Shown here: positions 1 to 64,000 of the stretch, piece after piece
How the letters are laid out: every line of letters starts with the position of its first letter
Position numbering within the stretch: the stretch's first letter is position 1
Program-made: the position numbers and the translations under genes
NCBI GenBank assembly: GCA_045589295.1
Contig: JAZNOU010000012.1
Coordinates: 165,353-229,352 of the forward strand
DNA length: 64,000 bases
Direction of reading: 5' to 3'
Source of the DNA: Clostridia bacterium
GTDB taxonomy: Bacteria; Bacillota; Clostridia; RGIG6154
Notes under the pieces: model-generated
The model's input: only the letters and a program-made list of their open reading frames with translations
The model's database searches: none
What the model was told of the DNA's origin: nothing

Positions 1-98
1 AAGGAAGTTCAGATTGTTTATATTTTCTCGCTTGTTACTTTAGTCTGCGGAATAATTTCGCTATTTGCAGTAGTTTAAAAAAGAAAGGTGAAGGAACA

Positions 99-1232
99 TT
101 GAATAAAAAAAAGGGGAAGCTGTCTATAAAAAAGGAACTGTTTGGTTTTTCAAAGACTGACCCTGTTTTATCCAATCTCGTTTTAATACTTGTATGTTTT
201 GGGCTGATTATGTGTTTCTCTGCATCAGCTCCTACAGCTCAGGTGCAAAACGGTGACAGTTATTTTTTCTTAAAAAGACAGATGATTTGGGCAGTAATTG
301 GCTTTGTAGCCATGGCTTTTACTGCAAACTTTAATTATAAAAATTACAGAAAATATTCTTTTATGCTTTATGTAATAACTATCGGACTTTTGTTGATAGT
401 TTTACTATTCCCGGGGATTAACGGTGCAAAAAGATGGATTGGTATTGGCGGTTTTTCTTTTCAGCCGTCTGAGGTTGCCAAATACGCACTTATTATAATG
501 ATATCTCACAAAATGTCGGTCCAGGATTGGGAAAAATCGGAATTTTTTAGAGATTTTGTGCCATATCTTATTCTGTATGGCGTGTTTGCTCTTCTTTTGA
601 TGCTGGAACCTCATTTCAGCTGTACACTTTTATTGTTTGGTGTTACAGTTGCAATGCTTTTTGTAGCAGGAGCGAAAAAGAAGCATTTTGCAATATGCTT
701 ATTGGTAGCAATCCCTGCGATAATATTTCTGGCATTTAGCGGATACAGAGCGGAACGTATGGCTGTATTCCTTAACCCGATGGCAAGCGATCCGAGTGGT
801 GAGGGTTGGCAGATAAGGCAGTCGCTTTATGCAATCGGCTCAGGCGGTATGTTTGGACTTGGAATAGGTCAGAGCAGACAGAAGTTTTTATATCTTCCCG
901 AACCTCAGAATGACTTTATTTTTGCAGTTATTTGTGAGGAACTTGGCTTTGTTGGAGCTACAGTTGTTTTGTTATTGTTTGCTGCGCTTGTTTGGAGAGG
1001 AATTTATATAGCAGTAAATGCTCCTGATAAATTCAGTTGCTTTTTGGCAACCGGCATTACCGCGCTTGTTGCTATTCAGGTTATAATAAATGTTGCGGTT
1101 GTTACGTCGTCTATGCCTGTTACAGGTATGCCGCTTCCGTTTTTCAGTGCGGGAGGCTCATCTTTGGTATTTTTAATGGCAGGTATGGGAATACTTCTTA
1201 ACATATCAAAATATATAGGAAGACGAAAGTAA
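99..1232 (+). CDS. ftsW: FtsW/RodA/SpoVE (SEDS) family peptidoglycan glycosyltransferase
   Basis: The 377-aa product is polytopic and has SEDS-like conserved segments (GxxxSFQPSE, PEPQNDFIF, C-terminal MPVTGMPLPFFSAGGSS). It lies immediately upstream of murA and ftsQ. Confidence 0.85.
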   Translation: MNKKKGKLSIKKELFGFSKTDPVLSNLVLILVCFGLIMCFSASAPTAQVQNGDSYFFLKRQMIWAVIGFVAMAFTANFNYKNYRKYSFMLYVITIGLLLIVLLFPGINGAKRWIGIGGFSFQPSEVAKYALIIMISHKMSVQDWEKSEFFRDFVPYLILYGVFALLLMLEPHFSCTLLLFGVTVAMLFVAGAKKKHFAICLLVAIPAIIFLAFSGYRAERMAVFLNPMASDPSGEGWQIRQSLYAIGSGGMFGLGIGQSRQKFLYLPEPQNDFIFAVICEELGFVGATVVLLLFAALVWRGIYIAVNAPDKFSCFLATGITALVAIQVIINVAVVTSSMPVTGMPLPFFSAGGSSLVFLMAGMGILLNISKYIGRRK

Positions 1233-1287
1233 CCAAAAATTTAACAGTTGCATAAGATAAAGCATAGCTTTGTTGGAGGTGCAACTA

Positions 1288-2538
1288 ATGAATTGCTTTG
1301 TTATGTCGGGAGGCAGGCGTCTTGAAGGTGAAATTACCGTTCAGGGTGCTAAAAATTCAGCATTGCCGCTGATAGCTGCCTGCCTTTTAAACAAAGGAAA
1401 GTGTGTTATTCACGATTGCCCCGATTTATCTGATGTGCGAGCGGCGGTTGATATTTTAAAATGCTTAGGGTGCGATGCAAAATATTCAGATAATACGGTG
1501 ATTTGTAATTCCGAGCATGCAAACAAGCATGTTGTTCCCGAGTATCTTATGAACAAAATGCGTTCATCGGTGATATTTTTGGGGAGTATGATTTCCAATA
1601 TGAAAAAAGCGATACTCTCATACCCCGGTGGATGCGAGATAGGTGCAAGACCTATTGATATACATATCGAAAGCCTTAAAAAATTAGGTGTTGATATTTT
1701 AGAGTGTGAAAATCATCTTACGTGTTTAGCAAATGGAATTGTTCCGTGCAAAATTGTATTGCCGTTTCCGAGTGTAGGCGCAACAGAAAATATTATGCTT
1801 GCAACGGCTGTTTCAAATGGAAAGACAATTATAGAAAATGCGGCTAAAGAGCCTGAAATTGTGGATTTGCAGAATTTTTTAAATTCAATGGGCGCACACA
1901 TTTTTGGTGCGGAAACAGGTACAATACAGATAGATGGAGCGGATGAACTTTTTAACACCGAATACACTGTTATTCCTGACAGAATTGCTGCAGCAACTTT
2001 TATGTGCTCGGCTCTGGCAACAGACGGAGAAATTGTTTTAAACAACGTAAGGTGCGACCATTTGGATGCAGTAATAAATGCACTTCGCAAATCAGGTGCG
2101 CAGATACACACTGATACAACTCAGTTGAGCATAAAAAGAGGTAAATATTTTTCAGGCATTGGAAGTCTTGAAACAGAGGTTTATCCCGCGTTCCCAACAG
2201 ATGCACAGCCTGTTCTTACAGCAGCTCTTTCGGTTGCTGACGGAAAAACTGTTTTAAGAGAAAAAATATTTACCGACAGATTTCGCCATGTGCCTTATAT
2301 GAACAATATGGGTGCAGACATAAAAGTTTTTGGCGACACTGCAGAAATAAACGGTGTTGAAAGCCTAAACGGCGATATGCTGCTTGCTCATGAACTGCGC
2401 GGAGGTGCTGCACTTGTGATTGCGGGACTTTGTGCAAAGGGCAGGAGTACTGTTGGCAATATTCAGTTTATTGACAGAGGTTATGAAAAATTAGAAAATA
2501 CATTTAAACGCCTTGGTGCTGATATACAAAGAATTTAA
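1288..2538 (+). CDS. murA: UDP-N-acetylglucosamine 1-carboxyvinyltransferase MurA
   Basis: The N-terminus (GxRLEGEITVQGAKNSALP) and overall length are typical of MurA/EPT. An ATG at 1288 follows a GGAGGTG ribosome-binding site; the ORF track started it at 1270. Confidence 0.9.
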   Translation: MNCFVMSGGRRLEGEITVQGAKNSALPLIAACLLNKGKCVIHDCPDLSDVRAAVDILKCLGCDAKYSDNTVICNSEHANKHVVPEYLMNKMRSSVIFLGSMISNMKKAILSYPGGCEIGARPIDIHIESLKKLGVDILECENHLTCLANGIVPCKIVLPFPSVGATENIMLATAVSNGKTIIENAAKEPEIVDLQNFLNSMGAHIFGAETGTIQIDGADELFNTEYTVIPDRIAAATFMCSALATDGEIVLNNVRCDHLDAVINALRKSGAQIHTDTTQLSIKRGKYFSGIGSLETEVYPAFPTDAQPVLTAALSVADGKTVLREKIFTDRFRHVPYMNNMGADIKVFGDTAEINGVESLNGDMLLAHELRGGAALVIAGLCAKGRSTVGNIQFIDRGYEKLENTFKRLGADIQRI

Positions 2539-2549
2539 AGGTAAACATA

Positions 2550-3323
2550 ATGGAAAAAAAGAAACAAACCAGCGGTAAAATAATTGATATTAACCGCAAG
2601 GAAATCAGAAAACGAAAAAAAAGAGCCGCCAGAAATCGATTTATATGTTTTTTGGCGGTTATAGCTGTTATATGCTTTTTGATGACGCCTGTTTTCAATA
2701 TCAAATGGATTGATGTTGAGGGTAACCAGAAAACCAAATTTGGTGAAATAGTAAAGGCATCAGGGGTTGAGTATGAGCAGAATATGTTCAGGTTGAATAT
2801 TAAAAAGAGCAAACAGCAGATAAGGACGATAGCTTATATTGATGATGTTAAAATAGCCAGACATATTTCAGGCGGAGTAATGATAAAAGTTACTGAAAGA
2901 GAGCCTGTTGCTTGTTTAAAATACGCAAACGGCTTTGTGCTGATTGATAAGGAAGGAAGGCTTTTAGAAACATTAAAAGAACCTACGGGGTATCCTGAAA
3001 TTGTAGGCATTAAACTTTCAAAGCAAAAGATTGGCGATATATTAAAAGAAACTGATGAAGCTAAAATAGCCACTATGGATGAGCTTTTGGATAAACTTAA
3101 AGAACATGAGCTTTTACAAAGGACATCTAAAATTAACATTTCAAAAGCAAATAACGCAGAGTTTGTTATTGACGGCAATAAAAATATTATAACAGGTGGG
3201 AATTACAGACTCGATTATAAACTTATGATGCTAGAAGCAACAGTTTCAGAGCTTTCAAGGTCAGAAGCAGGAACGATAGATTTGTCAACAGAAGGTGAAG
3301 CACTCTTTACACCGGACGAGTAA
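2550..3323 (+). CDS. ftsQ: cell division protein FtsQ/DivIB (POTRA domain)
   Basis: The 257-aa product has a basic N-terminus, a single TM and a POTRA-like region (IKWIDVEGNQ...), and sits downstream of ftsW-murA. Confidence 0.75.
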   Translation: MEKKKQTSGKIIDINRKEIRKRKKRAARNRFICFLAVIAVICFLMTPVFNIKWIDVEGNQKTKFGEIVKASGVEYEQNMFRLNIKKSKQQIRTIAYIDDVKIARHISGGVMIKVTEREPVACLKYANGFVLIDKEGRLLETLKEPTGYPEIVGIKLSKQKIGDILKETDEAKIATMDELLDKLKEHELLQRTSKINISKANNAEFVIDGNKNIITGGNYRLDYKLMMLEATVSELSRSEAGTIDLSTEGEALFTPDE

Positions 3324-3338
3324 TCAAAACAGCAAGAC

Positions 3339-3367
3339 TTGACATAAATATAATTTAATGTTAGAAT
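3339..3367 (+). promoter_or_regulatory. sigma-A type promoter (TTGACA-17-TAGAAT) driving the FMN riboswitch and ribU
   Basis: TTGACA lies at 3339-3344 and TAGAAT at 3362-3367, separated by a 17-nt spacer. Confidence 0.5.
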
Positions 3368-3371
3368 GATT

Positions 3372-3485
3372 TTAAGCTTCGGGGCAGGGTGAGATTCCCT
3401 ACCGGCGGTTATAGCCCGCGAGCGCAAAAGCGCAGATTTGGTGTAATTCCAAAGCCGACGGTAAAGTCCGGATGAAAGAAGTTGT
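3372..3485 (+). promoter_or_regulatory. FMN riboswitch (RFN element) aptamer
   Basis: It contains the hallmark RFN conserved segments CTTCGGGGCAGGGTGAGATTCCCTACCGGCGGT...AGCCCGCGAGC...GATTTGGTGTAATTCCAAAGCCGACGGTAAAGTCCGGATGAAAGAAG. Confidence 0.85.
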
Positions 3486-3499
3486 AAAAATTAGTATTT

Positions 3500-3535
3500 T
3501 TTGTGCCCCCTTGCATTAGAGGGGCATTTTTTTGT
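3500..3535 (+). terminator. riboswitch expression-platform intrinsic terminator
   Basis: A GC hairpin (TGCCCCC...GGGGGCA) is followed by a run of seven T, 25 nt upstream of the ribU start. Confidence 0.6.
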
Positions 3536-3558
3536 TCCAAAATGAAAGGAAGATTTAA

Positions 3559-4104
3559 ATGAAAAAGAAAAATTTAAGAAAACTTACAGTTATGGGACTT
3601 TTGTGTGCGGTGTCTGTGATTTTGGTGTCAATTATTCACTTTCCACTTTTTGCGGCAGCACCATTTTTAGAGTATGATCCGGCAGATGTTCCGATATTTA
3701 TCGCAACATTTTCGTTTGGTCCTGTGGCAGGGTTTTTGGTTACTATAGTAACTTCTGTTATTCAAGGAACAACTGTCAGTGCATCAAGCGGACTTTACGG
3801 AATTTTAATGCACATAATTTCAACAGGAAGCTTTTGCCTTGTGTCAGGGGTTACATATAAAAAGTTTCACACAAAAAAGGGCGCTGCGATTTCACTTGTT
3901 ATAGGAACACTTGCTATGACGCTTGTTATGATTCCTGCCAATCTATTTATAACACCGTATTTTATGGGTGCACCTGTTTCTGTTATAAAGGGGTTACTTT
4001 TGCCCGTAATTATTCCTTTTAACTTTATTAAGGCGGCTGTAAACTCTGTTATAACATTTTTGCTTTACAAAAGAATTGCAAGACTGTGGGAAAATAAAGA
4101 ATAA
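3559..4104 (+). CDS. ribU: ECF-type riboflavin transporter S component (RibU-like)
   Basis: The 181-aa product has 5-6 TM helices and sits immediately downstream of the FMN riboswitch, the conserved Firmicutes arrangement. Confidence 0.75.
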   Translation: MKKKNLRKLTVMGLLCAVSVILVSIIHFPLFAAAPFLEYDPADVPIFIATFSFGPVAGFLVTIVTSVIQGTTVSASSGLYGILMHIISTGSFCLVSGVTYKKFHTKKGAAISLVIGTLAMTLVMIPANLFITPYFMGAPVSVIKGLLLPVIIPFNFIKAAVNSVITFLLYKRIARLWENKE

Positions 4105-4153
4105 AAACGTGACTTTTAATTGAATTTGTGCCTATAAAGTCGAATGTATCTAG

Positions 4154-4183
4154 TTGACAAAACTAGGTGCAAAGTGGTATAAT
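4154..4183 (+). promoter_or_regulatory. promoter TTGACA-18-TGgTATAAT (extended -10)
   Basis: Near-consensus -35 and extended -10 elements lie upstream of the hemolysin III gene. Confidence 0.45.
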
Positions 4184-4209
4184 TTACAAAAAAGTTAAAG
4201 GGGTGCATC

Positions 4210-4890
4210 ATGGAAAGAACAAAGCTTAAAGACAGAATTCTTCCCCCATATACAAAAGGCGAAGAAATTATGAATATGGTAACGCATATCGTAGGCGGTG
4301 CAATAGGTATTGTTGCGCTTGTTTTGTGCGTGATAAAAGCGGCACTTAATTCAAACGTTTATGGAGTTGTGAGTGGAGCTATTTTTGGTGCTACTATGAT
4401 TATACTTTATACAATGTCAAGTGTGTATCATGGACTTAATCCAAACCTTACTGCAAAAAAAGTTTTTCAGATTATTGATCATTGCTCAATCTTCATTCTC
4501 ATTGCGGGAACATATACGCCTATCGTTCTTTGCACAATAAGGAGTATTTCGCCTGTGATTGGCTGGGCATATTTTGGGTTTGTGTGGGCTGTGGCGGCAT
4601 TTGGTATTGTATTAAATTCAATAGATCTTAAAAAATATGATAATTTTTCACTTATATGCTATTTGCTACTTGGCTGGTGCATTATTTTTAACATAAAAAC
4701 AGTGGCGGCAGGTGTTGGTTTTGGCGGAATGATGTTTTTGGTAAGCGGAGGAATAGCCTATACGATTGGTGCAATATTTTATGCAATGGGCAAAAAAAGG
4801 AACACAAAGTATATCCATAGTGTGTTCCATATCTTTGTGGATTTGGGAAGTTTATTTCACTTTTTCTGCATACTTTTCTATGTAATGTAA
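4210..4890 (+). CDS. hemolysin III / PAQR family channel protein (YqfA-like)
   Basis: The 226-aa product has seven TM helices and the conserved HxxG, SxxYH and HIFVD motifs of the hemolysin III family. Confidence 0.85.
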   Translation: MERTKLKDRILPPYTKGEEIMNMVTHIVGGAIGIVALVLCVIKAALNSNVYGVVSGAIFGATMIILYTMSSVYHGLNPNLTAKKVFQIIDHCSIFILIAGTYTPIVLCTIRSISPVIGWAYFGFVWAVAAFGIVLNSIDLKKYDNFSLICYLLLGWCIIFNIKTVAAGVGFGGMMFLVSGGIAYTIGAIFYAMGKKRNTKYIHSVFHIFVDLGSLFHFFCILFYVM

Positions 4891-4917
4891 AAAGCAGTCA
4901 GTTGACTGCTTTTTTTC
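4891..4917. terminator. bidirectional intrinsic terminator
   Basis: A perfect hairpin (AGCAGTCA-GT-TGACTGCT) is flanked by an A-run and a T-run between convergent genes. Confidence 0.6.
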
Positions 4918-5413
4918 TTATCAGACTCATTATTGCTAGAGTTATTAAAATTCCTGAAATACTACCAAAAGAGTCAATTAAAATGTCGGTAAACTGACAA
5001 CTTCTTCCTGGCACAAATGTCTGGTGGAGTTCATCAGTTATTGCATAAAAAACACAAAATGTGAGAGAAATAATTACATTTTTTTGAAGGTAGTGGTTGC
5101 CTTTTTTAATAAAGCTTAGTGAATTGGATATAAAGATTGAAACTCCCAGTAACAAAAAAAGAAAAAAGTGTGCGGTTTTTCTTACATAATTATTTATCTT
5201 TTTGACAAGCTCATTTTTTTCTTTTTTAGAAATATTTTTGTTTTTGGTGACTGCAGTTACGATTTTTTTGGTTACTGATTTGCTTACTAAGTTTGATTTT
5301 GTGGCGGGTTGTGATGAAAAATAAAAGATAGACGCCATAATAATCAGTGTGAAAAAGTATGCAATTATTTTTTTGATAATCAGATGCGGATTTGTTCCTG
5401 AAATCATAGTCAC
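4898..5413 (-). CDS. VanZ family membrane protein
   Basis: It carries the FSSQP motif and the C-terminal TDELHQTFVPGRSxQFTDILIDSFG motif typical of VanZ-like proteins. It overlaps the upstream FHA gene by 4 nt. Confidence 0.75.
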   Translation of the reverse strand: MTMISGTNPHLIIKKIIAYFFTLIIMASIFYFSSQPATKSNLVSKSVTKKIVTAVTKNKNISKKEKNELVKKINNYVRKTAHFFLFLLLGVSIFISNSLSFIKKGNHYLQKNVIISLTFCVFYAITDELHQTFVPGRSCQFTDILIDSFGSISGILITLAIMSLIRKKAVN

Positions 5414-5859
5414 TCCTCGTCAAACCTTGGTTCAACAAATAAGAACATAAGCTGACCGATTTTTATAAGATCTCCCGTTTTTATGGCACAAGGCTCCAAC
5501 CCTATGCGCTCGCCGTTTACGAATGTGCCGTTTGTTGTGTCATTATCAACAATTGTCCACATGTCGTGCGATTTTAAAAACTGTGCATGCACAGTTGACA
5601 TAAAAGGGTCTGAAATTATAATATCGTTTTTTCCACCTCTGCCTATTGTGAACTTGTGCTTGATATTATAACTTTCCTCAACTCTGAAAGGAACGGATTT
5701 TATTTTGTTTATCAGTTTGATGTATGGTGTGTCATCTAAAACGGTCCCCATACGTGAGTGCTTGATATCAAGGTAAATCAGTCTTATAATGCTGAACATA
5801 AAAAAGTAAATAGCTGTTACAAACAGGTATTTTAAAAGACCTGAAACAAGCTCAAACAT
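5410..5859 (-). CDS. FHA domain-containing membrane-anchored protein
   Basis: An N-terminal TM is followed by an FHA core (FTIGRGGKNDIIISDPFMSTVHAQF...NGTFVNGERI). Confidence 0.8.
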   Translation of the reverse strand: MFELVSGLLKYLFVTAIYFFMFSIIRLIYLDIKHSRMGTVLDDTPYIKLINKIKSVPFRVEESYNIKHKFTIGRGGKNDIIISDPFMSTVHAQFLKSHDMWTIVDNDTTNGTFVNGERIGLEPCAIKTGDLIKIGQLMFLFVEPRFDEE

Positions 5860-5999
5860 AAAAAATCCCTCACTTTCTTTTTAATTAGTATAATATAAGT
5901 ATTGAAAAAATGCAAATTTTTTATTATAATATATAATAGTGTAAATTTTAACTTTAATATTTACATAATTTGCCGGACATATTAAAGTCAGGAGGGAAT

Positions 6000-7451
6000 A
6001 TGGTGCGAAAAAATATTTCAAATCAGGAAGATCCTAATTTAAACAGCTCGGGGCAGACAACAGAGGTAGCGCAGGAAACAAAAGTAAAAAAAGCTCCGAC
6101 AAAATTTCAAAAAGCAATTGAATATATCAAGGATAATTCTACAGTGGCAAAAAGCACAGTGATAGGGTTCTTTGTTTTTGCTGTCATATTGGCAATCGTT
6201 TCAAATATTCAGGTGGGTTATGCAGTTGTTTTTAATGATAAGACAATAGGTTATGTTGCGCACAAAGACACTGCACTTGAAAAAATTGATTTTATTTGCA
6301 AAGAAATTACCGACAATATAGCAGACACCGAAACAAATGTTACTGCTTCTTTGGTGCCTTCTGTTGCACCAGCCTTTAAATTTATAGCAGAGGACGAAAT
6401 AGAACAGGCTATCAAAGAGGAGATTTCGTATTATGTTAATGCAGCGGCTGTTTATATAGATGGAGAGTTTGCGTTTGCAGCAAAAGATGCAACTGAGGCA
6501 GAAACGTTTATTAAAAAATATCAGGAAATGGTTTGCGGTGACGGAACTATTATTTCTTCTCAAAGCGAAAACAAAGTAACATATAAAGATGAAAAGGTTA
6601 TTCTTACAGAAGTGCTGGACGAGCAGGCGGCAATGTCAAGACTTGCGGGAACTGACTCAAAAGATGGACTTTATACTGTTGAAGAAGGAGATACACTGTG
6701 GAATATTGGTATTGATAACGATATTGCAACAGACTATCTTATGGTGCTTAACAACTTAGATAGTGAGGTTCTTCAGATAGGAACTGTTTTGAGGGTAAAA
6801 TATCCAGAACCTATAATTGATGTTAAGGTAGTAAAAGATATTACCTATACCGAAATTCATCCCTACGAAACTGAGAAAAGATATGACAAAAATCTCAACG
6901 TCGGAACATATCGAACATATCAAAAGGGCTCTAACGGCGAAACAAGGGTAAGAGCAATTGTAACTTATGTTAACGGCAATGAAATTGAACGTGAAATTAC
7001 AGAAAAAACTGTTTTAAGTGAGCCTGTTACAGAAATTCTTTTGGTAGGAACAAAGCCAAAGCCAAAAACTGCGGCGACAGGAAAGTTTGCAAGACCTATT
7101 TCGGGTGGATATGTGTCGTCCTCATTTGGCAACAGAAGCCGTGGATATCATACAGGCGTTGACTGGGCAGTTTCATATGGAACACCTATTTATGCATCAG
7201 ACGGCGGAACAGTTACAGCCGCCGGATGGGGTGGTGGTTACGGCAAAATGGTTAAAATTAATCATGGTAATGGGTATGAAACTTTGTATGCCCATTGCTC
7301 AAAGCTTGTCGTATCAAGTGGAAAGAAAGTTGCAAAGGGGCAGCTTATTGGTTATGTAGGTAGTACAGGAAACAGCACAGGACCTCATTTGCATTTTGAA
7401 ATAAGAAGAAATGGTTCATACCTCAATCCTACTAAATATTGTGGTGAATAA
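6000..7451 (+). CDS. LysM domain-containing M23 family metallopeptidase
   Basis: An ATG at 6000 follows an AGGAGGG ribosome-binding site. The protein has an N-terminal TM, a LysM domain (YTVEEGDTLWNIG) and a C-terminal M23 domain (HTGVDW...HLHFEIR). Confidence 0.85.
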   Translation: MVRKNISNQEDPNLNSSGQTTEVAQETKVKKAPTKFQKAIEYIKDNSTVAKSTVIGFFVFAVILAIVSNIQVGYAVVFNDKTIGYVAHKDTALEKIDFICKEITDNIADTETNVTASLVPSVAPAFKFIAEDEIEQAIKEEISYYVNAAAVYIDGEFAFAAKDATEAETFIKKYQEMVCGDGTIISSQSENKVTYKDEKVILTEVLDEQAAMSRLAGTDSKDGLYTVEEGDTLWNIGIDNDIATDYLMVLNNLDSEVLQIGTVLRVKYPEPIIDVKVVKDITYTEIHPYETEKRYDKNLNVGTYRTYQKGSNGETRVRAIVTYVNGNEIEREITEKTVLSEPVTEILLVGTKPKPKTAATGKFARPISGGYVSSSFGNRSRGYHTGVDWAVSYGTPIYASDGGTVTAAGWGGGYGKMVKINHGNGYETLYAHCSKLVVSSGKKVAKGQLIGYVGSTGNSTGPHLHFEIRRNGSYLNPTKYCGE

Positions 7452-7523
7452 AACTTTAAGCAATCTCTCTTGTATGGGGGGATTGCTTGTAGGTTTTTGT
7501 CGCAAAATTTTTAGAAAAAACAC

Positions 7524-7552
7524 TTGATTTTGGTAAGTAGGTGTGCTATAAT
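7524..7552 (+). promoter_or_regulatory. consensus sigma-A promoter TTGATT-17-TATAAT
   Basis: An exact TATAAT at 7547-7552 sits 17 nt downstream of TTGATT, with an A-tract upstream. It lies 60 nt upstream of the PqqD-family gene. Confidence 0.6.
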
Positions 7553-7615
7553 TATCTTACGTAGGTATAACTGTGGATTTTTTTGTGTACCAATCAATTT
7601 TTGGAAGGTGAACAG

Positions 7616-7879
7616 ATGCGACTAAAAGATGGCTTTTTATTAAGAAATGTTGCCGGTGAATATGTTGTTGTCCCAACAGGGAACAGCATGGTTGACTTTA
7701 AGGCTATGATATCTCTTAATGAAACAGGCGCGTTTTTATGGGAGCAGCTTTTAGCAGACAAATCAGAGCAGCAACTTTTAGATGCGCTTTTGAGTGAGTA
7801 TGACGTTGATGAAAAAACCGCATCTGAAGATATTAAAGAGTTTGTAGAGTTGCTTAAAGAAAAGAACCTGTTGGTATGA
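7616..7879 (+). CDS. PqqD family protein (RiPP recognition element, lasso B1-like)
   Basis: The 87-aa product has the PqqD/RRE fold signature (MRLKDGFLLRNVAGEYVVVP...LNETGAFLWEQL...). A ribosome-binding site AAGGTG lies 5 nt upstream of the ATG, and the gene overlaps the next by ATGA. Confidence 0.8.
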   Translation: MRLKDGFLLRNVAGEYVVVPTGNSMVDFKAMISLNETGAFLWEQLLADKSEQQLLDALLSEYDVDEKTASEDIKEFVELLKEKNLLV

Positions 7880-8328
7880 ATATGAAAAAAGTCTTAAGTA
7901 CAAAAGAGATTATGCCTCTTGTGGGAGACATCTTAAAAACGGCGGAGCGAGTTAGGTTTACCGTTAAGGGAAACAGTATGTATCCGCTTTTAAGGTCGGA
8001 CCGCGACGAGGTAGAGGTTATAAAGTGCGATAGTATAGGCAAGTATGATATTGTTCTTTACAAAAGAAACAATGGTGACTATATTCTTCACAGGGTGCTC
8101 AAAGAAAATGACAACGCACTTTCAATAGCAGGCGATTTTGAACAGGAACTTGAAAGCCCTGTGTATAAAGATCAGGTTATTGCAAAAGTTGTCAATATAA
8201 TAAGAGACGGTAAAAAAGTTATCTCTTGTAACAACGGCATCTATAAAACGTATTGTGTTTTGTGGGCGGCGGTATTTAAAAACAGACGAAGGATACTTAA
8301 AATACTTAAGAAACTGAGGAAATGGTGA
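7876..8328 (+). CDS. S26/S24-type serine peptidase, Ser/His (SipW/ER-type-like), no TM anchor
   Basis: It has a GNSMYPLL nucleophile box and an IVLYK...YILHRVL box, with His where bacterial signal peptidase I (SPase I) has Lys. There is no N-terminal hydrophobic anchor, and the C-terminus is an amphipathic basic tail. Confidence 0.6.
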   Translation: MNMKKVLSTKEIMPLVGDILKTAERVRFTVKGNSMYPLLRSDRDEVEVIKCDSIGKYDIVLYKRNNGDYILHRVLKENDNALSIAGDFEQELESPVYKDQVIAKVVNIIRDGKKVISCNNGIYKTYCVLWAAVFKNRRRILKILKKLRKW

Positions 8329-9998
8329 AATTGAAAAATAAAGATATCGCTAAACAATGGTTTTTTAAGAATATCAGACAGGTTTTTGGCGGAGTTTTTG
8401 CTCTTACTTTTGTTTCTGTCCTGATTAATGTGTCAGGTGTCGGATTTGCGATTTCTTCAAAACGTGTTTTGGATGTAGCATCTAATTCAACTGAAGGGAA
8501 CTTATTAACAGAAGCTTTAGTTTTGTTTTCTTTGGTTGTGATTCAGCTTATTTTGCAAATTATCCTCTCTAAGTGCTATGTTAAAACGCAGGCACAAACG
8601 AGAATTAAAATAAAAACCGACTTGTTTGAAAGCATAGTGAAAAAAGATTTAACTGAGGTGAATTTTTATCACTCGGGTGAGTTGGTTAACAGGCTCACAA
8701 GCGACGTTAACGTTGTGTCAAACGCGGTGGTGGATATTTTACCAACTGCGATAGCACTTAGCATTGGGGTTTGTTTAAGCTTTGGGGTATTGTTCAGTTT
8801 GGACCCTGTTTATGCAGTTATTTATCTGATAGTTGCACCCCTTGCACTTTTAACTGCAAGATTTTTTAGAAAAAGGCTTAAAGTGTTACATAAAGAGTCG
8901 GTTTCAACCGACGGGATTGTTAAATCGTTTATGCAGGAATGTTTCAGAAATCTGCTCGTGGTCAAGGCTTTTGAAAAAGAAGATCACGTAACCGAAAAGT
9001 GTAATGCTTATCAACTTGCTAACTACAAGGTTTTGATAAAGAAAAACGATATCAGCATTTTAGCGAACGTAATGTTCTTTTTGTCCATTACTGCAGGCTA
9101 TTATTTAACTCTTATTTGGGGGGCATACAAGCTTTCGATAGGAATTTTAACAATCGGTGAAATTGTTGCAATGCTTGAACTTGTTTCACAAATTCAGTCC
9201 CCGCTAAAGTCATTATCATCACTTCTTCCGCAGTATTATTCGGCGGTAGCTTCATCTGAAAGAATTTTGGAGCTTGAAGATTTGCCTGATGAAAAACAAC
9301 TAAATGCAAGCAGTGAAAAAGTTGATGACTTTTCAAAGCTTGTCATTGACAATATGTCTTTTTCGTATGATGAAAGTTTAATTTTTGATAAAGCTTCCTG
9401 CGAAATTGAAAAAGGCGACATCGTCGGAATTTACGGCGAGTCGGGAATTGGAAAAAGCACACTTATAAAACTTATTTTAGGAGTGCTTAAGCCCAATAAG
9501 GGCGAGATTTACATAGTTGACCCGAGCGGTCAAAAGATTTTGGTTGATACAGAAACTAAAAACCTGTTTTCTTATGTGCCTCAAGGTAACCTGATATTAT
9601 CTGGCACAATAGCAGAAAACGTGGTTTTCGGTTCTGACAACATAGATATAAAGCTGGTTGAACGTTGCATCAAAGTGTCGCAGCTTGATGAAATGGTCAG
9701 TCAGTTGCCACTAAAACTTGATACAGGTTTGGGTGAAGGCGGCCTAGGTCTTTCTGAAGGACAGGTACAGCGATTATCTATCGCAAGGGCATTGTATCGG
9801 AATTCTGAAATACTGTTGCTTGATGAAGCAACGTCGGCTCTTGACCGAGAAACCGAAATCAGGGTGTTGGAGGAAATGAAGAGTTTGAATAAGACTTGTC
9901 TTTTCATAACTCACCGCAAAGAAGCACTTTTAAGTTGCAGCAAGCTTTTAAGTGTGAAAAACGGAAAGATTTCCATCGACAGGCAGGAAATTTTATAA
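8322..9998 (+). CDS. ABC transporter, fused permease/ATP-binding exporter
   Basis: The 558-aa product has six TM helices followed by a nucleotide-binding domain with Walker A (GESGIGKST), an LSEGQVQRLSIARAL signature and Walker B (LLLDEATSALD). Confidence 0.85.
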   Translation: MVKLKNKDIAKQWFFKNIRQVFGGVFALTFVSVLINVSGVGFAISSKRVLDVASNSTEGNLLTEALVLFSLVVIQLILQIILSKCYVKTQAQTRIKIKTDLFESIVKKDLTEVNFYHSGELVNRLTSDVNVVSNAVVDILPTAIALSIGVCLSFGVLFSLDPVYAVIYLIVAPLALLTARFFRKRLKVLHKESVSTDGIVKSFMQECFRNLLVVKAFEKEDHVTEKCNAYQLANYKVLIKKNDISILANVMFFLSITAGYYLTLIWGAYKLSIGILTIGEIVAMLELVSQIQSPLKSLSSLLPQYYSAVASSERILELEDLPDEKQLNASSEKVDDFSKLVIDNMSFSYDESLIFDKASCEIEKGDIVGIYGESGIGKSTLIKLILGVLKPNKGEIYIVDPSGQKILVDTETKNLFSYVPQGNLILSGTIAENVVFGSDNIDIKLVERCIKVSQLDEMVSQLPLKLDTGLGEGGLGLSEGQVQRLSIARALYRNSEILLLDEATSALDRETEIRVLEEMKSLNKTCLFITHRKEALLSCSKLLSVKNGKISIDRQEIL

Positions 9999-10020
9999 AG
10001 TTTGTTTGGGAGGAATAAAG

Positions 10021-10977
10021 ATGAAATGTAAGAGAATTATCAAAGTAGTAAGTGCGCTTGCATTAACTGTAGCTTTGTTAGTATCTGCTAGTGTTGTTTC
10101 ATTTGCTGCAACATATACAACACAGACAACATACATTAATGAAGATACTATTGAAGTTATTTCAAGAGCTACAGGCTTAAACGATGGCGAAATGGCTACT
10201 TATGTTGCTTACAGAAACGGCGAGTTCTCAGAAACTAATGCAGTTTACATCGACCAGGCAACAGAGCAGGACAATGCAGTTGAATTTAGATATCAGGCAG
10301 ATTCTGATGATGTAAAAGCAACAGTATTGTTCGGCGGTGAAAGCGCACCGAATACATTGGAGCCGGATAAAGTTGGTCATAAAATTACAGTATATGTTAA
10401 CGAAGTGGCTCAAGGCGACCAAGTTGCTGCTTATGCTGTAGCTGACTATGACGGCGAATATCTCGCAAGAGAATTTTCGGTAAACATTGAAAACGGAAAA
10501 GCTATTAAAAAAGTTGAATTCGCAGCTGATGGAGCTGAAAAAACAACTGTAGAAGCTTGGTATGTTAAAAATGGCGCGTTGGTTGTATTAAGCCGTGTTA
10601 TTGAATCAGATGGTTCATTGTACATTACAGCAGAGGATGCAACCATTTCTGTTAAACTTGGTGCTGTTACTGGTACTGAAAACACAATTACTGCATTTGC
10701 CAAAGCAGTTTGCACAGATGATGCAGACTACGGAATCTTAATTGCGGACTCAGAAGTTGAAATCGAAGCTGCTGGTCGTATTGACTGGAAAGATGCTGAA
10801 GACTACACAACTCCGGTTTATTTCAATGCTTTAGGCAAAGGTAACAATGGTGTATTTGCAGTAGAAGTAACTGATGAAGACTGCTTTGTTGCAGGTAAAA
10901 GCTTTAATGTAAAAGCTTATGCTGATTCTGGAGAGACAGAAGTGTATTCAATTGATACTGTAACTGTAAGATTATAA
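10021..10977 (+). CDS. secreted acidic beta-rich protein with signal peptide (possible cognate of the adjacent peptidase)
   Basis: An ATG at 10021 follows a GGGAGG ribosome-binding site. The signal peptide ends at ...SFA/ATYTT. The protein has no recognisable enzymatic motifs. Confidence 0.55.
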   Translation: MKCKRIIKVVSALALTVALLVSASVVSFAATYTTQTTYINEDTIEVISRATGLNDGEMATYVAYRNGEFSETNAVYIDQATEQDNAVEFRYQADSDDVKATVLFGGESAPNTLEPDKVGHKITVYVNEVAQGDQVAAYAVADYDGEYLAREFSVNIENGKAIKKVEFAADGAEKTTVEAWYVKNGALVVLSRVIESDGSLYITAEDATISVKLGAVTGTENTITAFAKAVCTDDADYGILIADSEVEIEAAGRIDWKDAEDYTTPVYFNALGKGNNGVFAVEVTDEDCFVAGKSFNVKAYADSGETEVYSIDTVTVRL

Positions 10978-11024
10978 GAGCGACTGTATCATTTAACGAT
11001 ACAAATTCAGGAGGAGAATTTACT

Positions 11025-11186
11025 ATGAAAAATTATCAAAAACCTGTTTTAGAGGTTGTTGAATTAGCAGTTGCTGAAAATATCGCTGCATTAGTGCCGA
11101 AAACTATCTATAAAAGATCAGTTGGCAAGAAGATGGCTCAGGACACCAGAATAATGCTTGTAGAAGATTTAAGTAATCTTAGCTAA
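11025..11186 (+). CDS. 53-aa peptide with lasso-precursor-like leader motif (candidate RiPP precursor)
   Basis: Translation is MKNYQKPVLEVVELAVAENIAALVPKTIYKRSVGKKMAQDTRIMLVEDLSNLS. An AGGAGG ribosome-binding site lies 10 nt upstream, and the ORF sits between the exporter operon and the kinase gene. The ORF track missed it because it is under 60 aa. Confidence 0.5.
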   Translation: MKNYQKPVLEVVELAVAENIAALVPKTIYKRSVGKKMAQDTRIMLVEDLSNLS

Positions 11187-11235
11187 TTTTAGCACTGCAA
11201 ATTAAATAAAAATTTGAGAGGATGTTTACTTTAAT

Positions 11236-12111
11236 ATGCAATATACTGTCGCAGGTTTTAATATTGATGTTGTCAGTGAACATCCTTCTTATCTTTTTAT
11301 GAGACTCAAAGACTATGAAAGCACTTTTTCGGGGGAAGCAGACTTTACAGTCAGGTGTAAAGAAGAAAAAAATATCGCTCTCCCCGATGATATTGTGCTT
11401 ATAGGTCAAAGAGTCGGAAGATGGATATGGTTTGAAAAAAAAGATGGTACGCTCGGTGCGTACATAAAATATGACGATGTCGAAAACATTGCGGCATTGG
11501 CATTGTGGGATAAAGCTTTTAAAAATATTGAATTATCTGTTTATGATATTGAGCCATACGGCAATTTGCCAATAGCTCAAAGAATTTTTTATTTACTGGG
11601 AGATGTTATTGCATACTCGGTATTAAACTGCGGTGCAGGAGTTTTCCATTCTTCTGCGATAAGTTATAAAGGAAACGGGATTTTATTTTCCGCACCATCG
11701 GGAACAGGAAAATCCACACATACATCTTTATGGAAAGATGTTTTTGGTGATAATGTTGTTATATTTAATGACGATACACCAATACTTAAGATAGAAAATG
11801 ACGTTTGTTTTGCCTACGGCTCACCTTGGAGCGGCAAAACTGCGATTAATGAAAATATAAAGGTTCCGCTTAAGGCGATTGTATGCCTTGACAGAGCGCA
11901 GACCAATTCAATAAAAAGACTTACGGGGATTAGTGCTTTTTACAGAATTTTCAATGAAATGAGAAAGCCTCCGGTTGAGAGTCTTATGGACAAGAGTCTT
12001 ACGGTTATGGATAGTATTTTGCAGAAAGTTCCGGTTTACGAGCTTTTTTGCAATAAAAATAAAGATGCAGTAATGACAGTTTTTGACGCTGTCGGTTTTG
12101 ACAAATTATAA
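11236..12111 (+). CDS. HPr kinase/phosphorylase-related kinase (HprK C-terminal-like P-loop)
   Basis: The segment GILFSAPSGTGKSTHTSLW...VVIFNDDTPIL matches the HprK P-loop and aspartate-pair architecture. The N-terminal 130 aa are unrelated to authentic HprK. Confidence 0.6.
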   Translation: MQYTVAGFNIDVVSEHPSYLFMRLKDYESTFSGEADFTVRCKEEKNIALPDDIVLIGQRVGRWIWFEKKDGTLGAYIKYDDVENIAALALWDKAFKNIELSVYDIEPYGNLPIAQRIFYLLGDVIAYSVLNCGAGVFHSSAISYKGNGILFSAPSGTGKSTHTSLWKDVFGDNVVIFNDDTPILKIENDVCFAYGSPWSGKTAINENIKVPLKAIVCLDRAQTNSIKRLTGISAFYRIFNEMRKPPVESLMDKSLTVMDSILQKVPVYELFCNKNKDAVMTVFDAVGFDKL

Positions 12112-12125
12112 GAGAGGTAAAAAGG

Positions 12126-13736
12126 ATGAATAAAAAAATATTTTTTGGTACACTTTTGTGTATGGTTTTATGTTTAAGCATTGCGACATGCGCATTTGCC
12201 GCAACATTTTCTGATTTATCAAAAAGCCACTGGGCGTACGATAATATTGTCGAATTAAGTTCACAGGGGGTTATAAACGGATACTCTGACGGTACATTTC
12301 GCCCCGAAGCATATGTTACGAGAGCTGAATTTGTTAAGCTTATAGGTACAATCGATACAATCAAAAATGGTGACTTTGACGACCTACCTAAAACTCACTG
12401 GGCATATGAATACGTTATGAAATCAGGGGTTGATGTTGACAGAAAGAACTTTCGCCCTGATGAAAATATCACAAGAGCAGAAGTTTTAGATATATTGTGG
12501 AACAGATATGGAACTGAAACAGATGCAAAAGTTCCCGGAATTATAGAAAATCAGCACAAAAATGTTCCGGCTGTTACCTGGGGATATTCTTACGGACTTA
12601 TGATAGGCGATGACGGAATAAATTTAAGACTTAGTGATGATTTGTCAAGAGCAGAAGCGGTTACACTTATTTTGCGCTCCAGAAAGATTGATACATCAAA
12701 GCAAAAGTTGCTTGCAGACAATGTAAACAGCAAGATTTTGGAAAATATTTTTAATGATACAATGCTTTTTGATAAACCTTACAGTGAAAATGAAACAGTT
12801 ACAGTTGGCGAAATTTCACACGCAGCTTTAAGACTTGCATATCAAACAAAGCAAATTCCATATAACAAGGATTTGTATATCGGCGATCCACAATTTGATG
12901 GTGATTATGCACTTGATATTGCTCACATGGCAAAACAAGTATTTGGTGAAGCTTCAAACAACAAAGAGTTTGCAGAAGGCAAGGCAAATCAACAGCAGGT
13001 TTTGGCAGCACTTATGTATGGTTATATGTTTAAAGCAAACGACTCGCCTGTAATCGGCAGAATGGATGATTACTACAAAGATGCAGTTGTTGCAAAAGGT
13101 CTTACAATGCAAAATATGTTACTTACATACACTAACAGACGCGGCATTTTTGCAAGCGCTGACGGACTTTTGCATAATGACAAAGCTGTAACACATAAAG
13201 AAATTGCATCAATTCTTTTGCAACTTGATAACTTTACAGGTTCACAAATAAGCTATTCAAACGGCAAAGAATCGGATGAAAAATTAAGCACAGATGCTTA
13301 TATTTACGAAAATGCAGATGATGGATTTGGAATTTTATTAAAAGGCATTCCAAACGTAGTTTACGAGACACCAATGAAAGCTCCTGCTAAAGAGTTTACA
13401 GTTTTTGCAAGAGATTTCTTTGAAATATTTACTACTCTTTCAGATGGCATTAAGGCAAAAGCCAAAAGCGAGGGCGCTGAAATTGTTTTAAGAGTTTATC
13501 CAACACTTATTGCAAATGCAGGCAATGAAGTTATTATGAGAACAAAGATATATGTAGCTTCAAATCCAAAAGGCTTAAATCTTGGTGAAATTATCGGTAA
13601 GTGCGATATGAATACAGATATTAAAGCCTTGGAAGGTAAAACGTATTTTGTTGATATTTCAACCAATCATCCATTGGATGACATGTACATCAATCCTGAA
13701 AATGTAAGCTTAAAACAGCTTATATGGAATGATTAA
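12126..13736 (+). CDS. SLH-domain cell-surface protein
   Basis: A signal peptide is followed by three S-layer-homology repeats (FSDLSKSHWAYDNIVEL...TRAEFVKLI and others) and an unassigned C-terminal domain. Confidence 0.7.
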   Translation: MNKKIFFGTLLCMVLCLSIATCAFAATFSDLSKSHWAYDNIVELSSQGVINGYSDGTFRPEAYVTRAEFVKLIGTIDTIKNGDFDDLPKTHWAYEYVMKSGVDVDRKNFRPDENITRAEVLDILWNRYGTETDAKVPGIIENQHKNVPAVTWGYSYGLMIGDDGINLRLSDDLSRAEAVTLILRSRKIDTSKQKLLADNVNSKILENIFNDTMLFDKPYSENETVTVGEISHAALRLAYQTKQIPYNKDLYIGDPQFDGDYALDIAHMAKQVFGEASNNKEFAEGKANQQQVLAALMYGYMFKANDSPVIGRMDDYYKDAVVAKGLTMQNMLLTYTNRRGIFASADGLLHNDKAVTHKEIASILLQLDNFTGSQISYSNGKESDEKLSTDAYIYENADDGFGILLKGIPNVVYETPMKAPAKEFTVFARDFFEIFTTLSDGIKAKAKSEGAEIVLRVYPTLIANAGNEVIMRTKIYVASNPKGLNLGEIIGKCDMNTDIKALEGKTYFVDISTNHPLDDMYINPENVSLKQLIWND

Positions 13737-13766
13737 TCTGGTTTAATTTACATGGAGGAAAAATAA

Positions 13767-14459
13767 ATGGAAGAAAGAGAAATTGATATCTGGGGACTAA
13801 TACAGTCAATAATTAAGAGATGGTGGATTGTTGCTATTATCACTGTTATAGTCGGAACAACAGGTTTTACATATTCAAAATTTGCAATCACTCCTTTGTA
13901 TGCGGCAAAAGGAACACTTTATATTACCGTAGACAATACTGCCTCCTTGCAAGGTGGAACAAGTCTTGATTACAACTCAATTTTGGCGGCACAGGAGCTT
14001 ACAAAAACATATTCTTTAATACTTTCAAGTAATACATTCTACAGAATTGTTGCTGCAGAAAGCGGACTTGACTACAGCTATAAAGAAATTTCAAGAATGG
14101 TTACAATGGGCAACGAAAATGACAGTGAAATTATGTCGATTACAGCAAAATGTGCAAATAGAGAACACGCAGCTATTATTGTTGAAACTATACTTAACAA
14201 TGCACAGGCAGAAATTTCAAGAGTGGTTATTGGCGGAAGTGTAAGAATTATTGACCATCCTGAACTTCCTAACGGACACTCATATCCTAACGTAACAAAG
14301 AACACATTCTTATGCTTGGCGCTTGGTGTTATCTTAGGTTGTGCTCTTGCAATTTTCATTGAATGGCTTGATGATACAATCAAGAGTGATGAGGATGTGC
14401 TGAAGTTTGGCATCCCGATATTAGCAGTTATCCCGCTTTTAGAAACAAAAAGCGAGTAA
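13767..14459 (+). CDS. Wzz/CpsC/YwqC-family polysaccharide chain-length (tyrosine-kinase modulator) protein
   Basis: It has two TM helices, a periplasmic-type loop and a C-terminal DDTIKSDEDVLKFGIPILAVIP segment typical of CapA/YwqC. No cognate BY-kinase gene follows. Confidence 0.8.
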   Translation: MEEREIDIWGLIQSIIKRWWIVAIITVIVGTTGFTYSKFAITPLYAAKGTLYITVDNTASLQGGTSLDYNSILAAQELTKTYSLILSSNTFYRIVAAESGLDYSYKEISRMVTMGNENDSEIMSITAKCANREHAAIIVETILNNAQAEISRVVIGGSVRIIDHPELPNGHSYPNVTKNTFLCLALGVILGCALAIFIEWLDDTIKSDEDVLKFGIPILAVIPLLETKSE

Positions 14460-14487
14460 AAAAAGACAGTAAAATTTTTCAGAAAGG

Positions 14488-17400
14488 GTGAGAGAAGATA
14501 TGAGAAAGCGTGTAAAATCGCTTATTGGCATGATTATTGCAATGACTATGATCTTGCCGACGGCTTTGCCGGTGACAACTCCTGTTTCGGCACAAAATTC
14601 CTACGGATTTAATGATTTTCCTACCGGATGGTCAGCACCTGCAATGTCACATGCAGTTGAAAACGGATTGATATACGGAAAATCCGAAGACCGTATATGT
14701 CCTACAGATAATTTAACTAGAGCGGAAATGGCTACAATCATTAACCGTGCATTCGGTGCTACGGTGGAAAAGGATATTTCGGCATTTTCAGATGTAGCTC
14801 AGTCAGCTTGGTATTACAATGAAATAAAAAAGGCATACAATATGCAAACCCTTTATGGTGATGCAGGCGGCACTATGCGTCCCGATGCCTTTATTATAAG
14901 AGAAGAAGCCATAGCGATTGTTGCAAGAGCTATGGTTTTAAGTGGTTATTCGGCTTCTAATCTTGATAAGTTTAATGATAAAGACCAAATTGCAGATTGG
15001 GCAGTAGATCCGCTGGCTTCAATGGTAGCAAACGGCTACGTTAACGGCGATGAAAAGTCTAATATGAATCCGAAGGCATTCATTACCAGAGAAGAATTTG
15101 CTCAGCTTTTACATAATATTGTTAAGCATTATTATGATGCTGAAGATGGCGTAACAACATTCAACGGGAATGTTATGATTAATGAACCGACCACTTCATT
15201 GAGTGATTTGGTTGTTAATGGCGATCTTATTTTGGGTGATGGTGTTGGAACAAGCAACATTGTTCTAAAAAATGTTAAAGTAACAGGTCGTATCCTTATC
15301 AGAGGCGCAACCCATATTTCGTTTAAAAACAGCAACTTTGGTGGCGGCGTTACAGTTAAAAATGTTAATGATGTGGTACATTTTGATCATTTTAGTGATG
15401 AAGTGCATTTTAATGATATGCAAGATCACACAGAGGTCACATTTAAGAAGAAAACTACCGGCGGTGGCGGTGGTGGAACTCCTCCGGCACCTACAACTGC
15501 TAGTTATAAAGTGGAACACTATCAGGAAGCTTTGGATGGAAGTTTTGCAGTTTTTGAAACAGAAACCCTTTCAGGCAGTATTGGTGCAAGTGTTACAGCA
15601 GTAGCTAAAACCTATACAGGTTTTAGCGAAGATACTGTAAATCCATCAAGAGTTGCAACAGGCACTGTTGTATCTGATGGTTCTTTGACTCTTAAGCTTT
15701 TTTACACAAGAAACAGTTATACAGTAACATTTGATGCTCGCGGCGGTGCTATTTCAGGCACACCGAAAACTGTTTATAAATTCGGTGAAACATTAGAACT
15801 CCCTGTACCTACAAAAGGAACAGACACATTTGGCGGGTGGTGGACAGCGCTAAATGGAACAGGAACAAAAATTGAAAATACAAGCGTATTGGGAACAGAT
15901 ATTACATCTGCTGCCATTACTGTTTATGCGCATTGGATACCTGCAGCTCCGACTCCCACAGCTACGACGTTTACAGTAAAACATTTGTTTGAAAAACTTG
16001 ACGGAACTTATGAAACTAAAGCAGAACGCGGAGATGAACTTAACGTTGCCGGTGATATAACGGTTTCAATCGTTCCTGAAAATTACAGAAATCCGATTGC
16101 GGGATTTAATTATTTTGATTATAGCTTTGACGGAACAGACAATGCAGGCATGCCAAAAGCAGATGGAAGCACTGTTCTTAATATCCGTTATAATAGAAAG
16201 AGCTACGACATCGTATATAACTATGGTGAAGCAGGCGGAAGCAACACAGTTTCATTTAGATATGGTGAAAGTGTAGATCTTTCAATTCCGACAGTTACAC
16301 CACCTGTAGGTAAGTATTTTGCAGGTTGGTATGATGCACTTGTTGGCGGCACACAGGTAACATTCCTTGAAACACCTGTTGGCGGAACAACAATTTATGC
16401 ACGTTGGGCAGAAGATGTTGGAGTTTATACTGTTGAATTCTATCAGCAGAATTTGGATGGAACTTACACCCAAGTAACTGCGGACACTTTATCAGGACTT
16501 ACTGGTGTAGTAGGAACAGATGTAAGTGTGGATAAAAATTCGACCACAATCAAAGATAAGTATATAGGTTTTGAAGTTAATGAAACAGAAAGTACACTCA
16601 CACAAAGACTTGCTAAAACAGGCACAGTACTTAAAGTTTATTATGACAGAAAGATTTATACAATCGATTACGACTTTGATGGCGGTTATGCAGATGGAAC
16701 ATATACTGATACATTTATGTATGGCCAAACCGTTGCGCTTGCCAAAGGTAAAAATAGCAATGGCAAGGTTTTAGGCGGTTGGTTTACCGATTTAGATGGT
16801 AATGGCACACAGGTAACAGATACTGCAAATATTGATGCTATCTTAGGCGCGCTCACAGGCAATACAATCACACTTTATGCTTATTGGGTAGAAGAAATAG
16901 GCGAATATTCTGTTGAATTCTATCAGGAAACTTTAGATGGTGCTGATTATACTCTTGTTGCAGCTGACACTATTGTCGGTCTTACAGGAACAGTCGGCGA
17001 GAAAGTAGCTATTGATGCAACAATAGATGAAGTTAAGAATAAATATTCAGGCTTTACAGTAAACGTTGCAAAGAGTGAACTTTCAAAAACACTTGCTAAA
17101 GAGGGCACAGTTCTTAAAGTTTACTACGACAGAAATATTTATACCTTGTATTACAATTATAGCGATGCTGATACTGTGGGAATTGGAAGTGCGACCTTTA
17201 AACATGGTCAGAATATCACATTCCCTGATGAATCAACATTCAATAAAGAATCATTTAGCTTTGCAGGCTGGTACACAACCCAGGACTTTAAAGATGATGA
17301 AGTTGTAGATACAGGCAATACAATCGAACAGATTATAGACATTGCAAATGGTGAAACAGAAACTACCATATATGCTAAATGGGCAAAATTCTTCACAGTA

Positions 17401-20400
17401 ACATTCAGAGAGGGTGCAAAAATAGGAACGTACACAGTTGATCCTGCTGTTGAAAACACAGTTCCGTATTCTGCATTCCCTTACGACAAACTTGTTGAAC
17501 GTTATAAGACAGGTTACTTTGAAGATGAATCTGTATCTTCTGTATACGCAGGTAATGAGTATAAACACACATTTGAAGGACAGTGGTACTACACAGATGA
17601 AAACGGCAACGATGTCGTATTTACAGACGAAACAATTGTAGACCGCGATCTTACAGTAAGATATAAATTCAGATATGTGAGACTGGAACTTTTTGTTGAG
17701 AAATTAGGTCATAACCTTGTACTTGAGGTGCCTTTTGAAGAAAGTACAAGAATTATCGACACAATTAAAGATGAATTGTTTGTAAATCAGGAAAAAATAC
17801 TTTTGGTTGCAGATGAAGTTGATGCAAGAAGCAAGTTTATGGCGTTGAACCTTAAGTTGGTTAACTTCCTTGACAGTAAGGGAATTGAAATAGTTGAACC
17901 TGGTATGATTTTCGCCGAAGATGGCGAAATCTTAAAGCAACATATCAGATTTAATGCATTTGCATATCTTGATGAAGCAAGTGTTAAGACTGTTGTTGTA
18001 AACGCAATCAGAACAACATTCAAAAATGATCCTTTAAGAATGCGTGGCGTTATCGATGAAATGATGACAGAACAGGATGAAGACGTTGTTAACCTTATGG
18101 ATACAATGCTTGTATCTATGCTTTCAGGTTCAGATGCTGCAAGAATCAAGGGTATTATTGCAGATGCGGTGGAAGATGCGGTTGCAAATGATACAACCGG
18201 TGAGTTCAAAAACAAAATTAAAGACATCATAACAACACAGCTTGATGCAGGTAATACAACAGTTGAAACAAGCATTAAAAAGGCAATTAAAGATTACTTT
18301 ATGAACAGCGCAAATGATGCTAAAATCAGAGAAATCGTTTCAGACCTTATTGATGATGCTTATAAAACTGATGATGAAACCGATCCGGTAAGGAATTTCG
18401 TGAAGAGTTACATAAAGACATATCTTAACGAAAACCCAACAGTTTTAGATGATATGATCAGAGAAATGGGCGAAAATTTAGATCCTAATGATCCTAACGA
18501 TGCGCACATTATTGATCTTATTCATGAAGTTTTAGACGAAAATGTAATATATCTTGAAAAACTTGTTGATGATGCTATCAAGAACCTTAAAAACACAATA
18601 GGCGAACCAATACACAGCTTTATCGTTGATGCCATCACAACAGAGCTTTCAACTAATGCTGCTGAGCTTGATATTTTGATTGATGAAATCTCAAATGCAA
18701 ACGTAACTGATATTAAGTCGGTGCTTGCAACAGTTATGGAAGATAACGATACATTTGAAATTATTGTTAAAGATGCAATTGCCGATGAAGCGGTATTTAA
18801 TAAGGTTATCAAAGCTGCTCTTGACAACGCAAGTGTATTTGATGCAATCGTAAGCGAACTTTGCAGCGGCGATACGAGCTTCTATAATATGCTTGTAGAC
18901 ATTGCACTTTCGTCAGATTCACTTAAGGGCGAGGTTAAAAATGCAGTTGTTAATAATGATGATGCACTTATAAGCGTACTTAATGAAGTGGCATCTGATG
19001 CTTCACTTAAAGCTGAAATGGTTGAAGAAATTTTAGTTGCTTCTGATGCTAAGCTTAAAGATCAGCTTACAAGCCCGCTTTCTATAACATCGGATTATTA
19101 TGCAGACGTTAAAGCTCAGGCACTCAGTCAGGCTGAAACTGAAATAATAGGCATAATCGAAACAGGTATCAATGAAGATGAACACCCAGATTACTGGCCG
19201 ATTGCTTTTGAAAAGGCTATGGAAATAGCAGAAGCAAGAGTTAGACAGGATCTTATTGCTGGCAGTGTTGATCCTAACGGTTCACTTTGGGATACAATGT
19301 ATGCAGAGGCAATGGCTCAAGCAGCAATTGATGTCAAAGCAGAGCTTAACGGAGGTATTACTGATGCTTCAGAATACTACGCAGCTGCTGTAAATGGTGC
19401 TAAAGAGCAGGCAGAAAAAGAAATTACAGACTTACTTTCAACAGGTATTACTGAGGGTAGCAAGTACTGGGATGTTGCATATAGTACTGCAAAAGGAATT
19501 CTTAGAACCGAAATTGACACATCATTCGATTCAAAGATTGTAGAAATCAAGACAGATGCTAATCTTAAAGCACAGGTGGTAGCTTGGGCACAGACAGCGA
19601 TTAATAACACTAATATAGAAAGTGCTATTAAGAACTATGCTAAAGGCTTGGCTACAAGCACAGACTCTGCGGATGTTAGCCTTAGAACATCAATTATTGA
19701 CACTGTAATCAATACAGCAGATAGCTTAGAACCAGGTAAAAAAGAGACATTGGTTAGTGATATTATCACAGAGCTTTTGAAACCTGCAAATGCAACAGTT
19801 AAAGAGACTGTTGAAAACAAGGCTATTGAAGTATTAAACAGAGCTGAAAACAATGCACTTAAAACTACGCTTATCGATAGTGTGCTTGAAGATATCTTTG
19901 CTGACAACACACTTAAAGGCGATTTGATTGCAAGACTTAAGACTAAGGTTAAGGACCCTGCACAGGAAGCATTTAAGTTAACTGTTATTAGCGAAGCTAT
20001 CAATGCAGTTGTTAATGATAGCTCAGTTAATGCAAGGGCAGTTATAATAATAAATGACCTGATTGAAACAGATACTGCATTTAAGGCAGACATTATAGAG
20101 CACATCGTCGACTATATCTTAGAAGATGCTACTGTTAGAGCTGAAGCTATGGAAAAGGTTGTCGAAATGATTGAAGATCCGGAAGATGACAGCCATAAGC
20201 AGGAAGCAATCGACTTTGCGTTTGACACCCTTAAGGGCGACACAACGAAACGTGCAGAAATTGTGGATAAGTTCTTAACAAACATCTTAGGTAATAATGA
20301 CAAGAGAGAAGATATGGCAACAGAAGTTATCGACATTATGTTCTCTAACGATACCTTAAGAAATAGGATTTTAGATCTTGGGTTCGAACAGATGTTCGCA

Positions 20401-21714
20401 GGTGAAGATACAATTGCAGAAATTGTTTCACTTGCACTCGACGAACTCATTAGTGACGATACCGTAAGACGTGATATGATTATTGCAGTAATCAGCACTG
20501 AAAGCGGAAGAAGAAAGATTTTAGACATTCTCTTTGATGAACTTGAAAGGGATCCTGAGTTCATTGACGAAATAGTTGACATCGCAATGAACGGCAAGTA
20601 TGGCGATTTGGTTGATATATTTGTATCCGACCTTATTTACAACGGAAAGATTCAGATTAATCCAGACAACAGACAAATCGCAGAAGAAATCGTTCTTCCA
20701 ATGTTAGACGACATTTCTCTTGATACTGTTTTAGGCAAATTGCCCGCAAAAGTTACAGATGTTTTACCAACATCTGTAATCGAAAAGGCGTTTAACAAGT
20801 TTAAGTCAAAAGCAAGAGAACTTTTGGTTGAAGGTATAAATGAAGCTAAAGAAGGCAACTGGAAAGACATTTCAGTTATGGTGGACAACGAGCTTGATAT
20901 AATTAATGAAGTTTTAGTTCCGCTTTATAATAAAGTATTCCCGAAAGTTGTTGACAAAGCTGAGGACTTCTACTACTACAACGAAAATGTTTACTTAAAA
21001 GCAATAGTTGACATGATTGACCCTGAGTTCTTGCTTGATAACACAAAACCGGCATCAATTGGTGGAACAGGATACAGATTAAGAACAACAGAAGAATATT
21101 ATGAAATTATCAGAAATATCTCTGTTTTAGTTGATGATGCAGCAAACTGGTATATGGAAAACATTTCTGATGACCAGATTAACGGTGCTATTGACAAAGT
21201 TGCAGGAAAAGTTAATACTTTACTTGCAAAGGTTAATGGACTTGTGGGCGGAAGAATACCAATGTCTAAGATTGACAAAGTGGTTGAATACACCAAGAAG
21301 GCTCTTGATAAGAGAGAAAGCGTTTATAATATTACAACAAATGGTGTATTTGAAAAGGTTGACAAGGTTTATAACAAGCTTATTGAAATTGTTAAAAACA
21401 AAACCGGTGTTGATATTACTAAGTCTACTACGATAGAAGTTACTTTTGACGGAAGTGAAATCGACGTAAACGGTAAGGATGTCAACATTGACAATCGTAA
21501 GATAAGCATCAGTGTTAAAGGTTACAAATTTGAACTTGATTCAGAATCAATCACAGCACTTAACAAAACTGTTAATATTGACAGATTTGTTCAAAAAGCT
21601 GCCGATTTATTCGGAACAAGAAGTGTAACATTTAAAATTATAAATGATGCTCCGTACAGCTACGGTGCTTATGTGGGCAATAACTACATAAAGTTAGCTG
21701 CTGAGTACAAATAA
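14488..21714 (+). CDS. giant (2408 aa) SLH-anchored surface protein with Listeria-Bacteroides-type repeat modules and long acidic helical C-terminal region
   Basis: A signal peptide and three SLH repeats are followed by a Gly6 linker. At least six Y-x-V-x-F...GWY/W repeat modules come next, and then an about 1,300-aa D/E-rich low-complexity region. Confidence 0.85.
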   Translation: MREDMRKRVKSLIGMIIAMTMILPTALPVTTPVSAQNSYGFNDFPTGWSAPAMSHAVENGLIYGKSEDRICPTDNLTRAEMATIINRAFGATVEKDISAFSDVAQSAWYYNEIKKAYNMQTLYGDAGGTMRPDAFIIREEAIAIVARAMVLSGYSASNLDKFNDKDQIADWAVDPLASMVANGYVNGDEKSNMNPKAFITREEFAQLLHNIVKHYYDAEDGVTTFNGNVMINEPTTSLSDLVVNGDLILGDGVGTSNIVLKNVKVTGRILIRGATHISFKNSNFGGGVTVKNVNDVVHFDHFSDEVHFNDMQDHTEVTFKKKTTGGGGGGTPPAPTTASYKVEHYQEALDGSFAVFETETLSGSIGASVTAVAKTYTGFSEDTVNPSRVATGTVVSDGSLTLKLFYTRNSYTVTFDARGGAISGTPKTVYKFGETLELPVPTKGTDTFGGWWTALNGTGTKIENTSVLGTDITSAAITVYAHWIPAAPTPTATTFTVKHLFEKLDGTYETKAERGDELNVAGDITVSIVPENYRNPIAGFNYFDYSFDGTDNAGMPKADGSTVLNIRYNRKSYDIVYNYGEAGGSNTVSFRYGESVDLSIPTVTPPVGKYFAGWYDALVGGTQVTFLETPVGGTTIYARWAEDVGVYTVEFYQQNLDGTYTQVTADTLSGLTGVVGTDVSVDKNSTTIKDKYIGFEVNETESTLTQRLAKTGTVLKVYYDRKIYTIDYDFDGGYADGTYTDTFMYGQTVALAKGKNSNGKVLGGWFTDLDGNGTQVTDTANIDAILGALTGNTITLYAYWVEEIGEYSVEFYQETLDGADYTLVAADTIVGLTGTVGEKVAIDATIDEVKNKYSGFTVNVAKSELSKTLAKEGTVLKVYYDRNIYTLYYNYSDADTVGIGSATFKHGQNITFPDESTFNKESFSFAGWYTTQDFKDDEVVDTGNTIEQIIDIANGETETTIYAKWAKFFTVTFREGAKIGTYTVDPAVENTVPYSAFPYDKLVERYKTGYFEDESVSSVYAGNEYKHTFEGQWYYTDENGNDVVFTDETIVDRDLTVRYKFRYVRLELFVEKLGHNLVLEVPFEESTRIIDTIKDELFVNQEKILLVADEVDARSKFMALNLKLVNFLDSKGIEIVEPGMIFAEDGEILKQHIRFNAFAYLDEASVKTVVVNAIRTTFKNDPLRMRGVIDEMMTEQDEDVVNLMDTMLVSMLSGSDAARIKGIIADAVEDAVANDTTGEFKNKIKDIITTQLDAGNTTVETSIKKAIKDYFMNSANDAKIREIVSDLIDDAYKTDDETDPVRNFVKSYIKTYLNENPTVLDDMIREMGENLDPNDPNDAHIIDLIHEVLDENVIYLEKLVDDAIKNLKNTIGEPIHSFIVDAITTELSTNAAELDILIDEISNANVTDIKSVLATVMEDNDTFEIIVKDAIADEAVFNKVIKAALDNASVFDAIVSELCSGDTSFYNMLVDIALSSDSLKGEVKNAVVNNDDALISVLNEVASDASLKAEMVEEILVASDAKLKDQLTSPLSITSDYYADVKAQALSQAETEIIGIIETGINEDEHPDYWPIAFEKAMEIAEARVRQDLIAGSVDPNGSLWDTMYAEAMAQAAIDVKAELNGGITDASEYYAAAVNGAKEQAEKEITDLLSTGITEGSKYWDVAYSTAKGILRTEIDTSFDSKIVEIKTDANLKAQVVAWAQTAINNTNIESAIKNYAKGLATSTDSADVSLRTSIIDTVINTADSLEPGKKETLVSDIITELLKPANATVKETVENKAIEVLNRAENNALKTTLIDSVLEDIFADNTLKGDLIARLKTKVKDPAQEAFKLTVISEAINAVVNDSSVNARAVIIINDLIETDTAFKADIIEHIVDYILEDATVRAEAMEKVVEMIEDPEDDSHKQEAIDFAFDTLKGDTTKRAEIVDKFLTNILGNNDKREDMATEVIDIMFSNDTLRNRILDLGFEQMFAGEDTIAEIVSLALDELISDDTVRRDMIIAVISTESGRRKILDILFDELERDPEFIDEIVDIAMNGKYGDLVDIFVSDLIYNGKIQINPDNRQIAEEIVLPMLDDISLDTVLGKLPAKVTDVLPTSVIEKAFNKFKSKARELLVEGINEAKEGNWKDISVMVDNELDIINEVLVPLYNKVFPKVVDKAEDFYYYNENVYLKAIVDMIDPEFLLDNTKPASIGGTGYRLRTTEEYYEIIRNISVLVDDAANWYMENISDDQINGAIDKVAGKVNTLLAKVNGLVGGRIPMSKIDKVVEYTKKALDKRESVYNITTNGVFEKVDKVYNKLIEIVKNKTGVDITKSTTIEVTFDGSEIDVNGKDVNIDNRKISISVKGYKFELDSESITALNKTVNIDRFVQKAADLFGTRSVTFKIINDAPYSYGAYVGNNYIKLAAEYK

Positions 21715-21721
21715 TTAATGG

Positions 21722-21756
21722 TCAGCGGGTAAACAGTATAAGTTTACCCGCTTGAT
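21722..21756 (+). terminator. putative intrinsic terminator
   Basis: A GCGGGTAAAC...GTTTACCCGC 10-bp stem lies directly after the giant ORF stop. The T-tract is weak. Confidence 0.45.
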
Positions 21757-21779
21757 TAAAAAAGAGAGGATGATACATT

Positions 21780-23345
21780 TTGAAAAAAGCATTATGTCTT
21801 GTTTTAGCTTTAATGTTATGTCTTCCATCTGTGGTTGCTTTTGCAGACATAGAAGGAACTGTACAGGGCGATATAATGCTCACTTCAACAGAGGGCGAAG
21901 CTTTGCCTGAGGATAAAGAAACTGCAACTGAAACATCAGATGCGCTTAAGTTCAGCGATATTATTGCAGATTCGGTTCTTGGTGAGGCTGTATACAAGCT
22001 TGTTGATGCAAAGGTGATATCGGGGTATCCTGATGGCACATTCAGACCTGATTCAGGGGTGACTCGTGCCGAACTTTGTAAAATGATAAATCTGGTTTAT
22101 GATTTAGATGTAAAAGCGACAAGTATGTCTTTTAAAGATGTAACAGAAGAAGACTGGTATTATGATTACGTTTTGGTTGCGGTCCAGGCGGGATATATTA
22201 AAGGCTTTACAGATAACACATTCAGAGGGGACGACCCTGTTACAAGAGAACAGGCGTGTGCTATTATAAACAGAGTAACAACAGCAAAAGGTGCAAGTCT
22301 TTTTGACTTACCTTTTACAGATAACATAACAGATGCTGTGTCAGATTGGGCATTGGAAGATGTTAAAAAAATTATTGCAAACTATGTAATGCCTTTGGAA
22401 GCAGGCGGTAAATTCCGTGCAACAGAGGATATTACAAGAGGCGAGCTTGCGCTTGCATTAGAAGGTTTTGTTGTTATAGTTCCTGAATATACAGTAACTT
22501 TTGAAACAAATGGAGGAAGTGAGATTGCTTCTGTTGTGGTTAAAGAGGGTAAAACAGTTGCAAAACCTGAAGATCCGAAAAAAGATAACTATACTTTCAA
22601 TGGTTGGTATACAGACAGTAAGCTTAAAACTGCTTATGATTTTGAAAAAACGGTTTCAGATAACATTACACTTTATGCAAAATGGCAGGCAAAAGTAACA
22701 GGCGGTGGCGGTGGAGGAGTTTATATTCCGCCTTCAGGTGGTACACCTTCATCGTACACAGTAACCTTTAATTCAAAAGGCGGCAGTGCAGTTGACAGCG
22801 TAACGGTTACATCGGGCGCAACAATTTCAGCACCTGCAGAGCCTACAAAAGAAATGAAAGTGTTTACAGGCTGGTATACAGACTCTGCTTGCACAAATCT
22901 TTTTGATTTTACAACTCCAATAACAGGCAATATTACGCTTTATGCGGGTTGGGAAGATGACCATGCGGCTATGAATGGTCAAAAAATATCCGACCTTACA
23001 ATATTTAAAGAGGCGTTGGTTGCTACTACATTTGACATTCAGCCTCATACAGACATGGCAAGCATAATTGTTTCCACGTTTGAAAGTGTGATTTCTGATG
23101 GTGAGTCCGGAATAATTCTTACAAATGACTATATTAAAACAACGTACGAAGCAAATATGCTCCAGATAAAAGATATTTGGGAGAATCAGCTGTTTGTAGA
23201 TACATTCTCAGACGAGCAACAGGATTTTAAAGATAAAATAGCGCTTGTTTTAACAGATGCACAAGCAAACGGCTATTCAATGTCACTTTCAGAAACTTAT
23301 GTATTGTTCAGAACAATAATAGGTGATTTTATAAATTGGGAATAA
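21780..23345 (+). CDS. SLH-domain surface protein with Flg_new (Listeria-Bacteroides) repeats
   Basis: It has a signal peptide, SLH repeats, two YTVTF...GWYTD repeat modules and Gly-rich linkers, making it a paralogue of the giant protein's N-terminal architecture. Confidence 0.8.
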   Translation: MKKALCLVLALMLCLPSVVAFADIEGTVQGDIMLTSTEGEALPEDKETATETSDALKFSDIIADSVLGEAVYKLVDAKVISGYPDGTFRPDSGVTRAELCKMINLVYDLDVKATSMSFKDVTEEDWYYDYVLVAVQAGYIKGFTDNTFRGDDPVTREQACAIINRVTTAKGASLFDLPFTDNITDAVSDWALEDVKKIIANYVMPLEAGGKFRATEDITRGELALALEGFVVIVPEYTVTFETNGGSEIASVVVKEGKTVAKPEDPKKDNYTFNGWYTDSKLKTAYDFEKTVSDNITLYAKWQAKVTGGGGGGVYIPPSGGTPSSYTVTFNSKGGSAVDSVTVTSGATISAPAEPTKEMKVFTGWYTDSACTNLFDFTTPITGNITLYAGWEDDHAAMNGQKISDLTIFKEALVATTFDIQPHTDMASIIVSTFESVISDGESGIILTNDYIKTTYEANMLQIKDIWENQLFVDTFSDEQQDFKDKIALVLTDAQANGYSMSLSETYVLFRTIIGDFINWE

Positions 23346-23352
23346 GTTGTTA

Positions 23353-23385
23353 AAAGGTGAAAGTTTTATCTTTCGCCTTTTTTAT
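23353..23385 (+). terminator. intrinsic terminator
   Basis: An 11-bp stem (AAAGGTGAAAG / CTTTCGCCTTT with one G-U wobble) is followed by a T-run. Confidence 0.5.
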
Positions 23386-23467
23386 GTACTAAAATACTAT
23401 TGACTTTATTTGCTAAATATTATATAATATTTATACATGTGGACAAAGTTTTAAGGAGGAAAAAAGC

Positions 23468-24769
23468 ATGGGAAAAAGTTTTGCAAAGCTTTTGGTTGCA
23501 GTACTCTTGATTGCAGTTATTATTTATCTTGCATTCTTTGATGTTACAATCGGAAGTTTCAAAAAACCGGGCGTTTTCAGTGATGAAAGTGGTGTTGGCT
23601 CGGTTATTAAAGGTTTGGATTTAACAGGTGGTTCTGTTCTTACATTTGAGGCACAGGCAGACTCTGTTACAACAGAACAAATGTCAACTGTTATCAATAT
23701 TATGAGAACACGTCTTGACAGCCTTGGTTATACAGAGGCTACAGTTAGAAGTCAGGGCGACAAGAAATTTGTTGTTGAAATGCCGGCTATTACAAATCCG
23801 GATCAGGCAGAAGCTCTCTTAGGAAGAACAGCGCAGCTTAGATTTGTTGATGCTGATGGAAATGAAGTTTTGAGCGGAACAGATGTTAAAAAAGCTGTAA
23901 AATCATATGGACAGCTTTCACAGACAGCTGCTGCTGAAAACTATGTTGAACTTCAGCTTAATGATGAGGCTATTGCAAAGTTTGCTGCAGCAACAAAAGC
24001 AGCGGCTAACGCACAGCCTGATGAAAACGGAAATGCTAAAAACTTTATAGCTATTATGCTTGATGAGGAAGTAGTTTCTGCTCCTTCAGTTAGTGCTGAA
24101 TATGCAGCAGAAGGTATTAATTCAGATACTGCTATTATTTCAGGTGGTTTCACTGCGCAAGGCGCAGAAGAGCTTGCAAGCATCATTAATGCAGGTCAGC
24201 TCCCGTTTGCCTTAAAGACAGTTTCTAAGTCATCTGTTGGTGCAACACTTGGTGAAAGAGCTTTAGAATCAAGCCTTTTTGGTGCATTAATCGGTCTTAT
24301 CATCATTTTGGCGTTTATGCTCATTATCTATAGAGCAATGGGATTAGCTGCTGATATTGCGCTTGCTTGCTACATCGGTATCTTAATGCTTATCATGGGA
24401 CTTTTAAGAGTTAACTTAACACTTCCTGGTATTGCAGGTATCATTCTTTCGATCGGTATGGCAGTTGATGCTAATGTTATCATCTTTGAAAGAGTTAAAG
24501 AAGAATTAAAATCAGGCAAAACAACAAAGGCTGCGGTTGCAGCAGGTTTTAAAAGAGCGTTTGCCGCAATCGTTGACTCAAACATTACAACTCTTATCGC
24601 TGCAGTTGTACTTTATGTAGTTGGCGCGGGTCTTATCAAAGGTTTTGCTATCACATTGGGATTAGGTATTATTGTAAGTATGTTTACTGCAATTTTTGTA
24701 ACTAAGTTCTTGCTTAAACAGGTTGTTGAGCTTTTTGGCAAGAATCCTAAGTTGTACTGCGGAAGATAA
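23468..24769 (+). CDS. secD: protein translocase subunit SecD
   Basis: The 433-aa product has an N-terminal TM, a periplasmic domain and a C-terminal six-TM SecD/RND-like domain. It is followed by secF. Confidence 0.85.
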   Translation: MGKSFAKLLVAVLLIAVIIYLAFFDVTIGSFKKPGVFSDESGVGSVIKGLDLTGGSVLTFEAQADSVTTEQMSTVINIMRTRLDSLGYTEATVRSQGDKKFVVEMPAITNPDQAEALLGRTAQLRFVDADGNEVLSGTDVKKAVKSYGQLSQTAAAENYVELQLNDEAIAKFAAATKAAANAQPDENGNAKNFIAIMLDEEVVSAPSVSAEYAAEGINSDTAIISGGFTAQGAEELASIINAGQLPFALKTVSKSSVGATLGERALESSLFGALIGLIIILAFMLIIYRAMGLAADIALACYIGILMLIMGLLRVNLTLPGIAGIILSIGMAVDANVIIFERVKEELKSGKTTKAAVAAGFKRAFAAIVDSNITTLIAAVVLYVVGAGLIKGFAITLGLGIIVSMFTAIFVTKFLLKQVVELFGKNPKLYCGR

Positions 24770-24782
24770 GGGGGGCTGAAAA

Positions 24783-25670
24783 ATGTTTAATATTGTAAAA
24801 AATAAAAAGATTTTCTATATCGTTTCAGCAGTTATTATCCTCGCAGGTATTGTTTCAATGCTTACACAGGGCTTTAAAATGGACATTGATTTTGCTGGCG
24901 GTATTGAATGTACAGTAAATGTAGGCGCTGAAGTAGACAGTGCTAAATTAAGTGAAATTGCAAGTATTGTAAAAGAAGCAACAGGTTCTAATGCAACTGT
25001 TATTAAAACAGGTGTAAATGGTACAGAAGCACTCATTAAAATTTCTGATGAGCTTACAACAGAAAAAGAACTTTCTATGAAAGCTGCACTTAAAGAAAAG
25101 CTTGGCATCGAGGATAATGCAATTACAAACTTTGAGGTTGTTTCACCTACAGTAGGAAAAGAAATGCAGACTTCTGCTTTGTTGGCGGTTATTATCGCAG
25201 TAGCTTTGATGCTTGTTTACATTTCTGTAAGATTTGAATTTTTGTCAGGTTGTGCTGCAGTATGTGCACTTATCCATGACGTTTTGATTATGCTTTCATT
25301 CTACTCAATTTTTGGAATTGCAATCAATACAACATTTATTGCTGCAATTCTTACAATTTTGGGTTACTCAATCAACGCAACTATCGTTCTTTTCGACAGA
25401 GTAAGAGAAAATCAGAAACTTACAAGAAAAGAAACATTTTCAAACATCGTAAATACAAGTGTGTGGCAGACAATGTTTCGTTCATTAAATACTTCAATCA
25501 CAACACTTGCAACAATTATTGTATTGTTCTTTGTTGGTGTTGATTCAATCAAAGAATTTGCACTTCCTATTACAGTTGGCGTTGTTGCAGGCTTTTACTC
25601 ATCAGTATTCCTTTCAGGTAACATCTGGGTTGAGTTTAAAAAACTTGCTAAGCACAAAAATGTTGCATAA
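24783..25670 (+). CDS. secF: protein translocase subunit SecF
   Basis: The 295-aa product has the SecF topology and conserved C-terminal TM bundle. Confidence 0.85.
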   Translation: MFNIVKNKKIFYIVSAVIILAGIVSMLTQGFKMDIDFAGGIECTVNVGAEVDSAKLSEIASIVKEATGSNATVIKTGVNGTEALIKISDELTTEKELSMKAALKEKLGIEDNAITNFEVVSPTVGKEMQTSALLAVIIAVALMLVYISVRFEFLSGCAAVCALIHDVLIMLSFYSIFGIAINTTFIAAILTILGYSINATIVLFDRVRENQKLTRKETFSNIVNTSVWQTMFRSLNTSITTLATIIVLFFVGVDSIKEFALPITVGVVAGFYSSVFLSGNIWVEFKKLAKHKNVA

Positions 25671-25689
25671 AATATTAGTTTAAATTATA

Positions 25690-25730
25690 GCTTCCCGACT
25701 TAAATAGTCGGGAAGCTTTGTTATATATTT
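25690..25730 (+). terminator. intrinsic terminator after secF
   Basis: The hairpin GCTTCCCGACT-TAAAT-AGTCGGGAAGC is followed by a T-rich tract. Confidence 0.55.
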
Positions 25731-25780
25731 TTTGTTTTTGCACGGTTTGGGTCAATAATGTATAAATATTCATAAATCAG

Positions 25781-25809
25781 TTTACTTTTTTGAATAATTG
25801 TGGTATACT
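25781..25809 (+). promoter_or_regulatory. promoter TTTACT-17-TGgTATACT (extended -10) for the GC-rich RNA
   Basis: The -35 element is at 25781-25786 and the extended -10 (TGGTATACT) at 25801-25809. Confidence 0.45.
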
Positions 25810-25814
25810 ATTGT

Positions 25815-26445
25815 TGTAAAATTGGGTGGTGCAGTATTCTAGTCAGATTTTTTCATTCCCAGGACGGGCCTAAAAATCCGTTGAAGGGCACATCGATGAA
25901 GTTTCTGGTGCGGGCTTTCGACGCCCAGTCGAGGGTTTGTGCTGGGAGTTAAGGATTAAGGGCGGTCGGCAATGGCATGCAGAATTCGACCCTTCTTCCG
26001 TGGAGACCTATACTTGTGCCGTATTGGCCGACTAGTCTGTGAAGACTCGGCTGAAAAGGTACGACTTAGGATTAAACCTGCGTTGCGGTCTTTTTTGGCT
26101 GTGCGCAGAGTAGCCTGCCTTGAGCGGTTGTGGTGGATTGCAAGATCAGGTTTTGTCTGGTTGGCCGACCGGACAAAACTATTGCTTCATGAAACCACAT
26201 TTGCAAAAGAGGCTAAGATTGATTAAATCTGTCGAGGAAATCTCCTAGACTGTTGGAAACAGATACGCAAAGGATTGAAGTGCGGACTAAGTGGCAATCG
26301 GGTACAAAGTTGAGCGATCGCTTTGGTCTTCTTTTAAAGGGAAACCGCTTACATCGGCGACGAGTGAGCAAGAAGGCGGGAAAGCCAACCCGACCTAAGC
26401 CGTAAATTTTACTTTGTGTATTACCCCTTAAATTTACATTTATTT
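25815..26445 (+). ncRNA. OLE (ornate large extremophilic) RNA candidate
   Basis: This is an about 600-nt GC-rich (about 50% against about 33% background) ORF-poor island with its own promoter. It sits immediately upstream of a 4-TM 21-kDa protein gene and dxs-tlyA-nadK-argR-recN, which is the published OLE/oapA synteny. Confidence 0.6.
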
Positions 26446-26459
26446 GGGAGAAATGATAA

Positions 26460-27029
26460 TTGAAAAAGAAAATTAGATTTAAACCGGGAAAGAAACAAAT
26501 AAGCATAAAATATATTTTTGTGATTTCTTTAATAACTCTTGCTATTGCCGTTTTAATGAAAGCAATAAGCGATGCTATTTTGGAAAATATTGTATTAACA
26601 TACAGCTATTTTATTCTGCTGGGAATAATTTTAATTGGTATTATATTTGACATAGTAGGCGTTGCGGTTACTTCAAGTGACGATACAAAATTTCACGCTA
26701 TGGCGGCAGACAAAGTGTATGGAGCAAAAGAAAGCATTATGCTTATAAAAAATGCGGAAAAAGTTTCCAGTATCTGCAATGACGTAATAGGTGATGTGTG
26801 TGGTATTGTAAGTGGAGCAGTGTCCTCTTGGGTTGTAGTGCAACTTGCAATGGGGGCACTAAAAGGCGAAGAAATTCTCGCTCTGGTTATGACAGGCGTT
26901 GTTTCGGCATTAACTGTAGGTGGCAAAGCTCTTGGTAAGTTTTTTGCACTTAATTACAATTGCAGTATTGTGTATATTGCGGGGAAAATAATACGATTTT
27001 TTAAGTTTTCCAAGAACTATAGGAGGTAG
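26460..27029 (+). CDS. oapA: OLE-associated protein A (OapA)-like small 4-TM membrane protein
   Basis: The 189-aa product has four predicted TM helices and a TTG start with a GGAG ribosome-binding site. Its position between the structured RNA and dxs is the assignment's main support. Confidence 0.6.
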   Translation: MKKKIRFKPGKKQISIKYIFVISLITLAIAVLMKAISDAILENIVLTYSYFILLGIILIGIIFDIVGVAVTSSDDTKFHAMAADKVYGAKESIMLIKNAEKVSSICNDVIGDVCGIVSGAVSSWVVVQLAMGALKGEEILALVMTGVVSALTVGGKALGKFFALNYNCSIVYIAGKIIRFFKFSKNYRR

Positions 27030-27032
27030 ACC

Positions 27033-28847
27033 GTGGGCATTATTGATAACATTAATTCGCCAAAAGACGTTAAAAAACTTAATAATGCCGAGCTTAAGAG
27101 GTTAGCTGGTGAGATAAGAGAAAGCTTGCTTAAGTCAGTGTCAAAAACAGGGGGACATTTGGCTTCAAATTTAGGAATAGTTGAAGTTACTCTTGCGCTT
27201 TTTAAGGTGTTTAATTTGCCTGAAGATAAGATTGTATATGACGTTGGACATCAGTGCTATGTACATAAAATTTTGACCGGCAGAAAAGACCGTATGGACA
27301 GTTTAAGAACGCATGGCGGTTTGGCGGGATTTCCCAAAATTCAGGAAAGCGAGTATGACTTTTTTAACACAGGACATTCAGGAAATTCGGTTTCTGTCGC
27401 AATGGCACTTGCCGAGGCAAACAGATTGAATGAAAAAGATGCATTTGCAATTGCAGTAATTGGTGACGGCTCGTTATCAAATGGACTTGCTTTTGAGGGG
27501 CTTAATAACGCAGGCAGAAAAAAATCAAATCTCGTTGTTGTTTTAAATGACAACGAAATGAGCATATCACAAAATGTTGGCAGTCTTAGCAATTACTTGA
27601 GTATGCTCAGAACTAAACCTGAGTATTCAGGTTTTAAGAAGAAAGTTGAACGAGGACTTGGACATATAAAGGGAATTGGTGAGGGTATTGCCAAGGCGCT
27701 TTCTGTTACCAAAGACAGTCTAAAGCACCTTTTAATTCCAGACACAGTGTTTGAAGCACTGGGTTTTACCTATGTTGGTCCTATAGATGGACATGATATT
27801 GAGCTTTTAACAACAGTGTTTGAGCAGATTAAGACTATTGACAAGCCTGTTTTAGTTCACGTTATTACCAAAAAAGGTAAGGGGTATTCTTTTGCAGAAA
27901 ACAATCCTGCAGCGTACCACGGAATTGGCCCGTTTGACATAAAAAAACCATTGTTTTTACAGCAAAAAAAAGAGTCTTATGCATTTGCACTTGATGAAAT
28001 TTTATGCAAAGAGGCGGAAGTAAATAAAGATGTAATAGGAATTTGCGCGGCAATGGAACATGCTGTTGGAATGAACAAATTCCACAAAAAATTCCCTGAC
28101 AGATTTTATGATGCAGGAATATGCGAAGGACATGCTGTGACTTTTGCAGCGGGGCTTGCTGCAGCAGGTAAAATTCCTGTGGTTGCAATTTATTCAACCT
28201 TTATGCAAAGGGCGTACGATAATATAATAAGCGATGTTGCGCTGACTAATCAGCACGTTGTATTTTGTATGGACAGGGCAGGAATAACAGGTCAGGACGG
28301 GGAAACTCATCATGGTGTTTTTGATGTTTCTTTTATGCTTCACATACCGAATATGACGGTCTTGACACCTAGAAATTCAAATGTGTTCAGACTTGCTCTT
28401 AAGGCGGCGATTAACGATATAAATGGACCTGTTGCAATAAGATATCCTAAATCGGAATCAAACGATATGTCATCTCCGGATGATATTTTCAAGGCGGAAT
28501 TTTTGCGCGAGGGTAAAAATGTTACCGTTATTACAATGTCGCAGATGACTGAAGTGGTTATGGCTCTGGATTTTGATGGTGACCATATAAATTTAAACAG
28601 TATAAAACCTATTGACAAGGATGCTATTATCAAATCTGCAATAAAAACCAAAAGAGTTGTAACTGTTGAGGACAATATTGTAAAAGGCGGAATGGGTGAA
28701 ACGATTTCAGATATTTTAAAAGAACTTGACGTGAAAGTTGTTAATCTAGGCATAAAAGACAGTTTTGTCAAGCATGGTAAAACAAGTGAGCTGTTAGATG
28801 AAATTGGACTTGGCGGTAAGGATATTCAAAAGGTGATTTTAGAATGA
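27033..28847 (+). CDS. dxs: 1-deoxy-D-xylulose-5-phosphate synthase
   Basis: The 604-aa product has a GTG start after an AGGAGG ribosome-binding site and a thiamine-diphosphate binding motif (GDGSLSNGLAFEGLNNAG) in the transketolase-like fold. Confidence 0.9.
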   Translation: MGIIDNINSPKDVKKLNNAELKRLAGEIRESLLKSVSKTGGHLASNLGIVEVTLALFKVFNLPEDKIVYDVGHQCYVHKILTGRKDRMDSLRTHGGLAGFPKIQESEYDFFNTGHSGNSVSVAMALAEANRLNEKDAFAIAVIGDGSLSNGLAFEGLNNAGRKKSNLVVVLNDNEMSISQNVGSLSNYLSMLRTKPEYSGFKKKVERGLGHIKGIGEGIAKALSVTKDSLKHLLIPDTVFEALGFTYVGPIDGHDIELLTTVFEQIKTIDKPVLVHVITKKGKGYSFAENNPAAYHGIGPFDIKKPLFLQQKKESYAFALDEILCKEAEVNKDVIGICAAMEHAVGMNKFHKKFPDRFYDAGICEGHAVTFAAGLAAAGKIPVVAIYSTFMQRAYDNIISDVALTNQHVVFCMDRAGITGQDGETHHGVFDVSFMLHIPNMTVLTPRNSNVFRLALKAAINDINGPVAIRYPKSESNDMSSPDDIFKAEFLREGKNVTVITMSQMTEVVMALDFDGDHINLNSIKPIDKDAIIKSAIKTKRVVTVEDNIVKGGMGETISDILKELDVKVVNLGIKDSFVKHGKTSELLDEIGLGGKDIQKVILE

Positions 28848-29641
28848 AGACAAGGCTTGATGTATATCTTTTTGAAAATAATCTGGCAGAAAGCAGAGAA
28901 AAAGCAAAAAGCATTATTATGAGTGGAAATGTGTATGTCAACAATCAAAAAGCCGACAAGGCGGGGTTTGTAGTAAATGATGGTGATAGTGTTGAAGTAA
29001 GAGGCAAGCAAAATCCTTATGTAAGCCGAGGCGGATTAAAGCTTGACAAGGCAATGAAGGTATTTGACATAACACTTAAGGATAAGGTTTGTATGGACAT
29101 CGGTGCTTCAACCGGCGGATTTACAGACTGTATGCTTCAAAACGGGGCAAAAAAAGTTTTTTCTGTTGATGTTGGCTATGGTCAACTTGCATGGAAGTTA
29201 AGATGCGACGAAAGAGTCGTTAATATGGAAAGAACCAACATAAGAAACGTAACAAAGGAGCAAATTGCACAAGATATTGATTTTGCATCTGTTGATGTTT
29301 CGTTTATTTCACTAAAACACGTTTTGCCTGTTGCAAAACAGCTTTTAGCAGAAGGAGGCGAAATGGTTTGTCTTATAAAACCGCAATTTGAAGCGGGAAG
29401 AGAAAAGGTTGGTAAAAAGGGCGTTGTAAGGGATATTAATGTTCACTACGAGGTAGTTTATAACATAATTGAGCTTGCAAAAAGCGAGGGCTTTTATCCC
29501 AGTGCACTTGACTATTCACCAATCAAAGGACCAGAAGGGAATATTGAATATATAATTCACTTAAAAACAATTGAAACAGAAAGTGAAATTGATGTTAAAA
29601 AAGTGGTGGATTTAAGCCACGAAAATTTATCAGCACTTTAA
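28844..29641 (+). CDS. tlyA: TlyA family rRNA (cytidine-2'-O)-methyltransferase / hemolysin A
   Basis: It has an N-terminal S4 domain (RLDVYL...) and an FtsJ-type SAM methyltransferase motif (DIGASTGGFTD). Confidence 0.85.
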   Translation: MKTRLDVYLFENNLAESREKAKSIIMSGNVYVNNQKADKAGFVVNDGDSVEVRGKQNPYVSRGGLKLDKAMKVFDITLKDKVCMDIGASTGGFTDCMLQNGAKKVFSVDVGYGQLAWKLRCDERVVNMERTNIRNVTKEQIAQDIDFASVDVSFISLKHVLPVAKQLLAEGGEMVCLIKPQFEAGREKVGKKGVVRDINVHYEVVYNIIELAKSEGFYPSALDYSPIKGPEGNIEYIIHLKTIETESEIDVKKVVDLSHENLSAL

Positions 29642-29648
29642 GAGGTGT

Positions 29649-30497
29649 ATGTTTATGAAAAAAATTGCACTTATAACAAATTTAACAAGGGACAAAGATT
29701 TAGAGCACACAAGAAATGTTGCAAAGAGTCTTTGTGAGTTTGGTGCGCAAATTTTTTCAAATATAAAGGAAATAGAAAACACTACTTATGCAGAAATTGA
29801 AGATGCCTTTAAAAATGCAGATATGGCGGTTGTTTTAGGCGGCGACGGAACACTTATAAGAGCGTCTAAGTATGCTATAAAATATGATGTTCCCATTTTG
29901 GGATACAATATAGGAAATCTCGGATTTTTAGTTGAACTTGAAAAAGGCGAGAAAGATGAACTTTCAAAGATTTTTACCGACGAGTATGAAATTGAAAACA
30001 GAATTATGCTGCATGTAAGTGTTTCAAGAAACGGTGAAGAGATTTTCAAATCAACTGCATTAAATGATGTTGCAGTTTCGCGCGGTGTTATCTCAAAAAT
30101 GACACATCTTAAACTTAGTGTTGATAACAAATACGTAAGTGACTATTATGCAGACGGCATAGTGATTGCAACACCTACAGGTTCGACCGCATATTCGTTG
30201 TCGGCGGGAGGACCGGTTGTAGCACCAAACCTTGATGTTATGATTATAACACCCATTTGTGCACACACCGTAACTTCAAGACCAATGGTTATTTCAGATA
30301 AAAGCACAGTGGATATAAGCGTTGATATTTACCACAGTGAAGATGTTGTGGTTATGTGCGACGGGGAGCGCGGCATTGAGCTTAAAAGCGGTGATGTTGT
30401 TACAGTTACAAAAGAAGAAAGATGCGCAAAGCTTATAAGGTTTGGAAAGAGAAGCTTTTTTGATGTGCTTCATCAAAAACTTTCGGAGAGAAAATAA
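29649..30497 (+). CDS. nadK: NAD(+) kinase
   Basis: It has the GGDGT motif and an NE/DGxxxxTxxGSTAYSLSAGGP motif. Confidence 0.85.
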   Translation: MFMKKIALITNLTRDKDLEHTRNVAKSLCEFGAQIFSNIKEIENTTYAEIEDAFKNADMAVVLGGDGTLIRASKYAIKYDVPILGYNIGNLGFLVELEKGEKDELSKIFTDEYEIENRIMLHVSVSRNGEEIFKSTALNDVAVSRGVISKMTHLKLSVDNKYVSDYYADGIVIATPTGSTAYSLSAGGPVVAPNLDVMIITPICAHTVTSRPMVISDKSTVDISVDIYHSEDVVVMCDGERGIELKSGDVVTVTKEERCAKLIRFGKRSFFDVLHQKLSERK

Positions 30498-30513
30498 TTT
30501 TGGAGGAATAAAA

Positions 30514-30969
30514 ATGTCCAAAAAGAGAAGACATGACGAAATTTTGAGACTTATCAGTGAAAATGTAATAGAAACACAAGGTCAGCTTACTCAGCTTTTG
30601 TTGGATGAGGGTTTTGATGTTACGCAGGCCACAGTTTCAAGAGATATAAAAGAATTAAGGCTTGTTAAGGTTTCTGACTACGACGATAACTACAGATATG
30701 CAATGTCAAGAAATGAAAACCATGCTTCAATTATGTCAAGAAACGTTCAGCTTTTAAAGCATGTTATTTTAAGCGTTGAAAGTGCGAAAAATATTGTTGT
30801 TATTAAAACTCTGGCAGGTTCAGCACAGGGGTGTGCAAGTGCTTTAGAGTCAATGAATTTTGAAAAAATAGTTGGAGTTATTGCAGGGGATGATACCATT
30901 TTTGCAGTAGTTCCTGATGATTCGGATGCTAACAGACTCATTCGAAAAATAGAAGAGGTATTAAAGTAA
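30514..30969 (+). CDS. argR: arginine repressor ArgR
   Basis: An ATG at 30514 follows a GGAGGA ribosome-binding site. The protein has a winged-helix N-terminus (QATVSRDIKEL) and a C-terminal oligomerisation domain (GDDTIF). Confidence 0.8.
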   Translation: MSKKRRHDEILRLISENVIETQGQLTQLLLDEGFDVTQATVSRDIKELRLVKVSDYDDNYRYAMSRNENHASIMSRNVQLLKHVILSVESAKNIVVIKTLAGSAQGCASALESMNFEKIVGVIAGDDTIFAVVPDDSDANRLIRKIEEVLK

Positions 30970-32642
30970 TGCTCAGCCATTTACACATTGAAAACATAGC
31001 CATTATGGATAACGTAGACATAGAGCTTGAAAACGGCTTTCTTGCACTTACAGGTCAGACTGGTGCGGGAAAGTCTATTATCATTGACTCTATTAATCTC
31101 TTAACAGGCGAAAGAAGTTCACGTGAGCTTGTTAAAAGTGGTAAAGACAAGGCTTTTGTTGAAGGTGTGGTTTATACTGAAAATAAAGAGGCACTTGAAA
31201 TTTTATCGCAAAACGGAATTGACGCTTTCGAGGGTGAGCCGCTTGTATTAAGCAGAGAAATTACCAAAGACGGCAGAAGCACAGTAAGAATTAACGGGAG
31301 AATTTCAACTACCCACGTATTAAAAGATGTTTGCTCTAAAATTATCAATATTCATGGTCAAAACGATAATCAAAGCATTTTAGACACTAAATTCCACGGC
31401 CTTTTTTTAGACAGTTTTGCTTCTCTTTCAGATGAAATTGAAGAATATCAAAGCATTTTTGACGAGTTTGTAAAAACGCAAAATCTTTTAAAGCAAACAG
31501 ACCAGGATGAAGAACAAAAAGAGCAAAGGAAAGAATTTTTAGAGTTTCAGATAAATGAAATCGAGCAGGCAAATCTTACTCTAGGAGAAGATGAAGAACT
31601 TTTAACCCAAAGACAAAGATTTTTGAACAATGAAAAGTTTGAAGAAAGCGTTAACAAAAGCTATTATGCCTTGGCGGGCTCGGAAGATTTTGATGGTGCG
31701 TGCTCTTTAGTGAAATCTGCACAGAAAGGTTTAGATGACCTTGCAAAGTTTGAACCCAGAGCAGAAAAAATTTCAGAGAAAATAAAAGACATTTTAAGTG
31801 AGCTTGAAGATATAAAGGAAACAGTTTACGACCTTAAAAATGATGATGACTTTGCAGAAATAGATATTAACTTTGTTGAGTCAAGAATAGATGTAATTAA
31901 CCGCCTTAAAAGGAAATATGGGGGAGAAATTGAAGACATTTTAAGCAAAAAAGAAGAACTTACAGATGAACTTTCAGCTATTGAAAACAGTACAGAAAAT
32001 AAAAAGGCTCTTAAAGAAAAAGCAGAAAAGTTAGAGCTTGAGCTTACAAAGAAAGCAGTAAAAATTGAAGCGGCAAGAAAACTTTCAGCAGAAAAACTTA
32101 AAAAAGAGGTAGCAAATCAGCTAAAAGACCTTGAGATGGAAAAGGTTGAGTTTGACACCAAGATTTCAAGATGCGAATTTTCAAGACGCGGCTTTAACGA
32201 TATTCAGTTTTTAATTTCAACAAACCCAGGTGAGCCTTTAAAACCGCTTAACAAAATCGCATCAGGCGGTGAACTTTCAAGAATTATTTTAGCATTAAAA
32301 GTTGTGCTTTCAGGAAAAGACAGCGTTTCAACTATGATTTTTGACGAGGTTGACGTAGGTGTCGGTGGAAGCGCGGCGCAGAAAATTGCAGAAAAGCTTA
32401 GAAGCATTTCAAAGGACAAGCAGGTTATTGTTATAACTCACTTGGCGCAAATTGCAAGTTTTGCAGATAACCACTACCTTATTTCCAAAAAGGTTGAAAA
32501 CGGAAATACTTATTCTGAAATAAATCTTTTGTCAGATACACAAAGAATAGATGAAATTGCTAGAATTATGAGTGGCAGCGTTATTACAGAAAGCACAAGG
32601 GGTGCTGCTGAAGAAATGATTAATATGGCAAAACAATTTTAA
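30969..32642 (+). CDS. recN: DNA repair protein RecN
   Basis: The 557-aa SMC-like protein has Walker A (GQTGAGKS), coiled coils and a C-terminal signature/Walker B region. Confidence 0.9.
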   Translation: MLSHLHIENIAIMDNVDIELENGFLALTGQTGAGKSIIIDSINLLTGERSSRELVKSGKDKAFVEGVVYTENKEALEILSQNGIDAFEGEPLVLSREITKDGRSTVRINGRISTTHVLKDVCSKIINIHGQNDNQSILDTKFHGLFLDSFASLSDEIEEYQSIFDEFVKTQNLLKQTDQDEEQKEQRKEFLEFQINEIEQANLTLGEDEELLTQRQRFLNNEKFEESVNKSYYALAGSEDFDGACSLVKSAQKGLDDLAKFEPRAEKISEKIKDILSELEDIKETVYDLKNDDDFAEIDINFVESRIDVINRLKRKYGGEIEDILSKKEELTDELSAIENSTENKKALKEKAEKLELELTKKAVKIEAARKLSAEKLKKEVANQLKDLEMEKVEFDTKISRCEFSRRGFNDIQFLISTNPGEPLKPLNKIASGGELSRIILALKVVLSGKDSVSTMIFDEVDVGVGGSAAQKIAEKLRSISKDKQVIVITHLAQIASFADNHYLISKKVENGNTYSEINLLSDTQRIDEIARIMSGSVITESTRGAAEEMINMAKQF

Positions 32643-32651
32643 AGGTGAATT

Positions 32652-33059
32652 ATGGAACAGGCATTTGGCAGGATTGAAAGTATAAAAGGCGATTTAGCAG
32701 TTGTTTTAATACAAAGGGGAAGTATGTGCGGTGAAAATTGTTCATCTTGCGGTATGTGCGGCGGAGCAAAAACAAAAATCACGGCAAAAAATACAATTGG
32801 TGCAAATGTTGGCGACAGTGTTGTTTTAAGCGTGCCTACTTCAAAGGGCTTGAAGGCAACATTGCTTGTTTACGGAGTTCCTGTTTGTATTTTGATATTG
32901 TCTGCTATATTGTTTCAAAATGTAGGTTTTTCGGAAAGCATTTCTGTGCTTTTTGGGTTTTTATTAATGGTAGTATGGTTTTTAGCTATATTTTTTTTAG
33001 AAAAAACAGGTAAATTTGAAAAAGATATATTGGCAAGTATAGTTAAAAAGAGGGGCTAA
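32652..33059 (+). CDS. RseC/MucC (SoxR-reducing system) family protein
   Basis: It has an N-terminal Cys cluster (CGENCSSCGMCGG) and two C-terminal TM helices. Confidence 0.55.
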   Translation: MEQAFGRIESIKGDLAVVLIQRGSMCGENCSSCGMCGGAKTKITAKNTIGANVGDSVVLSVPTSKGLKATLLVYGVPVCILILSAILFQNVGFSESISVLFGFLLMVVWFLAIFFLEKTGKFEKDILASIVKKRG

Positions 33060-33124
33060 GGTCTCTCTTTTTTAATAAAACCACTTTTTTGTGTATATAA
33101 TTACTACAGAAAGGTGGTAATTTT

Positions 33125-33658
33125 ATGACTAAAATTTTAAAGAAGTGGGAAATAGCAGGTTTTTTCTTTGTTGTCGCACTTGGTACACTTGGACATTTTT
33201 TGTATGATTTAACAGGGCAAAATGAGATTATCGGAAAATTTTTTGCGACCAATGAAAGTACATGGGAGCATTTAAAACTTTTGTTTTTTCCATGTGTTGT
33301 TTTTATGATTATAGAGTGGTTTTTTATCGGGAAAAACTACAAGGGATTTGTTTTTTCAAAGCTTGTAGGAGTGCTTTCGGGGCTTGTTTTGATTGTGGTG
33401 CTTTTTTACACATACACAGGTGTTTTGGGACAAAACGTTGACTTTTTAAACATTGCTATTTTTGTTATCGCTGCGGCATTTTCGTTTTATATAAGCTACA
33501 GACTTTTATCAGGCGGTATAAGAGTAACGCTTACATTGCCGTCTTTGATTGCATTTATAGTAATTGCTGTGCTTTTTGTAACCTTTACAACCAATCCTCC
33601 AATGATTAATCTTTTTAAAGACCCTGTAACAGGAAGCTACGGAACTCAAAAACAATAG
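33125..33658 (+). CDS. hypothetical polytopic membrane protein
   Basis: The 177-aa product has five or six hydrophobic helices and no recognisable motif. Confidence 0.4.
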   Translation: MTKILKKWEIAGFFFVVALGTLGHFLYDLTGQNEIIGKFFATNESTWEHLKLLFFPCVVFMIIEWFFIGKNYKGFVFSKLVGVLSGLVLIVVLFYTYTGVLGQNVDFLNIAIFVIAAAFSFYISYRLLSGGIRVTLTLPSLIAFIVIAVLFVTFTTNPPMINLFKDPVTGSYGTQKQ

Positions 33659-33711
33659 ACAAAGTACCTGCTTTGTGATACAATAGAGAAAAAGTGTTTC
33701 AGGAGTACGTT

Positions 33712-35388
33712 ATGAAGAAAAAACTTTTTAAAATTTGCATATTACTGGCGGCAGTTTTTATCTGTCTTATTTTAGGCGCAAAAATTTCACCTGCATTTAA
33801 AAACTGTCTAAAAACAGCGCTTTTGCCTATTTTACCTGAGTCAAAGCCTGTGATTTTTTACTATGCAGATGCCAAGAAAGTGCACAGCTTAAATAACGTT
33901 GATATAAACAAAGTGGATTTTAAAGAAATTCAGAAAACAAAAGAAAAAACTTATGTAATAAATCATTCAAGGGGATATGCATTAGAGTTTTCCAATGATA
34001 CAAAGTTTGATTTTACAAAAGACAGCGACTATTTTACAGCCATCCAAAAGGATATGACAATCACTGTTTCAAAGGAGTTTTCACCATACCTTGATACAAA
34101 ACAGTTTGTTGATGAGTCTTTGAATAAGTATTTTTTAAATGAAAAATTTGCTGAGCATAACAGAATTGAAATTCACAAAAATGCTATGGAAAAAATAGGG
34201 GACTACTGGATGCAGATTTCGGTTTTGTCAAGAACTAAGGCTCCTGGCAGTGAAGTTAAGTACAACACCTATGCACAGTGTATTATCTACACAGGTACAA
34301 GGCATTTTTACAGAATTTTATTTAAAACGGATAAGTATGATGAAAATCTGAAGGAGCAGATTTACAAAACTTTATACTCATTTACGGATGGCATTGAAAT
34401 TAAGGGTAAATCGGGCATCTTTACTGATTTTAAACCTATTCAGAATAAAAACTGGTCGGAAGAAACTAAAAAGCTATATGATGAAATTAAAAATTCAAGC
34501 GATGTAAAATGGGGCATTTTTGTTCCGTGGGCTGTTACAAACAGTGATTTTGAAGAAATCAAAACGATTGAAAAAGAAATAAACCATAAATTCTCAGGCG
34601 TTTTGGAGTATATGTATTTAGGGCAAAATGCACCGATTGAGGGTATGAAAAAGGCGTATGATGATGGAAAAATAATTGAACTTACTTTACAGACTTCAAC
34701 CGTTATGAATCAAGATCTTGACAGTTATAACATAATGTTTGATATTATTGACGGGAAAAAGGACGACGAGATTATGGCGTTGGCTCAAAGTTTAAAAGAA
34801 TTTGAGCACCCGTTTTTGTTCAGGCTTAATAATGAAATGAATTCTGATTGGACTACTTACGGGGGAAACGTAACTTTAAATGACCCTGAAATATTTGTCA
34901 GCGTATGGAGAAGAATTTACGACATCTTTGAAAAGGTAGGAGTAAACAATGCTATATGGGTATTTAATCCTAACGACCAAAGCTTTCCTACAATGGGCTT
35001 TAATTCGAGCACTGCTTATTACCCGGGTAACGGATATGTGCATATTTTCGGAGTAACAGGCTACAATACAGGGACATACTATGAAGAAAAATATATGGAA
35101 AAATGGGAAGAGTTCGACGAAATTTATTCTGAAATTGTAAAGTCGAGCCAAAAAACATATGGTAAATTCCCCTGGATAATAACTGAATTTGCATCGTCAG
35201 GAATTGGCGGAGATAAAGCAAAGTGGATTGAAAATATGTTTGTTTCAATTAAGAATTATCCGCAAATTAAAATGGCTTTCTGGTTTTCAAGCGCTGACTA
35301 CGATGAAAACGGAAATGTTGCCCGTTCTTATTGGTTGAATGAAAATGAAACATGTTTGGATGCATTTAAAAGGAATTTGAATAAATAA
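33712..35388 (+). CDS. secreted glycoside hydrolase, GH26-like (beta-mannanase family) candidate
   Basis: It has a signal peptide, an RLNNEMNSDW motif and a later ITEFASSG motif resembling the GH26 acid/base and nucleophile regions. Confidence 0.45.
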   Translation: MKKKLFKICILLAAVFICLILGAKISPAFKNCLKTALLPILPESKPVIFYYADAKKVHSLNNVDINKVDFKEIQKTKEKTYVINHSRGYALEFSNDTKFDFTKDSDYFTAIQKDMTITVSKEFSPYLDTKQFVDESLNKYFLNEKFAEHNRIEIHKNAMEKIGDYWMQISVLSRTKAPGSEVKYNTYAQCIIYTGTRHFYRILFKTDKYDENLKEQIYKTLYSFTDGIEIKGKSGIFTDFKPIQNKNWSEETKKLYDEIKNSSDVKWGIFVPWAVTNSDFEEIKTIEKEINHKFSGVLEYMYLGQNAPIEGMKKAYDDGKIIELTLQTSTVMNQDLDSYNIMFDIIDGKKDDEIMALAQSLKEFEHPFLFRLNNEMNSDWTTYGGNVTLNDPEIFVSVWRRIYDIFEKVGVNNAIWVFNPNDQSFPTMGFNSSTAYYPGNGYVHIFGVTGYNTGTYYEEKYMEKWEEFDEIYSEIVKSSQKTYGKFPWIITEFASSGIGGDKAKWIENMFVSIKNYPQIKMAFWFSSADYDENGNVARSYWLNENETCLDAFKRNLNK

Positions 35389-35516
35389 ATTTTGGCTTTT
35401 TCAGGAGATTTCAAATGATGAAATTTTTGTGAAAAAGCCGTTCTTTTTTTAAAAAAATTGACTTTATTATTTTAAAGGTGTATAATTTTATAGTTAATAA
35501 AATGTTTGGAGGCAGT

Positions 35517-37253
35517 ATGATAAAGGAACTTTCAAAATGCATAGGTAAGTATAAATTGCCGTCAATTTTATCACCTCTTTTCATAACAGGAGAGGTTATA
35601 CTGGAGGTTTTAATTCCATTTTTGATGGCAACTATTATTGACGAGGGCATAAATAAAGGAAATATGAAGGTTGTAACGGTGACAGGTGCAGTTTTGACGT
35701 TTTTGGCGCTTTTATCACTTGTTTGCGGTGCACTTTCAGGAAAATATGCAGCGATTGCATCAGCGGGTTTTGCGAAAAATTTAAGAAAGAAAATGTTTTT
35801 TAAAATTCAGGACTACTCTTTTAAAAACATTGATAAGTTTTCAACGGCAAGCTTAGTCACAAGAATGACAACTGATGTTACAAATATTCAAAACTCTTAT
35901 CAGATGATTATACGTGTTGCGGTGCGTTCGCCGATTATGATGGTAACTTCTTTGGTTATGGCGTTTTCGGTACACACTAAGCTTTCTTTAATTTTTCTTG
36001 CAATTCTTCCTGTTTTAGGTATAGGACTTTATCTTATTATGACAAATGCTCACCCTATTTTTGAAAGAGTTTTTAAAATTTATGATAAGTTAAACACAAT
36101 CGTTCAGGAGAATTTAAGAGGTATCCGTGTTGTTAAGGCTTATGTAAGAGAAGAATACGAAAAAGATAAGTTTTTTGATGCCTCAGAGGGAATGTATCAG
36201 GGCTTTTCAAATGCGGATAAGCTTTTAGCATACAATGCGCCTTTAATGCAATTTTGCGTGTATACGGCCATGCTTTTGATTTCGTGGTTTGGTGCACACT
36301 TAATTGTAAGTGACGTTTTTACAACAGGTAAGCTTGTAACACTTATTTCCTATGTAATGCAAATTCTTCACAGCCTTATGATGCTTTCAATGATATTTGT
36401 TATGATTACCATGTCAAAGGCATCAGCTAAAAGAATTGTTGAAGTTATAAAAGAGGAACCTGATATTAAAAATCCTGAAAATCCTGTTATGGAAGTAAAA
36501 TCAGGTGATATTACATTTGAAAATGTACATTTTGGATATTCTGAAAACAAAAATTGTTTGCAAAACATTAACTTAAACATTAAAAGCGGAGAAACAATTG
36601 GCATTTTAGGTGAAACGGGAAGCGGAAAATCAAGCCTTGTTCAGCTTATTTCAAGACTTTATGACGCAACCGAAGGAAGCGTTAAGGTTGGCGGAGTAGA
36701 CGTAAGAGATTATGATATTGCCGTTCTTCGCGATGCGGTTTCTGTTGTTTTGCAGAAAAACGTACTTTTTTCAGGTACAATAAAAGAGAATTTAAGATGG
36801 GGTAACAAAGAGGCAACTGATGAAGAAATTGTAAATGCCTGCCGTCTTGCTCAGGCAGATGAGTTTATAAATTCGTTTCCTGATAAATATGATACTTTTA
36901 TCGAACAGGGAGGAAGCAATGTGTCGGGCGGACAAAAACAAAGACTTTGTATTGCCCGTGCGCTTTTGAAAAATCCTAAAATCTTAATTTTAGATGACTC
37001 AACAAGTGCGGTTGACACAAGGACAGATGCAGCCTTAAGAAAAGCATTCAAGGAGGCAATCCCAAGTACAACCAAGCTTATTATTGCCCAAAGAATTTCA
37101 TCTGTTATGGATGCAGATAAAATTATTGTTATTGATGGCGGAAAAATTTCAGCATTCGGCACACACGACGTGCTAATTAAAACTAACGAAATATACAAGC
37201 AGGTGTACGAATCTCAAAGTAAAGGGGGATTAAGCGATGGGACCGATGCCTAG
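35517..37253 (+). CDS. ABC transporter permease/ATP-binding protein (heterodimeric multidrug-type exporter, subunit 1)
   Basis: It has six TM helices plus a nucleotide-binding domain with GETGSGKSS, LSGGQKQR and ILILDDSTSAVD. It overlaps its partner gene. Confidence 0.85.
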   Translation: MIKELSKCIGKYKLPSILSPLFITGEVILEVLIPFLMATIIDEGINKGNMKVVTVTGAVLTFLALLSLVCGALSGKYAAIASAGFAKNLRKKMFFKIQDYSFKNIDKFSTASLVTRMTTDVTNIQNSYQMIIRVAVRSPIMMVTSLVMAFSVHTKLSLIFLAILPVLGIGLYLIMTNAHPIFERVFKIYDKLNTIVQENLRGIRVVKAYVREEYEKDKFFDASEGMYQGFSNADKLLAYNAPLMQFCVYTAMLLISWFGAHLIVSDVFTTGKLVTLISYVMQILHSLMMLSMIFVMITMSKASAKRIVEVIKEEPDIKNPENPVMEVKSGDITFENVHFGYSENKNCLQNINLNIKSGETIGILGETGSGKSSLVQLISRLYDATEGSVKVGGVDVRDYDIAVLRDAVSVVLQKNVLFSGTIKENLRWGNKEATDEEIVNACRLAQADEFINSFPDKYDTFIEQGGSNVSGGQKQRLCIARALLKNPKILILDDSTSAVDTRTDAALRKAFKEAIPSTTKLIIAQRISSVMDADKIIVIDGGKISAFGTHDVLIKTNEIYKQVYESQSKGGLSDGTDA

Positions 37254-39144
37254 AGGACCGAGAGGCAGAATGATGCATGGCAAAAAAGCTAAAAACCCTA
37301 AAAAGACATTAAAAAGACTTCTTGGAATAATTATAAAAGAGAACAGGTTTAAGTTTATCGGAGTTATAGTAGGAATAGTTGTAAGCGCACTTACAGGTGT
37401 TGCAGGCTCTATGTTTACAGGTGTTTTGATTGACGACTACATTGTTCCCTTAACACGCATGCAAAACCCAGTGTTTGGCGGACTTTTAAAAGCAATTTTA
37501 ATGATGGCGGTTATTTATTTCATAGGTCTTATTGCAACTTTTGCATATAACAGATTTATGGTTACAATTACGCAAGGTACGCTTAAAAAAGTGAGAGATG
37601 ATATGTTCTCGCACATGCAAACGCTCCCCATCAAGTATTTTGATACTCATTCACACGGCGATATTATGAGCCATTACACAAATGATGCCGACACACTCCG
37701 TCAGCTTATTTCTCAGAGTATTCCTCAGATGTTTTCATCATTAATTACTATTGTTTCGGTATTTTGCGCTATGGTGTCAAAAAGCATATATTTAACTTTA
37801 TTTGTGCTTGTGTTTATCTTTTTTATGACTAAAATTGCAGGTACTGTGGGACGCAGAAGCGGCAAAAACTTTGCGGCACAACAAAAAACCATAGGTAAGC
37901 TTAATGGATATATTGAAGAAACAATTCACGGGCAAAAGGTGGTTAAGGTTTTCTGCCATGAAAATGAAGCTAAACAAAAAATGGAAATGCTCAACGAAGA
38001 GCTTTGCCAAAATGCAACAAAAGCTAACACTTATGCAAATATTTTAATGCCTATTATGGGCAATTTAGGCCATCTTCAGTATGTTTTAATTGCAGTTATC
38101 GGAGGACTTTTTGCAATTTATAATGTTGGTGGGGTAACAGTTGGTGTAATTGCGACTTTTTTGCAACTGAGCAAAAACTTTTCAATGACAGTTACACAGA
38201 TATCACAGCAGATTAATTCTGTTGTAATGGCACTTGCAGGTGCTGAAAGAATTTTTGAAGTAATGGACCAAGAGCCTGAAGCAGATGACGGATATGTAAC
38301 TTTGGTTAATGCAAAATATGACGGCGAAAATTTGACAGAAACTGAAAAAAGAACAGGCATCTGGGCGTGGAAACATCCTCACGAAGACGGAAGCATAACA
38401 TATAAGGAACTTAAAGGTGACGTAAGATTTTATGATGTGGACTTTGGCTACACAGAGGAAAAAGTTGTGCTGAAAAATGTTTCTATTTATGCAAAGCCGG
38501 GCCAGACAGTTGCATTTGTAGGTGCAACCGGGGCTGGGAAAACCACCATCACTAATCTTATAAACAGATTTTATGATTTGGCAGATGGCAAGATAAGATA
38601 CGACGATATTAACATTAATAAAATCAAAAAGAGAGATTTAAGACGTTCACTTGGTATTGTGCTTCAGGATACAAATCTGTTTACCGGTACAGTTATGGAA
38701 AACATTAGGTACGGAAAACTTGATGCTACAGATGAAGAAGTTTATGCGGCAGCACGCCTTGCAAATGCAGATGGTTTTATAAATATGCTTCCACAAGGGT
38801 ATAACACACATCTTTCAGGTGACGGCTTGGGGCTTTCACAAGGTCAGCGTCAGCTTTTAGCTATCGCAAGGGCTGCGGTAGCAGATGCTCCTGTTATGAT
38901 TTTGGATGAGGCAACATCAAGCATTGACACAAGAACCGAGGCAATTGTTCAAAGCGGTATGCAAAAGCTTATGAACGGCAGAACGGTATTTATTATCGCC
39001 CATCGACTTTCAACTGTTCAAAATGCAGATGTTATTATGGTATTGGAGCAGGGAAGAATAATAGAGCGCGGTAACCACGAGGAATTAATTGCGCAAAAGG
39101 GCAAATACTATCAGCTTTATACTGGTGCATTTGAATTGGAATAA
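37237..39144 (+). CDS. ABC transporter permease/ATP-binding protein (exporter subunit 2)
   Basis: It has six TM helices plus a nucleotide-binding domain with GATGAGKTT, LSQGQRQLLAIARA and MILDEATSSID. Confidence 0.85.
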   Translation: MGPMPRGPRGRMMHGKKAKNPKKTLKRLLGIIIKENRFKFIGVIVGIVVSALTGVAGSMFTGVLIDDYIVPLTRMQNPVFGGLLKAILMMAVIYFIGLIATFAYNRFMVTITQGTLKKVRDDMFSHMQTLPIKYFDTHSHGDIMSHYTNDADTLRQLISQSIPQMFSSLITIVSVFCAMVSKSIYLTLFVLVFIFFMTKIAGTVGRRSGKNFAAQQKTIGKLNGYIEETIHGQKVVKVFCHENEAKQKMEMLNEELCQNATKANTYANILMPIMGNLGHLQYVLIAVIGGLFAIYNVGGVTVGVIATFLQLSKNFSMTVTQISQQINSVVMALAGAERIFEVMDQEPEADDGYVTLVNAKYDGENLTETEKRTGIWAWKHPHEDGSITYKELKGDVRFYDVDFGYTEEKVVLKNVSIYAKPGQTVAFVGATGAGKTTITNLINRFYDLADGKIRYDDININKIKKRDLRRSLGIVLQDTNLFTGTVMENIRYGKLDATDEEVYAAARLANADGFINMLPQGYNTHLSGDGLGLSQGQRQLLAIARAAVADAPVMILDEATSSIDTRTEAIVQSGMQKLMNGRTVFIIAHRLSTVQNADVIMVLEQGRIIERGNHEELIAQKGKYYQLYTGAFELE

Positions 39145-39155
39145 AAAGCAAGTAA

Positions 39156-39190
39156 AAAAGGTTGTAAAACTTTACGTTTTACAACCTTTT
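39156..39190. terminator. bidirectional intrinsic terminator
   Basis: A perfect 15-bp stem (AAAAGGTTGTAAAAC / GTTTTACAACCTTTT) lies between convergent genes. Confidence 0.7.
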
Positions 39191-39192
39191 AA

Positions 39193-40026
39193 TTATAGTT
39201 TATTTAAATATATTTCTTCACCTGGTTTGATTTCTAATGTAATACCGCTATTTATAAAGTCCTGATCGCTGTAAATGAGCGAGAGTGTGGTTGCGGTAGG
39301 GTTATAGATATAATTACTGTCAACCGACATAATAAGACTTTTAAATGCAGAAATGTAGTCGCAAATTTCAATGTTTGTAGCAAGCCATATATCATCACAC
39401 GCAGTTACTTTTTTGAAAATATTTTCCATTACTTCCCAGTTGTTGTCTCTGTCTAATTCATAAGCATGACCATAAATATAGAACATAGTGCATTGGTTAA
39501 ACAAGGGCGGGTTATATGCTAAGAAACCGTCACAAAGCTCCATAATTTTCGGGTTTAAAACAGAACAGGTCGGATTGAGATAATACCAATCATTTGGAAG
39601 CGAAAATTTTTCAGACTGAACGGCGGTTCTTGCATACTTGATTCCGCAGTTTTCCAAAAGAGCGGGAGTTTTACTGTTGTATGCAGTATATGGATATGCA
39701 AACCCTCTTACGGTCTTTCCAAAAACGCGTTCAAGATTTTCTCTGTCTTTAATTACTTCGTATGTAGCAGTCTGAGGTGCTACCCTGTCAAGATAAGCGT
39801 GAGTAAGGCAATGTACTGCAACTTCGTGACCTGCGTATAGCTCTTTTGCATCTTTCATGCTGGTGAATTTCTTTTCACCGCTGTTTAAGTTGAATGTGCC
39901 TTTTACACCATATTTGTTCATAAGTGCAATAAGAGGTCTATCCTGTGGCCATCCATCGTCAAAACTTAAAGTAAATGCTCTTCTTTTTCCACCCGGGAAA
40001 ATTGGGTAAATTGCCATTTTTATCAC
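39193..40026 (-). CDS. polysaccharide deacetylase (NodB-homology) family protein
   Basis: It has FTLSFDDG and HGxxH-type motifs. Confidence 0.7.
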   Translation of the reverse strand: MIKMAIYPIFPGGKRRAFTLSFDDGWPQDRPLIALMNKYGVKGTFNLNSGEKKFTSMKDAKELYAGHEVAVHCLTHAYLDRVAPQTATYEVIKDRENLERVFGKTVRGFAYPYTAYNSKTPALLENCGIKYARTAVQSEKFSLPNDWYYLNPTCSVLNPKIMELCDGFLAYNPPLFNQCTMFYIYGHAYELDRDNNWEVMENIFKKVTACDDIWLATNIEICDYISAFKSLIMSVDSNYIYNPTATTLSLIYSDQDFINSGITLEIKPGEEIYLNKL

Positions 40027-40075
40027 CTTTTTTCGTTTTTTTTCATTATATCACAGTTGGTGATGATAGTCAATA

Positions 40076-40981
40076 TTACACAAAAAATCTTCCAAAAGAA
40101 AAAAGCCCGTAGCCAAGCTGGTTGTCTTTGCCGTAAAAACCCAAATCATCGGCATAAATGTTCATAACAAGGCTAAGCTCATCAGGGGTTAAAAATCGAC
40201 CAAAGCGTATTTTAGATTTACCCTGAAGAATTGCGGCTGCACCTGAAATTAAAGGCGTTGCCATTGAAGTCCCGCTTAAAACCGCATAAGTGTTATTTTT
40301 GTAGGTTGAAAGAATATTTGTGCCTGCAGCTGCAACTTGAGCCTTTTGCCCCTGTGAAGAAAAAGGCGCTCTGTTTAAATTCATATCAACTGCGGTTACT
40401 GCTATTACCTTATCATATTTTGCCGGATATCCTATGGTGTCTTCATCATCATTGCCACCATCATTGCCTGCAGCGCCTACCAAAATAATTCCATTTTCAT
40501 AGCATTTTCTTATCATCATTTTCTCATATTCGTTGGGTTTGTCTGCTGAAAATGACATATTTATAACGTGTACTTTTTTTGAAATAAGCCAGTCAAAGCT
40601 TTTGATAATGCTTTCTGTTTCTGCGTTACCTTTCTCATTAAAAGCTTTTGCAACATAAAGGTCGCATTTTGGTGCAGCTCCCACAATGCCTATTCCGTTT
40701 TTATTTGCACATATTGTTCCTGCCACGTGTGTTCCATGACCGTTTGTGTCTTTTACATCTTTTTCATCTTTAGAGGTAAAGTTAATATATTCTTTTATTC
40801 TTCCCCTTAAATCCTCGTGGTCCAGATCTATTCCGGTATCAATTATGCCAACCTTTATGCCTTCCCCCATTGTTTCGTGCCATTCATACGTAACCCCAAG
40901 CATTTTTACTCCGTAGTCGATGGTTTCTTTAGGGAGGTGTCCTGAGGTTGCCAGAATTTTATAATCAGAAATTTTATACAT
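40076..40981 (-). CDS. S8 subtilisin-family serine peptidase (intracellular-type, no signal peptide)
   Basis: It has the catalytic Asp (VGIIDTGID), His (HGTHVAGT) and Ser (GTSMATP) boxes. Confidence 0.85.
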   Translation of the reverse strand: MYKISDYKILATSGHLPKETIDYGVKMLGVTYEWHETMGEGIKVGIIDTGIDLDHEDLRGRIKEYINFTSKDEKDVKDTNGHGTHVAGTICANKNGIGIVGAAPKCDLYVAKAFNEKGNAETESIIKSFDWLISKKVHVINMSFSADKPNEYEKMMIRKCYENGIILVGAAGNDGGNDDEDTIGYPAKYDKVIAVTAVDMNLNRAPFSSQGQKAQVAAAGTNILSTYKNNTYAVLSGTSMATPLISGAAAILQGKSKIRFGRFLTPDELSLVMNIYADDLGFYGKDNQLGYGLFSFGRFFV

Positions 40982-41048
40982 AAAAACTCCCCTTTAAAGC
41001 CAATATATGACTTTTTAAGGGGAGTTGTGATTACTATTAATTTATGAC

Positions 41049-42542
41049 CTATATTTCAAGTGAAGTTTCCGAAACAGGGAGCATAATATCTGATTTTGCT
41101 GATTTGTTCATCACTTCAATTGCAGAATCGCAAATCTTTTGTGCAAGTTTTATTATAAATTCATCGTCCATTAAAAGTGCAAGGTCACTTTGGTTTGACA
41201 TAAATGCACTTTCTACAATGATTGAAGGCATATTCGCCTTGTATATAACAATGTAACGTGGATTATCCAAAAGTCCTGCTTTTCTTAAACCAAGGGATGC
41301 GATGTTGTTATAAAAAATTCCTGAAATTTCGCGGTTTGTAATATCAGAAAATTCTGCAGTGGATGATGCGTAGCAAATTTGTACACCGTTGGCATCGCTG
41401 CTTTCTGCCGCGTTGTTATGGAGTGACATATAGAAATGTGCACCCATTTCGTTTGCTATTTCAGGACGGCGGGATACTGAGATGGCTTCATCATCTGTCC
41501 TTACCATATAGGTGTTAACTCCATTATTTATAAGCATTTCATTTACTAAGAGAGCAAGTTTGATATTAACATCTTTTTCGTAAATATCTTTGCCGTTCCA
41601 TTTCCCTATTGTGCCGACTTCGCTTCCGCCATGACCGGGGTCGATAAACAAAAGCTTGTCTTTGGCAGAATCTTTAAGGGTTAAGTGGCTTACATATGAG
41701 CCAGCCTCTGAAATGTCACTGCCTGCTGTAGTATTATTTTTAAAAGTAATAACAAGATTTTTGCCTGACTTTGAAAGAGTGTAGTTTGCAAATTCTTTTA
41801 AGTCTATAACAATTCTCGTTGTATTTTCTGAGAACTGACCGCTTCTTATACTTGAAATATTAGGGTTTTCACTTTTGTATGTAGAAGCGTTACCCATAAG
41901 TGAGCAGTTTTTAAAGTCAAAAACAATTCTTGCGGGATTTTCAAGTTTTAGAACAGAGGGGGTAATGCTTGATACACCGCTTAATGTAATTGTTGTTTGA
42001 GTGCTTGTGTCTCTTACTGAAATTTCTGACAAAAGATGCTCATTTTCAAGTTGGGGTATGTCAGGTTCCGGCTCCGGTTCGGGAGTTGGTTCAGGTTCTG
42101 GCTCAGGTAGTGGAGTTATGTCTTTACCTACTATTGAAACGGTAGAGGTGGTATCGTTCCAGCTTACCTGCATATTAAGCTCGGTTGCAACAAATCTTAC
42201 AGGAATAAGGGTTCTACCGTTAACGATTTTTGCAGGAACGTCAAGATTTTTGATGTCAGTGTTTACAACAGATATTGTTTTTTCTGCAAAGAGCATTATC
42301 ACTGTGGTGTCATATTTAATTGTAACACATTTTGTAGCAGGCTCCCATGACACTGTGGCTCCCAAATCCTCAAACACTGCTCTTGCAGGGATAAGCGTTC
42401 TTCCGTTTTCAATAATGGGTGCAGTGTCTGTTTTAACTGCTTCGCCGTTTACTTCTAAAGTAATAGCCCTGTCTGCTAAAACAGGGGTAAATATATTTAA
42501 AATAATTACTATTGCCAAAACTAGTGGTTTTATTATTTTCAT
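41049..42542 (-). CDS. N-acetylmuramoyl-L-alanine amidase (Amidase_3) with N-terminal copper-amine-oxidase-like repeats
   Basis: It has a signal peptide, two IVNGRTLIP-type repeats, a PEPEPT linker and a C-terminal Amidase_3 domain (LFIDPGHGG...). Confidence 0.8.
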   Translation of the reverse strand: MKIIKPLVLAIVIILNIFTPVLADRAITLEVNGEAVKTDTAPIIENGRTLIPARAVFEDLGATVSWEPATKCVTIKYDTTVIMLFAEKTISVVNTDIKNLDVPAKIVNGRTLIPVRFVATELNMQVSWNDTTSTVSIVGKDITPLPEPEPEPTPEPEPEPDIPQLENEHLLSEISVRDTSTQTTITLSGVSSITPSVLKLENPARIVFDFKNCSLMGNASTYKSENPNISSIRSGQFSENTTRIVIDLKEFANYTLSKSGKNLVITFKNNTTAGSDISEAGSYVSHLTLKDSAKDKLLFIDPGHGGSEVGTIGKWNGKDIYEKDVNIKLALLVNEMLINNGVNTYMVRTDDEAISVSRRPEIANEMGAHFYMSLHNNAAESSDANGVQICYASSTAEFSDITNREISGIFYNNIASLGLRKAGLLDNPRYIVIYKANMPSIIVESAFMSNQSDLALLMDDEFIIKLAQKICDSAIEVMNKSAKSDIMLPVSETSLEI

Positions 42543-42616
42543 AGCACACCTCGCTATTCTAATAATAACAGAAAAAGTGAGCTATTTCAATATTTTTCAC
42601 CAAATTTCCATAAATT

Positions 42617-43105
42617 TTATAAAGTGATACTTTCTGTATCGCTGTTGGTTAGTTTAATAAGGTCAGATGGATTAAGTTCCATTTGATATCCCGGTTTTCC
42701 CGCGCTTACCAGCATTGTAGACAGCTCAAGACAGCTTGAGTCAATAACTGTTTTAAACGGTTTTTTCATACCAACAGGCGAACACCCGCCCCTGATATAG
42801 CCTGTGATTTTTGTAATGTCGGAAAGTTTGATAAGCTCAATGCTTTTTTCACCTACAACCCGTGCACACGCTTTAAGGTCAAGCTCTTTTGCTACGGGAA
42901 CTACAAAAACAAAATGTTGCTTTGATGCGCCAACGCATACTATGGTTTTAAAAACCATATTTTGTGGCATGCCTGTTATTCGTGCAATTTCAGTTCCATC
43001 CAAAAAATCTTTGCATTCATAAGTGTGCATAACATAGTCTATATTGTTTGTTTCTAAAATTCTTAATGCGTTTGTTTTAAAATTTGCTTTTACCATTTTA
43101 ATCAC
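42617..43105 (-). CDS. ybaK: YbaK/EbsC family Cys-tRNA(Pro) deacylase
   Basis: The 162-aa product has the GGCSPxG motif. Confidence 0.8.
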   Translation of the reverse strand: MIKMVKANFKTNALRILETNNIDYVMHTYECKDFLDGTEIARITGMPQNMVFKTIVCVGASKQHFVFVVPVAKELDLKACARVVGEKSIELIKLSDITKITGYIRGGCSPVGMKKPFKTVIDSSCLELSTMLVSAGKPGYQMELNPSDLIKLTNSDTESITL

Positions 43106-43127
43106 CTGATAAAAGTATACAACAGTT

Positions 43128-43160
43128 TTAAGAAAAATAAAGCGACTTGGAAAGTCGCTT
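43128..43160 (-). terminator. intrinsic terminator (minus strand)
   Basis: The reverse complement gives the hairpin AAGCGACTT-TCCA-AGTCGCTT followed by a T-run, directly downstream of the 43159..43659 gene. Confidence 0.5.
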
Positions 43161-43659
43161 AAAAATTGATTATAACTATTTTTTTGTTAAGACTTTTTGC
43201 GTAGCGGATTGTGTATGCAGTGCCCCCTGTTGGTGGATTATCGCATATGGCAATAACAAGGGAAGAATTATCAACCATATATCTGTTTCTGGCAAAGTAG
43301 GCCTCTTTCGAGTTTTGTGAGTCAAGGATAATTTGTTCGTCACTTTGTTTTAATATGTTTTTATATCGTTTTTGCTGGTCAAATGTCCAGGAAACAGGCT
43401 GGTCTTTGTAGGGGATTGCACATATAAGTTTGATTTGTGGGTAGTTACTTTTGAGTTCCAATACCGCCTCGGCGGCCCAGGTGTCAACGCCTAGAGCCAT
43501 TCCTGTTATAAAGTTTCTATATCCTGCCATAATTGCAAGTTCAATTTTGTCATATAGTTTGTTTTTTAAGTTTACGCAATCATTGTCCGTTTCATCAAAT
43601 TTGAAAGAAAAACTCTGAGGCCGTTTTCCTGTGAAACAACAAGTTTTATTTATATCCAT
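43159..43659 (-). CDS. YpsA-like SLOG-family (DUF1273) protein
   Basis: The 166-aa product has a Rossmann-like GxALGxD motif and resembles Bacillus YpsA/UPF0398. Confidence 0.6.
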   Translation of the reverse strand: MDINKTCCFTGKRPQSFSFKFDETDNDCVNLKNKLYDKIELAIMAGYRNFITGMALGVDTWAAEAVLELKSNYPQIKLICAIPYKDQPVSWTFDQQKRYKNILKQSDEQIILDSQNSKEAYFARNRYMVDNSSLVIAICDNPPTGGTAYTIRYAKSLNKKIVIINF

Positions 43660-43790
43660 AATTCACCTCGTAAAGTAAGATAAATAAATTATAGTTTATG
43701 AGATTATTAAAGTCAACAATATGTTGAAAGTTACACAACGTAACATATTAAATGTAACAAATTGTTACAATAATGTCAAGAGGTGTTTTG

Positions 43791-43994
43791 ATGATCGGGT
43801 TAAAGAAAGTAAGGCAGGAAAGAAACTTAAATCAGCTTAAGGTTGCTATGGATTTAAATATTTCACGCGAAGCACTTTCGCATTATGAAACGGGAAGACG
43901 TGAGCCGAGTATCGATATGTTAAGAAAACTGTCGGCATATTTTAATGTATCAATAGATTATCTTATAAACGGTAAAGAGTTTTCTGGAAAATAA
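43791..43994 (+). CDS. XRE-family helix-turn-helix transcriptional regulator
   Basis: It has an HTH_3 motif (LNQLKVAMDLNISREALSHYETGRREP). An ATG at 43791 follows an AAGAGGTG ribosome-binding site. Confidence 0.75.
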   Translation: MIGLKKVRQERNLNQLKVAMDLNISREALSHYETGRREPSIDMLRKLSAYFNVSIDYLINGKEFSGK

Positions 43995-44085
43995 CTTTAT
44001 AGAGCGAAAAATTTACAAAAACATCTTTACAAAATAAAAATATTGTGATATAATACCATTTCGTGAGGGCGATACGCTTTAACAT

Positions 44086-44161
44086 GCACCATTAGCTCAG
44101 TTGGTAGAGCACCTGACTCTTAATCAGGGTGTCCGGGGTTCGAGCCCCCGATGGTGTACCA
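44086..44161 (+). tRNA. tRNA-Lys (anticodon CTT), CCA-encoded
   Basis: The 76-nt cloverleaf has a GCACCAT acceptor, a TAGCTCAGTTGGTAGAGC D-arm, an anticodon loop CTCTTAA, a GGTTCGAGCCC T-arm and a 3' CCA. Confidence 0.9.
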
Positions 44162-44192
44162 AAGAAGAACACGATAGTGTTCTTCTTTTTTT
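44162..44192 (+). terminator. intrinsic terminator after tRNA-Lys
   Basis: The hairpin AAGAAGAACAC-GATA-GTGTTCTTCTT is followed by eight T. Confidence 0.75.
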
Positions 44193-44269
44193 ATTCTTTG
44201 CGTTGCAAATTGTAGTAATGTGTGATAAAATAAAGTTTAAAGAAAACAAAAAAATGGCTAGGTGGCAGA

Positions 44270-45085
44270 ATGGGGAAGTTTGAAGGAATTTTAATTTGCA
44301 CCGATTTGGATGGGACACTTTTTAAAAATGACAAAACCATTTCAGAAGAAAACATAAAAGCGATTGATTATTTTAAATCTGAGGGTGGAATTTTTACATT
44401 TATAACAGGGCGTATTGCTTTTCTTGCTACCGATGTTTATAATATGATAAAGCCAAATGCACCTGCAGGGTGTATTAATGGCGGAGCACTTTTTGACTAT
44501 TGTAGAAATGAGTATATTTTTAAAACTGCTATTTCAGACAGATGGAGAGAGATTATCCAAGAGGTTGAAGAAATAGTACCAGAGGTGGGAATTCAGATAG
44601 TTTGTTATGAAAATGTTTATTTTTACAGAGAAAACGATGCTGTAAGGCAATATAGAAAAATGACAAACTTGCCACACCTTACTTGCCACTATAATGACAT
44701 AACAGAGCCTGTAGCAAAAGTGCTTTTGGTTGATTCAAATGAGGATAATCTTAACAAGGTAAAGAAGTTTTTAGAAAACCACCAACTTTTTGATGAATTT
44801 GATTGTTGTCGTTCTGAAAAAACACTTTATGAAATTCTCCCTAAAGGCGTCAATAAAGGGAATGGTCTTAAAGAAATTGCAGCTTTTACAGGTGCAGTTA
44901 AAACCATTGCAATCGGCGATTACGATAACGATGTTTTAATGCTTGAAGCTGCAGATATCGGTGTTGCTGTTTCAAATGCGTGTGAAAAAGTAAAAAAAGT
45001 TGCCAATTACATCACGGTAAGCAACCAAGAAAGCGCAATAGCTAAAGTGATTTTTGATATCGAAAATGGAGAAATAAAGTTCTAA
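44270..45085 (+). CDS. Cof-type HAD-IIB family phosphatase
   Basis: It has a DLDGTL motif I and a C-terminal GDxxNDxxM motif. Confidence 0.8.
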   Translation: MGKFEGILICTDLDGTLFKNDKTISEENIKAIDYFKSEGGIFTFITGRIAFLATDVYNMIKPNAPAGCINGGALFDYCRNEYIFKTAISDRWREIIQEVEEIVPEVGIQIVCYENVYFYRENDAVRQYRKMTNLPHLTCHYNDITEPVAKVLLVDSNEDNLNKVKKFLENHQLFDEFDCCRSEKTLYEILPKGVNKGNGLKEIAAFTGAVKTIAIGDYDNDVLMLEAADIGVAVSNACEKVKKVANYITVSNQESAIAKVIFDIENGEIKF

Positions 45086-45178
45086 TAGGAAATAAAAAAT
45101 TAATATATTAAGCCTTAACTCGTGAGGACTGATTGCATTAAATGCGAGAAGGGTATAGCAAAGGAGAAATTATAAATT

Positions 45179-46354
45179 ATGGATTTTACAAATCTTAAAA
45201 CCTGCATGGACAAGCTGATTGATGAACATAATGTTCCGGGACTTGATGTAATTGTAAATTATGATCACAAAGAAGTTTTTAGGTACACCAGAGGTTTTTC
45301 AGACATTGAGAATAAGAGAAAAATGCAAGGCAATGAACTTTACGATATTTATTCCATGACCAAGCTGATTACCTGCGTTTGTGCTCTTCAACTTGTGGAA
45401 AAAGGCAAAATTTCACTTGATGATGAAATTTTTAAATTTCTTCCCGAGTTTGAAAAAATGAAAATATCGGAGCATGATTTTGATGACGGAACTAAAGTTA
45501 TGACAGGTACAGGCGAGGAGAAACAGATAAAAAGCGATTTCACTGGGTTTGCCAAAAATCAAATTACCATAAAGCACCTTTTTACCATGTCGGCGGGGCT
45601 TGATTATGCCATTGGTTCAGATTATATTCAAAATGCAGTTTCAAGCGGTGTTAAAAGCACCAGAGAAATTGTAAAAACATTTTCTCAAACTGTGCTCGGT
45701 TTTGAACCAGGAACAAGATTTCGCTACAGCCTTTGTCACGATGTGCTGGGGGCTATAATTGAAGTAGTTTCGGGCAAAAAGTTTGGCGATTATATGAAAG
45801 AAAATGTGTTTGAACCGCTTGGTATGAAAAACACATCTTTTGATGTGTCAACCGATGAAAGAGTTATGGTAAAATACCGCAAAGAGAACGGAATTGTAAA
45901 AAAAGTTGAACAGGGCAACTGGTTCAGGATTACAGATGAATATCAAAGCGGTGGAGCAGGTCTTGTTTCCACAACAGAGGATTATGCCTTGTTTTTAGAT
46001 GCGTTAGCTTGCGGTGGGGTTGGTAAAAACGGCAATAGAGTTCTTTCTGAAGAACTTGTGGAACTTATGGGTACAAATCAGATTGGTGGAAAGGCATTGG
46101 AGGATTTTGACAAATTAAGAAAAGGTTATGGCTACGGACTTGGGGTTCGCACTCATTTAGATCCGGCATCAAGTGGTTCTTTGAGCCCTGTAGGTGAGTT
46201 CGGATGGGATGGTGCAGCTGGGGCTTTTGCACTCATTGACACTAAAAACAAGCTTTCACTTACATATTTACAGCAGATGTATGGTTGGAGTCTAGAAACA
46301 CAAAATCTTATAAGAAATGCGCTTTATTCTTGCTTAAATAGGGGGATTTTATGA
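45179..46354 (+). CDS. serine hydrolase, beta-lactamase/transpeptidase-fold family (class C-like esterase)
   Basis: It has an S-x-x-K motif (YSMTKLI) and later Y and HxG elements, with no signal peptide. Confidence 0.75.
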   Translation: MDFTNLKTCMDKLIDEHNVPGLDVIVNYDHKEVFRYTRGFSDIENKRKMQGNELYDIYSMTKLITCVCALQLVEKGKISLDDEIFKFLPEFEKMKISEHDFDDGTKVMTGTGEEKQIKSDFTGFAKNQITIKHLFTMSAGLDYAIGSDYIQNAVSSGVKSTREIVKTFSQTVLGFEPGTRFRYSLCHDVLGAIIEVVSGKKFGDYMKENVFEPLGMKNTSFDVSTDERVMVKYRKENGIVKKVEQGNWFRITDEYQSGGAGLVSTTEDYALFLDALACGGVGKNGNRVLSEELVELMGTNQIGGKALEDFDKLRKGYGYGLGVRTHLDPASSGSLSPVGEFGWDGAAGAFALIDTKNKLSLTYLQQMYGWSLETQNLIRNALYSCLNRGIL

Positions 46355-47823
46355 ATTATATTACACACAAAAATTCGGTTGTTTTATATTGGGATTTGCC
46401 GGACAACTATAAAGCAGGTGATAAATTCACAGTGCTTTTAAATGGTGAAGAAATAGGTCAGACCGAAAAATGTCATTTTAAGACACAGGATTTAAACAGG
46501 GGGCCAGAGTATAGATTTGAAGTTTTGGGTGTTGGCAAAATTACAGCTAAACTCCAACCTGAAAAAAACAGGATCGACATATCCAAACCTCCATATAATG
46601 CAACAGGTGATGGAAAAACTTTGAATACAAGGGCTATCCAGCAGGCGATTAATGATTGTAAAGCGGGAGAATGTGTTTATATTCCTGAGGGGGATTTTAT
46701 GACAGGTTCGCTTTATCTTCACTCAGATATGGAGCTTTATCTTGAAAAGGGCGCAATTCTTCATGGAACAACTTGTGTTGAAGATTACACACCCAAAATT
46801 AAAAGCCGTTTTGAGGGCATTGAAATGATGTGCTATGCTGCACTGCTTAATATCGGCGAGCTTGACAGAGCAAAGGGAGTAACATGCCAAAATGTGAAAA
46901 TTACAGGCGAGGGAATGATTTGCGGAGGCGGAAGAGAGCTTTCTGACAATGTTATTGCGCTTGAATTTGAACTTATGAAGGATGAACTTGCCAAAATGGG
47001 AGATGAAATAAAAGAGTGTGAAACTTCTTGGACAATCCCTGGAAGAGCAAGACCAAGACTTGTTAATATAAGCTGTGCAAAAAATGTTGAGATTTCAGGT
47101 GTTACAATTGCATACGGCCCGTGCTGGAATGTTCATATGATTTATTCTGATAACATTGTTACATATGGATGTGAGTTTCATTCCAAAAATGTTCACAATG
47201 GTGACGGGTGGGATCCTGACTCGTCAACTAATTGCACACTTTTTGGCTCAGAGTTTTACACTGGTGATGATTCTGTTGCAATAAAGTCGGGCAAAAATCC
47301 TGAGGGAAATATAATAAACAAACCAAGTGAGCACATAAGAGTTTTTGATTGCATCAGTCACTCAGGGCACGGAATTACAATAGGAAGTGAAATGTCGGGA
47401 GGAATTAACGACGTTAAAATATGGAATTGCGATGTCAATAATTCAATGTTTGGCGTTGAAATAAAGGGAACAAGAAAACGTGGCGGATATGTTAGAAACG
47501 TAAGCGTGAGAAATTGCGAGGTTGGAAGAATTATTTTCCATTCCGTTCCTTATAATGATGACGGTGAGGGTTCAAAAGTCCCGCCTGTTTTTGAAAATTG
47601 CTTGTTTGAAAACATCAAAATTTCTGCTGTAAAACAGGAAGATGATGGTGCACTTACCCCGTGTGAAGCAATTGAAGTTGCGGGATTTGACGAAGAAGGA
47701 CATTTTGTCAAAAATGTCAAGTTTAAAAATATTTGCTTAGATAATGGCAAGGGCAGCCAAAGGCAGACAATTTATCTTCAGTGCTGTGAAGGTGTAAGCT
47801 TTGAAAATATTTATGCCAGATAA
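46351..47823 (+). CDS. glycoside hydrolase family 28-like (pectate-lyase-fold beta-helix) protein
   Basis: It has the NATGDGKTLNT...AIQQAI motif of the GH28 N-terminus and later G-D-D and HG repeat turns. Confidence 0.65.
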   Translation: MNYITHKNSVVLYWDLPDNYKAGDKFTVLLNGEEIGQTEKCHFKTQDLNRGPEYRFEVLGVGKITAKLQPEKNRIDISKPPYNATGDGKTLNTRAIQQAINDCKAGECVYIPEGDFMTGSLYLHSDMELYLEKGAILHGTTCVEDYTPKIKSRFEGIEMMCYAALLNIGELDRAKGVTCQNVKITGEGMICGGGRELSDNVIALEFELMKDELAKMGDEIKECETSWTIPGRARPRLVNISCAKNVEISGVTIAYGPCWNVHMIYSDNIVTYGCEFHSKNVHNGDGWDPDSSTNCTLFGSEFYTGDDSVAIKSGKNPEGNIINKPSEHIRVFDCISHSGHGITIGSEMSGGINDVKIWNCDVNNSMFGVEIKGTRKRGGYVRNVSVRNCEVGRIIFHSVPYNDDGEGSKVPPVFENCLFENIKISAVKQEDDGALTPCEAIEVAGFDEEGHFVKNVKFKNICLDNGKGSQRQTIYLQCCEGVSFENIYAR

Positions 47824-48006
47824 AAAAGTAGTTAAACGTAAAATATTATAGAAAGAAACTAAATATTGTGGTTTTAGTTGTTTGACGTGCGATATATTAT
47901 ATAGGAAGAAATCCGTAGCTTTTCATAAGAAAAGGTGCGGGTTTTCCTTTATACATAGCCATTTTGAAAAAATTTGAAAAAAAACAAGAAAAATTTAAAA
48001 AAACAC

Positions 48007-48035
48007 TTGATTTTTTCAGACTTTTATAGTATGAT
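48007..48035 (+). promoter_or_regulatory. promoter TTGATT-17-TATGAT of the S10 ribosomal operon
   Basis: It is preceded by extensive A-tracts (UP-like) and lies about 90 nt upstream of rpsJ. Confidence 0.5.
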
Positions 48036-48124
48036 ATACGAGTTGTATGCTGCAGAACTATGTGTGGTGTGATATGAAACACCCGGGGCAGTTGCAAGAA
48101 TATAAAAGAAAAGGAGGATAAAAA

Positions 48125-48439
48125 ATGGCATCAGAAAAGAAAATCAGAATCAAGATTAAAGGTTATGACCATGCGTTAGTTGACCAGTCAGCAGAAAAAA
48201 TTGTTGATACTGTTAAAAGAACAGGCGCTGAGGTTGCAGGTCCTATCCCGCTTCCAACTAAAAAGGAAATAATCACAATCTTAAGAGCTGTTCATAAGTA
48301 CAAAGATTCCAGAGAGCAGTTCGAAATGAGAACACACAAAAGACTTATTGATGTGATCTCACCTAAGCAGAAGACCACAGAAGCTTTAGGTAAACTTGAT
48401 TTGCCTGCCGGAATTAATGTTGAAATCAAGGTCATCTAA
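48125..48439 (+). CDS. rpsJ: 30S ribosomal protein S10
   Basis: Conserved S10 sequence; first gene of the S10 operon. Confidence 0.95.
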
Positions 48440-48503
48440 CCGGTAAGGTAGTGGGTCATGTTCGCAATACGGGCGAACCAATAACCATAAGGAGGAAAAA
48501 ATA

Positions 48504-49136
48504 ATGAAAAAGGCAATACTTGGCAAAAAGCTCGGTATGACTCAGCTTTTTGACGAAGCTGGAAAACTTATTCCAGTTACAGTAGTTGAAGCCGGCCCAT
48601 GCGTTGTTGTTCAGAAAAAGACAGTTGACAACGATGGTTACGAAGCAGTTCAGATTGGCTACAAAGACATTGAAGAAAGAAAAGTTTCAAAGCCTTTGAA
48701 AGGTCACTTTGACAAAGCTGGCGTTGGCTACAAAAGATTTTTAAGAGAATTTAAACTTGAGGATGCTGCCTCAATGAACATCGGTGACGAAATTAAAGTT
48801 GATGTGTTTGCAGCTGGCGAAAAAATCGACGTTACAGGCACAAGCAAAGGTAAAGGATATGCCGGTGTAATCAAGCGTTACAACGCACACAGACTTAAAG
48901 AAACTCACGGTACAGGTCCTGTACATCGTCATGCCGGTTCAAACGGTGCATGTTCAGATCCTTCAAGAGTATTCAAAGGTAAGAAAATGGCCGGTCATAT
49001 GGGCTGCGAAACAGTTACCATTCAGAATCTGGACGTTGTAAATGTTGACGTTGAAAAGAACTTGCTTTTAGTTCGCGGAGCAATTCCGGGACCAAAAGGC
49101 GGATTAGTAATAGTTAAAAACTCAGTTAAAGCGTAA
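48504..49136 (+). CDS. rplC: 50S ribosomal protein L3
   Basis: Conserved L3 sequence; position in the S10 operon. Confidence 0.95.
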
Positions 49137-49162
49137 GTTTTTAAGGAAGGAGGAAGTTACAC

Positions 49163-49786
49163 ATGCCTAACGTGGCTTTATATAACATGGATGGTAAAGA
49201 AATCGGAACCATCGAGTTAAACGAAAGCTTGTTTGCTGCTGAAGTAAACGGTTCTGTTTTGCACGAAGTTGTTAAAAACTATCTTGCTAACCAGAGACAG
49301 GGTACTCAGAGCACAAAAACAAGAGCAGAAGTTAGAGGCGGCGGCATTAAGCCTTGGCGCCAGAAGGGAACAGGCAGAGCTAGACAGGGTTCTATCCGTT
49401 CACCACAGTGGATTCACGGCGGTATCGCATTGGGTCCAAAACCAAGAGATTACAGATATTCAATTAACAAGAAGATGAAACTTGTTGCTTTAAAATCTGC
49501 TTTATCTTCAAAGGTTGCTGACAGTAAGATTTTTGTTATCGATACATTAGCACTTGATGAAATCAAAACTAAGAAAGTTGTTAACCTCCTTGGAAACGTT
49601 GGAGCTACAAAAGCTCTCATCGTAACAAGCGAAATTAACGAAAACGTATACAAATCAGCAAGAAACATCGAAGGTGTTAAAGCATCTTATGTTGGCGAAC
49701 TTAACGTATATGAACTTTTGAAATATGACAGCCTTGTTATTTCACAGGATGCTGTTAAGAAATTAGAGGAGGTGTATGCTATATGA
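49163..49786 (+). CDS. rplD: 50S ribosomal protein L4
   Basis: Conserved L4 sequence; operon position. Confidence 0.95.
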
Positions 49787-50073
49787 TGTATCATGATATT
49801 TTAAGAAGACCTATCATATCAGAAAACTCAATGGAAGATATAGCAAACAAAAAGTACACCTTTGAAGTTGCAGCAAAAGCAACAAAAGTGGATATTAAAA
49901 TCGCTGTTGAGCAGGTTTTTAAAGTACAGGTTGCTAAAGTTAACACAATGAACTATCTTGGCAAAACTAAGAGAATGGGTGTTCATGTTGGTAAAAGACA
50001 TGACTGGAAAAAAGCAATTGTTACTTTGAAACCAGATAGCAAAGCAATTGAATTTTTTGACGGAATGGCTTAA
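49783..50073 (+). CDS. rplW: 50S ribosomal protein L23
   Basis: Conserved L23 sequence; operon position. Confidence 0.9.
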
Positions 50074-50106
50074 TTGAATGAATTGAAATGAAGGAGTTGA
50101 AATTAA

Positions 50107-50940
50107 ATGGCTATAAAAAAATATAACCCGACTACTCCGGCAAGAAGAAATATGACCGTTTCAACATTTGAGGAAATTACCAAAAAGTCTCCTGAAAGAA
50201 ATTTGGTTGAAACAATCAAAGAAAAAGCCGGAAGAAACTCATACGGTAGAATCACTGTTCGTCACAGAGGCGGCGGTGTAAAAAGAAAGTACAGAATCAT
50301 TGACTTTAAGAGAAATAAAGACGGTATCGAAGCTAATGTTATAGCAATCGAGTACGATCCAAACAGAAGCGCTAATATCGCGCTCTTGGAATATGCTGAT
50401 GGCGAAAGAACATACATCATCGCTCCTCTTAATCTTAAAGTTGGCGATAAAGTTATCTCAGGCGAAGGCGCTGACATTAAACCTGGTAACGCATTGTTCA
50501 TTAAAGATATCCCAGTTGGTACTTTAATTCACAATATCGAACTTATGCCAGGCCGTGGTGCTCAGATGGTTAGATCTGCAGGTAACTCAGCACAGCTTAT
50601 GGCTAAAGAAGGCGCTTACGCTCAGGTTAGACTTCCATCAGGCGAAGTTAGAATGGTTAGCGTTAAGTGTAAGGCTACAATCGGTGAAGTTGGTAACCAG
50701 GATCACGAAAATATTTCTATCGGTAAAGCTGGTAGAAAAAGACATATGGGCTTCCGTCCAACAGTCCGTGGTGTTGTTATGAACCCGAATGACCATCCGC
50801 ACGGTGGTGGTGAAGGTAAATCACCTATCGGCCGTCCAAGTCCTGTTACTCCTTGGGGTAAACCTGCACTTGGTCTTAAGACAAGAAAGAAAAACAAAAA
50901 ATCAGATATGTTTATTGTTAGAAGACGTAACGGTAAATAA
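50107..50940 (+). CDS. rplB: 50S ribosomal protein L2
   Basis: Conserved L2 sequence including GGGEGK. Confidence 0.95.
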
Positions 50941-50958
50941 TATATATGGAGGTAAAAC

Positions 50959-51237
50959 ATGGGTAGATCAGTTAAAAAAGGCCCTTTCGTGAACGAAAAG
51001 CTCCTGAAAAGAATTGTTGAAATGAACGAAGCAGGCGAAAAAAGAGTTTTAAAGACCTGGTCAAGAAGCTCAACAATCTTCCCTGATATGATTGGTCATA
51101 CAATCGCTGTTCATGACGGAAGAAAGCATGTTCCGGTATATATCACTGAGGACATGGTTGGTCATAAATTAGGTGAATTTGCTCCCACAAGAACTTATAA
51201 GGGACATGCCGGAGCAAAAACATCTGGAGTTAAATAA
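50959..51237 (+). CDS. rpsS: 30S ribosomal protein S19
   Basis: Conserved S19 sequence. Confidence 0.95.
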
Positions 51238-51266
51238 TTTAGTAACGTAAGAGAGGAGGGCATAAC

Positions 51267-51602
51267 ATGGAAGCAAGAGCAGTCCTTCGTTATGCACGTA
51301 TTTCACCGCGTAAAGTGAAAATCGTGATTGATTTAATCAGGAATAAGTCTGTTGCTGAAGCAATCGGTATTATCAACAATACTCCGAAAGCTGCATCAGA
51401 ATATCTTATAAAGCTGTTAAACTCAGCTATCGCAAATGCAACCAACAACCACAATATGGATGCTGAAAAGTTGTATGTTGCAGAAGTATTCGCTAACCCC
51501 GGCCCGATTTTGAAGAGAATTATGCCAAGAGCTCAGGGTAGAGCGTTCAGAATCAGAAAAAGAACTAGTCATATTACAATTGTTCTTAAAGAAAGACAAT
51601 AA
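51267..51602 (+). CDS. rplV: 50S ribosomal protein L22
   Basis: Conserved L22 sequence. Confidence 0.95.
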
Positions 51603-51622
51603 TCTTGTAAGGAGGTAATACA

Positions 51623-52282
51623 ATGGGTCAGAAGGTACATCCACACGGACTCAGAGTCGGCGTTATCAAAGATTGGGACTCCAAATGGTATGCTGATTCA
51701 AAAAACTTCGGCGACAGCTTAGTCGAAGATTACAATGTGAGAGAATATCTTAAAAAGACTCACTTTGATGCCGGTGTTGCAAAAGTTGAAATTGAAAAAC
51801 CATCAAACAGACTTAAAATCAACATCTATGCAGCTAAACCTGCGTTTATTATCGGCAAAAAAGGTGAAGGTATAGAAAAGACAAAACAGGCAATCGTTAA
51901 AATGACAGGCAAAAACGTTTCAATTAACATTATTGAAATCAAACAGCCTGACATGTGTGCACAGCTTGTTGCTGAAAACATCGCTGCACAGCTCGTAAAG
52001 AGAGTTTCTTTCAGACGTGCTATGAAGCAGGCAATGGGAAGAACAACAAAAGCAGGTGCTATGGGTATTAAGGCTGCTTGTTCAGGTCGTTTGGGCGGTG
52101 CTGAAATTGCTCGTACAGAACAGTATCACGAAGGCACAATTCCGCTCCAGACAATCAGAGCTGACATTGACTATGGTTTTGCAGAAGCTGATACAACATT
52201 CGGTAAAATCGGTGTTAAAGTTTGGATTTATAAAGGCGAAGTTCTTCCTGGAACTGGTAAGAAGAAGGGAGAGAATAAATAA
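51623..52282 (+). CDS. rpsC: 30S ribosomal protein S3
   Basis: Conserved S3 sequence with a KH domain. Confidence 0.95.
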
Positions 52283-52722
52283 TGTTATTGCCTAAAAGAG
52301 TTAAATACAGAAGAGTTATGAGAGGTCGTATGACCGGTAAAGCTACAAGAGGTAACAAAGTAAGCTACGGCGAATTTGGTATCCAGGCTGTTGAGCCAGG
52401 TTGGATCAAGAGCAATCAGATCGAAGCTGCCCGTATCGCTATGACAAGATACACAAAAAGAGGCGGTAAGGTTTGGATCAAGATTTTCCCTGATAAGCCT
52501 GTTACAGAAAAGCCGGCTGAAACACGTATGGGTAGCGGTAAAGGTTCTCCTGAGTACTGGGTTGCAGTTGTTAAACCAGGCAGAGTAATGTTTGAAATCG
52601 GTGGTGTTTCAGAAGACATTGCAAGAGAAGCTCTCCGTCTTGCTATTCACAAGTTGCCTATCAAATGTAAAATAGTTACAAAGGCTGATACAGAAACGGA
52701 AGGTGAAGCTAATGAAGGTTAA
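52282..52722 (+). CDS. rplP: 50S ribosomal protein L16
   Basis: Conserved L16 sequence. Confidence 0.95.
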
Positions 52723-52912
52723 TGAAATAAGAGATTTATCTTATGAAGAATTAGCGGTAAAGCTTGCTGACCTCAAGGCTGAACTTTTTAATTTAAGATT
52801 TCAGAATGCTACAAGCCAGTTGGATAACCCGATGCAGCTTGTTGAGGTTAAGAAGTCAATCGCTAGAGTTAAAACAGTTATGAGAGAAATTGAGCTTAAA
52901 GAAGCTCAGTAA
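52712..52912 (+). CDS. rpmC: 50S ribosomal protein L29
   Basis: Conserved L29 sequence. An ATG at 52712 overlaps the rplP 3' end. Confidence 0.9.
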
Positions 52913-52948
52913 TAATTCCTTGTTATATATAGGAAAGGAGGAGCCGAC

Positions 52949-53206
52949 TTGTCAGAACGCGGATACAGAAAGACAAGAATAGGAAAGGTTGTTAGCAACA
53001 AAATGGACAAAACAATCGTTGTTGCCATTGTTGATAGTGTTAAACATCCTTTATACGGAAAAATCGTTAAAAAGACCTACAAATTAAAAGCACACGACGA
53101 ACAGAATGTTTGCGCAGTGGGCGATAGAGTTAAGGTTATGGAAACAAGACCTCTTTCAAAGGATAAGAGATGGCGTCTTGTAGAAATCGTAGAAAAAGCT
53201 CAGTAA
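52949..53206 (+). CDS. rpsQ: 30S ribosomal protein S17
   Basis: Conserved S17 sequence; TTG start. Confidence 0.9.
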
Positions 53207-53234
53207 TTTTAAAGAGCGGAAAGGAGATTTTGCC

Positions 53235-53603
53235 ATGGTACAGCAACAGTCATTGTTGAAGGTAGCAGACAACACCGGTGCAAAAGAACTCATGTGCATC
53301 CGTGTACTCGGCGGTACAAGAAGACGTTATGCCAATGTTGGCGACGTTGTAGTTGCTTCTGTTAAGAAAGCAACACCGGGCGGAGTTGTTAAAAAAGGCG
53401 AAGTAGTTAAAGCTGTTATTGTTAGAACTGTTAAAGGCTTAAAAAGAGCTGACGGTTCATATATAAAATTTGATGAAAATGCAGCAGTTATTATCAAAGA
53501 AGATAAAAATCCAAGAGGTACTCGTATCTTTGGACCTGTTGCAAGAGAATTGAGAGATAAAGAATATATGAAAATATTATCTTTAGCTCCAGAAGTATTA
53601 TAA
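53235..53603 (+). CDS. rplN: 50S ribosomal protein L14
   Basis: Conserved L14 sequence. Confidence 0.95.
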
Positions 53604-53618
53604 TAGGAGGTACAACCA

Positions 53619-53939
53619 ATGAAAATGCATATTAAAAAAGGTGATACAGTAGTTGTACTTTCAGGTAAAGATAAAGGCAAAAAAGGTAAAGTACTTGCTG
53701 TATTCCCAAAAACTTCAAAAGCTATCGTTGAAGGCGTTAACGTTGCTACAAAGCACTCTAAGCCAAGAAGACAGGGTGAAGAAGGCGGAATTATCAAGCA
53801 GGAAATCGCTATTAATGCTTGCAAATTGATGCACGTTTGCTCAAAATGTAACCAAGCTACCAGAATCGGACGTAAAGTTTTAGATGATGGTTCAATCGTT
53901 CGTTATTGCAAAAAGTGCAATGAATTATTTGCAGATTAA
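53619..53939 (+). CDS. rplX: 50S ribosomal protein L24 (with C-terminal Cys4 zinc-ribbon-like extension)
   Basis: It has a KOW-domain L24 N-terminus, and its C-terminus carries CSKC...CKKC. Confidence 0.9.
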   Translation: MKMHIKKGDTVVVLSGKDKGKKGKVLAVFPKTSKAIVEGVNVATKHSKPRRQGEEGGIIKQEIAINACKLMHVCSKCNQATRIGRKVLDDGSIVRYCKKCNELFAD

Positions 53940-53962
53940 TCAAAGGAAGGAGGAATTTTTAA

Positions 53963-54505
53963 ATGACCCGACTTTATGAAAAGTATGTTAATGAAGTTGC
54001 ACCTGCTCTTATGAGCAAGTTTGGTTATAAAAGCCCCATGCAGATTCCAAAGATTGAAAAAATCGTTATTAACATGGGCGTTGCAGAAGCAAAAGACAAT
54101 TCTAAAGCATTAGATGCTGCTGCAAATGACTTGGCTATCATTACAGGTCAGAAGCCTCTCATTACTAAAGCTAGAAAATCTGTTGCTAACTTTAAAATCA
54201 GAGAAGGCATGAACTTAGGATGCAAAGTTACTTTAAGAAAAGACAAAATGTACGAATTTATGGACAGATTGTTCAACATCGCGCTTCCGCGTGTTAGAGA
54301 CTTCAGAGGTATTAATCCTGATTCCTTTGACGGAAGAGGAAACTATGCTTTCGGTCTTAAAGAACAACTCATTTTCCCTGAAATTGAGTACGATAAAATT
54401 GACAAAATCAGAGGTATGGACATTATCTTTGTTACTACCGCTAAAACTGATGAAGAAGCGAAAGAGCTGCTCACTCTTATGGGTGCTCCGTATGCACATA
54501 ATTAA
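53963..54505 (+). CDS. rplE: 50S ribosomal protein L5
   Basis: Conserved L5 sequence. Confidence 0.95.
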
Positions 54506-54519
54506 GGAGGTAACATATC

Positions 54520-54705
54520 GTGGCTAAAAAAGCAATGATTATTAAACAGCAGAGAACTCCTAAGTATGCAACAAGAGCTTACACAAGATGTAAGATCTGC
54601 GGAAGACCGCATGCTTATTTAAGAAAATTCGGTATTTGCCGTATTTGCTTCAGAGAATTAGCGTACAAAGGTCAGATTCCTGGTGTTAAAAAAGCAAGTT
54701 GGTAA
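54520..54705 (+). CDS. rpsZ: 30S ribosomal protein S14 type Z (zinc-binding)
   Basis: The 61-aa product has CKICGRP...CRIC. Confidence 0.95.
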
Positions 54706-54758
54706 GATTTATCTTACTATGTAAGTTATGTTAAGTATTATGGAAGGAGGCAACATAT

Positions 54759-55157
54759 ATGCATATTACAGATCCTATCGCAGATATGCTTACTCGTATC
54801 AGAAACGCAAATGACGCAAAGCACGAAACAGTTGATGTTCCTTGCTCAAATATGAAAAAGGCTATTGCTGACATTTTGCTTGAAGAAGGATATATTAAAA
54901 ATTATCAGATCATTGATGATAATAAGCAGGGTATTATTAGAATTACTCTTAAGTATGCTGCTAACAAGAAAAAGGTTATTTCAGGTCTTAAGAGAATTTC
55001 AAAACCCGGTCTCAGAATTTACGCATCTAAGGAAGATCTTCCAAGGGTGTTAAGAGGTTTAGGTATTGCTATCATCTCTACTTCTAAAGGTATTATGACC
55101 GATAAGAAGGCTAGACAGAACAATGTAGGCGGCGAGGTTTTAGCATACATCTGGTAA
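54759..55157 (+). CDS. rpsH: 30S ribosomal protein S8
   Basis: Conserved S8 sequence. Confidence 0.95.
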
Positions 55158-55200
55158 TCATTGATTTCCAGATAAGCACAAAGTTAAGGAGGTGTATACG

Positions 55201-55743
55201 ATGTCCAGAATAGGAAGAATGCCAATCGAGGTACCACAGGGCGTCGAAGTAAAACTTGGTGCGGGTAATGAAATTACAGTTAAAGGTCCTAAAGCTACTC
55301 TTTCAAGAGTATTGCATCCTGAAATGCAGATCGCTGTTGAAAACGGACTTGTTACTGTTACAAGACCTTCGGAGAATAAGACACACAAGTCACTCCACGG
55401 ACTTACCCGTACATTGATAAATAATATGATTATCGGTGTAACTGAAGGTTACACAAAAACTCTTGAAATTAACGGCGTAGGTTACAGAGCTCAGAAACAG
55501 GGCAACAAGCTTGTTATGAACCTTGGTTATTCACACAACGTTGAAATGGAAGAACCAGAGGGCGTAAAAGTTGAAGTTCCTAACCCTAACCAGATTATCA
55601 TTTCAGGTAGTGACAAACAGGCTGTTGGTCAGTTTGCTGCTGTGGTTAGAGAAAAGAGACCGCCTGAACCATACAAAGGCAAGGGTATCAAGTACTCTGA
55701 TGAAGTTATCAGACGTAAAGAAGGTAAGACAGGTAAGAAATAA
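55201..55743 (+). CDS. rplF: 50S ribosomal protein L6
   Basis: Conserved L6 sequence. An ATG at 55201 follows a GGAGG ribosome-binding site. Confidence 0.95.
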
Positions 55744-55777
55744 TGCTGCCTGACACTTTAGAAAGGAGTGGAGAGTT

Positions 55778-56137
55778 TTGATTAACAAAACTGCAAGTAA
55801 CGTTGCAAGAGTTGCAAGACATGCTAGAGTTAGAAAACATATCTCAGGAACACCTGAAAGACCTCGTCTTTGTGTTTTCAGAAGCTCTAAGAATATATAC
55901 GCTCAGATTATCGACGATGTTAATGGCAACACTTTGGTTTCAGCTTCTTCATTAGAAGCAGGCTTTGAAGGTGTTGGTTCTAACAAAGAAGCTGCTAAAG
56001 CAGTTGGTAATATGGTAGCAAAAAAAGCACTGGATAAGGGTATCAAGAATGTTGTATTTGACAGAGGCGGATATGTTTATCACGGTAGAGTAAAAGAATT
56101 AGCAGAAGGTGCCAGAGAGGGCGGCCTGGAATTCTAA
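55778..56137 (+). CDS. rplR: 50S ribosomal protein L18
   Basis: Conserved L18 sequence; TTG start. Confidence 0.9.
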
Positions 56138-56151
56138 TTAGGAGGTAAACT

Positions 56152-56652
56152 ATGGCAGAGTTAAACACAAACGGTATGGAATTAAAAGAAACCGTTGTTA
56201 ATATCAACCGTGTTGCCAAGGTTGTAAAAGGTGGTAGAACCTTTAGATTTAGTGCTTTGGTAGTAGTAGGTGACGAAAATGGTCATGTAGGTTGCGGAAT
56301 GGGCAAAGCTGCTGAAATTCCGGAAGCTGTTAGAAAGGCTATTGAAGACGCTAAGAAAAACATGGTTTATGTTCCAAGAGTAGGAACAACAATTCCGCAC
56401 GAAATCATCGGCGAATTCGGCGCAGGCAGAGTATTACTTAAACCTGCTGCACCTGGTACCGGTGTTATCGCGGGCGGTCCTACCAGAGCAGTACTTGAAC
56501 TTGCTGGTATCAGAGATATCAGAACAAAGTCATTACGTTCAAACAATCCTAAGAACATGGTAGGCGCAACAATCGCAGGTCTTGCTAGTCTTAAAGAAGC
56601 TAAAGACGTAGCAGAACTTCGCGGAAAAACAGTAGAAGAATTATTAGGTTAA
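56152..56652 (+). CDS. rpsE: 30S ribosomal protein S5
   Basis: Conserved S5 sequence. Confidence 0.95.
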
Positions 56653-56665
56653 GGAGGAGATTTTA

Positions 56666-56845
56666 ATGGCAAGCATCAAAGTTACTTTGGAAAAGAGTCT
56701 TATCGGAAGAAAGAAAGACCAGATTGCCACTGCACATGCTTTAGGTCTTAAGAAAATCAGACAGACAGTTGTGCATGAAGCAACTCCTCAGATTTTAGGC
56801 ATGGTTAATAAAGTTTCACACCTTGTCAACGTAGAGGAAAATTAA
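56666..56845 (+). CDS. rpmD: 50S ribosomal protein L30
   Basis: The 59-aa ORF begins [19 protein letters not shown].... It is absent from the ORF track because it is under 60 aa. Confidence 0.9.
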
Positions 56846-56866
56846 TTTTTAAGGAGGTGCACTAAT

Positions 56867-57307
56867 ATGAAGCTTAGTGAATTATCACCAGCTCCAGGTT
56901 CTGTTAGAGAACACTACAGAAAAGGAAGAGGTCATGCTTCAGGTAATGGTAAACAGGCTGGCCGTGGTCACAAAGGTCAGAACGCTCGTACAGGCGGCGG
57001 TGTAAGACCGGGTTTTGAAGGCGGACAGATGCCATTATACAGAAGATTGCCTAAGAGAGGCTTCACAAATATTTTTGCTAAAAAATATGTAGAAGTTAAC
57101 CTTTCAGCACTTAACGTATTTGAAGAAGGTTCAGTTGTTACAGCTGAATTGTTAAAGAATATGGGTATTATCAGTAAAGTATGCGATGGTATCGTTATTT
57201 TAGGTAACGGTGACATCGAAAAGAAACTTACAGTAAAGGCCGCTAAATTCACCAAGTCAGCACAGGATAAAATAGTTGCTGCCGGCGGAAAGGCAGAGGT
57301 GGTATAA
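56867..57307 (+). CDS. rplO: 50S ribosomal protein L15
   Basis: Conserved L15 sequence. Confidence 0.95.
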
Positions 57308-57308
57308 G

Positions 57309-58586
57309 ATGTTTCAGACATTAGCAAATGCCTGGAAGGTACCGGAACTTAGAAAAAAAATGATTTATACTATCTTACTTTTGGTAGTATTCAGGTTTGG
57401 TTCAATTATCCCTGTTCCGGGACTTGACAAATCAGTTTTGGCAGCACTTGTTGCTGAAGGTTCAAACTCATTGTTTGGTTTCTTTGACACCATCAGTGGT
57501 GGTGCATTCGGAAATGCAACAATTTTCGCAATGAGCATCACACCATATATCAACTCATCAATTATTATGCAGCTTTTGACAATAGCCATTCCGGCTCTTG
57601 AAAGATTGTCAAAAGAAGGCGAAGAAGGCAGAAAGAAAATTGCAACTTACACAAGATATTTAACTGTTGTTTTGGCTTTCATTCAGGCATCAGGCCTTTA
57701 TGCAGCACTTCAGGCGTCTGTTTCACAGACAGGTTTCTTGTCATTTGTTACAATTACACTTACTTTCACAGCAGGTACTGCATTCTTGATGTGGTTGGGT
57801 GAAAAAATGACCGAAAAAGGTGTTGGTAATGGTATTTCGCTCATCATCTTTGTAGGTATTATTTCAAGAGCAGATGACGGCGTTAAGGCACTCTTTAGTT
57901 ATATGGCTGGTAAGATGTATAGCTTTTGGAGTATTGTTGCAGTAGTAGTTTTCTTATTACTTGCACTTGCAATCGTTGGTTTCGTTGTTCTTATCAATGC
58001 AGGTGAAAGAAGAATTCCTGTTCAGTACGCTAAAAGAGTTGTTGGCAGAAAGATGTATGGTGGCCAAAGCACACACATTCCGCTTAAGGTTTGTATGGCA
58101 GGCGTTATTCCGATTATCTTTGCAATGTCAATCCTGGCATTCCCTGCAACAATTGTTCAGCTCTTCAGCGCGAACCCTACAGGATTCTGGAAAGGCTTTT
58201 TGGACTTGTTTAATTCAAACAGCTGGTTCTATGCAGTAATTTATTTCTTGCTTATAATTTTCTTCACTTATTTCTACACTTCAATACAGTTTAATCCTAT
58301 TGAAATGGCGAATAACATGAAGGCAAATGGCGGATTTGTTCCAGGTATCAGACCTGGCAGACCTACTTCAGAATATATTGCTAAAGTATTGTCTAGAGTA
58401 ACATTAATCGGTGCTATTGCACTCGGTATTGTTGCTATCATTCCGATTGTATTAAGCAATGTTACAAGCATGAACATTGGCATTGGCGGAACTTCAATCC
58501 TGATTGTTGTAAGCGTTGCGCTTGAAACAGTAAATCAGCTTGAATCCCAGATGCTTATGCGTCACTATAAAGGGTTTTTAGAGTAA
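57309..58586 (+). CDS. secY: preprotein translocase subunit SecY
   Basis: An ATG at 57309 begins MFQTLANAWKVPELRKK; the product has ten TM helices. Confidence 0.95.
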   Translation: MFQTLANAWKVPELRKKMIYTILLLVVFRFGSIIPVPGLDKSVLAALVAEGSNSLFGFFDTISGGAFGNATIFAMSITPYINSSIIMQLLTIAIPALERLSKEGEEGRKKIATYTRYLTVVLAFIQASGLYAALQASVSQTGFLSFVTITLTFTAGTAFLMWLGEKMTEKGVGNGISLIIFVGIISRADDGVKALFSYMAGKMYSFWSIVAVVVFLLLALAIVGFVVLINAGERRIPVQYAKRVVGRKMYGGQSTHIPLKVCMAGVIPIIFAMSILAFPATIVQLFSANPTGFWKGFLDLFNSNSWFYAVIYFLLIIFFTYFYTSIQFNPIEMANNMKANGGFVPGIRPGRPTSEYIAKVLSRVTLIGAIALGIVAIIPIVLSNVTSMNIGIGGTSILIVVSVALETVNQLESQMLMRHYKGFLE

Positions 58587-58615
58587 AAAATACAACTTAT
58601 TTAAGGGGCTTTGTT

Positions 58616-59254
58616 ATGAAAATTATTTTACTTGGAGCGCCCGGCGCCGGAAAAGGTACTCAGGCCGAACAAATTTCTCAGAAATTGAATATTCCGGCTA
58701 TATCAACAGGCTTTATCATAAGACAGGCAATAGCTGATAAAACACAGGTTGGTATTATGGCTAAGGATTACATTGATAAAGGCTTGTTGTTGCCAGATGA
58801 TGTTGTAATAAAACTATTACTGGAAAGACTTGAAAATGATGATTGCAAAAACGGATATATCTTAGACGGATTTCCGAGAACAATTGCTCAGGCAGAGGCG
58901 TTGGAAACACACAATATCTTAATTGATAAAGTGGTTGACCTTGAGCTTGAAGATGAAGAAATCATCAGAAGACTTTCAGGAAGAAGAGAATGCTCAAATT
59001 GCGGCAGAACATACCACATTGAGCATAACAAACCAAGTGTAGACGGCAAATGTGATTCTTGCGGCGCACATTTAGTGTGTCGTAAGGATGACGAGCCTGA
59101 AACTATAAAAAACAGACTGGCAGTTTACCACAAACAAACAGAACCTTTGAAAGAATTTTACAGTAAAAAGGGACTTTTGATTAAGGTAGACAGTCAAGGT
59201 GGAGTAGCAAAAACTACTGACAAGGTTTTTGAAGCGATGGGAGTAAGTTTATGA
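58616..59254 (+). CDS. adk: adenylate kinase (Cys4 zinc-lid type)
   Basis: It has a GAPGAGKGT P-loop and the lid cysteines CSNC...CDSC. Confidence 0.95.
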   Translation: MKIILLGAPGAGKGTQAEQISQKLNIPAISTGFIIRQAIADKTQVGIMAKDYIDKGLLLPDDVVIKLLLERLENDDCKNGYILDGFPRTIAQAEALETHNILIDKVVDLELEDEEIIRRLSGRRECSNCGRTYHIEHNKPSVDGKCDSCGAHLVCRKDDEPETIKNRLAVYHKQTEPLKEFYSKKGLLIKVDSQGGVAKTTDKVFEAMGVSL

Positions 59255-60006
59255 TAAGCGTTAAATCACTTCGGGAGATTGAACTTATGAGGTCAGCAGG
59301 CAAAATAACTGCTGAAACATTAATGCTTTTGGAAGAAAGCGCAGTTCCCGGAATTTCAACGCTTGAGCTTGACAAAATTGCTGAAAACTATATCAGAAAG
59401 TGCGGTGCAGTGCCGTCATTTAAGAATTACGGTGGTTTCCCAGGAAGCATTTGTGCTTCTGTTAATGATGAGGTTATCCACGGAATTCCGTCTAAAAACA
59501 GGATGCTTAGGGAAGGCGATATTATAAGCTTTGATGTTGGCGCTTGTTTTAAAGGCTATCATGGTGACGCTGCAAGAACAGTTGGTATTGGTAAAATATC
59601 CGATGATGCACAAAAACTGATTGATGTTACAAAACAGAGCTTTTTTGAAGGAATTGAATTTTGCAAACCTTCAAATCGTGTTTCTGACATCTCTGCTGCA
59701 GTGCAGAAGTATGCCGAAAGTTTCGGTTACGGCGTTGTAAGAGATTATGTGGGGCACGGTATCGGCTCAAATTTGCATGAGGCTCCTGAAGTTCCTAATT
59801 TTGCGGATATTTCAAGGGGAAGAGGTGCAAGACTTGTCGCAGGTATGACGATTGCAATTGAACCTATGATTAATATGGGCGACTACAGAGTTAAAGTTTT
59901 AGATGATGATTGGACAGTCAAAACTCTGGACGGCTGCTTGTCTGCCCATTATGAAAATACCGTTCTTATTACAAGCGGAAAACCTGAAATTTTAACGCTA
60001 CTTTAA
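59251..60006 (+). CDS. map: type I methionine aminopeptidase
   Basis: Conserved metal-ligand residues in the pita-bread fold. Confidence 0.95.
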   Translation: MISVKSLREIELMRSAGKITAETLMLLEESAVPGISTLELDKIAENYIRKCGAVPSFKNYGGFPGSICASVNDEVIHGIPSKNRMLREGDIISFDVGACFKGYHGDAARTVGIGKISDDAQKLIDVTKQSFFEGIEFCKPSNRVSDISAAVQKYAESFGYGVVRDYVGHGIGSNLHEAPEVPNFADISRGRGARLVAGMTIAIEPMINMGDYRVKVLDDDWTVKTLDGCLSAHYENTVLITSGKPEILTLL

Positions 60007-60027
60007 AATTCGTAGAGGTGATTTTAA

Positions 60028-60300
60028 TTGGACGTTTACCCCGGGCTTATTGTTAAATCAACAGCTGGAAGGGATAAAGACAAATTTTTCGTGGTTCTAG
60101 GCATTATAGATGATATTTATTGTCTTATAGCCGATGGAAGAACCAGAAAAGTGGATATGCCCAAAAAGAAAAAAATTAAGCATTTAGTTTTTTTAGATGC
60201 TTGTTCTGAGGGTATAAAAGACAAAATTGAAACCGCTCAGACGGTTACCAATTCAATGGTCAGAAAAGAATTAAAGTCTTTTGAAGACTTTGAAATGTAG
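60028..60300 (+). CDS. KOW domain-containing small RNA-binding protein (YbzG-like)
   Basis: The 90-aa product sits between map and infA, as in Bacillus. Confidence 0.6.
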
Positions 60301-60329
60301 CTAAATTTCTTATTAAGGAGTGTGTATCC

Positions 60330-60548
60330 ATGTCGAAAGACGATATGCTGGAACTTGAAGGAACAGTTGTAGAATCACTTCCTAATGCGATGTTCCAAGT
60401 TGAACTTGAAAACGGACATGTGATTTTGGCTCACATTGCAGGTAAACTTCGTATGAATTTCATAAGAATTTTACCAGGTGATAAGGTTACGGTTGAAATG
60501 AGCCCGTATGACCTTACTCGTGGCAGAATAACATGGCGTGCTAAATAA
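60330..60548 (+). CDS. infA: translation initiation factor IF-1
   Basis: The 72-aa S1-like OB fold is almost invariant. Confidence 0.95.
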
Positions 60549-60614
60549 TTATAAAAATTGCGTTAAGGCAAATATCGCCGTAAATTACGGCTGAAAAAAT
60601 GGAGGTTATTTTTT

Positions 60615-60728
60615 ATGAAAGTCAGACCATCCGTAAAACCTATTTGCGAAAAATGTAAAATCATTAAGCGCAAAGGAAACATTATGGTAATTTGTGAAAA
60701 TCCAAAACACAAACAGAAGCAAGGCTGA
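60615..60728 (+). CDS. rpmJ: 50S ribosomal protein L36 (zinc-binding)
   Basis: The 37-aa product is [37 protein letters not shown]; it is absent from the ORF track. Confidence 0.9.
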
Positions 60729-60749
60729 TAAAAGGAGGTGTAAGACTTT

Positions 60750-61118
60750 ATGGCAAGAATAGCAGGTGTTGACTTACCACGTGAAAAACGTGTTGAAATC
60801 GGACTTACTTATATCTATGGCATAGGTGTTAGTTTATCGAGAAAAATTCTTGAAAAAACAGGTGTAAATCCTGACACAAGAGTTAAAGATTTGACAGAAG
60901 ATGAAGTTTCAAAACTTCGTGATATTATCGATAAGGAATGTACAGTAGAAGGTGATTTAAGACGTCAGACAGCTCTTGATATCAAGCGTCTTATGGAAAT
61001 CGGCTGTTACAGAGGCTTAAGACACAGAAGAGGTCTTCCTTGCAGAGGTCAGAGAACAAAGACTAATGCGAGAACAAGAAAAGGTCCTAAAAAGACTATC
61101 GCAAATAAGAAGAAGTAA
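60750..61118 (+). CDS. rpsM: 30S ribosomal protein S13
   Basis: Conserved S13 sequence. Confidence 0.95.
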
Positions 61119-61130
61119 GGAGGCAATGAG

Positions 61131-61529
61131 ATGGCAAAAACTGCTACAAAGAAAACCGTCAGAAGACGTAGAGAAAGAAAAAATATTGAAAAAGGTGCAG
61201 TTCATATTAATTCTACCTTTAACAATACTATTGTTACAATTACTGACACTCAGGGTAATGCTATTTCATGGGCAAGTGCCGGCGAATTAGGTTTCAAAGG
61301 TTCTAAAAAATCAACTCCGTTTGCTGCACAGATGGCAGCAGAAACAGCAGCAAAAGCTGCTCAGGAACACGGTCTTAAGAGCGTAGAAGTATACGTTAAA
61401 GGACCTGGTGCCGGAAGAGAAGCTGCAATCAGAGCACTTCAGGCAGTTGGACTTGATGTAAACATGATTAAGGACGTTACACCTATTCCTCACAACGGTT
61501 GCAGACCGCCTAAGAGAAGAAGAGTGTGA
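61131..61529 (+). CDS. rpsK: 30S ribosomal protein S11
   Basis: Conserved S11 sequence. Confidence 0.95.
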
Positions 61530-61579
61530 TTTTTGATTAATAACTTTGTTAAATATTAAAAAACGGAGGTAAGAGTAAT

Positions 61580-62206
61580 ATGGCAAGATATACAGGTGCT
61601 GTATGCAGACTCTGCAGACGTGAGGGCATGAAGCTTTACTTGAAAGGCGAACGTTGCTATACTGACAAGTGCAGTATCAAGAAAAGACAGTATGCTCCAG
61701 GTCAGCATGGTCAGGGAAGAAAAAAATTGTCAGAATACGGCGTTCAGCTTAGAGAAAAGCAGAAAGCTAGACGTTATTATGGTATATTGGAAGGTCAGTT
61801 CAGACATTATTTTGAATTGGCTGAAAAGAAACAGGGTATCACCGGTGAAAACCTGTTGTCAATTTTAGAAACAAGACTTGACAACGTTGCTTACAGATTG
61901 GGCATCGGTACTTCACGTGCTGAAGCAAGACAGCTTGTAAGACATGGTCACGTTTTGGTTAACGGTAAAAAAGTTAACATTCCTTCTTTCTTAGTTTCAG
62001 TAGGCGATGTTATCACATTGAAGGAAGCTAGCAGAGGTTCTGAAAAAATTAAAGCTGTTTTAGAAGCAACCTCAGGTAGAGCTGTTCCAAAGTGGCTTGA
62101 CTATAACAGAGATACTTTAGAAGCTAAGGTTATCGCTGCTCCTGCAAGAGACGATATTGATCTCGAAATTGCAGAACACTTAATCGTTGAGTTGTATTCT
62201 AAATAA
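61580..62206 (+). CDS. rpsD: 30S ribosomal protein S4
   Basis: Conserved S4 sequence with an N-terminal Zn-ribbon-like CRLCRREG...C. Confidence 0.95.
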
Positions 62207-62271
62207 TAAAATCAGCTCGTAGCAAGCGAACGTTCCTGCCCTAAAAGGTGGGCTTGTAAAGGAGGGTTAAT

Positions 62272-63225
62272 ATGTTAGAAATGCAAAAGCCTGAAATAGA
62301 GTGCGTCGAAATGGCTCCGGACGGAACTTACGGCAAATTTGTTGTAGAACCGTTGGAAAGAGGCTATGGTATTACAATTGGTAACTCTTTAAGACGTACA
62401 CTTTTATCCTCATTACCCGGTGCTGCTGCATCTTTCATCAAAATTGAAGGTGTTCAGCATGAATTTTCATCAATTCCGGGCGTAAAAGAAGATGTTGTTG
62501 AGATTATTCTTAACATTAAAAATTTACATGTAAAGCTCCATGAACCGGGACCGAAGCTCGTTTATATCGAGGCTTCAGGTAAAGGCGTTGTTACAGCAGG
62601 TGACATTAAAGCTGACTCAGGAGTTGAAATTTTAAATCCTGACCTTCATATTGCAACTTTAAATGAAGATGCAAAGCTTAACATGGAAATTACGCTTACA
62701 TCAGGTAGAGGATATGTTTCTGCTGATAAAAATCGTATGGAAAGCCAGTCAATTATCGGAATTATTCCTGTTGACTCAATCTATACACCTGTTACAAAGG
62801 TTAACTATCAGATTGAAAACACCCGCGTTGGCCACGTAACCGACTATGACAAACTTACAGTTGAAGTTTGGACAAACGGTACAATCCAGCCGGACAAGGC
62901 AGTAAGCCTTGCTGCACAGATTTTAACAGAACACTTAAAACTTTTCCTTGATTTGTCTGAAGGTGTGGCACATACTGAGGTGCTTGTAAGCAAGACAGAT
63001 ACTAAAAAAGAAAAAGTTATGGAAATGACAATCGAAGAACTTGATTTGTCAGTTCGTTCTTACAACTGCTTGAAACGTGCAGGTGTTAATACTGTTGAAG
63101 ATTTAGCAGGAAAGACCGAAGAAGATATGATGAGAGTAAGAAATCTTGGTAAAAAATCTTTGGAAGAAGTGCTTAACAAGATGGAAAGCCTCGGTCTTAA
63201 TTTGAGAAAAGAAGAAGACGAATAA
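62272..63225 (+). CDS. rpoA: DNA-directed RNA polymerase subunit alpha
   Basis: Conserved N- and C-terminal alpha-subunit domains. Confidence 0.95.
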
Positions 63226-63268
63226 TTCGTCTACGTGAGTTTTATCCCTACAAAAAGGAGGTTTTAAA

Positions 63269-63610
63269 ATGCCGGGAACAAGAAAGTTGGGCCGTGCAAC
63301 TGCCCACAGACAGGCAATGCTCAGAAATTTAACAACATCACTTTTGGAAAACGGTAAAATGGTTACAACCGAAACAAGAGCAAAAGAAGTTAGATGCTTA
63401 GCTGAAAAAATGATCACTCTTGGTAAGAAGAATACTCTTCACACAAGACGTCAGGCTCTTGCTTTTATCACAAAAGAAGACGTTGTTACAAAGCTGTTCA
63501 GTGAAATAGCTCCAAAATATGCTGAAAGAAACGGCGGATATACCAGAATTATTAAAATGGCTCCAAGAAGAGGAGACGGCGCTTCACAGGCACTTATTGA
63601 ATTAGTATAA
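63269..63610 (+). CDS. rplQ: 50S ribosomal protein L17
   Basis: Conserved L17 sequence. Confidence 0.95.
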
Positions 63611-63622
63611 TTTAATAACTTA

Positions 63623-63651
63623 AATCCACCCTTTTTAAGGGTGGATTTTTT
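63623..63651 (+). terminator. intrinsic terminator ending the alpha operon
   Basis: The hairpin AATCCACCC-TTTTTA-AGGGTGGATT is followed by five T. Confidence 0.8.
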
Positions 63652-63722
63652 GTGCCTTATATTGACAAGTTGGTTACTGTGGGGTATAATAAAATATATT
63701 TATATAGTAAAGGAGAAAGTAT

Positions 63723-64000
63723 ATGAGAAAGATTATTAGCATTTTATTGTGCCTTTCAATGCTTTTGAGTGTTACTTCTGTTTTTGCTGCAGAGCCAATC
63801 TCAAAGGTATTAGACGACACAAACATTGTAAATGTAACAGGCTATGTTGAAAGTGGCGATACTGTTAACATCTTGCTTTTAGATGATAATAAGGACGTTA
63901 AATACATCAACGAGTTCCCTGTTAACGCTACAGACAAAACCTACAGAGCCAAATTTAAGTATGAAGATAAAATTGAAGGTCTTACACTTTCTGTAAGGCA
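63723..64000 (+). CDS. secreted protein, 5' partial at window end
   Basis: A GGAGAAAG ribosome-binding site precedes a signal peptide (MRKIISILLCLSMLLSVTSVFAAEP). The ORF runs off the window. Confidence 0.5.
   Translation, partial: MRKIISILLCLSMLLSVTSVFAAEPISKVLDDTNIVNVTGYVESGDTVNILLLDDNKDVKYINEFPVNATDKTYRAKFKYEDKIEGLTLSVR

Follow-up and report, generated by a model that had tools for sequence, protein, structure and literature searches.

The giant gene at 14500..21714 (+ strand) of the window, by which we mean the whole 64,000-nucleotide stretch of Clostridia bacterium contig JAZNOU010000012.1 that was analyzed, encodes a predicted cell-surface protein of 2,404 residues with a wall anchor, a beta stalk and a folded, acidic, helical end. 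We give about even chances to the fuller interpretation that this product is exported by the Sec pathway, attached non-covalently to the wall, and fibrillar, with a putative binding head at its distal end.

The gene forms a single unbroken ORF from 14488 to 21714 (+), with 2,408 codons when counted from the GTG at 14488. The ATG at 14500 is the likelier start, with a ribosome-binding site (aaagggtgagag) upstream, and gives the 2,404-aa product, which is colinear with the orthologues P0001, P0002, and P0003. Colinear full-length orthologues were present in independent JGI, ENA, and NCBI assemblies, with the C-terminus and neighbors identical in kind, and no tandem DNA-level repeats were found within the giant gene or in an orthologue with 18 stalk modules. 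The ORF is real and intact, and the assembly artifact or collapsed repeat that a preliminary description of this DNA had named as a possible refutation is contradicted by these results. The same description regarded every minus-strand ORF inside the gene as a Ser-rich shadow; this was true of five, which share one frame and contain 18-28% Ser, but not of the remaining two listed.

A predicted Sec signal peptide (aa 1-31, 14500..14592, +), read from the sequence as MRKRVK, a hydrophobic core, and VSA/Q, is followed by three SLH repeats that form the cell-wall anchor (aa ~36-205, 14605..15114, +; motifs TRAE, IREE, and TREE). The N-termini across the family of the giant showed a comparable signal-peptide type. 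The three repeats, which had been recognized before, matched Pfam PF00395 in three stretches (83.9 bits; cutoff, 20.8), and the region also matched the Sap SLH structure 3pyw in the PDB (E = 9e-5). C-terminal to the SLH repeats, the segment formerly described as beta-helix-like matched the CBM-54 of ChiW (5gzt_A; E = 1.9e-7, 58 residues aligned), indicating a short CBM-54-like right-handed beta-helix (aa ~212-316, 15133..15447, +), and this segment was kept in 23 of the 23 aligned family members. The Gly6 linker GGGGGGTPPAPTT (aa 321-333, 15460..15498, +) sits where ChiW has its Gly-Ser loop (PMC5132251). It contains the sole G6 in the protein, at aa 321, rather than being one of several such linkers.

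The stalk (aa 336-963, 15505..17388, +) consists of four ~155-aa modules starting at aa 336, 491, 643, and 803, in each of which an unassigned beta half precedes a Flg_new/InlB B-repeat. Flg_new was matched in four stretches (Pfam PF09479, 77.5 bits; cutoff, 27), and the repeats aligned weakly with the InlB B-repeat structure 2y5p. The modules are followed by a degenerate Flg_new-like cap domain (aa 964-1058, 17389..17673, +; pattern FFTVTF...GYF...WYY), which is present in the family consensus and had no significant Pfam score. The Listeria-Bacteroides repeats reported earlier are therefore present, but as four modules and one degenerate copy rather than six or more pairs. Syntenic orthologues carried 1, 4, or ~18 stalk modules with an approximately constant tail length, and both members examined in the 90%-identity cluster of P0002 had 2007 aa. 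Length variation, which had been proposed as a check and was assessed here among orthologues, was thus found in the stalk module number and not in the tail. Because the module number varies while the tail length is nearly constant, the beta modules are interpreted as the spacer and the tail as the cargo. A Periscope-type dynamic repeat protein, in which tandem repeats of high DNA identity would grow and shrink in number within populations, was rejected from the lack of tandem DNA repeats in both the giant and the 18-module orthologue and from the equal length of the two P0002-cluster members.

The tail (aa ~1060-2404) is composed of a conserved junction, ~46 short amphipathic helices, a ~280-residue Tyr-rich domain, and a ~100-residue beta end. 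The junction block (aa 1059-1200, 17674..18099, +) is in the family consensus and shows 52-69% identity to orthologues, with no Pfam or PDB match. The acidic helical-repeat region (aa 1201-2018, 18100..20553, +), with ~44 of the helices, is supported by DSSP of the AF2 model, periodicity, and hhalign self-similarity, and the helices of the tail have a median length of 14 aa and a spacing of ~18 aa (AF2 DSSP). The acidic and helical character first assigned to the tail was borne out: the net charge is -107 across aa 1181-2404, the helical part has a pI of 4.18 and 20.2% D+E (top of the 44 window proteins), and the AF2 model of the tail is 80% helix with an i+4 periodicity z of 7.8-9.1. The acidity is not specific to the tail, since the stalk has a pI of 4.43 and secreted neighbors have pIs of 4.30 and 4.33. 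The tail had also been called low-complexity, and this does not hold: its entropy over 40 residues, 3.54-3.68 bits, is on a par with the 3.43-3.86 bits of the globular SLH and beta domains, and it is colinear with its orthologues and contains strongly conserved blocks. A suggested coiled-coil check of the tail found neither heptad periodicity (hydrophobic autocorrelation z of -2.5 at i+7 versus 7.8 at i+4) nor long unbroken helices, and with a median helix of only 14 aa an M-protein-like coiled coil was rejected.

Self-BLAST of the tail protein showed no repeats, and profile self-alignment was needed to reveal them; hhalign self-similarity of the helical region reached an E value of 2e-23, assessed against column-shuffled controls. 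Five ~31-aa long-helix repeats with the pattern G-I-T-x-x-S-x-Y-[YW]-x-x-A (aa 1523-1680, 19066..19539, +; 93-aa offset z, 6.6) were located within this region, and their number in orthologues ranged from 3 to 6 or more. The whole-tail AF2 model had a pLDDT of 51, and Foldseek with this low-confidence model retrieved HEAT/ARM solenoids only (E values of 7e-6 to 1e-3, TM-scores of 0.10-0.17). The tail also showed a weak sequence match to a CLASP TOG domain (E = 0.024) and no Pfam match to HEAT or ARM repeats. The helical region is a degenerate, self-similar helical repeat, and the model suggests, with low confidence, that it is of a HEAT-like kind. A weak similarity to DUF445 (E = 0.0097 in the giant; 2 of 23 members) was judged unreliable.

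Judged by profile matches, the tail defines a rare family. A word-indexed search with the tail gave 2 relatives, as did one with a 26-sequence core alignment, and an exhaustive HMM search of 1.84 billion proteins was needed to make the family visible; it yielded 88 representatives. The organism is known only from metagenomes. Among 185,579 species genomes, neither the tail alignment nor the N-terminal region, as the patterns used, picked up a relative, tblastn against plasmids and phages gave no match, and nothing relevant was found in the literature on ScmC, giant SLH proteins, and Listeria-Bacteroides repeat proteins. From their record names, the MAG sets of the relatives are presumably ruminant-gut catalogs. 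The 88 representatives carry the core domain near the C-terminus of signal-peptide proteins of 900-4636 aa; among the full-length members checked, 23 of 23 were SLH anchored and 15-16 of 23 contained Flg_new. Orthologue identity was 52-72% in the junction and core blocks and 28-44% in the central helices, compared with 78-93% in housekeeping neighbors. These results and the normal entropy indicate a folded tail that evolves under constraint, and because the family-conserved blocks lie in the tail, it is considered to act as cargo, not as a spacer. Searches of Pfam and NCBIfam gave nothing above threshold for the tail, and the PDB gave no sequence relative. This agrees with the previous view that the C-terminal region has no characterized counterpart; the match to a known domain family that would have overturned it was not found in these databases.

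The conserved Tyr-rich core (aa 2019-2304, 20554..21411, +; alignment A3) is common to the 88 representatives and was modeled by AF2 with a pLDDT of 73.8. Its signature consists of P2141, Y2160, N2163, Y2165, G2191, Y2192, Y2200, Y2201, D2213, and W2217, in which N2163, G2191, Y2192, Y2200, and Y2201 were near-invariant over 80 sequences. The core had no fold match in the PDB and no sequence match, and a comparison of the two showed that it is distinct from the helical repeats. The protein ends in a beta-rich domain (aa 2305-2404, 21412..21711, +) with low-confidence AF2 strands and 51-78% identity in orthologues; the profile match extends to this end in only ~15 of 88 family hits.

In addition to the giant, two other SLH proteins are encoded in the cluster. 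The partner SLH gene (21780..23345, +) encodes a signal peptide, three SLH repeats, and a Gly run, with two Flg_new repeats (Pfam) ahead of a helical C-terminal domain, and was located directly downstream of the giant in nine of nine independent loci sampled. Its conserved ~115-aa helical C-terminal domain (aa 394-521, 22959-23342, +) showed no sequence relation to the giant tail. Directly upstream of the giant is a Wzz-like protein with two TM segments (13767..14459, +; Pfam Wzz and GNVR), a gene kept only in the lineage of the window, with another membrane protein instead in six of nine loci; the upstream membrane protein showed no relation to the giant tail. The remaining SLH protein, with 536 aa (12126..13736, +), was identified by Pfam SLH and phmmer and is syntenic in two other loci (L001 and L005).

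Since no binding or adhesive domain is recognizable, the ligand and the binding function are deduced from the architecture. In the fibrillar interpretation, the SLH triad would bind the secondary cell-wall polymer, and the beta modules would hold the cargo tens of nanometers off the wall, with Gly6 as a possible hinge between the beta-helix and the stalk. The helical array and the Tyr-rich domain would together act as a head or platform to which an external ligand binds; candidate ligands are a polysaccharide, a second cell, or further proteins, perhaps including the partner encoded alongside. The fast evolution of the central helical surface would result from its exposure.

The conserved Tyr, Asn, and Asp positions in the core could equally well line an active site. 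The cargo would then be an undescribed cell-surface enzyme, such as an all-alpha polysaccharide lyase or hydrolase, on a chassis of the ChiW/Lic16A type, which we consider unlikely. Alpha/alpha polysaccharide lyases typically use Tyr/Asn chemistry, and Y2160, N2163, Y2165, Y2192, Y2200, Y2201, and D2213 are near-invariant in the core. The presumed ruminant-gut origin of the relatives and a GH26-like gene elsewhere in the window are consistent with an enzyme, as is the homology of the chassis to that of ChiW, whose cargo is catalytic (PMC5132251). However, no enzyme family was matched in Pfam, NCBIfam, or the PDB, no fold match was obtained in the PDB, and the core lacks the conserved His, Arg, Glu, and Cys typical of known lyases and hydrolases. 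In addition, the neighboring genes are not consistently carbohydrate related.

The second alternative, which appears similarly improbable, follows the original proposal: the tail would serve passively as an acidic stalk or spacer, or as a polyanion that binds cations. In a variant, it would be a structural element of a surface layer or canopy built together with the partner SLH protein and would have no specific ligand. The charge of the tail and its D+E content favor such a role, the central helices diverge fast, as expected under loose constraint, and three SLH genes are clustered, with the gene pair conserved. In contrast, it is the beta-module array and not the tail that varies in length (1, 4, or ~18 modules), and the best-conserved blocks of the family and the near-invariant aromatic residues lie in the tail. 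Acidity is also a property of the stalk and of other secreted proteins, nor was a match obtained to any motif family that binds Ca or other cations; nothing points specifically to cation binding.

We also considered that the giant and the adjoining SLH partner may be the two components of a surface apparatus, not described before, in uncultured Clostridia of the gut. In this apparatus, a ~900-residue extracellular HEAT-like alpha-solenoid on an adjustable stalk, with a Tyr-rich cap, would serve as a docking scaffold. This proposal is quite speculative. Its logic may be cellulosome-like, with unrelated sequence, and the scaffold may bind helical C-terminal domains of the partner type or plant or host polymers. 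Finally, despite the D, E, I, V-biased composition and the lack of database annotation, it is very improbable that the tail is disordered, of low complexity, or an artifact of assembly or annotation (collapsed repeat, fused genes), which is contradicted by entropy as in globular parts, the 80% helix model, the core pLDDT, sequence conservation, the absence of DNA repeats, and colinear full-length orthologues with the same C-terminus and neighbors in independent assemblies.

If the fibrillar interpretation with a distal binding head is correct, ~1,350 unannotated residues would be assigned to a defined and rare family, made up of surface fibrils that uncultured Clostridia anchor by SLH repeats, with a new conserved distal domain whose residue signature would suit a new Pfam entry. 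The proteins would also provide an unusually long extracellular helical-repeat array with a dedicated partner gene and would be candidates for attachment to plant fiber, host surfaces, or other microbes. The orthologues with 1, 4, and 18 modules would represent a natural experiment in the tuning of stalk length.

Current ideas are not overturned by these results, because the design of anchor, stalk, and distal cargo is well known. Ebh and Embp are giant acidic surface proteins with long alpha-helical repeat regions (FIVAR, GA, and DUF1542). The giant resembles them by analogy only, as a large, acidic, surface-type protein with long helical repeats; its repeats are far shorter and also more degenerate, it has another type of anchor, and FIVAR, GA, and DUF1542 were not matched in it. 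Like the HEAT/ARM solenoids (importin-beta, CAND1, RRP12, and CLASP TOG), the tail may, according to the low-confidence model, consist of tandem short antiparallel helices, but known HEAT/ARM members are overwhelmingly intracellular, whereas the tail is predicted to be extracellular and wall anchored.

The N-terminal order of the giant is identical to that of SLH/CBM-54 enzymes of the Lic16A type and of ChiW from Paenibacillus sp. FPU-7 (PDB 5GZT). ChiW is arranged as SLH, CBM-54, a Gly-Ser loop, and then cargo (PMC5132251), and the order common to both proteins is a signal peptide, three SLH repeats, a right-handed beta-helix, a Gly-rich loop, beta domains, and cargo. The beta-helix of the giant has ~105 aa between SLH3 and Gly6, whereas that of ChiW has 236 aa in 12 coils (PMC5132251), and is therefore not a full-length ~236-aa, 12-coil CBM-54. 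The autocleavage motif G-G-G-X1-[NQDH]/S-[VI]-X4 is absent; the aligned site reads G-A-T-H-I-S-F-K, and a later GGG precedes V-T-V-K, which is not the cleavage motif. The cargo also differs, being an unannotated helical region in the giant and GH18 or GH16 catalytic domains in the ChiW/Lic16A-type proteins.

Fibrillar adhesins are long proteins with an anchor, a variable-number repeat stalk, and a distal adhesive region, and fibrillar-adhesin-like proteins can have stalks with Flg_new (InlB B-repeat) domains (PMC9210967). The giant is likewise long and surface anchored, with a beta-repeat stalk of variable number and an unannotated anchor-distal end, at which Pfam recognized no adhesive domain. 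Its anchor is an N-terminal SLH triad, in contrast to the C-terminal LPXTG of the class described by Monzon and Bateman, and its distal part of ~1,345 mostly alpha-helical residues, with a putative role in adhesion, is far bigger than the usual fibrillar-adhesin tips.

The gene of the giant SLH-anchored protein was a single unbroken ORF (14488..21714, +) with GTG as its first codon. An ATG at 14500, four codons past the GTG, was preceded by aaagggtgagag and gave an N terminus (MRKRVKSL...) that was a typical signal peptide ending at VSA|Q; therefore, residues were numbered from this ATG, giving 2404 aa. Two Pfam families matched: SLH in three stretches at 83.9 bits and, in four stretches at 77.5 bits, Flg_new (Listeria-Bacteroides repeat). 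No further Pfam match rose above noise, and NCBIfam gave no match. The beta-helix-like segment claimed in the preliminary description was recovered at aa ~212-269, which aligned with the right-handed beta-helix CBM-54 of ChiW, the surface chitinase of Paenibacillus sp. FPU-7 (5gzt_A, E 1.9e-7). The several Gly6 linkers reported there came down to one (aa 321), the sole other glycine run being GGG at aa 281. The giant is a secreted, SLH-anchored protein with a ChiW-like N-terminal chassis.

The stalk had been credited with six or more repeat pairs; we found four modules of ~155 aa (aa 336-490, 491-642, 643-802, and 803-963), in each of which an unassigned beta-rich half precedes a Flg_new repeat, and one degenerate Flg_new-like copy (aa 964-1058) after the fourth. 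The module count was 1 in the orthologue P0002 (2007 aa), 4 in the window, and 18 in the orthologue P0003 (4636 aa; MBQ2896936.1, "InlB B-repeat-containing protein [Clostridia bacterium]," MAG GCA_017409875.1), with the tail steady at ~1,350-1,430 aa. The stalk is thus modular, beta, and of evolutionarily variable length. High-identity DNA repeats were absent even from the 18-module gene, which argues for old divergence rather than Periscope-type dynamics.

The tail was modeled with AF2 over 1200 residues from a three-sequence alignment (pLDDT 51; three-dimensional arrangement unreliable, secondary structure consistent). As previously proposed, it was helical, with 46 helices (median, 14 aa) and 80% helix across aa 1205-2048, followed by a mixed region and a beta-rich stretch in the last ~100 residues. 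Similarity autocorrelation peaked at i+4 (z 9.1), and hydrophobic autocorrelation gave z scores of 7.8 at i+4, -2.5 at i+7, and 4.0 at i+18, thereby rejecting a heptad coiled coil and indicating short amphipathic helices with a repeat of ~18 residues. Profile self-alignment of aa 1205-2049 covered 676 off-diagonal columns (E 2e-23) and scored 190, compared with at most 19 in eight column-shuffled controls. A sub-array at aa 1523-1680 held five ~31-aa helices ("GIT..S.Y[YW]..A"), with copies ranging from 3 to at least 6 across the giant and its orthologues. All Foldseek matches of the pLDDT-51 model were HEAT/ARM solenoids (E 7e-6 to 1e-3; TM-scores 0.10-0.17), and the sole match in a PDB-sequence profile search was a CLASP TOG domain (E 0.024). 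From helix count, periodicity, self-similarity, and these weak matches, the central tail is predicted to be a degenerate helical-repeat, solenoid-like region, its fold class being unproven. In addition, positions ~18247-18640 (aa ~1250-1380) weakly resembled Pfam DUF445 (E 0.0097), which was matched by 2 of 23 family members (best, 1.3e-8); a distant connection to UPF0754-type membrane proteins through their helical domain is possible.

A word-indexed search with the tail returned two relatives only, P0001 (63% identity) and P0002 (40%), and an exhaustive HMM search among 1.84 billion representatives returned 88, 60 of them below 1e-10. The block common to the 88 (profile positions ~815-1065, giant aa ~2019-2270) lay near the C terminus of signal-peptide proteins of 900-4636 aa. 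Across 80 sequences, N2163 (99%), G2191 (98%), Y2201 (95%), Y2192 (94%), Y2200 (92%), P2141 (91%), Y2160 and Y2165 (90%), D2213 (89%), and W2217 (82%) were near-invariant; the AF2 model of this core had a pLDDT of 73.8 (26-sequence alignment). The core is a domain of its own, not merely better-kept helical repeats. A 23-member alignment retained the full design of SLH, beta-helix segment, Gly linker, modules, cap, junction, helices, and core. SLH occurred in all 23 full-length family members examined and Flg_new in 15-16, with no other consistent Pfam domain among the 23. For the core, neither phage nor plasmid collections gave a match. The giant itself was absent from a 5.8-billion-protein collection (closest match, 63% identical), and the patterns used found no relatives in 185,579 species genomes; thus, the source organism is seemingly represented by related MAGs only.

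Both orthologue loci were perfectly syntenic with the window, in the order M23 peptidase, PqqD, ABC transporter, 53-aa ORF, ScmC-like protein, SLH protein, Wzz-like protein, giant, SLH+Flg_new protein, SecD, SecF, OLE RNA, and dxs. Housekeeping neighbors were 78-93% identical between loci. Identities of the giant to P0002 and P0003, respectively, were 81% and 81% for the SLH repeats, 52% and 69% for the junction (aa 1059-1200), 28% and 44% for the central helices (aa 1201-2018), 53% and 72% for the core (aa 2019-2304), and 51% and 78% for the beta end (aa 2305-2404). Such fast evolution of the central helices would be in keeping with a surface-exposed or loosely constrained region. The full-length OLE (ornate large extremophilic) RNA (25810-26443, +; 513 bits) was flanked by secF and by an ORF of 189 aa lacking Pfam matches (26460-27029), which occupies the place expected for oapA; dxs, tlyA/ftsJ, nadK, argR, and recN came next. 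Upstream, an FMN riboswitch (3371-3487, +; 117.7 bits) preceded an ECF riboflavin-type S component (3559-4104). A conserved cassette (7583-12111, +), syntenic in L001 and L005, encoded a PqqD-like protein, a 150-aa protein, an ABC exporter, a secreted acidic 323-aa protein, a 53-aa ORF (11025-11186), and a 291-aa P-loop protein whose orthologue matches Pfam ScmC (PF27840); it resembles a cassette for peptide modification or for export. A 564-aa protein with a GH26-like domain (33694-35388, +; E 1.8e-13) places glycan-active genes nearby on the chromosome.

A second SLH protein (21780-23345, +, in the window) directly followed the giant in 9 of 9 independent loci sampled. This partner carries a Gly run, Flg_new repeats in varying number, and a conserved, unannotated ~115-aa helical C-terminal domain (22959-23342, partner aa 394-521) with no Pfam or PDB match. 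The same type of domain ended a second gene further downstream in two more distant loci (L013 17321-19621 and L014 13664-14647) and so behaves as a mobile C-terminal module. The upstream neighbor varied by lineage. In place of the window's Wzz-like protein, six other loci had an unannotated N-terminally anchored helical protein (L009 5837-6646, L010 6145-6945, L011 5372-6091, L012 6188-6988, L013 4194-4988, and L014 4027-4983), a family missing from the window. These 240-320-aa proteins, mutually homologous (E 1e-13 to 1e-75), carry a membrane helix at the N terminus and, after a low-complexity linker, a C terminus that is helical and conserved. Two genes upstream of the giant, three of these loci encoded a Cys-rich ~170-aa protein (L012 5573-6079, L013 3505-4017, and L014 3426-3956; 79-87% identity). 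Short intergenic gaps and no terminator-like site within 11236-23345 weakly suggest co-transcription. As cargo, the tail is helical, folded, constant, and conserved, and its distal domain is new; the partner gene of the giant is likewise conserved.

We consider it an even chance that the giant belongs to the fibrillar surface proteins, its stalk projecting the tail as a putative binding head or platform; the conserved Tyr/Asn/Asp cluster of the core would fit a putative ligand pocket. The tail might instead be an undescribed surface enzyme carried by a ChiW-type chassis, which we regard as unlikely. It is likewise improbable that the tail serves passively, as an acidic spacer (the role first proposed) or as part of a layer. 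The tail is indeed acidic (net charge -107, aa 1181-2404), and its helical part (pI 4.18) had the highest D+E content among 44 window proteins (20.2%), but the stalk (pI 4.43) and secreted neighbors (pI 4.30 and 4.33) were almost equally acidic, so acidity is more a mark of the proteins that this organism exports than of the tail in particular. Disorder or an artefact is scarcely credible: the tail, supposedly low-complexity, is not so, its 40-residue entropy equaling the values for the SLH repeats and the beta domains, and the gene lacked both tandem and long direct repeats at the DNA level. G+C of the gene resembled flanking DNA. Of its seven minus-strand ORFs, five shared one frame and were, as noted, Ser-rich shadows (18-28% Ser). 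The remaining probability was allotted to none of these four readings.

Gram-positive genomes contain numerous giant proteins of anchor-stalk-cargo design whose ends are unannotated, and the overall kind is familiar. A known-family match or an artefact was looked for and neither was found, so the tail is new in the sense first claimed, of lacking a characterized counterpart. Of interest are a rare family that can be defined and has a clean signature for a new domain, the extracellular helical-repeat array of unusual length, the obligate SLH partner, and the 1/4/18 series of stalk modules. ChiW is ordered as SLH, CBM-54, Gly-Ser loop, beta domains, and cargo and has the autocleavage motif G-G-G-X-[NQDH]|S-[VI] (PMC5132251). 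The N-terminal chassis of the giant is ordered alike; unlike in ChiW, its beta-helix spans just ~100 aa and the motif is absent. Flg_new is a recognized stalk domain in fibrillar adhesins (PMC9210967), and the reading of the giant as a fibrillar surface protein fits their logic of anchor, stalk, and distal region.

Follow-up and report, generated by a model that had tools for sequence, protein, structure and literature searches.

The 64,000-nt stretch of Clostridia DNA that was analysed here as a whole (the window) carries a full-length OLE RNA at positions 25810–26443, followed at 26460–27029 by the gene for its membrane partner OapA. We put the probability of this reading at about 0.96. That the RNA is a complete OLE, which motifs for protein binding it has, the footprint of its promoter, the assignment of the protein and the gene neighbourhood are all matters of observation and are described below; the features are collected in Table 1. 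The OLE RNA of the window is a further ordinary member of a well-catalogued family and nothing newly discovered. The only departures of this locus are a longer helix P7 and a left boundary that is specific to its clade. OLE RNA is reportedly the subject of a paper by Puerta-Fernandez and coworkers from 2006. The family has been known since that year and more than 2,800 representatives have been catalogued (PMC11332333); its consensus was updated by Fernando & Breaker in 2024 (PMC11332333).

Table 1. Features of the OLE RNA locus and its downstream genes (positions are counted from the first nucleotide of the window).
Feature	Position	Strand	Description
Terminator-like hairpin after secF	25689–25717	+	12 pairs, 7 of them G-C, loop of 5 nt, T-rich tail; TTGTTATATA
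Conserved palindrome-like block just 5′ of the -35 hexamer	25759–25772	+	TGTATAAATATTCA; ARG-box-like
Putative sigma-70-type ole promoter	25781–25809	+	-35 TTTACT (25781–25786), 17-nt spacer, extended -10 TGgTATACT (25801–25809)
OLE RNA gene	25810–26443	+	Full-length type; Rfam RF01071 match
Helix P1	25824–25830 paired with 26423–26429	+	Ends of the structured core; RNAalifold
Conserved segment adjoining P5	25886–25903	+	GGGCACAUCGAUGAAGUU; identical to the Rfam consensus
Helix P7	26007–26070	+	GUGA tetraloop cap; Rfam alignment and folding
Helix P13	26305–26325	+	GCGA (GNRA) tetraloop 26314–26317, single bulged U 26310; RF01071 alignment
P14.1 loop	26357–26360	+	Second GCGA loop; RF01071 alignment
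Putative RBS of oapA	26446–26450	+	GGGAG, 9 nt before the TTG start
oapA	26460–27029	+	189-aa membrane protein, TTG start, four hydrophobic segments, distant CNNM/DUF21 relation
dxs	27033–28847	+	TIGR00204, 651.9 bits (cut-off 466)
tlyA (rRNA cytidine-2′-O-methyltransferase)	28844–29641	+	TIGR00478, 276.3 bits (cut-off 185.8)
nadK (NAD kinase)	29649–30497	+	NAD_kinase_C 134.4 bits, NAD_kinase 50.3 bits
argR (arginine repressor)	30514–30969	+	TIGR01529, 140.7 bits (cut-off 130.45)
recN (DNA repair protein)	30969–32642	+	TIGR00634, 519.3 bits (cut-off 407.85)

The first-pass annotation had proposed an OLE RNA in this region and had suggested a search with the OLE covariance model. We compared the whole 64-kb window with all 4227 Rfam families, and the strong match that had been predicted was obtained. 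RF01071, which has a gathering score of 50 bits, matches the plus strand with 513 bits (E 1.4e-147). The matched sequence of 634 nt covers model positions 1–616 of 616 and is not truncated, and the mean posterior accuracy of the match is 0.97. Among the loci compared this is the highest OLE score. It could be argued that the region encodes a different large RNA which merely resembles OLE, such as a group II intron fragment, RNase P, tmRNA or a long leader or riboswitch, and the first three had been named beforehand as what the region might match instead. Nothing in support of this alternative was found: within 25810–26443 the scan of the 4227 families returned neither a group II intron nor RNase P, tmRNA or any other competing family, and OLE, matched accurately from end to end, stands alone there. 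The probability that another RNA is at hand is therefore vanishingly small. Elsewhere in the window the Rfam matches are those of an FMN riboswitch (3371–3487) and a tRNA (44086–44158).

Between the end of secF (24783–25670) and the start of the 189-aa reading frame lies a gap of 789 nt. This gap had been described as noncoding, and the ORFs called inside it as spurious. It contains short ORFs only, namely three on the plus strand (50, 84, and 50 aa) and one of 97 aa on the minus strand. That at least one of them is a real small gene would be in line with their mere existence and with the two 50-aa ORFs, both of which remain uninterrupted in the four closest relatives. We nevertheless regard a coding function as extremely improbable. 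The 84-aa ORF is interrupted by one to four in-frame stop codons already in relatives with 89–92% identical DNA, and all four ORFs contain two to seven stops in more distant OLE loci, so that none of the reading frames is conserved. Moreover, an RBS-led start is absent, the substitutions preserve base pairs and not codons, and the RNA model with its 513 bits accounts for the whole region. The in-frame stops together with the pair-preserving substitutions indicate that selection acts on the RNA structure and not on a protein. The high G+C content that had been pointed out is likewise evident. The OLE match has 47.0% G+C compared with 37.4% on average (sd 2.6%) for windows of 634 nt, and ranks first among the 1268 windows of this size in the 64-kb sequence; the local G+C content climbs to 46–52% in the gap versus 28–40% in other DNA. 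For the annotation of genomes this means that a known RNA accounts completely for a noncoding gap and for the spurious ORFs within it.

The secondary structure was examined with an alignment of nine OLE sequences from loci that had been fetched with the protein (59–92% identical to the window), which was folded independently of Rfam. RNAalifold predicted 177 base pairs, and for 89 of these the alignment contains substitutions of both partners by which the pairing is maintained. The long-range helix P1 was recovered in this Rfam-independent fold. Helix P7 forms a stable three-part hairpin (-27.6 kcal/mol, z = -4.66) and is about 21 nt longer than in the Rfam consensus; the extension is common to the close relatives and shows compensatory changes. 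Helix P11 is 4 nt shorter than in the model consensus. In the RF01071 alignment no deletions are seen in P7, P8, P9 and the tip of P13. Because all helices are present the OLE RNA of the window belongs to the full-length type.

OLE RNA is bound by several proteins, and the OapA-binding palindromes are said to have been mapped on the RNA by Block and coworkers in 2011. For the binding of OapB both the GNRA tetraloop and the single-nucleotide bulge of P13 are needed (PMC7936274). P13 of the window carries both of these features. In the RF01071 alignment the sequence GGGCACAUCGAUGAAG of J4a/5 is identical to the consensus, and the segment near P5 corresponds to the region that in H. halodurans forms the k-turn bound by OapC/YbxF (PMC9723947); in the window it is a candidate for such a k-turn.

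A terminator in front of the RNA and a promoter of its own had also been claimed, and candidates for both were found with the properties listed in Table 1. The terminator-like hairpin starts 19 nt past the stop codon of secF and would set the ole operon apart from the transcript of secDF. The promoter matches the hexamers at 9 of 12 positions and has in addition the TG of the extended -10 element. In the window and in four relatives both hexamers and the TG are invariant, whereas the other intergenic DNA is too divergent to be aligned, apart from a block just 5′ of the -35 hexamer (see below). This amounts to a phylogenetic footprint of the promoter. Transcription is predicted to start around position 25816–25818, 6–8 nt before P1. 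The footprint would place the 5′ end of OLE a few nucleotides before P1, which could aid the design of expression constructs.

On the 3′ side of the RNA the ribosome binding site (AGGAG or GGGAG) and the TTG start codon of oapA are kept in four relatives (L001, L002, L006, and L008). No terminator was seen between OLE and oapA, and likewise none that separates OLE from dxs, tlyA, nadK, argR, and recN. OLE is therefore probably the 5′ part of a long transcript which is trimmed at the 3′ end of the RNA, and ole would open an operon that extends through oapA, dxs, tlyA, nadK, argR, and recN. Processing on the 3′ side would probably release OLE from this long transcript.

The reading frame downstream of OLE starts 16 nt past the end of the Rfam match on the same strand. 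It had been described as a small protein with four transmembrane segments and had been proposed to be oapA. Four hydrophobic stretches are indeed seen in the Kyte–Doolittle hydropathy of the 189 residues, and long helices are present in the AlphaFold model. The termini are basic, with eight Lys/Arg residues among the first 25 and six among the last 20 and not a single acidic residue. In Pfam the protein gives a match to PF01595 (CNNM) over residues 52–181 which is below threshold (19.6 bits versus a cut-off of 28.4, E 8e-4). No other Pfam domain, including CBS and CorC/HlyC, was found in the 189 residues, and no NCBIfam model matches the protein. The same weak CNNM match is given by 28 of 35 family members. 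This is the pattern described for OapA, whose similarity to CNNM/DUF21 is weak and which forms the second-best score cluster to PF01595 after the true MpfA proteins (PMC11332333).

Homologues of similar length number more than 5000 (5074 in the list, of which the best 120 are shown). The exact protein of the window is absent from the assembly index, and a scan of reference genomes with the single protein returned three loci. An alignment of 35 homologues contains 29 invariant columns, among them those of GIxFD, NDVIGDxCG, and TVGGKAxGK, and the window protein keeps all 29. Two of the invariant residues in these 35 homologues, D108 and D112 of the NDVIGD motif, are spaced i/i+4. In H. halodurans, the residues D100 and D104 are mutated in the dominant-negative PM1 protein (PMC9723947). 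By their equal spacing D108 and D112 may correspond to D100 and D104.

The relation to CNNM proteins also appears in the predicted structure. The AlphaFold model (pLDDT 78.2, pTM 0.69) was compared with known structures by Foldseek, and ranks 1–4 are taken by the archaeal CNNM protein MtCorB (7M1T and 7M1U) with probabilities of 0.90–1.00 and marginal E-values (0.04–0.5); all matches after rank 4 have a probability of at most 0.15. The TM-scores of the MtCorB matches, normalised to the query, are 0.39–0.53. A search of the PDB by sequence gave chance-level matches to GPCRs only, and the relation to CorB is visible by fold alone. It is the structure 7M1U by which OapA has been related to MpfA in the literature. 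The OapA protein of H. halodurans is BH2780 (WP_010898928.1).

The association of the protein with the RNA was followed in two sets of loci. The first set was collected with a pattern derived from the 5′ domain of OLE alone and comprises 120 metagenomic loci, 76 of which are long enough to be judged. In 74 of these 76 a profile of the OapA homologues matches an ORF on the same strand (median 198.7 bits), in 72 cases directly after the RNA. From this co-occurrence it follows that the 189-aa protein belongs to the ole-adjacent family, i.e., OapA. In the second set, found with the protein, 10 of 12 informative loci (L001–L010) have OLE immediately in front of the homologue. In the remaining loci L012 (assembly GCA_031551205.1) and L013 the same gene cluster begins with a homologue of 47% identity, and OLE was not found in 12.6 kb.

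These last two loci, together with the CNNM-like sequence and fold, raise the question of whether the 189-aa protein could be a stand-alone cation transporter of the CNNM type that lies beside OLE and works without the RNA. We consider this very unlikely. A homologue accompanies OLE in nearly all of the loci found with the RNA, as stated above, and the strongly basic termini would suit a contact with RNA. Binding and localisation data have been published for the H. halodurans protein (summarised in PMC12265935), and the ole gene of L012 may sit elsewhere in its genome. Judged by its adjacency to OLE in independent loci, the sub-threshold CNNM match and the predicted CorB-like fold, the protein can be identified as OapA as had been proposed, and the entry "hypothetical membrane protein" at 26460–27029 should be named OapA.

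A further alternative concerns the state of the RNA. The gene could be a relic which is still recognisable as OLE but no longer functional in a reduced gut organism. Occasional defective ole genes as well as trimmed variants occur in gut lineages with reduced genomes (PMC11332333), and variant-like relatives with losses are present among the fetched loci: in L004 the tip of P13 is missing, and L003, which comes from a MAG of the Bacilli, has no P7. However, defective ole copies are reported where oapA is absent, and the oapA gene of the window is intact with 29 of 29 invariant family columns kept. In contrast to these relatives no helix is missing in the window and its score is the highest of the loci compared. 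The ole promoter is under purifying selection, and the close relatives are 89–92% identical with compensatory changes. We therefore consider a relic highly improbable and hold to the reading as a full-length OLE RNA with its OapA partner.

The gene order around the locus is secD, secF, the gap, the 189-aa protein, dxs, tlyA, nadK, argR, and recN. With the exception of the 189-aa protein every one of these neighbours scores above the curated Pfam or NCBIfam cut-offs. The start of argR is probably the ATG at 30514 and not the TTG at 30442: the match to TIGR01529 begins at residue 27–29 of the long argR ORF and the homologues have 149–152 aa. The neighbourhood had been called canonical for OLE, and the counts in the loci found with the RNA bear this out. 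Homologues after OLE were found for dxs in 46 of 49 loci, for tlyA in 38 of 39, for nadK in 14 of 24, for argR in 19 of 22, and for recN in 11 of 12; the complete order dxs-tlyA-nadK-argR-recN is present in 7 of the 12 loci that are sufficiently long. These observations agree with the literature (PMC10898510, PMC12265935). The left side is different. The secDF genes are found to the left of ole also in L006 and L008 and in none of the 68 other OLE loci.

The closest loci are from Clostridia MAGs of the human and goat gut, relatives of the lineage being found on JAZRDC010000030.1 and JAFQRW010000006.1, and the window contains Firmicutes-like genes for SLH surface proteins, a protein of the SpoVE/FtsW family and ECF transporters. 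As an uncultured Clostridia bacterium of the gut the host fits the host range of OLE (typically anaerobic or extremophilic Bacillota). Genes for OapB/YbzG, OapC/YbxF, and MpfA were not found among the approximately 40 proteins of the window that were scanned, a 64-kb sample being uninformative for the genome.

Just upstream of the -35 hexamer we identified the conserved block TGTATAAATATTCA, which is situated at -51 from the Rfam start of OLE in the window and in L001, L002, L006, and L008. It agrees at 13 of 14 positions with the ARG-box core TGAATWWWWATTCA, the consensus quoted in PMC5291005. For H. halodurans, binding of ArgR to OLE RNA has been reported (PMC10898510). If ArgR controlled the transcription of ole in this clade of gut Clostridia via TGTATAAATATTCA, a feedback loop would result in which ArgR both controls OLE and is bound by it, with argR being a distal gene of the same operon. 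The block is the sole exact match in the 64 kb to a slightly relaxed ARG-box pattern, which was picked after the site had been seen. When the true consensus is used and one mismatch is tolerated, the window has two sites versus 0.97 expected. In a set of 104 non-redundant regions upstream of ole, sites with at most one mismatch occur in the clade of the window only (three observed, which are not independent, versus 0.47 expected), and sites with exactly two mismatches number eight versus 5.2 expected. Since the site frequency is at chance level and the sites are confined to the clade of the window, the ARG-box reading was demoted to a weak lead, and control of ole by ArgR appears unlikely. The block may be an UP element, an ArgR site or the site of another factor.

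What the RNA and the protein could do in this organism is drawn from the work on Halalkalibacterium halodurans and from cryo-EM. OLE RNAs form dimers, are tethered to the membrane by OapA, and bind OapB, OapC, and bS21 (PMC12265935, PMC9723947, PMC10898510). Growth in the presence of ethanol, in the cold, at raised Mg2+ and on poor carbon sources depends on these RNAs (PMC12265935, PMC9723947, PMC10898510). OapA is similar to the membrane-spanning portion of the CNNM-type Mg2+ transporters, whose regulatory CBS and CorC domains it does not have (PMC11332333). By analogy, a folded OLE dimer would be held at the cell membrane by the CNNM-like OapA and would recruit OapB at P13/P12.2, and OapC or bS21 would bind at alternative k-turns near P5. 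Such a particle would make the cell more tolerant of ethanol, cold, poor carbon sources, and an excess of Mg2+. This would most likely proceed via the control of OapA-mediated transport of divalent cations, with OLE as the regulatory and sensing module; the RNA would then supply the sensing and regulation which the CBS and CorC domains supply in MpfA and CorB. This cation-transport mechanism is the working hypothesis of the field for the whole OLE family. Expression, processing, membrane localisation, and a role in ion transport would accordingly be expected for OLE and OapA of the window by the same analogy. The locus adds little to OLE biology beyond another full-length representative from an uncultured lineage of gut Clostridia, and the biochemistry of the OLE particle is no more testable with it than with the existing model organisms.

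Compared with the known systems, the locus of the window is closest to the full-length OLE RNAs described by RF01071. It matches these in length, in all helices of the model and in the conserved single-stranded segments, and it has the GNRA loops of P13 and P14.1, the bulged U of P13, and the consensus sequence of the putative k-turn; the differences in the lengths of P7 (about 21 nt longer) and P11 (4 nt shorter) are minor. As in other full-length loci the host is a member of the Bacillota from the anaerobic gut and oapA lies directly downstream. The two OLE variants belong to the same family and likewise come from Bacillota of the gut that are uncultured and known through metagenome assemblies. 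Variant 1 (TANB77-type) has short helices P7–P9 and often no OapB site at the tip of P13, and variant 2 (RF39-type) is devoid of P7 and P8 (PMC11332333). In contrast, the OLE RNA of the window keeps P7, P8, P9, and the P13 tip, which the variants shorten or lose.

In H. halodurans the ole gene is part of a cluster which is transcribed as one polycistronic RNA (PMC12265935), whereas ole of the window would open its operon after a promoter of its own and the secDF terminator. By description, OapA of H. halodurans is likewise a small membrane protein whose gene follows ole directly, and it shares the weak CNNM/DUF21 similarity and the CorB-like fold; its Asp-x3-Asp pair may correspond to that of the window protein. 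The difference noted for OapA of the window is its TTG start. The CNNM Mg2+ transporters MpfA, CorB, and CorC have the fold of the transmembrane domain in common with the window protein. These transporters comprise at least 300 aa, whereas the window protein ends at residue 189 without the CBS pair and CorC/HlyC and with a CNNM match that is below threshold only, which places it outside this group. Unlike MpfA, whose genes anticorrelate with ole (PMC11332333), the window protein is paired with an RNA.

An ARG-box-like palindrome, TGTATAAATATTCA, was located upstream of the promoter of ole, the OLE RNA gene, and its distance from this promoter is fixed in the window and in the four relatives that share it (L001, L002, L006 and L008). 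The gene argR is a member of the operon that follows the palindrome. The count of ARG-box-like sites is not above chance, and no such palindrome was found in the ole upstream regions beyond the clade of the window.

At the other end of the cluster a gene of the RseC/MucC family is common to the window and the related loci L004, L006 and L008. Among the nine loci of sufficient length that had been retrieved by the OLE 5' domain pattern alone, a homologue was found in none. This gene is a clade-specific extension of the ole-oapA cluster.

According to the literature, the co-occurrence of OapA and OLE is near-constant. In the related locus L012/L013 a 205-aa OapA homologue heads the dxs-tlyA-nadK-argR-recN cluster as in the window, with 33 nt between this homologue and the end of the HutP-family gene on its upstream side. 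Across this whole 12.6-kb locus no match to OLE was obtained, even at E <= 1. Either ole is situated elsewhere in this genome or this is a rare case of OapA without OLE.

Features in the window and in related loci
Feature	Position	Remark
FMN riboswitch	3371-3487	117.7 bits
ECF-type riboflavin transporter S component gene	3559-4104	directly 3' of FMN riboswitch
SLH-domain protein	12126-13736	
Wzz-like protein	13767-14459	
2408-aa ORF	14488-21714	
SLH + Listeria-Bacteroides-repeat protein	21780-23345	521 aa
ARG-box-like palindrome	25759-25772	conserved, upstream of ole promoter
RseC/MucC-family gene	32652-33059	directly 3' of recN
tRNA gene	44086-44158	
Region of the 205-aa OapA homologue	L012:5560-6618, L013:1982-3040	homologue 47% identical; GCA_031551205.1, contig JAVBNY010000025.1
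OLE RNA of L004	L004:5348-5984	
OLE RNA of L003	L003:4677-5261	Bacilli MAG

Elsewhere in the window, positions 12126-23345 hold a series of cell-surface genes; similar giant SLH/Flg_new proteins are encoded upstream of secDF in L006 and L008. The FMN riboswitch and the riboflavin transporter gene are an ordinary, expected pair. Judged from ORF sizes and order, 48504-63610 looks like S10-spc-alpha, the large operon of ribosomal-protein genes, which also includes secY, adk, map and rpoA. The ORFs at 7876-8328 (150 aa), 10006-10977 (323 aa) and 11236-12111 (291 aa) gave no Pfam match at E <= 1e-5.

Two relatives have lost parts of the OLE RNA. L004, whose OapA is 56% identical to that of the window, lacks the tip of helix P13, which is the OapB site, and the RNA of L003 lacks helix P7. 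The RNAs of L004 and L003 show a likeness to the published trimmed OLE types, variant 1 and variant 2.
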